A model generated the notes under the pieces. That model did not search any database. It was not told the origin of the DNA and was given only the letters and a program-made list of their open reading frames with translations. Source: Ministeria vibrans ATCC 50519 (taxonomy: Eukaryota > Protista > Filasterea). Taken from it: DNA of 64,000 bases. Position numbers and translations under genes: made by a program. Location of the stretch: assembly GCA_943704425.1 (NCBI GenBank), contig CALSCP010000408.1:53973-117972 (forward strand), in the 5' to 3' direction. Shown piece by piece: positions 1 through 64,000 of this stretch (positions within the stretch are counted from its first letter, which is position 1; each line of letters starts with the position of its first letter).

Positions 1-29
1 CCCCCCCCCACTGACCATGATATTTATAG

Positions 30-1222
30 CTCCGTATGGTATTCGCGAAGCAGCGAAAACGCTGGGTGCGCGACCGGGAAAGACAGTGGAAGTGGATCCA
101 GAACTGTACACAAGAGAGAGAAAGAAACAAAGTGATAGACGGAGAGACTGTCCGAGTGTTTGCGCCGTTCATGTTCATACCCTCTCATTCCATGTCACGA
201 TACTCTTCATGTAGAAAATCGCGACGGTTTCCTGCAACGCGTACTTATCCTATCAGTGATATGTATGGTGATTTGATGGTCTTTGCGGTACGCAATTTGT
301 CCTTGGGCGGTCGCATTGCCTACTGGTTGCCCAGTCTCACCGATGAGTAAGAATGTAGTATAATTATATTCGTCACTGTGCCATTCTGTGTGAGTCTTTC
401 TCTTATGTGTGTCAGTGTTCTGTATGACTCATTTTGTGCACCTTCTCATTCTGTCTGACTCAATTTGTGTGTCTCTTCCATTCTATGTATGTGTCTCTCT
501 CTCTCTCTTTTCCTCTCTTTTTCTGTATGAATTTGTGTGTCTCTCTTCCATTCTATGTATCACATTATGTGTCTCTCTCTTTTCTCTCTTTTTCTGTATG
601 CCTCATTTTGTCCGTCTTTCTTAGTCTTTACATGTGTCTCATTTTGCTTTAATGACTGCGTGTCTCTGTGTCTCGTTTAGGTTCTGTTCGTCGCACATTC
701 CGGCTCATCCATGTCTCACCCTCTGTGCCAATTGTGACCAACCACTTTCGCTTGTGCTCTCGCGTCGTTTGCTTGTCTATGAGAAGACTCAGCACTACAG
801 AGTAAGCCTGAACGTCTGTGTGTTGGTTTGAGAGTGACGTTGTGTGCACGACAGTGAGAGAGTGGGGGTGAAATCTGTGTGTTTGATGGAGAGAGGGGCG
901 GAGACAAGAGAGAGAAAAAGAAAGAGAACAGAGACTCGACTTTTTTAAATATTGAAGTGTGTACACGCAGGAACTGACCGTCGAGGAACGTCCACTGTGC
1001 TATGTGGCGGCGCTCCTGCATGTGCGCGATCGGGTCTTTGCCATTGAGAGTGACTTGGCAGACCGCAAACGACAAGCAGAGGCACTGGCAGAGCAGGCAG
1101 ACTCTCTCAAGTTCAAGAAACGAATGGTCGGCAAAGTGAAGCGACTCGAAGCCATTGCTCGCGAGAAACAGGCTAGAGACGCATCGGAGTCGGCTCAGCC
1201 TTCGAGTGCAATGCAAAAATAA
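30..1222 (+). CDS. TRMT11: tRNA (guanine-N2)-methyltransferase TRM11, 3' part (exons ~30-105, 215-346, 681-801, 971-1222); 5' end lies outside the window
   Basis: Spliced translation gives (D)PPYGIRE...YPISDMYGDLMVFAVRNLSLGGRIAYWLP...HPCLTLCANCDQPLSLVLSRRLLVYEK, matching the Trm11 DPPYGIRE motif and C-terminal region; all junctions are GT-AG and in frame. Confidence 0.85.
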
Positions 1223-1333
1223 AAAATGTCCAATCTTGAGATAGTCACTTCATTTGCAATTTATCCTGGGGAACACCTTCTATGCACACACCAAGGAAGA
1301 TACTACAACACACAAACACAGACTCTGAGAGTC

Positions 1334-1935
1334 TCACATCGAGCGAGCAAGTCCCGCGAGAGCACCCGCCAGAATCAGTCGACGGAGGGCTTCCACACGC
1401 TCCTTGGAGAGACGTGTGACACTCTCCGTCACCGCCTGACGTCCAATGATCGCGGACACACAAGCCATAATCACAACGTGTTGCTGCACATAAAACGCCG
1501 CTCCAAACAGAGCAATCACCGGCGCATGAGCAATAGGCTGCAGCTTGTCGTCGTCGCGGTAGATGCAGGCAAACGCGATGAGGACCGTCACACCGTACAG
1601 CCCTAAACACACAAACATGTCATTGACGTTCTGTCCTATTTGTGGATTGTACCCGCAGCAATTCGATCGTGAAACAGCCCCAGAGCAAGGTAATCATACA
1701 CGCCCATGGCCACGCCAGCAATGCCGACGGTGCTGGCCATTCTCTTGATCATCGAGTGCGATTTGACCATTCGAGGCGGAGCATCGTAACGACGAGCACC
1801 CAACAGCGCTCCCAGACCCATTAGAGCCGTTCCAAGACTCGCATCCAAACGTCCATTGAGGTACAAGCTGGCAGCCGACGCAAAGGCGACAATCGCAAGG
1901 AGCAGCTCGAGCTTCGACGTTGTTGTTCGAAACAT
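1334..1935 (-). CDS. Small multi-pass membrane protein of unknown function (2 exons)
   Basis: Two hydrophobic ORFs (1636-1974, 1334-1618) joined by a short GT-AG intron at ~1603-1651; several 18-22 aa hydrophobic stretches. Confidence 0.55.
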
Positions 1936-2250
1936 AACACACCTGACAAGAATAAAATAACCACAACTATTCACGTCTCTTGACAGAATTATTTATTATT
2001 GTAAGTGAATAATTCTGTATTGACACTTCTTCTTTGCTCCATCTAACCGTCTTCTAATTTCTATTCTTCTTCGTTCTTGGGGCTAGCCTAATGACGAAAG
2101 CATTCAGCAATCATAAATGGGAAAAATGCAAAGTGCACACCCTAGAGGAAGCAAAATGCAAAGTGCACACCCTAAATGCAAAGTGCACACCTTTTCAAGA
2201 AATAAATGCAAAATGCACACTTGTTTACACTTGTTTGACTCAATCGCGTC

Positions 2251-4867
2251 CTAGTAAATAAAATCGGCCATGCGAGCCCGTTTGCGCCGGCGTCGCCGAG
2301 GACGAGGTCCCTCGTTGTCGTCCTCAACCTCTTGATCCACGTCGTCGTCGTCGTCGTCGTCCTTGTCATCGCTGTCGGCCGTGTCATCGTTGTCGTCCTC
2401 AACCTCCTCTTGATCCACGTCGTCGTCGCCTTCGTCTTCGTCGTCCTTGTCGTTGCTGTCGGCGATGTCATCGTCGAGCGGCCCTCGTGCCTGGCAAGTG
2501 CGGCTGTTGTGGCCCTGAAGCCCGCAGACAGTGCACGCGTAGCGGCGCTGAAANNNNNGTCATCCTTGTCGTTGCTGTCGGCGATGTCATCGTCGAGCGG
2601 CCCTCGTGCCTGGCAAGTGCGGCTGTTGTGGCCCTGAAGCCCGCAGACAGTGCACGCGTAGCGGCGCTGAAACTCCTCAGCATCATCACCTTGAAGCCCT
2701 CGATCTGCGATCGGAGCGTCCCGTCGCAGCGTGCCAAGCTGGACCATCACTACGTCTGAGGCAGCGAGGGAACTGTCCGCGGCGTCCTGCTCCCCCACAG
2801 AACGCACCCGGCTCCCAGCACCACGGCCCACTGATGCAGACGAGCTGAGAATAGGGCGGCCGCCAACGACTCGCGATGCAGTCGCTGACACTTCCTCGCA
2901 CAGCAGCCTCCGCGACAGACGCACAGCAATGTAGCGTGGAGGGAGAACGTCCAGGAACGACTCAACCTCCAACTCCGGGTGCGGGAGCGAAATTGCCTTC
3001 ATGTGCTCACGCATTTGTGCACGCGTGCCGCCCGGAAACAGAAGCGGTGCCAAGTCGCCGTGGAGAAGCTGGTCAGATGCCGTGAGGTTACGCACTGCGT
3101 GCAGAACGTGCTCGCACGGCAATACATCTTGGATACAGCACCCAGCTGAGCACCAGCTTCGCCGGTTGTTCAGGTCGCGCAGGTCCACCACCACCTCCTC
3201 CGCTTGCGCATCTGTCCGCGCCACCGTCTCGCTGCTCCGCAGGGAGAGGCATCGGCCTGGATCGGGACGAGAAGACACGACCCATCGGATCCGTGCGCCT
3301 TGGAGGCGTGCTCGCACAATGCGCTGCAACTTGCTCGTGGGAATGGGGTCAGCCTCGCTTTTGCGCACCTGCTCCAGAGTGGCGCCGTGTGCTGTGGCGG
3401 CGCTGCTGATGAGTGCCCTCACTTTGTTCGACACGCCCTGGGCGCTGTCGAGGTTGGAGAACATGCCCTCAGCATCGTTGGCGGTCAAGTTGTCCAAGAT
3501 GTTCATCGGCAGGAAGGCTTTCGCCCACGTCGTCTTGTCGGAGCTGTCGAGGCGGGCAAACATGGCTTCGTCGAGGTCCTTCATTGTAGCCAGAAAGCGG
3601 TTGAAGCGGTCGATGGTGCTCGCATTAGAAAGCTTCTTGAACACATCCAGCACCTTGAACTTTTGCTCGCTGTCACCGCGACATCGCGAAACAATGTTGC
3701 GCTGAAGATGCTGGTTGCAGTTGACGATGTTTGCTGCCGCTTGGAGGATGCGCTTCACGGCTCCGTTGATAGCTCGGCCCTTGTCGATGACCCACGCGGA
3801 TGTCACGCCGTCGGAGTCGTGCTTGCGTGAGAGCCCAAGGCCCTCGTTGACCGCCCGAACCAGGGTCTCCGCGTTCTCCCTGGTTTCGCCTCCGCATACC
3901 ATGAAGGCCACTGGCAGTTTCGTGCGCGCGTAGGAGCGGACCGTGACGACGCCAATGTGGCAGAGGTTTCCGCCAGTGAGCGCCGGCCGGCCACGTCGTC
4001 GAGCTCGTGCGCCGACGTCAGCACTATCAGTATCGCCTTGGTCGACGTCTGCATCACCGGCACCACCACCACCGTCAACGCCGTAGCGCTCTTGCTGAAG
4101 GTTGAGGACGTCACGGACAGTGACGGTCAATGTCGGGACGTGCGTAAAGTCGAGGCCAAACACAGGGGCGAGCACTCCAGCGTCGTACATGTCCGCCACA
4201 TCCCCGACAAAGAAGATGGCGTGCTTGAACTCACGTCGGCCGTCGGCACGGGCGAAAAAGGCAACGTCCGCCGTGCTCCGTTGGTTGTCCAGGCGCTGCC
4301 ACTGGGTAGCGTATGCGCACAGGTGTGCGAAGTCGCGCTGCAGTGCTGCGAAAGAGTTGCTCTCATTTGCACCAAGCTGCTGGGCAGGAGACGGTCGACG
4401 ATGGAGCGCCAGGGAGCGAGCGATCATGTCATCGCTGGCGGTGAGCCCATTGAGCGCGTTCTTGACAGCCGCACGGCCGTTGCCCATCAGACGCCCGGCA
4501 TTGTGGCCAACAGCACCTGCCGTTCGACTCACCACCCTGGCCACTGTTGATTTTGAGACAGACAAGGACCGCTTGACGCCCCTCTCGTTGTCCCCGGTAC
4601 CGCAAGTGTGCACATCACACATGTCGCTGACTGTCCACCTCTCTGTCGTGCTGAGCCGCACAAATTTAACAAAGTACAGGCACCCTTCTGTCGGCCTGCC
4701 AGTGTCGCATGACTCGCGCATCCGAATCGCTTGCGGGTTGTTGTGTTGTTGCGGAATGCTCTTGGTTTGCGGTTGTAGAAGGTGGCTCCGTGATCCCAAA
4801 TCACATCATGGGGCTCCACGGCCGCCGGCAAAACAGTGCCGACTTTTAGTATCTCTGGCACTGGCAA
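2251..4867 (-). CDS. MULE transposase (MuDR-type N-terminal Zn finger, MULE DDE core, SWIM finger, CCHC knuckle, acidic tail); apparent frameshift near 4670-4725
   Basis: WVIDKGRAINGAV...CNQHLQRN (D and CxxH motifs), WCSAGCCIQDVLPCEHVLHA (SWIM), CTVCGLQGHNSRTC (knuckle). After removing the gap duplication the frame ends in an acidic tail plus PRRRRRKR, with TAG at 2251-2253. Confidence 0.85.
2443..2672. other. Assembly gap (N 2554-2558) flanked by a duplicated ~110-bp overlap
   Basis: ~2443-2553 is repeated at ~2562-2672, either side of NNNNN. Confidence 0.85.
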
Positions 4868-5776
4868 AGGAGACTAAAAGACAACAAGAGAGTCAGACTT
4901 GAAGGCTGAAGAGTTTGATTTGCTAGAACATCTGTGATCTTTCATCTCGTTTGCGCGCGAACGTTGTTTGCGCGCGCCAATTGCAGGGGCGCTGCGGAAC
5001 TCGTGTGGGCAACGGGAGCGCCAGCCTGCACAACACCCACTCGCCCAAGCAGCCCTACTCGACTCGGGGACAGAAAGGTGTGTTTCTGGCGAGCGGGGGT
5101 GCTGTGGTGATGCTCTTCAGCTACTTTCCTTCGGCTGCAACCTCGCTTCGATGGCAAACAGCAAGCAGCAAGCAGGCAAACAGTATTACAGCAACCCATC
5201 ATAATCACCCGACCAGGGCCCAGATACAGCCCACTGTGGGCCAACCAGAGCCCGCATATGTAGAACATATCGAGCAGCGAGCGTGCAAAACAGCCAAGTA
5301 CCCGAAAACGCAAATTAAAGCTGTACTGAAACCCTAACCTGCATATCACCACGAGCAGCTTGAGACCACTGAAGGCTAAAGAGTTCGATTTGCTAGGAAA
5401 AGTGAAAAAACTGAGATATTTCGACGTTGTGAGAGTACCTTTTCGCGCGTATTTTGCTTGCGCGCGCAAATTCCTCACGGGCACTGCGAATTCGTGTGCA
5501 ACGAGAGCGCCAGCCTTCATGACACCCAATTGCCCAAGCAGCCCTACACCAGGTGAGACAGAAGAGGCGTGTTTTCTGGCCATCGAGGGAATGCGAGAGT
5601 ACTCGTCGGCCGCTTCCGTGTGCATTTTGCATTTATTTCTTGAAAAGGTGTGCATTTTGCATTTTGGGTGTGCACTTTGCATTTTGTACTTCAAAAGGTG
5701 TGCACTTTGCATTTTTCCCATCATAAATTATTCACATTTATTTTATTCTCTTTTTTTACTCTTTCTTTTGTCTACC

Positions 5777-6796
5777 ATGATGCTTTCCCGATCCGTCTTG
5801 GTTGCCTGCCGATCACTATCGACCAGTAATACAAGCAAAAAAAAGCACCAGGCAACGTAAAGAGCCCTGTCACTCGTAGGCGCTGCGAAACACGCGACCA
5901 TTGGCTTCATTGGCCTTGGCAACATGGGCGGCCACATGGCAGTGAACCTGGCCAAGGGGGGCCACGATGTGGTTGTGCACGACATGAACGCCGAGGCGGT
6001 GAAACGCGTGTGTGCCCTGAGCAAACAAGTGAGTGCCGAATCGTCCGCGGCTGCCGTTGCGCGCCGCTCCAACACGGTCATCACGATGCTGCCGAGTAAC
6101 CCCCACGTTCGCTCGGTGTACTTTGACGAGGCGGGTGTGCTGTCGGCAGTCCAGCCCGGGTCGCTTCTGATCGACGCCAGCACAATCGATCCGGCCGTGT
6201 CGCGCGCGGTTGCCGATCAGGCCAGCGCCGCCGGAAAGGATCTTGTGTTTGTGGACGCGCCCGTGTCGGGCGGTGTGGGCGGTGCCGAGGCTGGCACGCT
6301 CACGTTCATGGTAGGCGGCGAGGCGGCGGCGTTTGCGCGTGCGGAAACGGTGCTCAAGTGCATGGGCAAGAACATTGTGCACTGTGGCGCAGTGGGCACG
6401 GGACAGGTCGCCAAGCTGTGCAACAACATGCTACTTGCCATTGGTATGATTGGTACTGCCGAGGCCATGAACCTGGGCGTGAAGAACGGCATGGACCCGA
6501 AACTACTGGCGGGCATTCTTAACACGAGCAGCGGCCGTTGCTGGTCAAGCGACACATATAACCCTTGTCCGGGCGTGATCGACACAGCACCCGCCTCACG
6601 TGGCTACACTGGCGGTTTTGGCTCGGCTCTTATGCTCAAGGATCTGGGACTTGCCCTGGACGCCGCTGCTGCCGCACAGGCACCCGTCCCGCTTGGTGGT
6701 CACGCGCGCGAGCTGTACAAGCTCCTCTGTGCCCATGGCAACGCCACAAAGGACTTCTCGTCCATATATGAGTTTCTGGCAGCAGAGAAGAAGTGA
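5777..6796 (+). CDS. HIBADH: Mitochondrial 3-hydroxyisobutyrate dehydrogenase (intron 5826-5879)
   Basis: Presequence-like exon 1 (MMLSRSVLVACRSLST), then IGFIGLGNMG, DAPVSGGVGGA, AKLCNNM, SSGRCWSSDTYNPCPG, LMLKDLGLA. Confidence 0.95.
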
Positions 6797-6858
6797 ACAA
6801 CAATGCGCAACAATGCCTGTATGTGGGAAGAGTGTTTTCTTTTTATAGAGGTGAAAGT

Positions 6859-8353
6859 TTAGTCTGATTTCTGCTCCACGCCCATTTCAAGAAGCATTTG
6901 GACCGTCTGGTCCACTGAGCCACCGACTGAAACGAGAATTTCACGGATGGTTTCCGAGTCAATGGCGGGAAACATATCGTGAAGGGACAGTGCGTTTGCA
7001 TCGAGATCGGCTGAGCTGACATCCGTTTCGGTCAGGGGAGGAGGAAGGGGCTCTGAAGCAGAAGAAGCGGATGGAGGGAGAAAGGACGAAGAAGGAGGTA
7101 GAGGGAAGGAAGGAGGAAAGTGCTGTTGGGGAAGCATGTTCGGAGGAGCGAACATGGGCTGAGGGTAGAACATGACGGGATTGCCACTGGCGTCGTACAG
7201 CTGTGGCTGCACGGGTGCAAGCTGAAGACCAGGCTGCACAAAGGTGGAAGGAGGAGATATCAGATAATATGAAACTAGGACTCTCCCTCTAAAATGTGTG
7301 TGTGTGTGTGTGTTACGTGGAATACGAGTTGGAGTGCCACGGTGCCTTCATGTCCCTGTTTCCCTCTGAGATCAAACGATTGTGTCACCGATTGCTGTTC
7401 AAAGACAGTCTCTAGGTCAATTGCTGCAATCGCAATCTCTTTGTCGGTCGCAATGCCCTTTAACAAGCACAATTGAGTGAGTGAGTGCGTGTCTTGGGTC
7501 GTTTGTGTTTGGCTTACCTCGTCAAAGATTCGAAGGTGCAGAGTATTGTAGCCTGGGAGAATAGTACTAAGAGAAAAATAGTGAGGGTTGAGCGACGTTG
7601 TACACAGTCCAGCTGTCAGAGTTACAATTGCATGAGCTGATTCCATTTGGGTGATTTTCCGCCATTGCGATCAGTGCTCGTTGAAAATTTGAGACTTCCG
7701 ACGCGCACAGAGCAGAATGGGTCCATTCGCGTGAGTCCATAGTTCTTCACCAGAGTCGCATGCCTCACGGTGACATCGAGGACGCCGCGGCGTTCGCTGG
7801 GCGGCAGAGCGACATACTGCGCATTCAAAGAGCGAAAAGAGTGAGAGCAGACACAAACGCCATCGCCATTGCGTAGCGGTACCTGCTGTCCGTGTTGAGG
7901 CACAACAACGGGCCGCGGCATCATGTGGGGCAACATGAGGAAGTCTGCAGGTAGTCTCATGAGCGGTTCGGTCGGTGGTCGATTCTGGGAAAGTTTTTTT
8001 TTTTTTTTAGTTTTGGTTTTCGTGTCAGTGAACTCCGCGTCAAAAAAAAAGACTTTGTAACGTACGGATGCGGGCGGCGCTTGACCATGAGGTGCGGAGG
8101 TTTGAACATGTGAGTGTTGCGGGGGCGATGGGCGAGCAGGAGGGTTTGTTGACGAAGAACTCGGACGAAAGCCGTGGGGAGTCCACTGGAGCGGCTCGCC
8201 GTCGCCGTCGCTGTCGTCCTCGTCGACCGGCAGGCCATTCTGCGATACTGAGAGCCGTGCAAGGCCCTGGGAGGGCGATGAGGATGATGGCGGTGGCGCA
8301 CGCTCGTGCTGTCTGTCTTCTTCGTCGAAGTCTTGCACTCGATTGTACGACAT
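6859..8353 (-). CDS. TOLLIP: Toll-interacting protein homologue (Tom1-binding motif, C2 domain, CUE domain); multi-exon
   Basis: LPADFL; ATLVKNYGLTRMDPFCSVRVG...NGGKSPKWN (TOLLIP-type C2); C-terminal CUE LHDMFPAIDSETIREIL...QMLLEM. Confidence 0.9.
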
Positions 8354-8719
8354 GACTAAATTCAATGACTTGCAAATAATTGCCATGAAAAATGCTGACT
8401 CACTGATCCCCGTCTTTTTTTTTCGATTCCTAGGAGTTAGGAGGGTTAGTCACTTACTTAGTCTATCAGTCTATGGCAGAAGCATTGTATTGCTCTTGTG
8501 TTTTCTTTTTTATTTGACTCGCTTGTTTATACGTTGATCGATTGGGTGTTGTCAACACTCAACGTATTGAGTTAAGAATCGGATATTGCAACAAACAAGC
8601 CAAGCCGTCCACATGTTTCAGTTTACACACAAGCAATGATTAATATTCATTAGTACAAAATCATAGTTACAGTTTGCTGTCTCTGTCTCTCGCTGTGTCT
8701 CTCTGTGTCTCTCGATGTC

Positions 8720-9352
8720 TCAAGCCCACTTGGACTGCCGTCGAATGCGCGAATAGGCATTGGTCACGTCGATAAACTTGGCCTCGCAATCGGTACAGCC
8801 CGGGTTCTTGTCAGGGTGCAGACTCGAGGCGAGCGTGCGGTACGCCTTCTTGATGGTCGGCAGGTCATCGCCCACCGACACACCCAGCAGGCGGTAGTCA
8901 CTGCGCAGCGAGCCCTGATCGCGTGCACGCCCGGACCCGCTGTGTCGCTGGCCGTCGTCGCCTGCCCCCGCCCCGTCTCTCCCGTGGTGCTGCTCCCGAT
9001 GGCGTTGGTGCGGTCGTTCGTCGCTCGTCCGAAACTCAAAGTGAAACTCAAAGTTTGAGTTTTCCGCCCACGTCTTCAAAATCTCGTCAATGTCAATATG
9101 CTCGCTGTTCAGGGCATCCATATTCAGCGTTTTAAAGAGTCCCTGCGTGTCGAGCGCCTGCACAACGTGCTCCGCATACGATTTCAGGGCGTACAGCAGC
9201 CCCACCGTCGCCAGCGCCGCACACGCCGCCACGAGCAGCATCCCAACGCAGCACAGTGCACAGCAGCTCCAACCCTTCTTCCCCACTGCATTTGAGCTAC
9301 TGCGCTCAGTCGTACTGGCGCTGGTGATGTTTCTCCGGCGACTGCTCGACAT
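8720..9352 (-). CDS. DnaJ-domain protein with N-terminal TM segment and C-terminal J domain
   Basis: DYRLLGV...IKKAYRTLASSLHPDKNP (HPD motif); hydrophobic segment at roughly aa 28-55; single exon. Confidence 0.85.
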   Translation of the reverse strand: MSSSRRRNITSASTTERSSSNAVGKKGWSCCALCCVGMLLVAACAALATVGLLYALKSYAEHVVQALDTQGLFKTLNMDALNSEHIDIDEILKTWAENSNFEFHFEFRTSDERPHQRHREQHHGRDGAGAGDDGQRHSGSGRARDQGSLRSDYRLLGVSVGDDLPTIKKAYRTLASSLHPDKNPGCTDCEAKFIDVTNAYSRIRRQSKWA

Positions 9353-10768
9353 CGCAAAAAGTTTACTACCAATACTGTGAATAGTTTGAAAAACGATTCA
9401 ACTGCGTCAGCTGCATCTGGCTCATGGTCATCATGTTAGAAATAGCAGCAACATCAAATGCATCTATGATTCCATCAGTGATCAGACGTGCAGCGAGTCC
9501 TCATTTTGGAGCTGATCGGCAGATGAGTCGTGGATTCTGCCGTCGAGTCAGTCAGGACCTGACCACCACACACGCCCTCTCTTTTCTCTCTTCTTGGCGA
9601 CCAACTTCGTCTCGGACCACTCTGTAGGCACTCCCTTCCCTTGCCACGCGATCAAACGATCCTGCCTGTCCTCTATCGCACTCCATCTCTCTTTTTTCGC
9701 CTCGCTCGTATTTCAGCGGTTTTGGGGTTTTGACTCTCTCCCGCTAAACCTGCCCGCCCTCCGCCTGTCGATTCTGCGCCAGTCCAAGCGCGACAGTGCG
9801 TGCCTCCTGCCCCTCCGCCCCCGTCCCACACCCCCTCCGTCCTTTCGTTTTCCATCGCCTTCTGCCCTTTTTTTTTTGGGTTTTTTTTTTCCTGCCAACC
9901 GCTCACTTTGAGACACGCTTCTTCCACGAGGCAGTGCTTCCGCGCGTGCCCTTGACCCCTAGTTGCCGTGTGTGCCTTGATGTCTGCGCATGCATGCCTG
10001 TGCCCCTGTGCAGATCCTGTCGGATTGCCAGTTCTTGAGACTGCGCTCTCCTTCCGTTCTTTTTTTTGCCACTTCTCTCTGTGTTGAGAGATCGCAAAAA
10101 AAAAAAAAAAAAAAAAAAAAACCAGGGCGGGACGTGCTTTGCAGCTGGGCATTCCGATGGCAGTGCACGGCTGTCGAGACCATTGTGGCACGGCGTGCAG
10201 ACGCCTGCGTGGTCTTCCGTCTGCGTTTTTTTTTGTTGTGATGACGTCCTTTGCACAGAATGCGCCTCTCTCTTGCCTTGCCTCTCGGCCCCCTGTGTTT
10301 GTCGTCTATATATCTAGACTATTGCTTGCAACCCTCGCGTCGCTTTGTTTTATTTTCGTTTTTTTTTTTCGATCAGATTCGTTTGAGTTTAACTGTGTGT
10401 TTTAGATAACAACAGTAGTCGGTTCTCTCGTTGAGTAGAGTCGTGCAAACCACACAATCATGATTGTTTTTTATGTATCATAATAGTACTATTCTAATGA
10501 TAGTATTATTATGGTATGTCTGTTGTCTGTTGAGAACAGTCATGTGTTGCGTGTGTCCACCAGTCGTCCAACTGTGGAGGCCGTCGTTTGTTCCTTGTGA
10601 GGTCCATTTGGCGAGTGTGGTTTGTATGTGTCTCGTTGTTTAGCAAACACAGAGTCTTGACTCTAACGCCAATTCCCATGTACATGTAGACACTCTTTGT
10701 TGTGGCGCATCAGGGACCGAGTGGAAAAACCGCACACAAACGCAACACACACAGAAAGAGACGCACAG

Positions 10769-11722
10769 ATGAACATCACAGACCCGCACCGAAAACGCGC
10801 AACAGACCTCCTGAAGGAGCACCCTGAGGTGAAGGAGCTGTACGGATACGAGCCTTCGACGGTGCTGTACGCAATACTGACCGCGGGGGGGCAGACCCTC
10901 GCGGCCTATCTGGTCCGCGAGTCGTACTTTTGGGCGATTCTGGGCGGACTGACGTACGGTCCTTACTTGGTCATGTGCATTTTGGTGCTGATCCACGAAG
11001 TGTCGCACAACCTGGTGTTTCGAACGATCCCGGCCAACCGCATCCTCGGTATCATCACCAACATTCCCATGCTGTTGCCCGTCACGGAAATCTTCCGGCA
11101 GCACCACACGGCACACCATCTGTACCTGGGCGATCCTTTCTTTGATGTGGACACCCCGCTGCCTCTTGAGATTCGCGTCGTGGGCCACTCGGCGCTCCTC
11201 AAGGCTCTCTGGCTCTTCTTCAACCCCATCTTTCTGATTGTGCGCTCCCTCTGGAAGCTGCCCGTGCGCTGGAATGCCTTTGTCATTGCCAACTGGGTGA
11301 CATCCATTGGCACTGGCGTTGCCCTGTATTACTATTCCAAACCCGCGCTGACTTTCCTCCTCCTCAGTATGTTCCTCTCGCAAAGCGCCCATCCGTCCAA
11401 CGCTCGCGCCGTCCAACGCCACGTCCAGAACACCGACGCTGCTCTCACGCGCTCCGATGGTGTCAACACCTACTCGTACTACGGCCTCATGAACCGCATC
11501 ACGCTCAACGTCGGCTTCCACGTCGAGCACCACGACTTCCCGCGCGTGCCTCACTCCCGCCTTCCCGATATCAAGCGCATCGCAGGCGACGCATGGTACC
11601 CCGAGGCAGCCGCTCACACCTCCCGCGGCCTCGACTCCAACTGGCAGTTTATCTTTGACGACCAAATTGGCCTCGATTGGTACTGTCAAACCCAGGTCCT
11701 CCAAAAGAACAAACAGACGTAG
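10769..11722 (+). CDS. DEGS1: Sphingolipid delta(4)-desaturase (DEGS/DES1 family); short upstream exons possible (ATG|GTATGT at 10511, exon ~10644-10679)
   Basis: DPHRKRATDLLKEHPEVKEL N-terminal motif; His boxes HEVSH, HHTAHH, HVEHH; TYSYYG...NVGFHVEHHDFP. Confidence 0.88.
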   Translation: MNITDPHRKRATDLLKEHPEVKELYGYEPSTVLYAILTAGGQTLAAYLVRESYFWAILGGLTYGPYLVMCILVLIHEVSHNLVFRTIPANRILGIITNIPMLLPVTEIFRQHHTAHHLYLGDPFFDVDTPLPLEIRVVGHSALLKALWLFFNPIFLIVRSLWKLPVRWNAFVIANWVTSIGTGVALYYYSKPALTFLLLSMFLSQSAHPSNARAVQRHVQNTDAALTRSDGVNTYSYYGLMNRITLNVGFHVEHHDFPRVPHSRLPDIKRIAGDAWYPEAAAHTSRGLDSNWQFIFDDQIGLDWYCQTQVLQKNKQT

Positions 11723-12099
11723 TCTGGTTTTGTTTCTCTCGCTCGTTTTTGGCTTTTTGATTTTGTTTTTGTGTGTGTGTCCGCATTTTCTTTTTTCGTT
11801 TTTGTATTGTAACGGTAATACAAATGATGAAGTAACAAAAGTATACGTTATAATCATAAAGATAATAATAATTTTAATAAACGAGACCGTCGCGTTTTGG
11901 CAATCAATGATACCAAGTGCGCACTGTATGTGTTCCAATTAAAAGCAATGGGTATTTCGAGTCACTTAATTCCATACAATCACCACACCAACTTAAAACC
12001 CATAAAGCAAGTGTGTTTACAAACTCAAAGTTATTATGTCTGCGGTACATTTCTCTCTCTCTCTCCCTATCTCAATCTCAAGTAGAAACGTCCCCGTCT

Positions 12100-12126
12100 T
12101 CATCCACCACGAGGTGTCTGCGGTAC

Positions 12127-12180
<54 letters not shown>

Positions 12181-13956
12181 NNNNNNNNCAAACCGAGACC
12201 CGCGCTCCCGAGTACCCCCACCAGATACGCGCTCTAGGATATTTTGCTGATTTCGAGCCCCAACGCTGAGTGTGCGGCCAGAAGGAGTCATGAGCAGTTT
12301 TTGATGAGAGGTCGGAATGGCGCCTTCGTGAACACCGTCACGTAGGAGCACCGAGACGGCACTGAGCTTCTCACTCACGGGCATGTGGTTGGTACACAGC
12401 GTGTCCATCACACCATGGAGCAGGATAAGCTGTCGGTCACTCTCCGACAGTGCATCAGCGCCGCGCGCAGGCACCCCCGGAAGGGCAAGCTGGTACTCAG
12501 CACGTGCGACCCCGATTGTCTCCTCCTCCTCCCCCTCGTCGCCGTCTTGCACGCCCGTCTGTGTCTTCGTAAAGGCACTCTCTTCCATCTGTCGCAACTT
12601 AAGCTTCTCCGCGGCCAAGAGTTTGTGGATGGGTTCGTTCTTGTTCGTCATCGTCGCCATCCACTTCTCCATCGAGAGCGGATAGTAGCCGAGGAACGCC
12701 GCTGCGTCAACCACTCGCGTCGGGCGCTCCACCATCATGTGTCGCCACACCGTCACACCAAGGACGACCATCTCCTGCACGGAGATGACTGGGTCATGTC
12801 CTCGCAGTCGTTTGTGAGCGTCCGCCACCAACTCGTCCTCGTATCGCTTTGGGTTCGCAAGCCAGAACTTCTGCTGCTTACGGTGCTCGCGTGAAATGTT
12901 CTCCAGCTCGTAGTTGGCACCAAGCTGTGCCTCGGTGAAGCAAAGCACGGATCGAAGGTTCAGCATGGCAACCTTGACACGGTGCTTGAAGCCACCGAAG
13001 AGAGCCACGTCGTGAATTTGTACGAGACCTGTCACGCCGCCGCCGAGGGTAACACACGACGTTTGGAACGTTCCAAACGCTGTGTCGAGCTGCGCGTTAG
13101 ACTCGTGGGCGGGGGCGTTGTCGTGCACATATAGGAACGCGTCCGCGGTCGAGTTCGCCAGCTTGCGGCGGGCGCGACGCAGAGCAAAGTCGACGAACAG
13201 GTGGTAGTCGTCGGTGCAGAACTTGCCTGTCTCGTTGCCAATGATGAGTACGTCCTCTCCATCGAAGTCAATGCAGACATGGTCGCCTTCGCAATGCGTG
13301 AACTGCCTCGTGAAGTCTTTGGCAACCCACATACGCCGCTTAAACACATATGCATGGCAAATAGTCACGCCCGCCAGGCTGACCACAGACACATAGGTAC
13401 ACGACGGGAGCGCCCCCTTCTCAATGCCCGGGAGCGTGATGCGCCGCCCCGACGACCGTCGCACAATGACCGAGGGCTCGCCACCACCTGCGTTTGCAGT
13501 CTCCATCGCAAGACTAGTCTCATCCACGACGAGAACGCGCTCGGGACCGAAGGTAGGGTCGTCGGCGACGTGTCGGTCGAACATCGTTTTGTAGTCATCA
13601 AAGGAGGACGCGAGTCTGTCGACTCCTGGGCCGTCCCTGTTCTTCTTTTTCACCTTCGCTGAGCGAACGGCAAAGCCATTGGAGCGTAGATACCGCAGAG
13701 CAGTGCGATGAGCGCGCTCGGACACCTTGGCAGTGTCGGTGAGCAGGGCAAGGACAATGTCGAGTTCGACGGGTCGCAAAGGCCAACCACTGGCCGCGCG
13801 AACGTCCACGTAGTCGGCAAGAGCGTGGAGCACGTCAGTAGGCAAAAGAGCTGGTCGTCCTTTCTTGACACTGCGTGTGAACCCCTTCCTGAGGCGGTAT
13901 TGTTGCAGTTGGGCCGGAGTTCGGCTGTTGTTTTTTTTGCGACCGTTGCGTTGCAT
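12100..13956 (-). mobile_element. pogo/Tigger-like transposase (CENP-B-type HTH plus DDE_1 domain, DD36D); C-terminus broken by an N gap and (GA)n; TIRs not found
   Basis: GRPALL..., RVLVVDETS, VHDNAPAH, TGLVQIHDVALFGGFK; 36 residues lie between the second and third Asp. Confidence 0.78.
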
Positions 13957-14372
13957 GTCGTCTTCGTCGTCTCTCTCGTTCTCACTTCCAGCATCACTCT
14001 AAACGAAAGCGCGCGATACAGTAGTATTGTAAACATTCAAACACCTCTTTCCCGTCGCGAGAAACCAATGCAACCACCGGCATACAGAAGTGAGAAAAAG
14101 GAGCGGGGGTTTCAACGGGTTTTCGTCGAAATTGTCTCAGTGAGCCCCGCTTCGCCATAAAAACCTCTCTTCCGTACAATCATCCCATGGGTACTGCTCC
14201 GGGGAAGACCGACAGAGAAAGGAAAAAGTCTAACTAAAGTGGTGCGCTCTGTGGCGATTTATTCATTGGATTGTTCACATTTTGTACAGTGTTCACATTT
14301 CGTACAGGACCTTCGTACGAAGTAAAGAGTGACTAAAGATCCACTAAAGAGTAAAGACTCAATTTTTTTATC

Positions 14373-16461
14373 ATGTTCATATTGACGCTTCTGCTCCTCG
14401 CAGTATCGAGCTCAATGGCCCTTCCGGCCCTTCCGGGCGGCTCCCTCTTGGAAGTTAGCCCAGAAATCGGCCTTGGGTTTTGCAATGCCCAACTGCTTGT
14501 AAACGAAACGTTCGCCACGCTCGAGCCGACCTCGTCGAATTGGGAGATTACTTTTGCCGGATTTGAAGTCAGGTCCAACACTGCTCAGGTACGTGGAGAT
14601 TCGCAGCTTCGTCGCACCGTGCACGCCATAATCCTAATCCAAAACAAATAAGAAGAATAATAATAATTATTTTTACGAAAAAAAATAAAAAAAACTCCAA
14701 AAAACACTGTTCGAAAAATGGAACACAGTGAATCGCCCAACGTGACGTGACGTGTCCAACATGCCGATGACTTGGTGGACGGTGGTATAACTGTATCCTG
14801 GGCGTTGTGTGCCTTCTGTGTGGCACACCCTAACCCCACCCTTTTTCGAAGATTTTTCGAACTTTTTTCCTTCTTGCCCTTGTGCTCTTTTAAGAATATT
14901 TTAGGGGCTCTATTTTGGTTTATTGCTCATTGATTCATTTATGTGGCGATTGGCAACGTCATTGTGTCTTTTTTGATGTCCTTCAACGATTTTTTCGGGG
15001 ATTTTCGTTTTTTTTTCAACTTTCAATTAGTTGTTTTTTTTCTTCAATTTTTCCTCGAAACTTAAAATGTCATGCACTATAGTGTCGCTTCTCCATTACA
15101 CGACTCACCAATCATCAATCGGCTCTTTCCTTCTTATGTAGGTGAAGGCCGAGTTCGCGACCGACGCCGAGTTGGATTTTCCCATTGAGGATCTTGCCAG
15201 CGACCAAACGCCTCTTGGTGGTGCGGGCTCCAAGCTGACGCTACGCACGTCGTGGCATCATGGCGCTCACCGTGCTATCCGCCTGTCGTTCACGACAAGC
15301 GGCTCGGGCGGTATGCTCTCGGTGCAGCTCACATCCGACGTTGATCCGGTTCCGTTTGTTGTCGAGGCGTCGTCGGCTGCAACGACCCTCTCCGTCTCGC
15401 TCAATGTTCCTACCGGCTCACCGGGTATCATTGTAATCTGGACCGCGAGCACACCCGACCTCGGTAAGAACATTCGGCCAAAATATTTTTCACACAACTT
15501 TGCTCTCGCAACACAGCTCTGAACCTTGACAATCCCGTCGTTGACTGGGCGATTCACTCTTTGGATATGGTCTCTCTGTGCGAGCGTGTGACGGATGTCA
15601 CCAAAGGCGGGTGCGTGTTGTCCCAATGCAGGAACGGTGCGAAGTGCGGCCTGCGTCTCGGTTCCGAAAGCTATTCCTGCGTCTGTGCTCCCGGCTTCTC
15701 CGGTGTCCACTGCGAGTTGTCACGGGAAGTGTCTCTATCGCGTGTGCAGCGCGCCAAGTGCTTCGATTACGATAAAACGGATTCCGGTTGGAGTGATAAA
15801 AAAACACCTGAAAAAAACTGGCGCTGTGCTCCATGCGACACTGGTCACTACTGCCAGGGCGGTTCTAAAAAACGCGTATGATTGCCTTTTTTTTTTTTTG
15901 GTGTGTGTAAGTGTTTTGTTTCTCATAACATGCTTTTTTCTCTTTCAGATGGTCGCCTGTGAAACAGGCAAGTACCAAGACCAGACAGGCCAGACGTCCT
16001 GTAAGAACTGTCCGAAAGGTCGCTATACCTCATCCCTTGCTCAGACGGGGTGCATTGGCTGCCTTTACGGTTTCTACCAAGACTTCACTGGTTCCTCTTC
16101 TTGCCTGGGGTGCCCGGAAGGTAAATAAACAGTGTCAATGAACACACTTCAACACTTCATCATGCTTCATATCGCCGATGATCGAAGTGACTAATAATTT
16201 ATTATTATTATTATACTAATTACATGTTTTATTCGCCGCCCTCCCAAGGTAGGTTTGCCTCTGGCGAAAGCTCCACGACGTGCAAAGACTGTGATCCCGG
16301 CAAGTACGCCTCGTCTGTCGGCTCCAATGCCTGCATTGATTGCTCTCCCGGCTACTACTCCTCCTCAGGCGCGAAGTCATGCACGAATGTCGGGAACGAA
16401 TGTCCAGCTGGGTCGTTTTGCCTTGGATATGGCCACGTTAGTCTCTCATTCCTCACTTGTT

Positions 16462-16535
<74 letters not shown>

Positions 16536-16803
16536 ATGCTTTTCCCGTAGACAATATCCTCTTGCCCAGAGGGAAAGTACTCTAACCAGAAGGTTCAGAG
16601 TTCATGCACGCCATGTGATGCCGGAAAGTATCAAGAGAAAACGGGCTCAACAATATGTTCTAACTGTGATTCTGGTACAGTATTTTCTGCTCTTTTTACA
16701 CACACATGGCTGACACATTACACAAGGCTTTCACACCAGTAAGGGACAGGCTAAATGTAGCAAGGAATGTAATACGGGCTATTACTGCGAAGGGGCTGGA
16801 AAG
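14373..16803 (+). CDS. Secreted/surface Cys-rich protein (signal peptide, EGF-like domain, ephrin-receptor-like/GCC2_GCC3 repeats); 3' truncated
   Basis: MFILTLLLLAVSSSMALP signal peptide; CRNGAKC...YSCVCAPGFSGVHCE EGF; repeated C.(P/T)GKYQ...GQTSCK.C units over several in-frame exons; the last exon ends at a donor (16803|GTAAAC) with no continuation. Confidence 0.8.
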
Positions 16804-16872
16804 GTAAACAGTGAATTGAACTTAAACTCGACTTAAACTTCACTTAAACTCCACTTAAACCCCACTCACTTG

Positions 16873-16887
16873 TTCTCTCTCTCTGTG

Positions 16888-16984
<97 letters not shown>
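16873..16984. repeat. (CT)n microsatellite at the junction of two truncated genes
   Basis: Direct inspection. Confidence 0.95.
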
Positions 16985-16986
<2 letters not shown>

Positions 16987-16999
16987 CGTTGTCGTTCAC

Positions 17000-17704
17000 C
17001 ATTTTGTAGCATGGAATGTGGGTGTGTGAATGACAAACTCCTGTGCCGCCGAATCATAGGTTGCGGTCGTTTCCATGCCGTTCGCATTCGTCCCATGCGA
17101 TAGCTCAGTCTATAAAGACAAAGCCCGTGTCAAGACTGTGCGAGCACAACGCCCCGCCCGCCCGCCCGTGCGCGTACCAGCCCAAAGCAGCCCACCACTT
17201 CAAGTGTTTTGATCTTGGGCAGGAGAAAGCGATGGCGCTCGCTCCCGAGGTTCGCAACGCAGTTGGCGAACATGCCACGGGTGAGGCCGAGCTTGGGGGC
17301 CAGCCCCATGTCGAAGGTGGCAATGCACGCGGCGTACACAAAGGCAGAGGCGGGATCGCGCGCGGCGTCCTCCTCGCTGAGAAAGTCGTACTCGACGAGA
17401 CGGCGCATCTGGCGCATTGTGAGCTCACGCGCATCCTCGCGGCTGAGCTCCAGCTCGCAGTCGTGGTGGCGGAAGAGCGGGTCCTGGGCCAGCGTCGCAA
17501 AGACGCGTCGCTTCAGCGGGCCGTGGCGTCCGTCCACAAAGGAACGCATCGCCGACACCGCAAAGGTTGCCGTTGCGCGCGCACCGCACAGCGGACCCCG
17601 CCCGACGTGCTCCTGCCCAAACCAACCGAGTAAGACCAAACATCATCCACATCACCTCTGCTGCGCTGTACCGTCAGGCGTTGGATGCGCTCTTTCGCCG
17701 ACAT
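17000..17704 (-). CDS. Peroxisomal acyl-CoA oxidase, N-terminal part only (3 exons), with PTS2-like signal
   Basis: LGSERH...GCFGL|[19 protein letters not shown]...EFVIHTP...ATKW is the ACOX signature; spliced N-terminus [11 protein letters not shown]|EHVG. Confidence 0.85.
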
Positions 17705-17921
17705 GTTGAGAATGAATGCGAATAAACAATGCAAGTGAGTGCGTCGGATGAAAACCTCTCAAGAGGCTTTGCTTATAATTTCAATGGGAAGGGGGGAGGA
17801 GAAATCGTATGGGGATTGTATGCTAGCAAAGACTAACGCAAGCAAATATAATAATTCATTTTGAAACCTCTTTTTTTGTACGATGATTCAGATTTCCAAT
17901 TTAGTCACTGAATACTTTTAT

Positions 17922-19181
17922 ATGATTCGCCTCACTCGCCAGTCGCCCCTCCTTGCGGGCTTCTTCCGAACGCGGCCGCTGTTGGAGGACATCCTGTATG
18001 TGCAGCCGGCGCACATGGACGAGGCGCTTGTGACGCTGGCGAACTCAATGAGAGAGGAGTGCGAGAAGGCAGACGGCGCATACACGCCGATCGTCGGGAT
18101 CGACTGCGAGTGGTGCTCGGGGTACGTGCCGTCGCAGAAGCGCGCCGAGATGAAGAAGCAGGGCGTGAGGATAGGCCGGGCGCGCTTCCTCGACACGATC
18201 CAGGTGGCGTCCGCCAAGAAGGTCGTCGTCATGCAGTTTCCGTCCTTCGAGGTGCTCCCCACGACGCTGCTGAGCCTCCTGCGCGACCCCTCCATCATCA
18301 AGTGCGGCGTTGAGGTTGCCGACGATGTCTCCAAGATGTCTCAGATGCTGCACGTCGACGTGGCCTCCTGGCTCTGCCTCGGACGCCTCTCGACCGCCAA
18401 CCGACCGTACGCAAACCAGCCGGGCCTCAAGCGCCTCGCCAACGACTGGGCCTCCTACGACATGACCATGAAGAGAAAAGACATCACCTTGAGCGACTGG
18501 GCACAGGTTCACACAGACACTCCGGACAGCACAAGTGCACTAACCGACTCCCCTTCCTTCTCCCGTTTCCCTCGCTAGAAATTGACATACGAGCAAGTAC
18601 TGTACGCCGCTGACGACGCATACGCCGGCTTTCTTGTTGCAGACGCCATCAAGCGCGAGCTGGGCCTCGAAGTGATCCGCAAAGCCATTGCCTCCGGCGG
18701 GTTTGCCACTGCCTCAAACAACACCAGCATCATCCAACTCGCGCCCACCTCCCGCGACGTCACCAAACTCTTTGGAGTCACAGACAAAGTACTGCGTGAG
18801 AGCCCCAAAAAGCCCTTCTCCGTCAAATGGTACGTGTTTAAAGGAGATCTCAAGTGCCAAGTGTAACCCTGCCCCTACAACAAAGTCTGACCTATCCCTC
18901 ATGACATGTGTTCCCCTCTCACCCGAATGCTAATCCTAACCCCCCCCCCACTCTAATACCAAGTGTAACCCGACCTCTATTGACCTTTATTGCCCCTACT
19001 GATGACACATTGTTTGTGCTTCAGGTGCACTGATGGCTCACTGTATGTCCTCTTCAAGCGCAATTCCGAGTACAGTCTCAGCCAAGCATCTACGTTTGCC
19101 CAGACCCTTGAGTGCACGGGTCTGTGGGTCTCCAGCACTCCTGATTCATCATTGTCCAAACCAACCACTGTATCAAAATAG
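17922..19181 (+). CDS. DEDDy 3'-5' exonuclease (WRN-exo/EXD2-like), 3 exons
   Basis: ExoI VGIDCEW; IQVAS; LLRDPSIIKCGVEVADD; GLKRLA; ExoIII SDWAQ|KLTYEQVLYAADDA. Confidence 0.85.
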
Positions 19182-19426
19182 TCATTGCAGCAATAAAAGT
19201 AATAAAAAAAAACTGAATCATAAATTGCAAAACCAAAGTCTGTACTTAATTCCCTCAAACTTGAACAACAAATTAATTATAATAATAATGGGATGAATTT
19301 TTATTCTCATCCTTTCCCTCTTTCTCTTTAATACCGTGTCATTCTTTAAAAGGTACAACAGTCAAATGGTGAAATCCAAACACACACACACACACACACA
19401 CACTCACTCACTCACTCACTCACTCA

Positions 19427-19459
<33 letters not shown>

Positions 19460-22400
19460 CTATTGAATGTCGGCCAACGAAACAAACCGCCCCACCGCCG
19501 TTGAGTCAGTCATGAGCCGCGCGTGACGCATTTCAATCAGATTGCGAAGCCACTTCTGCCGATGGTCCTCTTCAAACTCGGCCGCGTCGCCGCAACCCAA
19601 CACCCCAAGTGCGTCCTTCAAAAGCCCCTGCACCTCCGCCGCACTCGCCTCTTCCTCACCCTCCAGCTGAAGTGATCCCGCAAAAAGATGACACCTGTTC
19701 ACCAGTGTGCGCATTTCAGACCCGTTGCCAGCCGCGCGTCGTGCCACCTTGCTGCCATACGGCACAACCAGCGCGCGTTCCATACACACACTGCGCTGGT
19801 TGCCATGGACGCGCGCCACTAGTGAATGGAGTGTCAGGCAGCAATCGGCGGGACACTTGCGCAACCCCTGCACGAGCGTGTCCGCCTCGTGTGCCGCCAC
19901 AAAGACAACCCGCACAACGCTTGCGCGCACCAAATCCCACTCCATCAGCACATGCGCCGGCGTGCGCAAGTACTCATCGAGCTGAATAATATCAGACATC
20001 GTGACTCGACCGAATTCATGCGACCAAAACCACTCGGTGGGAAACACAACGCACTGTTGAATAGAAGTGCGCAGCAGTGCCCCATCTCGCTGCGACGTAC
20101 ACTCGTGCATACAAAAGGCGTGGAGCGCAAGTCTGTCTCCCGTGGCAATCTGTTCAAGCAGTTTACTGCGCGTCGGTAAGCGCGCTTCCACAGGCGCACC
20201 CACCTCCGTCTGGTGCTCCTCCTCTTCCTCCCGCTGCAACTCCCGCTCCTGCTGCTCGTCCAATTCACGCCCCAGCACAGTGAAGTCTTCGGGCAGTTGC
20301 GCCAACGCATGCTCCTTTTGCCTCTTGAGAATCGCCTGAAACAACTGCTGCACAGCAGATTCTTCATCACCGTCGCTCACGCGCATCCTCTGACACTTTG
20401 CCTCAATCACCGATCGTCCATTGAGTCGCTGCAGTCCATTCGCATACATGCTCTCCAGATCCGTCACCTCGTCCGACGTGCCCGCCTTCCCCGCAAGCGA
20501 ACGGTACTCGTGCGTCAACTGTCCACAGCGCACCACTGCGTGTCGTCGCGCAAAGTCAAACGAGAGCGTCGCCCACAACGACATTTGCGCACAACACTCA
20601 CTCGCCGCATTGCACAGCGTCCAACTCAGCACATCGCGACTTGTCAAGCGCAGCGCATCACCACCAGGCGATGGGCACTTGAGTTGCTCGCGGTGCTTCA
20701 TCACAAGCACTTCAACCTCGTACGCAAGCAGCAACGTTACCGAGTGGCCGGCGCCCAGCAGCCGCATCCGCATTGCCGCTTGCACCAGCTTGTCCTTGTG
20801 CATGCGCGGACCCACCGTCACCACCGCGTGCGTGCCTTCGCACAGCTTAAAGTCCACCCCGCGTGTGTGATGGTCGTCCAGATACACTCCACAGCGGCCA
20901 TTGCGCAGTGCCTCCTGCAGCGGTGAGTACCGCAGCTCGACAATCGTCCCATTGCGATCCACAATCATGCGTTCGTCCACATCGCTGTAGAACACCACTC
21001 CTTCGATGGTCGACGCACGCGTAGCCCGCTTCTCCATCTCTATCCAGGCACGCGCTACCTCCTGCGCACTCAGATCGCTCATGAGCGCTCCCCCGTCAAT
21101 GAGCACGCTTGCCCGTTGCGGTTCAAGCGCCAGCATGCGCTTCAGGATCTCTCGACTGACGCTCTCTCCGTCAAAGGACGCCGCCAGCGAGATTACAGGC
21201 GCCTGCAGCAGATGATGGACCACGAGTGCATTGGTGTGCTGCAATTCGCTCAGGTCTTTTTGTTGAAACTGCACGGGGAAGAGCAGTTGAGCGTCGTTGG
21301 TACCGCTGAAGCCACGCACGGGAAAGCGACGCCCGTGTCGTGCCAGCGACGACCCGTCGTCCGCTTGCACGTCGCTAACGTCGACGTCTCCAGCAAGATC
21401 ACTTGCCGACGCACACATCTTGAGCGGGAACTGCTTGGTCTCGTCGGCAAGTACACAGTGGTGGAGCCAGTAGTCGATAAGAGGCATGCACTTTCGAAAG
21501 TGCTTGCACAGTGCCAGACGCTGCGTCGCATCCTGCAAGTTGATGCCCGATGCACTCGTGGGCACATCTTCGTTCACGGCCGTCAAACTGTCGTACCAGC
21601 TCTTGTAGATGCGCTCCGAGTGGTCCTTGTCAAACACCGTGAGCACCTGGAGCGCCTGCACAACTCCGTCGTAGTCGAGCCCCCGCTCGTAGTACGCAAT
21701 GTGAGTGCCCACTAAAGCCACGTCCGGATGGCCATACTCGGAGCGCAAAGACGGAATGCCCATCGACACAAAGGGAACGGCAATCTTGCGTCGTCGCTCC
21801 ATCTTATTCTGCTGGGCAAATCGCACATCAATGACCCCATAGTCAACATTGCTTCTCTTTCCAAGCACATGCCCGAGCACTCCAAAGGCCAGCAGACCAC
21901 GCAGTGTGAGCACATCAAACTGCCGTGTCATGGGAAGTCCCAACTGCGACAGTGCTTCCACATCATCAGAATCGGTTGCTTCCGGCGATTCGTCTCGTGC
22001 GGGACGCAACACACGACGCAGCAGCGCACGCTTGTCATCGTCCAAATCGGCAATCCAGATAATGTCGTGATTGGCCACAACCTCACTGGCAAAAAGTCTC
22101 TCAATGATGCGCCCACAAAAGTCGGCGTACACCTCGAGACTGTCATCGATGAGTCGCACCGAGTGCCATTCCCCATTAAACCCGGTCGTGCTGCTCTGAG
22201 GTGTGTTGTCCCTCGCCCCTTCAAGGTGAACACGCTCCGGCCCGTACGTTGCGGCAAAGTCAGGCGCACACCACTGCAGTGCATGCATCACCGCCTGTAC
22301 CATCTTCCAGCGACGGTTTCCACCATTCAGCGCAGTCTGATTCCCCATGGTGTACAGCAGTTGCGTCTTCACGCCATTAAGCACTTGGTCACACTCGTCA

Positions 22401-25400
22401 ACAATGTCCCACACGTGTGCATCAACAAACTCCATTACCTCGAGGAGGGCAGTTTCGGATCGATGTTGGTCACTCTTGCACGGCTCTGCCGCACTCATGA
22501 ATTCGCACAACTTGAGACGGAGGGACAGCGTGTGTTCCCACTGCGCCATCACTACTCCGCCGCCAGAGAGCTGACACTCGCGCAGCTGCTCAAGTATCTT
22601 CAAGATGGTCTTCAGATTCAGCTCGATGGTGCGGTGACAAGGAAAGGTGAAGAGCCGGCGCGCCACCAACCCAGTAAGACGCGACGCCAAATCGTCAAAA
22701 TTGGTGCGAAAGAGCGCCCGGAGAATGGTCACACGCGGCACGCACTCGGAGTTGGCCGAGAGCGCCAGGCACACCATGGGAGTCACAACGGAGGTCTTGC
22801 CCTCGCCCATATTCTGCTGCACCGCCTCGTTGCGACCGTGTTCCGTGTCCAGCTGCCGCTTTGCCACTAGTACCTGGTTGCGGCGAATCACAAGTGACTG
22901 TTGCACCTCAAAGAGCAGCCAAGAGGGATAATCGCGAACGCTCCATTCCTGCGAGCGACGGTGTTCCATCACATCGTCGCACTTTTGATCCGACGTCATC
23001 GACGAGCCAAGCAGACGCCGTGCCTTTTGCTGGTACGACATAAACACGCACACAGCGGCAGCGTGTTCAAAGAGTGGCAACGAGTGCTGTGCGTTGTTGT
23101 CGTCCAGAACAAATGGAAGCACCGTCTCAGGCACGAGCGGCGGATACAATCCGGACGCAGCCGCTCCCTTGTTTTGAACACCCTTCAACGACGACACAAG
23201 CACGCCCCAATGCTCACGGCAAAGTTTTCGTGCCATATGCCACACTTTGTGGAGCAGCGCTGCTGTTTGCTCGTCCGTCTGCCACACGCGTCGTTTGGGC
23301 AACGCATCCTTCTGTAGTGCCGCGTTGCTCTCGTCGAGAAGTTTCAGCAAGCGCTGTGTGGCCGGTTCGTCACCGCCGTAGAGCAGTTCACCGTCCGGGT
23401 GAGCTTGGAAGTCCTTGACAACGCCTACTTGACGGACACACCTAGAAAAGGCTTCCTCAAACTCCTCCCACACCCCGGTCGAGACAATGGTCTCGGCACG
23501 TGAACTGATTTCACTCCACACGCTCAGCGGCGCAATGAGTTGCGTCTCGAAGTCGATAGGAACTGATGTGTTGCTGCTGCTAAACGGCACACGCTTGATT
23601 GTGCTGAAAGCGGGCGCAGCAGACGTAGAGGAGACCAGCTGGAGCACACGTTTCACCCAACGGTCAAATAGGCGGCGATTGCGTTGATTTCTCCACAGAG
23701 TGTCCAATGCTTCGATCTCGTTGTGAGCACCACGTGGAAGGTTGTAAACGACGGGCTTGGACTTGGAATTCCAAGTGGGCTTGCGCCAGTCAGAGTTGGA
23801 AAATGCACTCCTTAGGCTCTCTTCGCGCGCCAGTTGTCGCTCACTCCGAGCGAGCGTGTAAGTCGGGATTTCGGCCGCCTTCCACGCTGGTTGCTGTTGA
23901 ACAATATACACTGCCGAATTCATGATATCGCAAGCGGACAGTTTCGCCTGAATCTCATCCGGCCACGAATTGAAGGACGGTGAAACGGCAGGTTTGTACG
24001 ACAGGCAGAGAACGCCCAACGCAACGTCCGAGTTTATGTCATCAAGCGCCACAAGATAACACAGCACATGCACAAATGTGCGACGATTGTCGTCGTTGAT
24101 GTCCTCGAGCGCAAAGCGCATTAGCGATGCAACAGATATGTCCTGCTTTTCCCACGTCTCCATTTTCGTATTCAGCATGCGACAGAGTGACGACTTGTCG
24201 GTACAGCTTTGCGTGATGTTGGATTTGGTCTGTATTTTCTCGCGCGCTGCAATCCGCATCCGCTCCACAGTGCTACGCGGCTCCACAAACGCAGCAGTGG
24301 CCAGCGAGGCAAGTCCTCTACGCGACAGGTCAGGACCCAACTTCCCTTTGCAACGTGCGATGGTTTTTTCAGCCAGTCGACTCTCCTCGTCGTGTGTGAG
24401 ACGAGCCGATGACGGATAGAAGGAATGCCAGCGCCAGTAGGAGCGCGTGGCAAAGTCGAGACGACGAGCGCCTCTGGGGTGCTCCTTCACACGCTCAGAA
24501 TCAATACCACCGCTGCCGTCATCGTGGTGAAGAGCACAGAGCTGAAGAGACTCTTCGATCATGAGATAGACACGCAGGAAAAGCGCATCACTGGCACTCA
24601 GTGAATCAAGGCGTTTCCGCCAGGTGGTCGTTTCGTACTTTTTGGAGAAGTTGACGTGAGGGACACGCTTCGGCGAGAGAAGTGCAATGACACTGAGACT
24701 CCCGAGCTTCTCGCAGTCGTAGGGAACGTTGGAACGCGACTGATCAAGCCAAGCGAGGGCGCACTCAAGGCCTGTACGACCAGTGAAAGGGTCGCGAAGA
24801 GTGCGCGACGACAGGGCATGAAGGTAGGCCAGGTGAAGACGATGAAGAAGAGAGGGAGCGTCAAGGCGCTGCAGCTCGTCGTTAACAGAGTAGTCGAGTA
24901 CGCGCACGCTATCCTTGGTGGTGGTTGATTCGGCAAACACAACGTGAAGATCAGAGTCAGTGCTCGCTGACCACTGGAGCTGGTAGGGTGTGAGGACGAG
25001 GCGGCGACGAGAGGCGAGCTCATTCGGTGATTGCTCAAGTACGAGCACGTTGTGTATGCCGAGGAGAGTGCCAATGGACTGCTGAGGTGCCACGGCAAAG
25101 TTGGCATACTGCAACGAGCGAATGGTGGCGTTCGCAAGGCACACGGTGAAGGAGAGACTGACACGCGGAAGAATCACGTTTAAAAGTCCGTTGTACGGCA
25201 GGAGCACGTGAACAAAGTCGGACGACTCAATGCGACCAAACACCGTGTTGTGCAGTCGCTGAAAAAGGGTGGATTGACGTGACACAATGAACTGGCCTGC
25301 ATCGCAGTTGTCAGCTCGCAACGTAGTGCGCAGTGTCAAGACCGATTCATTCAGAGCGCCAGTGTAGCAAGGTGATGCAAACGAGTCGTCGGCCATGTCG

Positions 25401-28400
25401 TCATGACGATACGGGTGAAGCTCAAGAGTATCTGATGCCTTGAGCCAGTGTGTGTACTCGTGCTGAAGTGTCCAAGGCAACACCTTGGTAAAAAGTGTTT
25501 CGGAGACGAGGACGCGGCGCACTTTGTTCGTGTCGCGATGCGCCACATAAATATTAGCACCGTTGAAGTCGCACAGGCAAAAATCCCAGCTGCCTGTCTG
25601 GTAGAGGTGTCCCAGGGCGACAACGTTTTCAAAGATGCGCGATCCAAAAAGACGCTTAAAAGTGGATGACGAGGTGATGCCTTCGGGGAGACGCCCCAGC
25701 GGCGCACCGTCGACAAGAAGCTCGCCCGAGATAGGATTGTACTGGACCAGCGCAGCGTTTCCCTCAACATCGAGTTGCGCCACCCTTGTGAAGTACCAGT
25801 TGCCGTCGGAATCGGACGGATAGCGGTGAAAGGCTTCAGCGGAACGTTCGGCAGCCCCAGGCCAGGCATCGTCTTGCGTGAGAATGAGCATGGGCAGCGC
25901 TGGGCAGTCTTGGAGTCGCTGGTGAATTTGCTCGGTGTGCATGTGGGCGACACGAAATGCATTGGCATAGAGCGCACAGAGTTCCTTGCCAGACACATCG
26001 ATCCACTCGTCGGCATTCGGTAATTTGCTGCACAGAATGGGCACGAGCGAGCGCAGTCGACGGAGTGCTTCAAGTAGTGTGAAAAGCGAGTCGTGCTGGT
26101 CGGTGGCGCTCGAGTGCCTTTCAAGAATGGCACTGTCGTACCCAAACGTGAGCACCTGACAGCAGAGAATGCCAACAAGAATGCGTTCGTAACCAATGCG
26201 CTCGTCCGGCTTGTGCAACTTGGACAACACCAGTGAGACTTTCGCGTACCAGTCAGCGGCAATCAGACGGCAACGAGCCAACAGAGCAACGGTCGTGGTG
26301 GGACTGGGGTCGTGCGTCACAATAAGTAGGTGCGACGCAATGCGCACGACGGATATCAAACTGCGCAAGTTGAGCCAATTTTTGTGGATTTTGTCCAGAA
26401 AGTCGGTGAGTGTCACCTGCGAGACGGACTCGACAACGCCCATTTCGCACAAATCTGCTTCCCACTGACGCAGCACAGAGCAGTGGCGGCGGTGAGGGTT
26501 CATGGGCGGCCCGGTTTGTTGGACTGTCTGGAGGATGAGCTGCGCGACGCCATGTTTTTCAAAGCGCAGACGGTGCGATGCGGTGAGTTCGGTGAGGAGA
26601 CGTCGCCAGTTGAGGTTTCCGCCGTCGCTGCGCAGCGAGGTAAACGCCTCGGCCTCGTCGCGCTCCAGCAACAAGTGGCGACTGCGCTCGCAAGTCGCTC
26701 GGTTCTCGGTGATGCTGGTCACGGGGTCGACGGCGTCAGAAAGCGAGTGGTAAGGCGAGGAGAGAGGCACGCAGCAGAGAGCAGCAATGAAGCGGATTAG
26801 GGGCGTGCAAAACGTGGTTAGGTGTTTGTCGCTGCGTGTGACAAAGACAGTGTTGCGAGCGGCCCCACAAAGTACAGAGTCTTGCGAAGCAGCCTGCACC
26901 TGTACGGAACGGTAGTGGCAAAGCGTTATAGCTTTCGCTGTTGTGTGCAGAACTACCCTGTCCAAGGAGCAACTGGTCGCTGAAGTCGGTAGACCTTCTT
27001 GGCACCAAGAACCAGGGTTGCCTCTCCACCGATTTGAGCTTGGCGCAAGAGATTCGTGAGGCTTAGGTTCTGCAAACTGACACACAAGCGACGACCAGGC
27101 ATTCATGAGCGAACGGTAGATTGGGGGCATCCACAGCTCAAAGGCAACAACGTGTGCTTGGGTGGCGGCGGTGGGAAGCAATCGCTCATACTTTACAATC
27201 GTCATTTCGTCAATCCGTCGAGTGAGGTTTCGACGTTCTTTACATTGGTTGCATCTCGTCAATATGTCGCACGTGCATGGATCTAGTGACTGTCGTTGTG
27301 CCGTGTAGAGCGAAATCAAGGACTTCGACGACTTCAGTTCGCGAAGCTTTTGGCTTTCACATAGCTTCTCAGAAGTGCGCACCTCTTTAATGCGCTCCAA
27401 CAGCTCGGGTGACTGTTGGACGCACACATCGGCAAGGGAACCCGAACACACATCGAAAATTCCTTGCTTGGATGTAACACTGTGAGCACGCTGGAGCAGA
27501 TAGGCCTCAAAGGAGGCAACAGCACGACGGTCGGCGTGCGAGGCAAGCAAGAGGACGCGCAGAGCGGGAAGAATATCGTATGGCGGCGCGTACGATTTGG
27601 CCAGGGAGGATGTGCGTGTGACAAGACGATCAATCATGAGAACGCACGCGATGGAGGAGAGCACACGCATCGACTGGACTTGGGGATCCCGCTTCAGACC
27701 AAGAGGGTACGCGAACTCGGCAAGCGAGTCATAGAGAGACAGCAATGCTGTGGATGTCTCGAGAGTCCACGTCAGGGTATCCACTGTGGCCGGCCACAGC
27801 ACATCGAGGGTGAAGCGCTGGACTTGGGTGAGAGCAAGGAGCTCTGTAGTGGGGTTGGTCTTGTTTGAGAGAAGTTGAGTGCATTCTGCCACAACTTGCA
27901 CAAGAGTGTCGTCGGAGACAGCGTCCATGTTGAACGTGAGGCGAGACGTGGACGGTACGGGAGGGAGCGCATTGCCATTGTCACTATCATCGCAGTTTTC
28001 AGCCATCGCGGGAGGTGCGAAGGTGAGAGAAGTTTCGAGTCGATGCTCAGTGTGTTCGGGATTAGTCGCGTCGACGACGAGCGACTGGAGGTCGAGAAGG
28101 GGAGTGTCGCGCGTACGATAGTCGCTCGCGTGGTCGCAGAGACGCTCGTGCTCCGTGCAGGCAGCGGCTGCATCGCCAAGGACACAGCGCGCAAGAGTGC
28201 TGTTGGTTGTGTCCACAATGAGCTTTTCCAGTTTGGCGCTACGACGAGCAATTTTCGCGGCAAGTTGCACAATGAGTTCGTCGTCAGGTGGATAGTCGTC
28301 AGCATTGGTGTTGCAGTGGTGAAGTTTCGAGGTGAGCAAATCGAGGATGAAACATTTGTAGGTGACAGTGCCACGATCTACATCAATCAAATAAAAGAAC

Positions 28401-29301
28401 GGCCCGTCTTTATCAGTCGCGTGGTGCAAATAAAGAGGGGAGGAGGGGGTCGGGAGGATGGGGTAGGGTGGAGGGGGGTGACAATAATGAATAAATACTA
28501 AATTTTAATACCTTGATTGTCGACCAAAAGCTGGTGGTGGAAGATGGAGCGAATCACATCCCATAGACGATCCCGACGCCAGACACAGTTTTCTGAGCGG
28601 TAGAATTCGTCGGTGGGAAACTTTTTGGTGACGGTGACAAAGTTTTGAGGAGCAGTTTGGTCGTTGGGAACGGTTGCAGCGAGAGACGGCAGAAGAAAGT
28701 GATGGACAACAAAGTCTCTCTCCGGCTCGCGCAACTCGTCGTTGGTGGCGCCGGGTTTGGGGCCCTTGCGAGCCTGAACGTACGTGTTGTCGATAGATGA
28801 CCGCTGCAGGGCCGTGATGAAGGTGGGAATGCTGTCGCGGGCGTTTGCGGGAACACATGCAACTGAGGCGGGCACTGTACAGGAACGGTACAGCGCCAGG
28901 TCGTCACAGCTGGCGACGTCGTGGTCGTGGTCGTCGGCGTTGACAAACGACTGGTAGACGGTGATGTGGCTGTGGTCGGGGCTGATGAGCACTGCCGAGG
29001 AGTGGTGCTGGATGAGGAAGGAAACGCGCGGCACGACATGGGTGGCGAGAAACCCCCGCAGAGCAGACAAATCGTCGTGGATCGACCGGCTGCTGTATGG
29101 TGGTGTGGTGGCGTGCGAATGGACCGGCGATGAGCGGTCGAGGTTGAGGAAAGCAAGCGGAAAGGCCTGTGGGGTCGAGTGCGGAAACATCTCGCAGAGG
29201 CACGGATCAGGCCGACGCGGAAGCGTCAAGTGCATCAGCTCGGTGCGGAATTGCTTTACTGCTTCGGAGTGCTTGATGGAGCACTCGGTGGGGTTGGTCA
29301 T
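19460..29301 (-). CDS. Giant (~3250 aa) DUF6606-DUF3638-DUF3645 family P-loop protein; single intron from 28511 to ~28378 or 28408
   Basis: N-terminal HLTLP...VTKK..D..WRRDRLW (DUF6606-like); QNMGEGKTSVVTPM (Walker A); IVDECD (Walker B); IAVPF...RSEYGHPDV (DUF3645); GFSGTND, LIDGGA, DDHHTRGVD, LVQAAMRMR, EQQERELQREEE. Confidence 0.85.
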
Positions 29302-29689
29302 GATAAATAAAAGTTAAAGGCGTGTTTATTGTGTTTTGTTGTGTGAAATGTGAAATAAATTATATTATTTTTCATTATTATTTTTCTTCAACTCTGAGCG
29401 ATGAGAAATCGAAAGGGAAAAAATCAACTCCGAAAAAAAATTGTAAACAAAAAAAAATTGTAAACAAATCCTTTTCAACTAAGCAACTAAGTCAGCATGA
29501 GACTCTTTAGTCTTTTACTTTTGTGTCTGCAGTAGTGCAGGGTTATATTTTGACTTTCAACAGTAATGCCGGCGCCGCTGAATGAAAAGACCGCAAAGTG
29601 AAGGCCCAAGGAACCCTTTTCCGCATTTATTATATTGGTTGAATGTAGGTTCAGTTGAGTTTTATTGGTACAGGCAGGCTCTCCGTCTT

Positions 29690-29755
29690 CCTAGGACTTC
29701 CAAAAAAAAAAAAAGACTCTTCTCCGTCTTGAATGCATCACTGCTTTTTTTTTTT

Positions 29756-29789
<34 letters not shown>

Positions 29790-30842
29790 TTTTTTTTTTT
29801 TTTTTGGAAGTCCTAGGGCAAAAGCTTCATTGTACAAGACAATCTAGCCATCTAGGGCAAAAGCTTCACCATTGTATTTCACCCGGAGGCGTTCGCAGCT
29901 TTGCATTAGCCTGGGCTCGGAGATGTGCTTGCCTGGGTGCACCTTTTTGAGCGCATGCAAGTCTCGTTTTGATTACCGTTCGGCCCATGCGGGGATGGAG
30001 CAGCCGCTAGATTGTCGAAGCTTTCTTCATCCTAGGGTTTCAAAAAAAAAAAGTTGCCTGTCTTGATGCGGTTCTAGAAGGTACCACTCCTGCGCACCTT
30101 TAACCGCTTCAGTCGTCGCCTTTTTCAGCCTCTTCCACTTGCTCCTAAGGCACTTCTGTTTGACTCCCATCTCCCAGTAACTCGTCGCCAGTCTGATCGC
30201 TGAAGGGCAGGCGAAGACGGCAGAATTTCGGCAGAATAAAAAATAACTGCCTAATATTTAAATACGTTTCCGTAATATTTAGTAGTAATTTTCGCCGTAT
30301 ACAATAATTCATACGAAAGGTTTTGTTTGTATTTCGCGTGATGTTATATGATGGTTGAAATAAATGCATTGAAATATGTACACTGTGAAATCAAATAACA
30401 TTATTTACCATTACACGGCTTAAATTTTGTAGCTCTTCTCGTAAAAATTACTCACTTTTTATTCTTATTCATCACCATGTCCTTCAGTTCTTTTTATTCA
30501 TTCAAGCTACAAGGTGTTTGGTGAATGGGGGTCCGTAGATGAATGAATGGACTCCCACCGGCGTGCGGTATGAAGAGGTCGAGGGGTCTTCGAAGGTAGC
30601 GATTTTCTTCTTTCGAGAAGAAAACCGACGTCGTCTCAAGCGTCGCGGGTTGGTGAGTCTTCGCCAAAATGACTACAAGAGGGTACGTTCGTCGTTGGAC
30701 AGAGTGCCACCTGTCGCGATTTTTTTTTTTTTTTTGGAAGTCCTAGGGCAATAGCTTCATTGTACAAGACAATCTAGCCATCCGAAGCGGCTGCTTCACC
30801 CCCGCATGGGCCGAAACGGACATTCCGAGAGACTTGCATGCA
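29690..30842. repeat. Cluster of four related short poly(A)-terminated repeat copies in alternating orientation
   Basis: Shared end CCTAGGACTTCC(A)n or a variant: 29690-29714 (+), 29745-29852 (-), 29953-30052 (+, diverged), 30720-30842 (-). Confidence 0.8.
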
Positions 30843-31880
30843 GAGCTATTCATTCAAATAAACCGCTCAGCAGCTGAAAATGCCTCCTGATTTTAAACTA
30901 GGCATCTCGCATGAAAAAGGGAGAAGAAAAAGGGAAGAAGAAAAATGCAAAGGGGGAAAGGAAGAGAAAGAAAGAAAAAGGAAAAATGGGAAAAACAAAC
31001 ACCAGAAGCAGGCAGCAGCCTACTGGCGCCGCTGCCACTCCCTGTAATGCTCATACGCGGCCACCAGGCACTGTCTCGCAGCCGCCACTGCATCTTTTCG
31101 AGCGTAGGCTGGGATGCGACGCGTCATGCATGGCCAACGACCAGCAACAGACACCAAGTGCAGGGCGGATTGGTCATCACATTCCTGACCGACCCTAATG
31201 ATCGGCTCATGTGGCGCCACTGGAGGAGAGAACGCCTCAGAGACGCCCGAATCTCTTCCGCACACGAGTTGGTGTTGGACAGGAAGGGTTGGGCACATCA
31301 CTCAAAGATGTGCGCGGTGGTCTCCACTGTCGCACAGTACTTACATACTGTCGACTGTGCAAGGCCCCTCCTGTGCTGTGCCCAACCTGGTGGGGCACGG
31401 GAGCATGAAAGGCAGCGGGCAGCGAAAGGGTATGGGCGCAGAAGGAGACGAAAGACGATCCTACTGCTCTAGGGAAACGAGAAGATGATTGAAGAGGAAC
31501 GAGTGCGCGCCTGGACGCAAACGAGTAGCAACAAATCGGGATGACGACTCGATGTAATCGGACCACGGAAGCGAGCAGATGCTAAAGAGAAGCAGATGCG
31601 ATGAGAAAGCACGGGAAGGAATGTGTCCAAAGAGTAAGAGAGAGACGAGTAGAGAGAGACGAGTAGAGAGAGACAAGTAGAGAGAGACAGTAGAGAAAGA
31701 CAATAGAGAGAGACAATAGAGAGAGAGTAGAGAGAGACAATTAGTAGAGAGAGGAAAATAACTTGTGGCGCATCGAGCGTCCACGAACCGGCAAATACGC
31801 TCGCCTATATGAAGAAGGCAAGAAATTCGAAAAGAGACGCGCACAATCGAAAGAGAATTTTCATCATAATGTCTAGGGGT

Positions 31881-33522
31881 TTATACAGTGGTGGTGTGAA
31901 TGCCGAGAATGTTCTTCTCCTTGAAGACGCGGTTCTTGTTGCGCCGCAGAGAAGATCCGTCTTCGGCGATAGAAGAAGGGCTGTCGGGGGTGGCAGGGGT
32001 GGCGGTAGGGTCTTCCTTGAGGACGGGGGTGGTGGGCTCGCCGGTGGAGCTCGAGATGCTCTTGCGGTCCTGCTCAGACTGAGACACGCGCCGTCTCGGG
32101 GTCGTGGGCAAGATGAGCATGGCGGGACCCGTACCCGCACCACTCACCCCACTGCTACTACTAATACTGCCGCTACTGCTACTCGTGGGCTTGACCACGC
32201 CTCCCTTGCCCATCTTGCTCGTGTCCCCCCTAACCTTTCCCTCTCCCGCCCCTCCTCCTCCACCTCCTCCCACTTCCACCGTCTGCTGCTGCTGCGCGCC
32301 CATCTTATCCTGCTCCACCATCCGCATCATATCAGCCAGACGGGCCTTTTGCATCTCTTCGCGCAGTGTCTTTGCCAACTCAGCCCATCCCCGAATCTGT
32401 GCCACCTATCACTCACTGTCAGCACAACAATAAACACAACACCAACAATAAAAAGAGGGTGGTACCTCGAGAGCCCGCTGACCCTTATCGTTGGTCGCAA
32501 AAAGGTCTGCGCCACTCTTGACAAGGAGAAGGGCAAAATCAGTGAGACCCGAGTGAGCGGCATGGTGCAGGGCAGTGTTGTCGTGGCGGTCGCGCCGGTG
32601 CAGGTCACACGAGGCATCGAGAAGCAGCTTGGACATGCGCAACATGTCTGAGGCAACAGCAATAATCAGCGGCGTCTGGCCCAGCTTGTTCTCTGCGTTG
32701 ACGTTGGCGCCCGCGTCGATCAAAAGCTGTGCGCATCCGCTGCGTCCTTGCTTGGCGGCCATGTGCAGTGGTGTGTTGCTGTCTGAGTCCCCCATGTTCA
32801 CATATGCCCCGGCCCCCAGCTCAAGCAGCTGCGACACAACCGACTCACGTCCTTCAAACGCAGCAAAGTGTCTAAAAAGGAAAGAGACACCCTCCGTTAG
32901 ACCTGACTCAATCACACATTCACTCTCTCATTCCCACACGACAAGCAAAATAATATTAAGTGTTACAGTGCGGTTGAGGCCTCGGCGTTGACCATCTCCA
33001 GAAGCCCTTCGTTCCCTCTGACACTCTGTGCAATCAGGTCCGACCGTCCGTGTTTGATGAACGTCACTAGCTTGGCAAATTCGGGCTGAAGCAACTCTCG
33101 TGCACTAATGTCCGTCTGCTTCGCCATCAACAGCTCAAGACACTCCATATGGCCCATGTCGCGCGCCACATCAATGGCCGTCGCGCCCTCTCGGTTGACT
33201 CGCGTCGGTCGTGCGCCCGCCTCCAGCAGCATCGACACCACCTCTTGCTTGTTCCCTACACACACGCGCAGACGTGAGCACCTCTATCGCCGCATCTCTC
33301 TTCCACGAACCGTGCGCAGCCCACCACAGAGGCGTTCCCAAATCGTTGCCCGTCTGCTCCACCTCGATGGTCTTCACCTTGAGCAGTGTGGGCACCAGCG
33401 CAATGGCCGCCGGGCCCTGCACCGCATGAAGCAGTGCCGTGTACCCCTGGTCGTCGCTCAGGTTCACATCCGCTCCTACCCCCCCACAATACAGCACAAC
33501 CATCAATACCATCATCTTCTTC

Positions 33523-33599
<77 letters not shown>

Positions 33600-34072
33600 T
33601 TTGTGTGTGTTTTTTTGTGTGTTTTTTTTGTTTGTCGTACCGGACACTAAAAGCATCGCAACGACGGCCGTTGCGGACGATTTCACCGCTCGTATCAACG
33701 GAGTTGCACCCGTTGCCGGATCTACTGTGTTGATGATGTCGCGCTTGCCCTGAAGCAGCTCCCAGACCTGCGAACGAGGCGAAAAAAGAAATGGGAGGCG
33801 GAAAGGTGAGTTCGTTGATAAATCGCAAAAAGAGAGTTTCGCCCTTTCAAGAGACAGGTTTCTCTTGTGCGACGACTCCCGAGGTGCACACAGCAGCAAG
33901 AGCGTGGGCGCAAAGCACCAGCAGCGCCGCAGGAGCATCGTGCGCGTGTGATGACGTCGGCGATTTGGGTTCTCGCACTCGCGCCCCTCCTCACCTGGTC
34001 TGCGTCCGCCAGCTCCGACGCCCGATGTAAATGAAGTGCTGTCGACGACAAAGTCGGTCGACCTCTTCCCAT
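31881..34072 (-). CDS. Multi-ankyrin-repeat protein (multi-exon; may extend to ~31020 through further exons)
   Basis: Spliced repeats GATPLIRAV, GYTALLHAV, GTPLWWAAHG, STALHFAAFEG, NTPLHMAAKQG, GQTPLIIAV, NTALHHAAHSG. Confidence 0.88.
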
Positions 34073-34198
34073 TTTTTTTTGAAAAAAAAAGAAAAGCAAA
34101 AAAAAAAAACTGTGTTTACACTACGTCTGTTTGGAAACTCCCAGTGAGTGAAACTGAAAAGTCCCACGATGAAATATTTTTCACTTATTCACTTTTTG

Positions 34199-36987
34199 AT
34201 GGACTTCTTCTACGAGCGCATATGGAAGCACCGTCGATCGCGCTATAGCGAGCAGGCGTCGTCTGGAGCCCTTCCCGACTTTGCCGACAACCCCGACTAT
34301 GGCGCAGCGGCCTTCCCGCTGCCTGGAGGCGACGCCTTCCAGCATCCTCTGCTCCCTCCGCCCACCCGCGACAGCGCCAACGACCACGCGCCGCCGCCGC
34401 AGCAGCAGGACGGCGACGACGACGGCGTTGGCTTCGATGCGTTTGACAACCCTGCCTTTGAAGACTTCTCAACCCTGACAGCCCGTCGTGGCGCAAGCGA
34501 CGCTGCCCCGCCCCCCCCCAGCAACACACTTGGGGGTGCTGACCAATATGCTGCGCTGCAACGACAGTTGTCGTGGGTATGTTTGATTCTTTGTGTTTCA
34601 AGTGCTCATTTTGTTGTTGCTGGTGTTGTTTGTTTTAGGCGCAAGCACAAACACAAATGGCCATTGTCCCTCCACCAGTGCCCACCAACCCTGCACGTCC
34701 ACCACGGGTACACTCACGCGAAGCAGCCAGCTCGCAGCACAGCGAAGTTGGCGCCAACGACGATCCATTGTATGAAACGGTCGACTCAGATTTTCTTGAG
34801 GGCTACTACGACACCATTGTCGACTTGCCACCGCCCCTACCCACCCAGCCACCTCCGCCATCCGTCGACACCACCACTGCAGTGACGGCGACGACGGCGA
34901 CGACACCAACAGCGGCCAGCACCATGGAGTATCGTCGACCTGCACCTGTCCCCGTCGACACCATCAACGCCAACCATGATTTACTCAGCAATGCGCTCTA
35001 TGCGTCACCACGCAATGTTGTCGCCGACAGACCAACAACAACAACAACATCAACAGCAATTGCATCACCAGCAGCAACACAAGGCCTGGCGGGACCACAA
35101 CAGGACTTTCACGAAGATCAACCACTCGTTCCTTCCGCTTCTGCCGCTTTGCCCGACAGCCCTCGCGAACAGCGCAAGACATCCAAGAGCAAACTGCGTC
35201 TGTTGACAACGCGTGGCAGCACAGGCAACCTTATTACTTCCATGCGCGATGCAGTCAAACGTCGCGTCGGCAGCAAACGTGATAGCTCCCCCGCTGTCGC
35301 ACTGCCCACTCATCCTCGTGTCTCACCCACCGGCTCACCCACTCCCGACGACATCGTGGTCCCTCCTTCTCTTTCTTCGTTCTCCTACACACCTCTTTCA
35401 GCCACTACAGACTACCAACATGGCGTGCGCTCTGCCGCAGCCGCCGGTCCCTCAGCCATTGACGAGCACAATCTGCGCGTTGACTTTGCGCGTGCGTCTT
35501 CCTCCGTGGTCCATCCGGACGAGCAGCTTGCGCGTCATATCACGCTCAATGACGCTCTCGACGCCCGACGCTATCGCAAAGAGCAACAGCAAAACATCCA
35601 GTCGGACGCAGAGTATGCGCGCTTGCTGGAGCAGGAGGAGGCGGAGTGTGTGCGGACTGCAGCTGCGGCTGCATCGCGTCACACTGCGGAGACGTGCGAT
35701 GCCGACTTTGAACTGGCTCGTAAATTGCATGAGGAAGAACGTCGCTTAGTGTTGTCGTCGTCGTCGACGGGAGAAACTGAACCATTGAGAGGTGAAGAAA
35801 TGGCGGCAGAAGAAGGCAGTGGGGTGCCTGTGGCGGATAGAGAGGCAGAGGAGGAGCGGGCGCGACGGGAGAGACGGGACGCGCGACTCGCGCGGCAGTT
35901 GCAGGAGCTGGAGAATGAACTGGCTCGCACATCGCCCACACTGGAGATGGACGACCCTGATTTGGTCAACGCAGCGGGCGACCGTGCGCTTGTTGTCAAT
36001 TCAAGTGCAGCCAGTGTCCTCGACGACTCCGTTGACGATGACCAAGTGCGTCTGTTCCACGCGACTGTCTCTCCCTCTGCCTCGTGCACCTCCGTCTCCT
36101 TTGAGCCCGACAGCCGCACCAGCAGTGCCAGCACGACCACCGAAACACCCCTAGTTCCCCCCACAACTCCTCCCCCTCTTCAACACCAGTCTACGCGCTC
36201 CCGCCCTCCGCGCCCCCCTCCCCCCTCATCCATTACAAGCACGGCCGTATCCCCTCTACGTCTTTCTCGTGGTCCTGCCCCCCCTCTCAACGCCTCCACT
36301 CCTGTCCGTCGTCCAATTGTCTCCACTGCGTCCTCCTCTCCTATAACCACTACAACAGCAACACCCCCCCCTCCCCCCGTCGTCAGCGTTGCCGATATGA
36401 CTGAGGAGGAGCAGCTTGCGCGCGCTCTTGAGCTCAGTCTGCAAGTCGATGAAACTGAGGAGGCCAACGAACGTCTCTTTCTCGAACGTGCCCACACATT
36501 TTTGTCGCGACCCACGCCCGCCCCACTCCCATCCGACTCAAGTTCCTACTGGAAACACCACTCACCTTCAGAGCAACTTCTTGAGCGTCGAATGCGCGAC
36601 GGTCGTGATGTGGTCATTGCGACGTCGCTAGACCGGCAGCGCGAGTATACGCGCGAAGCCACGCGCCAGGGCCGTCGCGTGACCATTGTCGAGCTCGATC
36701 AAGTGCACGAGACTGTGGTGACAAGTTACCTCAACCATCAACTTGGGTGCATTGAGCGTGAGCGGCGCGAGCGTGCCCGAGACCAACATTCAGCGCCACC
36801 GCGCCCACCATCACCCTCATCATCATCAACAGCAGCAGCAGCAGCAGTGCTCCGTCCACCCCACTCTCAGACGCCGTTTCACACACAGACTCAAGTGGGC
36901 GCCCCTGTCGGTGCCGACTCGTCCGCCCCACCTCCTTACTCTGTCGATGATCCTTCAGCTCCTTCAGCTAGCGAATCACAAGTTTAA
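34199..36987 (+). CDS. Low-complexity adaptor with one UIM, several MIU-like ubiquitin-binding motifs and a C-terminal PPxY (intron 34577-34638)
   Basis: MTEEEQLARALELSL (UIM); DAEYARLLEQEE, DFELARKLHEEE, DARLARQLQELE (MIU-like); PPPYS; Pro/Ser/Thr-rich linkers. Confidence 0.72.
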
Positions 36988-37261
36988 TAAATATGTACAC
37001 AAAACAAATGTTTTTTTTTTCGGTATAAGTCCTCAGCGAAAGTCAACAGCATTGACAGAGCAACTGAACAAGCTTCCCCGAAAGAGAAGAGGGAAATCAT
37101 AGCGACTACGATGATTATTATTCCGCCTTGTATTTTCCTTTTGAGATCAAAAAACTTACCTAAACAATAATATTAATAAGTAATAAACTAATAAAGTTCA
37201 ATCTTTTGTCCTCTCTTCACAGCCGTCGCATACACACCTTTATTCGACAGAACAGTCCACC

Positions 37262-39007
37262 ATGGCGAACATGCTCCTCTCCATCTTCTCGTTCCTCTCC
37301 TTGTACGACATCCACAAAAAGTGCTCTCGAAATAGTTTTTTGTGACGTCGCTGCTTGTTGGTCCTTCCGCCGCTCTCTCTGGCGCTCCTGCTGGCCTGCG
37401 CGCCCTCCCCCGCCCACCCTGTCTTAGGGCACCCATGTGCCTGCCTACCCTGCCCCTTGCCATACCCCACTCGTCTTCTAAATGGCTCTTTTCTATTTCA
37501 AAAAAAAACGTACACACAAAAAGGAAAGAAGGAAAAAAAAAAAGGACATTGGTCGTCTGTGGACGTCCAACGCACTGCACGGGGCACACGCATGGCCGGG
37601 GATGCTGTCGCGCACCCGCCGGAGACCCTGCGCACTTGCAGCGCGCCTGGGGATGCCGTGCATTCCCCAGAGACAGTTTGGTCTTTTTTAGTCGCTGTGT
37701 TTTTTTTTTTTTTTTTTTGGAAAAAGGGCTTTCCCTTCAGCTGATCGACGTGGATATGCGCTGCATTTGCTGCCACAGCGAACGCGACAGCGTGGGTGGT
37801 GTGCAGCAAAGCGCCGGAGCGTGTGGGAGCCGTTGCTGGCTCAATGTTTTGCGATGAATTTGAGGTTTTTTTTTAACTCACTCACTTTGGCTCATTGCAG
37901 CGTTGGATGGGGCGTGTTCCTTGCAGGGGTAAGAAGGGGATAAGAGAGAACGAATGCACGGGGCAACGGCTGACTTGTTTCCTTTGTGTGTGTGTAGTTC
38001 ATTCTTCAGGGCGACTCGGAGAACTACTACTTTGTGCCGCCAAGTACGGAAGCGAGAGAGAGACAAAGTGATAGAGTGATAGAGAGACAACGTGTAGAGA
38101 GAGACAAAGTGATAGAGTGATAGAGAGACAACGTGTAGAGAGAGACAAAGTGATAGAGTGATAGAGAGACAAAGTGAGAGACAAAGTGATAGAGAGACAG
38201 AGTGCGAGCGGTTGACTGACGATGATTGTTATGTTGGGTGTCTCTTGTTCCTTTTGACGACTCTCTTTGTGCTCTTCAGATGGTAAGCGCTGTGTAACTT
38301 GTTGACCTTTTGAATGACACTGACACACTGTACGCATTCTTAGGCTGTACTGGTTCGGGTTTGACAAACGTGAATTCATTTTCACGCACGTCACCTTTTT
38401 TCACAAGGCAAGCAGCAAAATGGATATGAAGATTTGTAATAATATTGATTGTGTTGTAGTGGATGGTTTTTGGCTGTTGGTGGTGGTATTGTGTCGATTC
38501 TGTTCTTCCTGTGGGGATGTTGCCAGAACAAGTAAGAGTGACGCAAAAAGATAAAAGAGAGGGAGAAGTGGAGGCTCAAACGTGTTTGTGATAGGGTCAC
38601 TGGATTCCTTCTGATCTTTGTGGGTGCACTGTCGATGATCTTCTGCGGGGCAGTGACGCAGATGACGGGCTGGGTGTTCTGGGTTATCTGCTACAGCCGT
38701 CTGTCGGGTACCACTCGTACTCAGTGCGCAAAGAACCTTCCTACTTGGATCTCTCTCGAGTTTGCCGGTAAATGAATTATTAATGTTGTTAAGTTTTATT
38801 ATTATTATTATTATTGATTGTACATTATTACTCTCACTCACTGTATTCCTCACTCGCTGCGTCTCATCTAATGATTGTTGTCTCACTCTCTTATTGTGTT
38901 CTGCTCACCACAATTTTTTTCTGTCCCCAGGTGCCTTCCTGTACCTTGTCTTCATGTCCTTCAACGTGGCGCTCATCTACCTTGCGGGTCTCAGTGACGA
39001 CGACTAA
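37262..39007 (+). CDS. Four-TM protein, paralogue A (~170 aa; exons 37262-37302, 37901-37928, 37998-38043, [38280-38282], 38344-38407, 38460-38531, 38595-38767, 38931-39007)
   Basis: Manual splicing gives MANMLLSIFSFLSFVGWGVFLAGFILQGDSENYYFVPP(NG)CTGSGL...SPFFTSGWFLAV...ILFFLWGCCQNK...QMTGWVFWVIC...PTWISLEFAGAFLYLVFMS...; it aligns end to end with paralogue B. Confidence 0.8.
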
Positions 39008-39060
39008 TTCCCTTCTGCACTTTTACTCTTCTTATTGTCCATTTTTTTAATTAAAGTCAA

Positions 39061-39469
39061 GATTTCCCCCATTGGCTACTCTCACATGCATTATAATTAG
39101 AATTATAATAATAAAAGAGGAGTGTAATATTATTAGGCTTTCTGGCCGGCATCGGCACCAGCCACGTACATGAAGCCAACGCAGAGGGACATGAAGGTGA
39201 CATAGACTGCAAACTCAAGCGCTATCGACATGTGGGCTGCGATGACAGACATTTTTCTAAATCTTTCCCTCGTTGGCTACCCTCACATGCATTATAACAA
39301 GAATCATTATAATAATAAGAAAATAAAAGAGTAGTGTAATATTATTAGGCTTTCTGGCCGGCATCGGCACCAGCCACGTACATGAAGCCAACGCAGAGGG
39401 ACATGAAGGTGACATAGAGAAAGGCACCTGCAAACTCAAGCGCAATCCATGTGGGCTGCGACGACAGAC
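39061..39469. repeat. Imperfect ~200-bp tandem duplication of the last-exon tail and 3' UTR of paralogue B
   Basis: ~39061-39256 repeats ~39263-39469; the left copy has a short deletion in the coding part. Confidence 0.85.
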
Positions 39470-40760
39470 ACTCGTTGCGCGTCTGTCCGGTCAGACGTGC
39501 CTGGCAAATGACATAGTACACCCATCTAACATGAGAGAGCGTGTGAGTGTGTGTGCTCCGTAGACCGTATGCTTCTTACCCGGTCGACTGGAGGACACCG
39601 CCGGCACACGCGAGAGAAAGAGCAACCGAGAACAACAGAAGGAAGGCCAACCAACGCTTAGGGCAGCTGTGCACACCATAGTCAGCATCGCCATCATCAG
39701 GCATATGGTTGTCTTCTTACCAGCCCCACACGAAGAACAGAATCGCAATGAAAGCACCCAGGCAGCCCAGAACCCACCAGCATGTGAAAAACGCTGAGGA
39801 AACACACAGCAGCCAAGTCAACAGCCATTCTGTGATTGCACTCTTCATTCATTCTTACGTGAGCGAGTGTCGTAGTGGTTCAAAGCGCTCAGACCTGTTC
39901 CGGTACACGAGCCGGGTGGAGGCCTACGGGAAGCATGACAATGAGATGGAGCACACCAAGCACATTCGACTTACATGTAGAAATCCTCATCTGCGTTGTC
40001 CTGCAGACCAAGACTAAAGGAGAAACATAAGAATTTAGTGCGAATGTATATTAAGAGAACAAAAAGTCTCGCTTACCCTGCAACAAAGACGGCCCAGGAC
40101 ACACTGAGGATTGAGGAGAGAGGGGCGAGAAGCACACGAAGGGTGAGTAATGAGAAACAACGGAGATGCGACGAGTGGTTTGTCGTCAAAAACAAACAGG
40201 TCAAAAAAAGATTTGTGACGTGGGAATTCGGCGAATCTGCAAAGAACGGCACGCAAACGGGCCTTGCGCGACGGCACGGGGCCCGCGCGATGCCGGCTGT
40301 GCGATAGGGCGCGCAACCCCAGTGCGACAAGAGCAGTTTGACAAACCGTTGACACAAATAAAAATACCAAAAAAAAAAAACTTGTCTCTAAAAAAGACTG
40401 TTTCTGCTCCCTACACAGACACAGTGGCCCGCAGCAGGGGAGCACGGAGCAACAAAAACACAAGAAGACTCCCCAGGGGGGTGTCGTGCACGCCAAACAC
40501 TCAGAGATTCCCAAAGAAGAAAAGAAACAGCCCAAAAAAGACAAAAAAAAGAAAAGAGGGAAAGGCTCGTCATACGCCACACACAGGCCACGAGGCAGTC
40601 TGCTTTCAGGTGGAAACGTCTCGTGTGGCGCCCTGGGGAGGGTGTGCCGCCACCGGAAGCGAGGGGGGGCGCAGGGAGAGCGGCGGAGGACGTTTCTTGT
40701 TTGGGAAGCGGCAGCTTACAAGGCAAGGGTCGAGAAGACGGTCACAAGCATGTTCGCCAT
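39345..40760 (-). CDS. Four-TM protein, paralogue B (~170 aa; exons 40760-40720, 40103-40077, 40013-39975, 39923-39859, 39793-39721, 39666-39580, 39525-39345)
   Basis: MANMLVTVFSTLAFVSWAVFVAGLGLQDNADEDFYMPPPGSCTGTGL...SPFFTCWWVLG...ILFFVWGCCPKR...QSTGWVYYVIC...PTWIALEFAGAFLYVTFMS...; all six introns are GTAAG...AG. Confidence 0.85.
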
Positions 40761-41247
40761 GGTGACAGATGTAGGTGGTGTGTGCACGAGAGAAGATCAA
40801 ACAAAGGGGAATATAAAAATATAGTAATAATGGTATAAACTTATCAGAATATCAGTTATCACTATAAATATTCAAATTTCGATCAAACATCAGAGGGCAC
40901 AAAGTGGGCACACACGACAATGGTTCGTATGGTTACGCATGGAAGTGCTTATCTTTGCTTCTAATACCAAAGGGTGTGATATTTAGAGAACGAAAGCGAT
41001 TTTGCAATGATTTTGCAGTGATTCACAACAAACAAAAGTTCATCTCTGAATGATTTTTGCGCTCTCTGCGTTTTTTGTCTCACACCATCACCAGGTTTTT
41101 ACTACTGCAATGTTAAAGTCTTGACACAGGAAGAGCCGGGAAGAAAGTACTCGATCAATTTCAGCTTTCAGACTGTGAAAATTGTATAGTGTACAGCTCG
41201 TCTCTCTCGCTCTCGCTCTCTCTCCTGTCTCCTCTGCATGCTTCTTT

Positions 41248-41830
41248 CTACTCGGGCCGCCTGTTCGGCGTGGGGGTGCCAGTGCCCCAGCCCAGCCAGG
41301 TGCCGGCGAGGGTCGCGCCCACGAGCATGAGACGGACCGTCGCACTGGGCGACTGCTTGGGCAGCGACGCAACCAGACCGGCTGCCGCACCGCCAAACAC
41401 GCCGCTCTGCCACGACGAGTGCCCATGCGTCCACTCGTTCGCCGCCAGAGCCTCGACGGTGCCAAAGGCAAGGCCCGTCGCCGCCCCCGCCAGGCCGTAC
41501 CGCCCCATCAAGTAGAAGCCCTCGTAGATGGAGCCCTGGATCGAGTTCATGCCGATCGACGAGGGCCGCGCTGCCATGCCCGCCTTCACACCCCCCACCA
41601 CAATGCCCATGAACCCAAGCTCCTTGGCCTACCAGCAGCGGCGACAGAACAGATCAGAGAAATCAAACGGTGCGCTCAATTCAGACGCGAGCGGGGCACG
41701 GCGAGGCACACAGTAGAGGAGCGCCCTCACTGTGCAGCAACAGAGGCAAACGGGAGGCGCACTTGGTGCGTCGTATGCGTTGTGCAGAGGACGAGACGAT
41801 TTTGCCTTTTTTTGACGTTTTCTGGTGGGT
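41248..41830 (-). CDS. Tim17/Tim22/NDUFA11-like membrane protein (5' exons uncertain)
   Basis: Gly-zipper TM segments: GRYGLAGAATGLAFGTVE, WQSGVFGGAAAGLVASL, LVGATLAG. Confidence 0.5.
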
Positions 41831-42144
41831 TGTGCAATGCGTTGCGAGACGGACGTTCACAGAAGGACAGCAGGAGGTGTCTTAAGTTGTTGATTGTGGA
41901 ACAGAAACAAGAAAACACGAGCGCGCAAAGGACGAGACGAGAAAAAAAAAAAGAAAATCAACATTTTAACGCTCTCTCTGGCACATCACATGCCACGACA
42001 GCGCCGGGGGGGGGGGGGGGGGGTTGAATGAGGTAGTCAGTAAGGTGTGCGAAGGAAAGATGACGGTAACTATTCGGTCTTGAACCAGTATGATCACTCA
42101 AGAAGACTGAAGATTCACAAATTCTCAGCGCTTGATTTGTGAAC

Positions 42145-42867
42145 ATGACAGACGTGAAGGACAAGCGTATTGCGATCGTGGGATTGCTCAAGATGGAGCA
42201 GGGCGCATGCGCGAAGCTGGTCGAGGCGGCTGGCGGCGTTGCTCAGGCGTCGTGCACGGAAACGACCGATATATGCGTCGCTGGCACGCTTGACGACAAG
42301 GAAGCCAAAGTGGTGGAGGCGGCGCGTGCCAGAGGGACACCGATTTGGACAGAGGACGAATTTGTTGCCGCGACAAGCAGCGACAACAAAGACACTCTCT
42401 ATCTGCAATACGACGCAGCCGAAGCAGTCCCCTTTGTGGAAGATGCGCTGGTGAACGCTGAAAGAACCTTTGGCGTCAAGCTCCCGGCCAGCTATGTGCG
42501 TGAGATGCGTGCGCACAACGGCGGCGACCCGACAACATGTCATTTTAGTGGGGATTTTCTGCCGCTCACATCGGTTTGGGGTGTACCCGAGATTGTCGAA
42601 CAGAACGACCCGCAGGGCAACTGGGTGGGCGAGTGGGAGTATCCGACGAGCAGCAGTGAGTACAAGCGAATTGTGTACTTTGCTGAGGATGAGTCGGCCG
42701 GTCACATTCTGCTGGGAATGGCTTGGAAGGAGCTTGACGACACCTGTGAGCCGCAGATTGTATCTGTTGATAGCGAGGCAGCCGGGGATGAGTGTGCTGC
42801 TCGTGTCATTGCCGAGTCGTTTGAGGCCTTCTTGAAAATGTTGCGAAAAGATTCGTATGATGAGTAA
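42145..42867 (+). CDS. Intronless BRCT + SMI1/KNR4 (SUKH) domain fusion protein
   Basis: KRIAIVG...LVEAAGG...TDICVAG...AARARGTPIWTEDEF (ligase-type BRCT); AERTFGVKLPASYVREMRAHNGG...SAGH...EPQIVSVDSE...IAESFEAFL (SUKH). Confidence 0.82.
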   Translation: MTDVKDKRIAIVGLLKMEQGACAKLVEAAGGVAQASCTETTDICVAGTLDDKEAKVVEAARARGTPIWTEDEFVAATSSDNKDTLYLQYDAAEAVPFVEDALVNAERTFGVKLPASYVREMRAHNGGDPTTCHFSGDFLPLTSVWGVPEIVEQNDPQGNWVGEWEYPTSSSEYKRIVYFAEDESAGHILLGMAWKELDDTCEPQIVSVDSEAAGDECAARVIAESFEAFLKMLRKDSYDE

Positions 42868-43367
42868 CAAGCAAGGGAGTAACAAGTAGCATTTTTGTTA
42901 TTATTATTGGCTATCGACTCGAATTGTGTTGTATTTCGCCATAACAGTCCTGAAGAACAAACGTATTGCAAATTATTTACAATCGCTCCAGATAGAGGTG
43001 AACTTCGATAACGAGAAAGCTAGGAGAGCATCACTTGTTTAATTTGAGACCAGCACAGCTTGGTTATCTGTCTTATTGATTGATCATGCTTCGTCGCACG
43101 CCCCGTGGTAACCTGGCGCCTGGCGGTCTCACTTGTGTTTTTTCAGACTGTCACTTGACTCACTTCCGTTGTGGTGACGGCATCGCAAATATGAACGAAA
43201 AAATTAGAAACAGAGCAAAAGCAAACAAAAAAAAATAATTATTATAATAATTATTATTGAATAAAATTTATTATAATAATAATAATAAAACTATTAATAA
43301 TAATACGAGGCATTTACCTCCTCGTGTGCTCGACCTAAGTATACGCTGATGCAAAAAAAAAACACAA

Positions 43368-43440
43368 TGAGGGCTAGGCGACTCGAACACCTGACCGTTC
43401 GCTCTGGAGGCGAACGCTCTACCAACTGAGCTAAGCCCCC
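43368..43440 (-). tRNA. tRNA-Trp (CCA)
   Basis: GGGGGCTTAGCTCAGTTGGTAGAGCGTTCGCCTCCAGAGCGAACGGTCAGGTGTTCGAGTCGCCTAGCCCTCA folds into a full cloverleaf with anticodon loop CT-CCA-GA; a downstream T-run fits a Pol III terminator. Confidence 0.95.
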
Positions 43441-43799
43441 GGTTCATTCAAAAATTCTTCCAATTGTGCTATTTAATGGTATTTTCAAATTTTAAACTCA
43501 AACAGCTGCTTATTCACTCTCACTTTGATGTTAAAGTAAATAAAAGAAGAGAAAGCTGTTTGTTATAAAGAGGACGGGGGTTTTCGCCGTCATAGGTTTT
43601 TTTTACTCATTTTAAGAATACAGTCTCATTATCAACTACGACAAATTGTCAGCGTCTGGCTATCTAGCCTTGGTCAGTGTACATGGCTGCTGCGCTAGGC
43701 TGCTTGTGGGCTGCTTGTCCTCACCAAGGTTGTAATTTCTAAATTTTCTATGAATAATCAATAATCAATTCTCACTTTTTTTCTTTTAATCTTTTTCGC

Positions 43800-44440
43800 A
43801 TGTCCCAAAAACAAGAACCACAGCCACAGCCATGTCGATCGGAAGACCTTGGCGGACTTGAACAAAAGAAACGCACGGCGGCCCCTCTACCAGCGCAAAG
43901 TGACGCCGACATCGACGAGATTCGCCGGCGACGACTTTGCGAACAAATTGTGTCGACACGAGAGCACCACGCCCTTCTCCAAGCCCAGCTGGCGCTCGTG
44001 GAGCAGCACAACGTAGCTTACGAAGAGACCCAACCGTGGCTTTGTCGAGACACCCGCGCAGCCAGAGTTGGCGACGTACGATACACAATATAGTTTCGTG
44101 TTTATCCTTTATCTCTTCAACTCATTTCCGCTTCTTCTTCTTCTTCTTCGACTCTTTTCCTATGTGTGTTTTAGTCGGCCAACCGTGCTCGTGCTGTGCA
44201 ATTGGTGCGCTCCATTGACGCCGGAGACATTTCCTATGAAGGTAAAGCTCTTTCTTTCGTTATGGTGTACTCTGACGCGATGTGTCTTTGTTCTTCTTCT
44301 CAGAGGCTGTGTCGATGCTTGAACGAGAAAGAGATGCAAACTTGACGTAGGAGCAAGATGGCTTGATCCTGAATTGTAGATGCGAGAGAAGCCAGGCGAG
44401 CACTTACTTTGCGCCCTCCGGTTCTCCAGCCGTTTTCTGA
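43800..44440 (+). CDS. Hypothetical small coiled-coil protein (multi-exon; 3' end uncertain)
   Basis: ORF from ATG 43800 splices in frame to exons at ~44175-44241 and ~44304-44346; no recognised motif. Confidence 0.35.
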
Positions 44441-44766
44441 CGACAGTGCAGGGCATCGGCTGGTTGTGATGTATCACGGTGTAGCCCTTGACCATGAGGC
44501 GAAATTCGATGCAAACGTTCGGGAAGAGCATTGAATTTCGCAAAAGTGCAAGGCTCTGCAGCAGACGAGCGAGTGTATATTAATAATTTATATAAAATTA
44601 AAGCACTGTAGCTGTGCTGTATATATCAACGCCAAAAAGTACAGTTCAACGCCGCGAGAGCAACACACAATTTCCGTTTCATATCTCGTCAACCGAAAGA
44701 AAATTCTCAGTCTCATTCATGTACACAAACAATACAAACACACAGGCACAGAGAGAGACGCTCACA

Positions 44767-45874
44767 CTACTTTGTCTTGCAGGTAAAACTGGTCGTCAGG
44801 GCCCAGCGTACACCTCGCGTGACCCTCCGCACGCGATGGGGATTCTCATGGCCACTCGTGAAAAAGGACAGACGCCCCGCTTGCGGCGCCACCACCAGCG
44901 ACGCCCCTTGGCCTTCATCAGACTCATCAAAAGCAAACTCTCCTCCGTCAAAGTCCCTCCCTTGTGCGTTCAGGTACAAGAGTGCAGTGTACGTGAACGA
45001 CGGGTACGTTACCGCGTCGATATGGTCGTGCCTTCGAGTACAAAAGCATTGTCAAACAAAACAAAAAGAAAGAAAAGACCGACCAATCGTACCAGTACTC
45101 ATCATTCATTGTCTTGGCCGGCTCGCTTGTCATGCGCGAGAAGAAGGCGGGCGTCGTGAACGAAAGATCCGTTGTCAGCGCAAATGCCTCAACAACCTTC
45201 TGCCGGATTCGCTCTCGCACCGCCCGGTACACAGTCAGCTCGGATTCCGGTAGTGCCTCCGAAATGTTTTTCACCACACGATAGAGATTGACAAAGCGAT
45301 CGCGATAGCTGAGCGCACCCGATTCAAGATCAAAAATCGACACACCGCCACTGCCACCGCCGTAAGCAAGCGCACGCTCCGCCAGGCGCACCAAACTCGC
45401 CGCCTCCGACGCACTCGTAAAGTTGTCCATCACATGGCGGCTGCACGCCACAGGCATGCATCCTACACGACGAGAGCGCGTTGACAGCAGACGAAGCATA
45501 TCCTCCTCCTCCCTCCCTCCCTCCCTCCCTCCCTCCCCATCTTTTCTTTTCGGGTGTATCTTTACCTGGAACAGCTGGCGTGTACGCACGGGGGTCGCAT
45601 TCGACGGGGAATGCGCGATTGGTCGGTGTTTGAGCGGCCAACACAACTGCGCTCACTGCGGCACTCTCGCTCGCTGCGTCCAGGTCAACATTCGACGTCT
45701 GCACGTAGGCCACAACGACAGCAGCAACAACCAAGAGAAATGAAACATACAGAAGTGTTTGCGAGGAGGTAGATGCGCTGTGGGAGTGCGCGGTCGACGT
45801 TTTGCCCTTCCTGACAAAGAAAGTGTCAAGAGTAAACCAGCCATGTTTAAAAAGACGTGCCTCTTTGCGCCCAT
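44767..45874 (-). CDS. OGFOD3: 2-oxoglutarate/Fe(II) oxygenase domain-containing protein 3 homologue (type II membrane anchor)
   Basis: GGGSGGVSIFDLESGALS; FFSRM...NDEYW|HDHIDAVTY...YTALLYL...FFTSGHENPHRV...RWALT (HxD...H...R); N-terminal TM segment. Confidence 0.88.
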
Positions 45875-46742
45875 GAGTGATCAGTAATGAGTGGTGAGTG
45901 ATGAGTAGACGAGAGGAAAGAGGGAAGAACAGAAATATTTTTTTGAAGAATGAAAAAAAAATCAAATCATCTGCGAACGTCTCTACAGAGTGGAAGGTGA
46001 TCATCCACATTCCACAATGACTAGTCACTCTCAAACAACAAGATAAGACCTAGGCTGTACGTAGACCGTTTGAACTGACTCTATTCGCCGTTTTCGACCA
46101 TATTAACGAGTCGATTTTTTCGTTGCAATTCCTTGCAACTCGTCCAATCTACATTCGTTTTAGTTTTCTGACTTCTCCCAAATTATTCACTCTATTTTCT
46201 CCTTTTTCACCAGTGAACCTGTGAGAGACTGAGAGTACTGAGTAGTAACGGATTGCGTTAAGACCCGACAGACATTGAAGCTCTAGACGCACTGAGCACG
46301 TAAGGCTTAATTTTGCCATCACGACTTTTTTTTCCCCGTAACTTTTTTGATGGGAGAGACCTCCACACCCCTTCGCCTCTACGTTTCTACCAATACATGG
46401 TGCATTGGTGTTATAATGTTATTGGGGGTTTCTCAGATTGTTTGTGGCTCTCTGTCAGCCTCATGTAACCGAATTTAGGTTATTGGGATGTTTTTGCCGT
46501 CCTTGCATATTTTTGCATTAATTTTTTCTCGTTTTTTATATATTGAGTTTATTGACTGGCTAGTGTTGGGGAAAGGCCCCTTAAATCTTAATCCTTATTC
46601 CTTAATCCTCTTCATTCGCTCATGTAGTATCTACATCAACCATTTTGTATTGCACATGCTTGCCCCACTAATTTTTATTATCTCTTCGAATAATTCTTTT
46701 ATTGTTCTTTTTACAGATTTTCCTGATTGTCTTTGCCTCCAA

Positions 46743-49700
46743 ATGGTTGCCATTAATATTGCTTCTGTTGTTGTTGCGCTGCTGTGTGGCTCCATCATTC
46801 ACGTGGGCGCCACGCACTATGCGGAAAAATCCACCACCTCTTCGTCGTCTCGGATGGACTCGGACTTGCCTTTCAACATTTCAAATGCTCGCTGTGTCTA
46901 CTACACTCCCGGTGTCATTGGCCTCAACGGCGACAATGGATACGCCAACTTCTTCGCGTCTGCCTACTCCGATATTCACCGACGCGATTTGCGCGCCATT
47001 GCCTCGTTTGCAAACTGCATTCGCATCAGCGGCCTGCCTAACAAGCCTCCAAAGCCCTTTTTCCGCATCGTCGATACATTCAAGCTTGACGTCATTGCCA
47101 CATTCAGCTCCTCAAGGTTCGAAGAAGAAAAAAAATCTCCGCAAAAAACAAAAAAAAATACCCCCATGGACATCTGTGGGTCAATAGGTTTGAGTATGGC
47201 TTCTTTCAGGACATTCCCGTCATCCCGTGTAGAAGTTTAATGTTTTATGGGCAAAGCGTTGTGCTGCCCTCTGCTTCGTATTTCGACTTTCGTCTTGTTT
47301 ATGCTTTGAGCTTTCTACACACTTATTCATTTTTATTTTTGTAGATACGATTTGCTGTACTCAGAATCGCGCGGGTCTCGCTCCGTCCTTGTCCACGACT
47401 TCCATGAGTTTATCGGCCAATACCGCCTGCTGCCCGCCATCAAGTGGTGGGCGCTGGTTGACATCGAAACGGCGCTGCCCACGTTCTCGCCGTATGCCGC
47501 CGCCCAGATGTTCCTCACCCTCTCCGCCTTGACCACAGCCGCGCGTGTGTATGATTCACGGCCCATCATCATGCCGGTGTTCCTCGCAGGCATCCAGAAT
47601 TTGGATTACGTGGGCGACTTTGACACGCTCGACTTTGACATTTGGCTTTTCAACATCGACAACTTGTCTCCCACAGGCTATATCGAGCGAGCGACAGGTG
47701 CGCTCGCGCACGCTCACCACCAACGCCCCGTTATCGTTCAATTCACCTCGTCGCCGTGGGACTTTGACACCAACATGGCGAATGACAGGAAGCAAACGAC
47801 AACCATCCACGAGCTCCTTGCCGCAACCAAGTACATCAATGCCCAGACCCCCACGTCGCAGGCCATCGTGGGCATCATTTTGCAGGAGTGGGCTGACCAG
47901 TGGTGGCGCAACGAGCCAACTTCGAGTATCAAGACGTGTCAGACGGCGCATCCTTACGTCCAAGCCCCCTGCGGCACTGCACAATTCCTCGCTTCCCTTG
48001 GCAACATCTCCCTCGCGTCTGACCTTACGACAAACAACTACAATGGTCTGGCTGCCCAGTACAACCTCTATGGCTCCCATTGCCTCCGTGTGCGCCTTGC
48101 CGGTGCCAATATCAGTGCCATTTGGGCGCAGGAGACAGGTCGAGGTCCGCCCCTCAGCGAGAATCAAACTTTATGCTCGACACAAGTGTTCGCTCTCGTC
48201 GACTACGCAAACCCTCACATCGTCTGGGTTTGTCTCTTTCCCTTGCCTCTTCTGCTTTTCGTCTCTCTCTTCTTCTATTGTCGCAACGCCACTAAAAAAA
48301 GCAAACACGACCCCACCGCCATCGGATGCGATCCGCACGACGACCGAGACGATCGTGACTTGGTGGTTCTGGGTGACTTTGACCTTGACACGGGCAATTT
48401 GGAAGCACTCTCGGGTACCCTGCAGGACTTGCGTGACAAGTATACATCACTCAAAGCGTGCCAGGACACACTTGTCGTGACCCTCTGGAGTAAGGATGGC
48501 TCCGACGCAGACCTAACCTCTCCGGCTTCAGTTCCACGCAACAGCGAACTCATGGACGCCCTGAGTCTCCTCGAGACTCGTTGTACGCGTACTGGCACCC
48601 CTACTTTGATTCCTTGCTCCACCGTCGACGACGACGACGACGACGACGACATGCCATCTCCTCCTCCAACCACCTCAACTAACGCACCCAATGCGAAATT
48701 GCTACGACGTCAGGAAAATGCCCAGAATGCGCTCAGCCGAGCACGAGAGAACAACTACGAGCTCCTTCGTGGCTGGGCCAGTGATCTCGCTTCGTGTCGT
48801 GACGATATTGCGCTTGCTGCGAGGCTTCTCGACACGGCGGAGCACCAGCTCAACAATGTGTTTACCCACGAAGCTCACGGCGCCGGTATCTCGTCCGTGA
48901 CTTTCAATGACATCATTGATGCGCTGCGTTCTGCCCGCGCATTGCTCAAGGAACTGCGGGGCCTTCCAGTTACCTTTGCCGAGACCATCAATCAACACAA
49001 CCGCGCGCTCGTTCTTGCCAGTGTTCCCTTCGACGCGTCTCACCTCGCCGACTCTATCGGGCTTGTTCTCGACGCCAACGGCTGGTCTGTCAAGTGCAGC
49101 GTATGGAGACCTCGCGCCCTTGACGGCTCCATCAAGCTTCATCTTGGTGCGCACGACACCGAGAGCTACCTGTGGATTGGGAGTCACGTTGAGAACCAGC
49201 TGCGCCTTTGGCGCGATCGCATTCACTCTTTTTGCCTTCAACGCACAACTTGTGTCGCGCCTGCGGGCGCCGGTCAGGTCCGGCGCCTTCTCACTCCCTA
49301 CGACCTCTGGCGCTTGCTTGTGATGCGCCCAAAGAAGCTGTACGGCCTTGACTTGGACTCTCTGTTGCGTGACAAGCTTCGCGCCAACACCCGCGACCCA
49401 AACGCCACTCCTGGCACATTATCCGTCGACAGTCCCGTTGCCTCTGCTCTTATTCTTCTCTTTGGCATTGTGGGCAGCGTTAGCGAGCAGATTATTTACT
49501 GTCCCGCCGCCCTCTGGTACAAGTATCAACAAATTCTGAATTCAGGCGATACGGTCATATTGGCTGATCGCATTGAGCTTGATCTCAAGCCATTAGTCGA
49601 GCCGTCGCTTTCAACTCCCGAGGCCCTTCGATCAGCCTCTTTGGGCACCGACACAGCAGCGAGTGCAGCTCGGCGCAACGGTTCGGAGGACGCCCCGTTG

Positions 49701-52700
49701 CTCAGGAGCACGCGCTTCGACGATGACTTCTTCCTGAGTCTTGAGCGAATTCACGCGCGCCGTACCTTTGACGACGTTCATTTTGACGACATTGACGACT
49801 TCTATGCCCAACTTCTTGGGCCGTCAACCGCAGGGGTTTTGGAGCAACGACCAACGAAGCACTTTCACGAGTCCCCCTCCATTTTTGTTTTGATCGATCT
49901 ACTGCGCAACGTCTCGTCGCTTATTCTCATCAAAATGTGGGTGCTGGTGGCCGCTTTTTTTGCGTCCCTTGCATACCACATTGCCTATCCGGATCCCGTT
50001 GTTGTTCTGGCACTTACCTACGACGTTGTTGCTCTGTACGGTGCCACCATCGACTTCTGTGCGTGGTTCGCCGTCGAACTTCTCTCTATCTTGCACTTGC
50101 TTGCGTCGCGCCGCACCAACCGTCATCTCTGGACAGCGCTGCGTGGCGCCTGGGTTGCCGCACCACTCGTGGCCTCCACTCTCAACTTTGCCTTTGGTTT
50201 GCTTGCCTTTTACCTTGCTCCATCAACTCTTCTTCAGGCGGCCTATCCCGCCTTGCGCGTCTCCTACTGTCTCATTTTTCAGTGCATTGTACCCCGCACC
50301 AAATTGTTTGACTATTTTGCCACGGACCGCGCGAAATTGACCCCGGTTGTCGGTCATACGCGGCGCCTTGCAATCCTCTGGTTTGCCATTCTTTGCACGT
50401 CTTTCCTCCTCGATTTTGGCCTTTTTGTGCCTAGCTTGCTGGGCGTAACACCCTCTTCGATGTGCAACCTTGCATGCCAGACGAGCACGGGTACACTCGA
50501 GTTTGTCTTCCACTCCAACGTGTGCATCGCGTGCACCTTGGGTGTCCTCTGCGTCTGGCTGTTGGTCGTGCTCTCCTCGTATGTCGCCGTGTTCATTCTC
50601 TACTCGCTGTTCATCAGTTGCTACGGCGTCATCGTTGGCTTCAATCGAAAACTCCCTGGCAGCGGCCTTCATGCCACCAAGGGCTCCTTTTCCATTGGTC
50701 CCAAGGGCGAACAGGGCGCTACCTTTGCGCGACACTTTGCCTTGCCTAGTAGTGATGGTTCCCGCTTTTGGGGTCCCTGTAATGAGATGTGGCGTGCGGC
50801 CATTCTTGACTTGCACGAACGTTCGTTGATTTTTGAAAGCGAAGCGCGCAGTCTGCTTAGCACCACGGGCTCCGTTGAGTTTTCCAACCTTTCAAATCTG
50901 TCAAGCGTGGCACAGCGTCGCCTCTGGCGCCTTTGTAGCGACAGCTACACTGAAGGAGACTCGCGGCGCATGCGTCTCCCGTCGCTCAAGTGCGACGCGC
51001 CCCTTGTTTCACAGATTGTGCTGTGCTACTCGGAGACGATTCTGGAGGATTGGGCCAGCCTTGTTGACATGACCATGGGAGCGGGCGAGTGGTGTCGTTT
51101 GCATTTTCTTGTGCGCGAGGCCCCCGACGAATGGGCCGTCTTTTGTGAGCATCTGCAGAAGTTGGCAATTGCACGACTGAACCCCAGGTCGGCAGGAGGC
51201 GAGGGTGCGCCGTCCACGCCCGCCGACGAGTCGCTCGTGTTTGACCACACTCCTTGGTATGGCTATTCGGCGACGGCGAGTCCCGCCGAGCGCGACTTCC
51301 TTGTGCGCTTGCTCGGCGATGGCTCGCCCACGCACGCCTCACTCGCCGACTTTGCCACCAATCTTCTGCAGCAGATCCCGTACACCTCGCCGGAAGCTCT
51401 CGGTATGTTCCAGGACAAAATCCGCTTGTGGGCAAGCTTTCGCAGTCAGACCCTGGCACGCACCATCCGAGGCGCAGTGACGTACCAGAAGGCTGCGCGT
51501 GCTCGCGAGCATTCACGTCTCTGTGTGGCCAACAGTGCGTGGCGTCGCGCCGCTGATGCGCTGCTTGATCTGCGCAAGGACAACCCGCATGCAATCTGGT
51601 GTGCGCCGGCCTTTGACGAGGTGGTCAAGGACAAGGGCGAACTGGACGACGAGGGATTGTGTGAGTTTCGCAGTGTTGTCGAGCAGTTTGAGCCACGCGG
51701 TCAAATTGTCTTTTCTCACCAAACGTTTGGTAAGCGAGACAACGACAGAGTGCGCGCCGACGTCTTGCGCGTATTGCATGAGTATCGACACTATTGGGTT
51801 GACTTGGTCTTCGACGTGGCGCTCGACGACGGTGACCGAAATCCACTTGTGCGTCTCATCAAGGCGCATCACGACAACCGCAACCTGAGTATTGGTGGCA
51901 ACATTAAGTATGCCTCGTGTGTGGGACGCTTGATGCGCAACAAAGCTGGCAGCACTGTTGAGTGGAATGGACTTGATGGCAATGCCCTAGATCACTTCCA
52001 ACTTGTCTCATGCGTGTTTCGCCGCTACCCCCTGCGTCTGGGCGACAGCAAGTTTCCTTTCCAGACGCAAGGCAAGCCGGCCAACCAGATTCTCGCGCTG
52101 CACGGCGTGTGTGGTCCAGCCGTGGTCTGCATGGATGCGAATCAGGACGGCTTCGTGAGCGAGTGTCTACGTCTGCCCGACGTCGCGTCATGCCTGTTCA
52201 CAGTGGCGAAGAACAGCAAATTCGAAGACGGAGACGACACGCCAGTCATTGGGTCACGCGAAGATGTCATGACGGAGCGGCAGAGCCTTGTTGGCTGCTT
52301 GATGGCTCAAATTGAGGAGACCTTTGGCTCGCTGACCCAGCGGTCATTGGCCAGCCTTGGCATCCGCCTGCACTACGGACACCCGGACCTTCTCAGCCTT
52401 TTGTTTATCCTGAGCGCCGGTGGCCTCGCCAAAGGTTCGCCCGTGGTTCATCTCAGCGAAGATGTGACCACCGGCTACCGTGTGCTCATGGCGTTACGTG
52501 AGTGGTGTGGCCACTCGGATGAACCTGTGTGGCTAAAGGGGCGCGAGACGGCCTTTCGCGCGGCCACACAGTTTTTTGACAAGATCGCCATGGGCTCGGT
52601 GGTTTTGATGCAGACGCGTGAATTGCAACTTCTCTACAGCCGCATGGGTGTGTTGGGCTCGGCAAGCATGTTTTTCAGCACGACCGGCCACTTTATGTCG

Positions 52701-54271
52701 CAGTTTCTGATGGATTTTGGTATTTTTCTGTACGTGCTGACGTTCCTCTTTCTCTCGCTTGGCCAGATCAGCATTATGACTATTGGTCTCGTTGGATCCA
52801 CTATTGCCGCCGAGTGGGTCATTGGCTTTGGTGCACTGCTGGCTGTTTCCTTTCTCTTCTACTCCGTTCTCGAGCGCCACCTCGAGGGTCTTTTCCCGTT
52901 CGTGGCCACCTTTGTGCAAGGATCGCTTTTCTTTGCATTCAACATGCGCACCACTGCATCAGCTGTGTCCAAAGCGGTGCGCACGGGTCTCGCAGAGTAC
53001 GTGAGCACGGGCCGTCCGCTGCCGTACGAGCGACCCTCGCTCGTCGACCTGTACCACTACTACCGCACGCCCGCTTACTGTCGCGCCATCAACATTCTCA
53101 TCATGTACATTCTCTATCGTGGCCTCGTCGACGAGTCAGGCGGCTACCTTCCCATGTTCCTCCCACTCATCGCCGTCAGCACGTTGCTCCTTCTCCCCAT
53201 TCTGTTCTCTCCCTTCCCCGCCTCCTCCATTTCCGCCGTCCAAGACGCCTTTCTCTTTCTTTTTCGCTACAACGCCAAGGACGACCGTGACAACGACGAG
53301 GTACCCAAACGCATTCGATGTTGTTATTATAATTATTATTATTAATTTTATTGTTATTGTTATTGCATTATACTTAATATTATTATTATTGATTTTCTCT
53401 CGCATTGATTGGTGTTGTTTAATAGCAAAAGAAAGCGCGGCTTGCAAACGCGAGTGAAGGCGCCACTCTGTTTGAGAAGGGCCGGCGCGAGATGCGCAGT
53501 GAGGTTGCCATGGACCATTGGGTTTACTGGCCGACGCGAGTGCTCTTTGAGCTCGCCGCTTGTCTTGTGCTCTTTTCCGTCGCCTACTCCAGCTTCATTG
53601 ACTACCTCTTCTTCTGGCTACTTGCTCTTGAGATAACCATCATTGTGACAGTGCTTCGACGATTTCGGCCCAACTCGTTCACTCACTTGTTGTTTCTTCT
53701 CGCGCCCATTCTTACTCTGTTGTTGGCGCCCGTCAACTTTCTGGCCTTTCCCATTCTTGGCATTGAGCTACTCTACAGCGGTCTCCTGTACGCCTCTGCA
53801 ACACGGCTGATCATTTCGATCTTTCAGCTGGTCCTCAAAGCGTTTGAATCCATCTTGCATCCGCGTCGCGTGCGCCAGCGACACGCCGCGCTCAACCAGT
53901 GCGATGGCACACTGCGGTACGTGACGCTAAACGATCTCCATGATGGGCTGGATCGTGCTGCACGCGAGGCGCACGAGCCATCGCCCCTTGTGCTTAGTGC
54001 CATGGACTTTGTCTTTGAGGCTAGCATGCTGTTTCATCTTGAGTGGCTCCGTGCTCTCGTTGTCTTCTCCATCCAGAGCGCCCTGCTCCTCGTCATGGCG
54101 CTTCTCGATCTGCTGCTAGGCCTCCCGTCCGCCCTCTACTTCCACACTCCCTTTTTCCTGGGTGGCGCTCTTTTTGGACGCTTCTCCCTTGCTCCCCTCC
54201 GGCGTCAGGTTGCCGATGCCGCCGACGCGCGTGACCGCCGACTCCCCAAAAAGCAAATTGGAAAGCGATAA
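46743..54271 (+). CDS. 1,3-beta-glucan synthase (GT48, FKS/callose synthase type) with N-terminal signal peptide and GH-A-like barrel (exons 46743-47116, 47345-53300, 53426-54271; ~2390 aa)
   Basis: IRLWASFRSQTLARTIRG, QGKPANQ, MDANQD..SECLR, GSRED, EETFGSLTQR, RLHYGHPD, VHLSED, KGRE, YVSTGR; multi-TM blocks on both sides of the core; N-terminal VYYTP...HRRDL...NCIRI...QEWADQWWR. Confidence 0.9.
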
Positions 54272-54901
54272 ACAACATAATTATTATTATTATTTTATTA
54301 TTTTTATTCCCCTCCTATCATCAGAGAGAAAAGTGCTGTGTTCTCCTTCTTTCAGTTTGTAATCATTGCAATTGCCTCACTGATACATGGTTGTATCAAT
54401 TGCACTTGTGCTCGCGTGAAGTGCCTATCAGACGTAAAATATTGATTAGCAGAAGAACAATGCAACCAAAAAAGCTCGGATTCTATAGTAATACTAAGGA
54501 GAATTTGTTGATCTATAGGCACTCCATGTGTTGGGGGTTAGTCTACGGCAGAAGTATTACATTGCTCTTTATTGTAATGAATGTCAAGAAAAACTTTCAT
54601 TTCACTTCATATAAACAAACAAAGATAATATTATAATATTATAATTATAATACATTTCTATTAGACAGTGAGTATTAGTACTATTATAAAGTGTTGTGCT
54701 GCCCTTTGTGTTGTATATAGTTTTGTTTTGACATTGAGTACAGCTCTTGATTCTCTATTTATTTTCCTATTACAAAGAATAATAATTTTATTTGTTGTCT
54801 CTCCGTTCAGTCGTTCTCTTAGGTTCGATCTACGGTGGACCAGCAGACGGCAACCGCGCCCTCTCCCCTCCCCCCCCCCCCCCCCCCCCCCTCTCCCCGC
54901 C

Positions 54902-55672
<771 letters not shown>

Positions 55673-55683
55673 TGATCTCTTAC

Positions 55684-56450
55684 GCGATCGTAGACGGCGT
55701 TGATGTAGAACATGTCGAGGTTTGCGTCAGGTAACAACTTGTCGACTTCGCTGACAAACGTTGCGCCATAGTCGTCGCTTCGAAACAGCGTCGAATTCGC
55801 CGAGTCCCACGCCATGACAATGATCACCGACGAGTTTCCCACCCAGTCAATGTACATTCGTCGTGAGAGCTTATCCACAAACTCAAACTAGGAAAAAAAA
55901 ACAAACCAAAATGAACTTGATGAAAATTGAACCATAAAAATACAGAGTGACAAGTCACCGCAAGCGGTGTAGAAGAGAAACAGGTCAAAGACAAGCAGCA
56001 AGACGCCATCGACAAACGGATTGGCAGCGAATGTCATAAATCAGACGTTTCGTGGGAAAAAAAAAAGAGAAAAAAAGGGCAAAAGTATTGAAGAAGAAAC
56101 AATAGCAGGAAAGACGGGGCAGAAGAAGTGAGGAGAAGAAGGGCTGGAGGATGGGTTGAGGGTACCTCGTGTTCGGTGATGGCAACCGGGGCGCGCTGGG
56201 TGCGGTGTACGAGGGACGCGAAGGGTTCGACCAACGCGTCGCGGTCGTCACTGGCGTCGATGAGGTCGCCGCGGGCGGCATACTGCATGCGGTCGCGTGC
56301 GGTTGCGCCGTGGTGGATGGCAAAGGCTGCGCCGCTGGAGGGGGCCGATGGGGACTGCGAGAGAGGAAGTTGGACATATTCGGACGAAGCCGCAATTTGA
56401 CAGACGAGAGCGAGTACACACGCAGCGCCCAGCGGGATTGCGTGCCTCAT
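55684..56450 (-). CDS. VPS10-domain receptor (SORL1/sortilin-like), N-terminal part only
   Basis: Signal peptide MRHAIPLGAACVLALVCQIAA, propeptide-like segment ending RTQR, then MYIDWVGNSSVIIVM...LFRSDDYGATF (Asp-box), as at the start of the SorLA VPS10 domain. Confidence 0.7.
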
Positions 56451-56695
56451 CGACTGTGGAGAAGTGATGATGAACAAGAAGAAGCAAAACTTGGAATGAT
56501 CAATGACGAGGTGACGGACACAACGCTGTCAACGAGATCGCTCCGCAGTGAATGAACTCTCTGATTATATTTTTGGGTGTCCCGATCAATTATCTAACTG
56601 TCAACTGACCTGATAAGTGATAACAGATTGATTCACATTTATTGAGTTTGACGGTACAGCCTGAGTCCAAGAGTCAACCTGTTGTGCACGCCGTC

Positions 56696-59600
56696 ATGAT
56701 GCCGTGGCCTGTCCTCCTGCTGGTGCTTCTTGTCCACGGCGTCGGCGCTGGCAATTGCGGTGCGCGACAAGTTCTCACCTCAACGCACGGCCTGCTCGGC
56801 GACGGCCCATTAAACTACGCCAGCCGAGCCGCCTGCGAGTTTCACATTGTTGGTGGAAGCTCCCTGGCGGGTGCGCCCAACGCCATTGTGCTCACTTTCG
56901 GCTCGTTTGCCACCGAGTGTGCCTACGACTTCCTCTTCGTGTACGACGGCGATACCTTTGGCGCTCCGCTCCTCGCCGCCTTCACAGGCAACCAGGTACG
57001 CTGCTGGTTCATCGCCACTACAGACGACGCGTTTCCTCCTCTCAAATTCTCCGTCGTGTGTCTTACTTTCGCTTCTCTCTCTCTGTATCACTTTGTTCCA
57101 TTCTCTCTCTCACTTTGTTTCTCTCTCTATCACTTTGTTTCTTTCTCTCTATCACTTTGTTTTTCTCTCTCTCTATCACTTTGTTTCTTTCCCTCTCCTC
57201 TCTCTCACACTCTCTTTTCATCTTGCCTCCTTGCAGCTTCCGCCTATGGTCGTTGCGCGCTCAGGTCACATGCTCGTGTACCTGTACGGCGACGTCAACT
57301 ACAGTCTTGACGGCTTCTCTGCCGAGTATTTTGTCTCGCCCTGTCCCCTCAATTGCTCCGACCATGGCGTGTGTCTGAGCAACGGTGTCTGTCAGTGTGA
57401 CCCCGATCGAACAGGCGAAGCGTGCGAAATCGAGCGATGTCCCAATGACTGTGGTTCGCACGGCGCCTGTGTGCAGGGTCGATGTTCGTGCCACGCAGAC
57501 TATGCGGGTCCCTCGTGCAATGTGAGCGACTCATCCTTGTTTGTGTGGTCACCACTCATGAACGGTCCCGCGCGAGGCGACGCCGAATTGCCCGCGCGTG
57601 CTAAACACGCCATGACGTATCTGGACGCCGACGATGTCGCCATTGTCTTTGGTGGCCATGGTCTGTCGCAAACATTCAATGACGTGTGGATGTTACTTGT
57701 GAGCTCACTCAAGTGGCGTCTACTCGCGCCGACCACAACAGCTCAGCCCGTCGCTCGTTACGCGCTCGGTTTTGCGCCGCTTTCAAGTCCCTTTCCCGCC
57801 TGGCTCGTGTCCGCTGCCACATCCTCGCCCACACACATATTTATTGCGTTTGGAGGATTAAATGGCACTGCATGGCCTCTGGGCGATGCCTGGCTCATGA
57901 CACTGAGCGCTACGCCTTCCGCGAGCAGCGCCTCCTCCATTGAGTGGCACGAAGCGGCGGCTGCGCCCGAACCACGGGCGGGCCACTCGTGCACCGAGGT
58001 GCCCGATGGCCGCGTCATTGTACTCGGGGGTTCGACAACGCGCGCAGCTTATGCTTTTGGGAGCCTCGAGTACACACCGACAACGAACGCGTGGCGGTCG
58101 CTTTCGCCCATCGGCACTGGACCCGGCGGCCTCTATGGGCACTCGGCGTTGCTTGTCGAGCACTTGTCCGCCATCCTCGTGTTTGGTGGCGCATCGCCTG
58201 TTACCGCGTCCTTCTCGCTCACGACCGATGCTCTCTACTTGTATCACTATGGCGAACACCGTTGGACTTCCATTGTCCCGGCGGGCGACACCTTCCTGCC
58301 TGTCACCAATGTGATGCCTACCGCTCGGTCGTTTGCGGCCGCAGCCATGCTGACACCAACGCGTCTGATTGTCGCCGGCGGCTACGAGCATCGGCATTGG
58401 CTTGATGAAACGTGCTATGGCAGTGACACATTCATGTTTGACCTCGCTTGCGGCACCTGGGTGAGATACTCGGAGCCGCTGGCGCGTACCATTTTGCCTG
58501 TCGTGCCCCAAGGATTCACCTTTGCCAACGGCACCCTCTCAAGCGTCCACTATGCAGCGGAGTGGGGTCGTTTTGGACACACGGGCTTTGTACGACAACG
58601 CTCGTCCGCCAATGGAGCAACACGGCCCGCACAATTTGTGGTCCTTGCCGGATTTTCGGGGGTTGCGCGGCACGATATTTCCTTCATGAATGTGCCCTTG
58701 AACGCCTCACACTCGTGCACACAGTTGCCGCCGACCGCATCCAACTGCTATGCGGACACCGAGTGTTCGTGGTGTGCGCGGAACAGCTCTGATGTGGGCG
58801 TCTACACGAATGGAACGTGTCTCGCTGGCGAGACTGCCGCTTGGCTCGAATGCGATAGCGAGGCGTCCACCGCCAACACCAGTGTTGCGCTGCTGACGCG
58901 TGTGTGTGCCGATCCCTGCAGCAACACTCACTCGTGCATCGAGTGTGCCCAGAGTGTTGCCTGCGGCTGGTGCGGTGGCTCGGCCACCTGCATGGCTGCG
59001 AGCGATCTGCCCACGGAATGCTTCAGTGTAAGAGTGACGTCGACCGACGCTTGTCGTCTAGAATCGCGCACGAATGGCACATTGTCATTTGAGCGATGGG
59101 ACAGCATTGGCGGTATTGGTATGTATGCGTTGCAGACGGCCGCCTCCTTCCCACTGTATCCAACGCTCACGGGTCGCTTGAGTGCCTACGACACAGGCAC
59201 ACTGCCGCAGAATACAGGCGCACGACTGCGCGGCTTCATTGTTCCGCCCGTCTCGGGCACTTACACATTTGCCGTGGCTGCCGACGACACTGCCGATCTG
59301 TACTTGTCTTCAAGTCCCTTTCCGACTGCGGTGGAGACAGCGACGGTGATAGCGAGTGTGCCAGGCTGGACACACGCGAATGAGTATGACAAGTACTCAG
59401 CGCAAATTTCACCTCCTCTCATCCTTCAGGCGAATCGCTGGTATTACACCGAGCTGCGCGTGAAGAATGGCGTTGGTGACGGGTTTGCCACAGTCGTGTG
59501 GACTGCGCCCGCAAGCAGTGGTATTTCGCCCGATTCGATTGTTGGCAATTCGTACATTTGGCCGTGGACCAGTGGCAACTGTTCCAACTTACCTACATGC

Positions 59601-62600
59601 GGTGCGTGTGCCGCCGATTTTGACTGCGGTTGGTGCGTGACCACGCATACGTGTGTCGCACGCCTCAGCACGGCAGCGGAAACTTGCGGCACGTCGGCGC
59701 TGGCAATGGACGCGAGCGAGTGTGAATCGTGTACGCACGAGTATCGTTCGTGCGACGAGTGCGCGTCGCGTCCTACCTGCGAGTGGTACGCTTCACGCGG
59801 CTGCCAACCGCGCTCGTCGGCTGTGGACGTGTCGCCCTCGACGGGCATTCGACTCATCTACCGTAACGTCAGTCAGTGTGAGGTGCCCTGTCGTCTGCGA
59901 CCCAACTGTGCCTCGTGCGCCGACACGGCCACTGCATCGCCGTGCTACTGGTGCGAGAGTACCAACTCATGTGTAGATCAGGCTAGTTTTACATCGCTCT
60001 ATCCGCTCGGCCAGTGTCGCAGCTGGGTGTCGACTGGACGTGCAAGCCAGTGTCCCAATTGCACACGACACGACTCATGTGCGTCGTGTATCGACAACGA
60101 GCAGTGTGGCTGGTGTTTTGACGCCTCGTCGCCAGCACGTCCAGGACACTGCGTCTTTGGTGCGCTTCTTGGCTCGACCCTCTGTCCGGCCACTACCACC
60201 CACACCACCGCCAGTAATAGCACAGCGATGGTGACAACGACAATTGTGCGATCTTGGGCCTACACGTCGTGCCCCGACATTGATGAGTGTGCGGCGGGCC
60301 TGGCGCTTTGTCATGCGAATGCAACGTGCACGAATCTGCCCGGTTCGTTCTTGTGTGAGTGTCTGCCCGGCTACACTGGCACGGGTGTACATTGTGTGCC
60401 CGTCTGCTCGCAGGGATGCGCCAGTGGCGGTGGAGTCTGCGCGGCACCCGACGAATGTGTGTGTCACGATGGTTTCCACTCGGCCAACTGCTCGCAGGCG
60501 TGCATCTGCAATGGCCATGCCAGTTGTGATCCAGTCAGCGGTGTGTGCCATGCGTGTCGCGACAACACCGAGGGTGGTTCGTGCGAGCGGTGTCGCGCCG
60601 GGTACTTTGGAGACGCGCGTGCGGGCGGTACCTGCTCCCCCTGCGAATGCGGTGTGTACGGCGACGAGTTGTTGGGCCTGTGCTCGCCAGTGACTGGCGA
60701 TTGTTTTTGCCGTGCACCCGCGACGGGCGTTCTCGGATGTGATGCATGTCAGACCGGCTATTATGCCGTGCGCAATGCAACATCAACCCAGTTGTTGCGC
60801 TGTGTGGCGGCGTGCGACGAGCGGGTTCAATTAGTGCAGCAGTCGGGCTACTTGGGCACAGGCAAGGGACAGTACGATCCCATGAGAACGTGTCAGTGGG
60901 TAATTCAGCCGGCGGGTCGGGCCAATGTCACAGCAACCGCCTCCCAATCGACCGTGATACGTTTGACCTTTCGTCGTTTTGCAACAGAGTGCTCCTACGA
61001 CTATCTCTTTCTCTTTGACGGTGACTCGGTGCGCGCCCCTCGACTTGGCTCCTTTTCGGGCACCGGACTGCCCGCGCCTGTTGTTGCCTACTCAGGCGCA
61101 TTGCTGGTTCGCTTTTATTCAGACACGAACTTTGTTCTGGACGGATTCGAGGCGTTCTACGAAGTGGTTCCGCTCGCGAGCGTCGCCTGTCCTCAAGACT
61201 GCGGCAAGTATGACGGGCGTGGCGCGTGTAGCGACGATGGTCAGCGATGCGAATGTGCGTCCGGATGGAGTGGTGCGGACTGTGGCACGGTTTTCAATGG
61301 CAGCACAGGTGGCACGGTTGCAGCAGCTCGCAATGTGTCCCAAGTGGGTGCTTGGCAGGCGCTCACCGTCGGACTTTTGGCTCGTGCGAGTCACACCGCC
61401 ACCTACCTTGCCGGCGACGATTCGTTGGTGATCCTCGGCGGCTATCTCCAGCGATCACAGAAGGTGTTGTGGCACGCGCAACGGTACAGCTTTGCTCGTG
61501 ATGAGTGGCAGTGGATTTTGCATGGTGCACACGAGCCGAGTGCGCGCTACTCGCATGCCACGGTGGCACTCGCTCCCACGCGACTTCTTGTCTTTGGTGG
61601 TGAAACGTCAAACTTGACGACCAGCGACGAGATGTGGACGTACGAAGGTGGATCGGGCACGTGGAGCGACCACACGTCCACGCTGCCTCCGCTGGGTTCG
61701 CCAAATCGACCGCACGCCGTGTCGGGTCACTCGCTCACGTATGTGCCAGCCAGCTCGAGCGTATACCTCATTGGTGGCACGTCCGACATCTATGGCTACA
61801 CGGCGTCCATGTTTCACCTGGACACGGATCGGCTCGAGTGGACGCGAGTGCCGGAGCCCGTCTCGGGCGGACTACACCCGGGAGTGTTTGGTCATGCGGC
61901 GGCCGTTGACCTCGTCAGCGAGCGAATCTACGTGTCGGGTGGTCTGCGCTCATCGGGCACCTCTTCTTTCAATACCGATGCGCTCTTCATCTACGCTTAT
62001 CGCACCAACGAGTGGCGTCGTGTAGCACCGCGCTCCGGCGACAATTTACCGCCACACTATCTGGCCACGAGCGTCTGGCACGACGGACGTTTAGTGCTTG
62101 CGGCCGGCAGTACGTTCTCGCACGGTCTTCAGTACCCCTGCTATGCCTCCGATGTACTCGTATACACGCCCGAGTGCAACTCCTACCAGACCCTAGCGCG
62201 ACCGGCGAACGCGACGGGTCCCACGCTGGCAGGTAGTATTGGCAGTGCGGGTGCACTGCGTGGCGACCAACTGATTGTCTCGGGGGGGTTTGCGGGCGTT
62301 TCTCAGGCAACCTCCTTGGCACTGCAACTGCCGCGTGGCGACGAGTGGTGCTCGACGCATGACGTGGCCACGTGCGCGACCAATCCAAGTTGTACGCTTG
62401 CCAGAGAACATGTCAATGGGACGCTCACGCGCCAGTGGTGTCTGTCGGTGACCGCTTCGCGTGCGCTGCCGTCGTCGCCCTTGCTGACTTTCTTGTCGTA
62501 CGAAAATCAGACGGCGTGTGACCCAACCCCGTGCAACCAGTTGTTCTCATGCGACACATGCACCGCAGCGACTGGCGTCTCCTGCGGTTGGTGTGTTGGT

Positions 62601-64000
62601 GCTTTGGCGTGCATGGAACGTGATGGCGCAGTGGCGTCCGCCTCGAGTGTCGGCTGTCCCGCGTCAACCACGTTTGTCACGACACCTCAAGAGTGTTTTG
62701 ACAGCGGGTCGTGTCGCACGTCGGTTGATTGTCGCGACTGCAACGACCGCTCGGGGTGCATTGCGAGCAACCAGTTCCTATGCAGCTCGACACAGGAGAC
62801 GCCCGCGCCAGTTGCCGTCACGTGTAACCCCACATGTGATTCGCACGCGACGTGTGGCGAGTGCACGTCCGGCTCGAATGACGAGTGTGCCTGGTGTGAT
62901 GCGACGTCCAAGTGCATTCGTTTTGACGGCTACCTCGGCCTTCAGGTGTACGGCCAGTGCTTGGCTTGGACCCGCACCGCATCCCAGTGTCCCAAGCCGT
63001 GCGCAACGCACACAGACTGCGAGTCGTGTGGCGAGCAAGCTGAGTGTGGCTGGTGTGCTGAGCCGGGAGTGTTGGGACGTGGTGTGTGCATGGACGGCGC
63101 GGCGAGTGGTCCGGCGACGGCAGCGCAGTGTACGACACCCAACAACTGGGCGTACACCACGTGTCCCGACGTTGATGAGTGTCTGCTGGGCACGGCGACG
63201 TGCGCAATGAATGCGACGTGTGCCAACCTGGTGGGCAGCTACGAGTGCACTTGTGATGCGGGATTTTCGGGCGATGGACTGAGTGTGTGCGAGCCGGTGT
63301 GCTCGCAGGGCTGTTCGAATGGTTTTTGCCTTCAGCCGGACGTGTGTCAGTGCTTTCTGGGCTACCGCGGGTACAACTGCTCGGACGACTGTGGCTGCAA
63401 CGGCCACAGTCATTGTGTGCGTGCTAATGAGTGTCTGCAGTGTCTCGATCACACGACGGGCGCACAGTGCGACGAGTGCGAACAGGGTTATTTTGGGACG
63501 GCCATTGGGGGCGGACTGTGCCAGTCGTGCGAGCAACTGTGCCATGGCAATTCTGCAAACTGTACGGGAGGTGCGAGCGGCGGTACGTGCGTGAACTGTG
63601 CGAACCAGTCTCGTGGGGACTTTTGCGACGAGTGTGTGGCGGGCTACACGCTGTACCGCGCGGCGCACATCAAGACGGTGCCGGGAGAGTGCCACGCGTG
63701 TCCATGCAATGGCCACTCGACGACTTGCGATGGGCGCACGGGGGTGTGTTCGCAGTGTCGCGACGGCACTCAGGGAGTTCATTGTGAGCAGTGTCAGGAG
63801 TTGCTCGTGGGCTCGGCACTGAATGGTGGTCGGTGCTTTCGCACCTCCACGCAGGATGTTGCACCGAGCGTGGGTCAAGAGCTTCTCAATGGCGAGCAGA
63901 TGTCGGTGGTTCTGTCGCCTCAGTTCCACGACACGCCTGTGCGCGTGACCGTCGATGTGCGGGCGGGTGGGCGTGTGGACTTGGTGACGGCGATGGACGC
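56696..64000 (+). CDS. MEGF8/attractin-like protein (SP-CUB-EGF-Kelch-PSI-PA14-PSI-EGF/LamEGF-CUB-EGF-Kelch-PSI-EGF/LamEGF...); intron 56996-57236; runs off the window
   Basis: CUB FATECAYDFLFVYDGD and a second FATECSYDYLFLFDGD; Kelch repeats (HAM...VFGG, GHSA...VFGG); PSI C..C....CGWC; Ca-EGF CPDIDEC and CPDVDEC; the ORF track reports no stop in this frame from 57237 to the end. Confidence 0.85.

Follow-up and report, generated by a model that had tools for sequence, protein, structure and literature searches.

In the window, by which we mean the whole 64,000-nucleotide stretch of DNA analyzed here from the marine single-celled eukaryote Ministeria vibrans, the locus at 46743-54271 (+) is a single expressed gene for a membrane protein of 2391 residues. 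Its coding sequence comprises three exons with a total of 7176 nt (2391 codons plus stop), and all features given below lie on the forward strand (+). A non-coding 5'UTR exon at 46230..46299, with an exact 3' end and an approximate 5' end, precedes them: the RNA-type contigs of X1 and X2 carried 70-73 additional letters ahead of 46717, the last 30 of which matched uniquely at 46270-46299. The GT..AG intron between the two, supported by the same contigs, covers 46300..46716 (donor GT at 46300, acceptor ...tttacag at 46716). Exon 1 (46717..47116) contains the transcript's first ATG at 46743, a signal-peptide-like segment and barrel strands beta1-beta3, and is followed by intron 1 (47117..47344, 228 nt, GT..AG, phase 2), across which the junction codon AG/A reads Arg. 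The X1 and X2 contigs skipped 47117-47344 exactly, and neither this joint nor the one to the UTR exon (46299/46717) was present in DNA run X9. The first-pass annotation had proposed one spliced gene joined at 47116/47345, and the presence of this junction in the X1 and X2 contigs confirmed both the splicing and the expression. The motifs it had quoted were all present in the sequence, VYYTP and HRRDL..NCIRI in exon 1, PAIKWWAL and GIILQEWADQWWR in exon 2. Exon 2 (47345..53300) is open throughout in one uninterrupted frame of 1997 codons. Intron 2 (53301..53425, 125 nt, GT..AG, phase 0) was placed from its splice ends, the reading frame and the weak homology of exon 3; when it is not removed, the frame stops at 53345 and the C-terminal transmembrane (TM) segments are lost. 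Exon 3 (53426..54271), which would contribute the C-terminal TM helices and the TAA stop codon, showed weak collinear homology to the C-termini of P0004, P0001 and P0009.

Coverage by the X1 and X2 contigs extended over 46717-48613 and then over 48657-52640 and beyond, through the region of the glucan synthase domain (family GT48). The sole break along exon 2 coincided with a poly-Asp repeat at 48614-48656 (43 nt of Asp codons), which no single contig in any run crossed. This break, together with the very long branch (2.08) of the window GT48 in the tree, could be read as a sign that the fusion is an artefact, with two neighbouring genes merged or contaminant DNA included. We regard such an origin as highly improbable, as the DNA assemblies break at the same repeat, the repeat lies inside the 1997-codon open frame, DNA depth was even along the locus, the introns of the gene are spliceosomal like those elsewhere on the contig, and, in other organisms, single ORFs of at least 11 independent proteins follow this domain order.

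The encoded order is a signal peptide that looks cleavable, an extracytosolic domain of about 415 aa, one membrane helix, a cytosolic linker of about 530 aa and the GT48 body. This is the order described in the first-pass annotation, including the complete GT48. Hydropathy analysis showed a signal-like segment at the N-terminus, one TM segment, and two multi-TM bundles on either side of the glycosyltransferase (GT) domain. The part of the extracytosolic domain encoded at 47345..48218 comprises the remaining GH-A-like barrel (beta4-beta8) and a Cys-containing beta subdomain, as assigned by AF2, Foldseek, profile and hhalign results, and carries four N-x-S/T sequons. The single helix TM0 (48219..48275, exon-2 frame residues 290-308) reached a hydropathy of 2.56 over 19 residues and is directly followed by the basic stretch RNATKKSKH, which places the downstream segment in the cytosol. 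A TM segment was found at the equivalent place in homologues, and the model of P0121 contains a helix at 399-428. The linker (48276..49871) is a clade-specific N-terminal cytosolic region with an HFDDIDD motif and the poly-Asp run; it is homologous to the equivalent region of P0127, and HFDDIDD also occurs in P0001-P0014. Further downstream lie the first multi-TM bundle of the GT48 body (49875..50600, hydropathy peaks at exon-2 frame residues 842-1083), the cytosolic catalytic domain (50601..52703, from Pfam PF02364 and phmmer to FKS1/GSC2) and the start of the second multi-TM bundle (52704..53300, to the end of exon 2), whose hydropathy peaks begin at residue 1785 and continue into exon 3. 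The cytosolic GT domain is thus flanked by two TM bundles in the hydropathy profile, the topology of GT48 enzymes.

The synthase body matched the Pfam Glucan_synthase model PF02364 with 199.1 bits (cut-off 37.2, E 1.6e-58), and phmmer aligned it with the yeast FKS1/GSC2 structure chains at E 2.4e-30, with the active-site motifs QGKxxNQ, DANQD, ED, KGR(E/D) and the RxWAS.RSQTL type in register. In the window these motifs read RLWASFRSQT (51423-51452), TQGKPANQ (52065-52088), DANQD (52134-52148), SED (within 52449-52466) and KGRE (within 52533-52550). The protein scored 108 bits against FKS1, about 140 against plant callose synthases (CalS) and 200-314 against a protist clade, and FKS1_dom1 (PF14288) was not detected in the protein. 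Judged by sequence, the GT48 is complete with intact motifs and is a predicted beta-1,3-glucan synthase; it is the one GT48 locus in the 29.7-Mb assembly.

The N-terminal domain is, according to profiles and structural models, a clan GH-A (beta/alpha)8 fold. Searched against the PDB, the family profile (alignment A1) matched GH2 barrels (E 2.2e-8) and GH158 (E 3.9e-4). The AF2 model of P0121, the closest full-length homologue, had a pLDDT of 79.9 and contained eight beta/alpha units; as the source of the full-domain model, P0121 is 26-27% identical to the pieces of the window's domain. Foldseek with this model gave LaGH157 with laminaribiose as the best match (E 8e-11), and VIA superposed the model on this laminarinase with a Z of 26.6 and an rmsd of 3.1 over 294 residues, with GH2 barrels at a Z of about 24. 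The exon-2 piece of the window itself was modelled as a partial barrel (pLDDT 70.5), with which Foldseek found barrels of GH53, GH2 and GH158 at E values from 6e-6 upward, and protein-atlas features pointed to GH2_C/GH5 clusters. In addition, hhalign aligned the family with a bacterial GH158-like active-type enzyme at a probability of 98.8% (E 8e-17), and GH158 was also the best PDB match (E 8.7e-8) of a bacterial relative that shares the beta8 motif. The family HMM built without exon 1 recovered exon 1 at E 2.1e-14, and phmmer in a database of 120 proteins linked exon 1 to P0004 at E 1.5e-8. Exon 1 covered model positions 9-94 and exon 2 positions 83-377; since they match successive parts of the model, the barrel is whole only once spliced. 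The GH-A barrel suggested in the first-pass annotation is thus supported by profiles, fold comparison and hhalign at a level far above chance.

The closest relatives were the GH157 beta-1,3-glucanases by fold, GH2 and GH158 by sequence, and GH72 for the intact member P0011. No Pfam GH model matched either window piece, and by the Pfam models, with the PDB chain for GH158, sequence membership in GH157, GH158, GH72 or GH2 was rejected. Among 17 family members, Pfam GH72 matched two (best E 1.3e-5) and GH2_C one; with full-length P0011, GH72 and GH2_C both remained under the Pfam cut-offs. Because the GH2 fold matches almost equal those of GH157, a specificity for beta-1,3-glucan is suggested mainly by the fusion partner and by the co-fusion of a GH81 module in a homologue, P0129.

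At the position of the "Asn-Glu" acid/base pair, at the end of beta4, the window has Asp-Ile (47460..47465, in WALVDI), which shares columns with the N-E of P0011 (GNE) and of the bacterial enzyme (GNE) in alignment A1 and in hhalign. Where beta7 ends (AF2 model strand 127-131) and the nucleophile Glu would be expected, it has Gln (47739..47741, in VIVQF), aligned with the E of P0011 TEFG and of bacterial LEYGAD. The GNE and TEFG of P0011 in turn align with GNEV and SEFG of Gas2. Of the hallmarks of clan GH-A, the window therefore shows the barrel fold and neither the acid/base nor the nucleophile Glu. A retaining enzyme of clan GH-A becomes inactive when its nucleophile Glu is lost. Within the family, conservation peaks in the beta8 motif QEWADQWWR (47883..47909), in which E, W and D are nearly invariant and which is also found in active-type bacterial copies (EWVDQWWR); an Arg on beta2 and this Glu-Trp-x-Asp are kept family-wide on the C-terminal face of the barrel. 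As both catalytic glutamates are replaced, the ectodomain is probably a glucan-binding pseudo-glycosidase rather than a remodeller. The first-pass annotation had left it as a domain that "remodels or binds" the glucan, and Asp-Ile in place of Asn-Glu and Gln in place of Glu speak against the former and leave binding as the better half.

An active ectodomain, in which a glucanase or transglycosylase remodels the nascent chain and the protein works as a one-polypeptide synthase-remodeller like Ags1, appears unlikely. It would fit the conserved pocket-lining residues, the retention of both catalytic glutamates in P0011 and of D-E at the acid/base site in P0127, and the joint branching of glucan by the GH16 protein Ghs2 and the GT48 Bgs3 in S. 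pombe (PMC13612389). The Glu two residues past D-I (VDIE) and the conserved beta8 Glu could in principle substitute for the missing pair. However, both canonical catalytic positions are non-carboxylate (Ile and Gln), the Glu downstream of D-I is not conserved in the family, and the beta8 Glu is no relocated nucleophile, as the active-type bacterial copies have both.

The loss of the catalytic residues would also suit an ectodomain with no carbohydrate role, serving as a structural or trafficking module in folding control, oligomerisation or docking to surface proteins. The GH13-like ectodomains of SLC3 heavy chains, which accompany amino-acid transporters, are a known example of such a companion. 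Three complete-looking members of the same GT48 clade, P0005, P0008 and P0010, are without the ectodomain, so it is dispensable for synthesis. We nevertheless consider this reading improbable too, because conservation is highest on the face that binds substrate (beta8 E-W-x-D and the beta2 Arg) and not on the outer surface, because 11 of the 14 aligned members share the Gln in the nucleophile column, as fits a ligand contact, and because the GH81 beta-1,3-glucanase module additionally present in P0129 ties the domain to beta-1,3-glucan.

The same domain stands ahead of the GT48 body in at least 11 other protist proteins, which disproved the idea that the architecture is peculiar to one organism. 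The fusion carriers are P0003, P0004, P0006, P0007, P0011-P0014, P0074, P0128, P0129 and L062. In the GT48 tree the window's sequence fell in a 99%-supported clade with nine fusion carriers, which also holds Amoebozoa and Cercozoa sequences. All the traits of the ectodomain family (signal peptide, barrel with beta8 E-W-x-D, Cys subdomain, TM segment and GT48) were found in the window by alignments A1 and A2, the HMM and the tree. None of the protist carriers was annotated as having the ectodomain, and we found no paper characterising the architecture; the earlier view of a fusion that is uncharacterised and not widely annotated in protist GT48s thus held.

Taking these results together, we favour, with somewhat better than even confidence, a single expressed gene of old fusion ancestry in which the GT48 makes beta-1,3-glucan and the fused GH-A-fold pseudo-glycosidase ectodomain binds the emerging chain. 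The GT48 body would polymerise UDP-glucose in the cytosol and extrude beta-1,3-glucan, like FKS1, with TM0 tethering the ectodomain next to the glucan exit. The ectodomain would no longer cut the emerging chain and would bind it in a lectin-like manner, and it may hold, orient or pass on the polymer at the cell surface, or in the lumen if the membrane is internal. The fusion would be ancient and common to the GT48 clade that includes the Amoebozoa and Cercozoa sequences. Because one member keeps both glutamates, the domain was probably active as a beta-glucanase or transglycosylase when first fused, and most lineages, including that of the window, would have made it into a binder.

A wider scenario can be offered as tentative speculation. 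The ectodomain would form a branch of clan GH-A that has gone unrecognised and is invisible to Pfam; it would have been fused to GT48 early in the history of eukaryotes, before the split of Amoebozoa, Rhizaria and this animal-relative lineage, and repeatedly turned from a glucanase/transglycosylase into a receiver of the nascent chain that bears Gln and does not hydrolyse. In a close unicellular relative of animals, a self-contained synthase-plus-lectin machine, the cis counterpart of Ghs2-Bgs3, would then build a surface matrix of beta-1,3-glucan, and the holozoan stem would have possessed GT48, which was later lost toward animals. The locus puts a predicted GT48 glucan synthase in a filasterean, a close unicellular relative of animals, for which we found no paper reporting such an enzyme; it would raise the question of which beta-glucan structure (coat, stalk or cyst) the cells make. 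Most copies keep the barrel and its pocket with Gln in place of the nucleophile and so provide a natural test of holding versus cutting the chain, in which P0011, with both glutamates, is the internal comparison of active and inactive forms.

Compared with known systems, the window gene shares with FKS1/GSC2 and the plant callose synthases the GT48 family, the active-site motifs and the cytosolic GT domain between two TM bundles; it differs in that the N-terminus of FKS1 and CalS is cytosolic, whereas this protein begins with a signal peptide, followed by an ectodomain and an additional TM. Within clan GH-A it shares the fold with GH157, GH158, GH2 and GH72, and P0011 aligns with Gas2 over both catalytic motifs, while the window's domain lacks the catalytic Glu pair and carries two additions, a membrane anchor and, on the C-terminal side, the Cys-containing beta subdomain. 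Fungal alpha-1,3-glucan synthase (Ags1/Mok1) combines an extracellular GH13 domain, a TM segment, a cytosolic GT5 domain and a multi-TM region. This layout of Ags1 is also cited in PMC13612389. The analogy with Ags1 drawn in the first-pass annotation was apt for the layout of outer glycosidase fold, single TM, inner synthase and exporting TM bundle. The domains are GH-A-like and GT48 rather than GH13 and GT5, which are unrelated folds and families acting on a different polymer, so that an Ags1-type synthase was rejected; moreover, the outer domain of Ags1 is regarded as an active transglycosylase, and that of the window is without the catalytic pair.

For beta-glucan, the coupling of a synthase with an extracellular glycosidase fold has been recognised only recently, in 2026, with the single-pass GH16 protein Ghs2 and the GT48 Bgs3 of S. 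pombe, described as a "bipartite synthase-remodeler module" (PMC13612389). There a single-pass membrane protein places an extracellular GH-fold domain at the glucan exit of a GT48 synthase, and the window gene would be the covalent cis version. Ghs2-Bgs3 consists of two proteins with a GH16 beta-jelly roll and a proposed catalytic (branching) role, whereas the window gene encodes one protein with a GH-A barrel that is probably not catalytic. A GH16-GT48 fusion, called oomycete-restricted, is stated in the discussion of PMC13612389, citing Morris et al. 2009, in whose main text it was not confirmed. There too a single polypeptide unites a GH domain with a beta-1,3-glucan synthase; the GH family and fold differ, and the oomycete GT48s among our matches (P0073, P0114) had transporter domains instead of GH16. 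The novelty claimed for the fusion therefore applies to its layout, which is uncharacterised, and not to its kind, given the oomycete fusion stated in that discussion. A dozen or more protist sequences, labelled only "glucan synthase" by current domain libraries, carry the covalent form of such coupling. The coupling of a GH domain to a synthase is already known from Ags1, from Ghs2-Bgs3 and from the reported oomycete fusion, and the GH-A barrel joined to GT48 is a fresh variant of it.

The locus at 46230-54271 (+) was found to be a single gene. Its main body is a long frame of 1997 codons (47352-53345), preceded by an upstream frame (46488-47240) that has an ATG at 46743 and, after it, a signal-like hydrophobic segment as well as VYYTP and HRRDL..NCIRI, two motifs that the first-pass annotation had reported. 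Intron 1 (47117-47344 (+), 228 nt, GT..AG) joins both frames in phase, and the junction codon, split AG/A, encodes Arg. Intron 2 (53301-53425 (+)) was placed from its splice signals (GT at 53301, AG ending at 53425), the reading frame and the weak homology of exon 3 (53426-54271 (+)). This last exon carries further membrane helices, ends with TAA and shows weak collinear homology to the C-termini of related proteins. The coding sequence amounts to 374 + 5956 + 846 = 7176 nt, corresponding to 2391 codons and the stop.

The gene is expressed and spliced. Sampled words of this stretch were recovered at 94% in four public sequencing runs from one 2025 study and at 98% in two 2022 runs, and traces of the stretch were present in a marine poly-A metatranscriptome. 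Run contigs were aligned to 46650-52640 (~6 kb), a span that ends upstream of intron 2. Contigs from runs X1 and X2 omitted precisely the 228 nt of intron 1, bearing out the predicted 47116/47345 junction, and the contig from run X9 read straight through it, indicating that X1 and X2 are spliced RNA regardless of their label. The splice gained independent support from the profile HMM of the ectodomain family, which hit no other locus in the window's genome, because exon 1, absent from the HMM, supplied model positions 9-94, with exon 2 covering positions 83-377. The X1 and X2 contigs also carried 70-73 letters 5' of 46717, with a unique match at 46270-46299 followed by a GT donor. The gene therefore begins with a non-coding exon and has a 417-nt intron in its 5'UTR, so that 46743 is the transcript's first ATG. 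RNA contigs covered 46717-48613 and from 48657 to past 52640. The intervening gap (48614-48656) corresponds to 43 nt of repeated Asp codons, which contribute eight Asp to the cytosolic linker and interrupt all the aligned short-read assemblies, of RNA and DNA alike; since the DNA contigs break there too, the gap is an assembly effect within an open frame. A reading of the locus as two genes was considered and rejected, as was contamination as its source. Position 47615, third in its codon and within the ectodomain, is T in DNA run X9 but C in the window and in the RNA-type runs X1 and X2, a difference probably of strain or allele. Elsewhere in the window, an intron-free 290-aa frame (5924-6796 (+)) contains full NAD-binding domains of the 3-hydroxyisobutyrate/6-phosphogluconate-dehydrogenase type (PF03446, E 9e-43; PF14833, E 1e-31), and the longest open frame, of 2989 codons, lies at 19460-28429 (-).

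The protein is a member of GT48: over its last ~900 residues the long frame matched the Pfam family Glucan_synthase, PF02364 (199 bits, cut-off 37.2; E 1.6e-58). Among proteins of solved structure, yeast GSC2 and FKS1 were matched by the C-terminal 1183 residues that exon 2 encodes (E 2.4e-30), with intact motifs RLWAS.RSQTL, QGK..NQ, DANQD, (N/S)ED and KGR(D/E) in alignment. Judged from its sequence, the window synthase is taken as functional. The 29.7-Mb assembly has no other GT48 locus, and the closest relatives of the synthase among 5.8 billion proteins were only 28-34% identical, comprising a Physarum transcript, a protein of the cercozoan Mataza, EukProt transcripts, and transcript-like contigs from Logan and JGI. 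Bit scores to the window were 200-314 for this group, ~140 for plant callose synthases and 108 for yeast FKS1. A further protein, P0031 (2657 aa, Logan/ENA), combines a kinesin motor domain (PF00225, E 2e-93) with FKS1_dom1 and a full GT48 synthase, resembling the myosin-chitin synthase fusions that fungi have.

Topology was assigned from hydropathy and the positive-inside argument. Hydropathy gave, in exon-2 frame numbering, a single strong helix at residues 290-308 with RNATKKSKH after it, about six helices at residues 842-1083, a long hydrophilic stretch containing the GT48 motifs, and more helices from residue 1785 into exon 3. Downstream of the single helix this layout matches that of FKS1, in which the N-terminal region lies in the cytosol. 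The part ahead of the single helix contains several cysteines and five N-x-S/T sequons, one encoded by exon 1 and the other four by exon 2. Four of these cysteines, in the exon-2 part, fall at well-conserved alignment columns; both features fit a predicted exposure of the ectodomain to the secretory pathway.

The Pfam scan gave no match to the window's ectodomain pieces, and matches were obtained in at most two of the 17 family members scanned; full-length P0011, a family member with both catalytic glutamates, gave only sub-threshold matches to GH2_C and GH72. In the PDB, the family profile matched the GH2 TIM-barrel domain with a best E of 2.2e-8 and, at E 3.9e-4, a GH158 chain; the P0011 domain matched yeast Gas2, a GH72 enzyme (E 9e-6). 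The full barrel was modelled on P0121, the closest full-length homologue, using AlphaFold2 with a 17-row alignment, and the window domain was modelled as its exon-2 piece only. In the P0121 model (pLDDT 79.9, pTM 0.79), strand and helix alternate through eight units, and a small beta subdomain and the TM helix are also present. Its top Foldseek matches in the PDB were structures of the Labilibaculum antarcticum laminarinase (GH157) in complex with laminaribiose or laminaritriose (E 8e-11), ahead of GH2 glucuronidases, and a second structural aligner gave Z 26.6 for GH157 (rmsd 3.1 A over 294 residues) and Z ~24 for GH2. GH157 is an endo-beta-1,3-glucanase family (PMC10229575). Folded alone, the window's exon-2 piece formed a partial barrel (pLDDT 70.5) matching GH53, GH2 and GH158 barrels in Foldseek (best E 6e-6), and in a language-model protein atlas it adjoined GH2_C/GH5 clusters. 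The clan GH-A barrel claimed in the first-pass annotation was thus borne out by the family profile, both models and the atlas. As no Pfam GH family threshold was reached, we did not assign the ectodomain to GH157, GH158, GH72 or GH2.

The catalytic pair of this barrel has been lost in the window protein. P0011 carries GNE where beta4 ends and TEFG where beta7 ends, and HMMER aligned these with GNEV and SEFG of Gas2, the motifs bearing the catalytic glutamates of that enzyme. In the family alignment, the window reads W-A-L-V-D-I versus W-S-F-G-N-E at the acid/base column and V-I-V-Q-F versus F-L-T-E-F at the nucleophile column, the latter being Gln in 11 of the 14 aligned members and Glu in P0011 only. 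A bacterial relative came from JGI metagenome contig Ga0209573_1002969 (L035), which looks bacterial from its neighbouring genes for IspG, Asp/Glu racemase and inositol-1-phosphate synthase. Its 1130-aa protein at L035:15-3407 (+) has three tandem copies of a related GH-A domain that shares the window ectodomain's beta8 motif (EW.D.WW[KR]). Copies 1 and 2 carry GNE and (I/L)E(F/Y)GAD (EFGAD/EYGAD), and copy 2 had GH158 as its best PDB match (E 8.7e-8). Copy 3 has N-R and L-A-Y-G, with both catalytic glutamates lost, in parallel to the eukaryotic pseudo-enzyme. Aligning the eukaryotic family with copy 2 of L035 by hhalign (probability 98.8%, E 8e-17) placed D-I on N-E and Q on the nucleophile E. 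Since the alignments and hhalign agree on D-I and Q, the window domain, although of clan GH-A fold, is without both catalytic glutamates. Conservation persists on the pocket face. Across the family, conservation is strongest at the beta8-motif residues E, W and D, at two cysteines and at one glycine. Co-variation of the beta8 Glu with the E-to-Q change in eukaryotic members suggested that it could be a relocated nucleophile. We rejected this, because the active-type bacterial copies have both, and the beta8 Glu is more likely a sugar-binding residue.

The motifs of the ectodomain recur in the N-termini of the best GT48 matches, such as P0004 with VYYFP, HERDL..NYIRLSG and IIFQEWSDQWWRG. A word-indexed protein search with the ectodomain alone gave no match, which reflects a limit of sensitivity, as HMMER, run exhaustively with the exon-2 part over 1.84 billion representatives, returned 11 proteins, and only these. 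Several were fragments ending at a contig edge, P0128 and P0129 were full GT48 fusions, and P0131, an RTX repeat protein, was spurious. The family HMM found the domain in P0003, P0004, P0006, P0007, P0011, P0012, P0013, P0014, P0074, P0128 and P0129, each with the order domain, TM helix, GT48 body. Scanning metagenomes for the beta8 motif with a degenerate DNA pattern gave 50 matches, among which only L035 and L062, an additional fusion, were real family members. P0129 lies on a 1.5-Mb ENA contig of a eukaryotic assembly (L010:501-10721 (+)) as a single 3406-aa open frame in which the N- and C-terminal modules of GH81, an endo-beta-1,3-glucanase family, stand ahead of the ectodomain and the GT48 synthase, making a three-part glucan machine. 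On L002, the contig of P0003, a ribosomal protein L6e gene (1-459 (-)) is head-to-head with the synthase ORF (501-7637 (+)), only ~40 nt from its start, a crowding that indicates either a very compact source genome or a chimeric assembly.

In a quick maximum-likelihood tree of GT48 cores, for which the careful search was incomplete, the window joins at the base of a clade to which SH-aLRT gives 99% support; its own branch is long (2.08), and long branches leave its exact position unsure. The clade holds nine fusions with the ectodomain, together with the N-terminally incomplete P0001, P0002 and P0009 and the apparently complete, domain-free P0005, P0008 and P0010.

We propose that the synthase would extrude beta-1,3-glucan, which the tethered barrel would bind but not cut, so as to hold the chain or guide it where it exits. 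The window-type fusion carries no annotation, and the literature searched for GT48 in protists, in Holozoa and Ministeria, and in fusions with GH domains yielded no description of the architecture, nor did we find any linking Ministeria or other holozoans with GT48. Glucan synthases coupled to GH-fold domains are already a known kind: some oomycetes have GH16 fused to beta-1,3-glucan synthase according to PMC13612389, which also cites Ags1. The main text of Morris et al. 2009, the source cited for the oomycete fusion, does not mention glucan synthase. The window fusion differs from these in its fold family, in the loss of the catalytic pair and in where it occurs, within a GT48 clade to which Amoebozoa and Cercozoa sequences also belong. 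In fission yeast, the GT48 synthase Bgs3 has an obligate partner in the single-pass GH16 protein Ghs2, whose GH domain is modelled beside the extrusion pore (PMC13612389), a two-protein precedent for the geometry proposed here within a single polypeptide.
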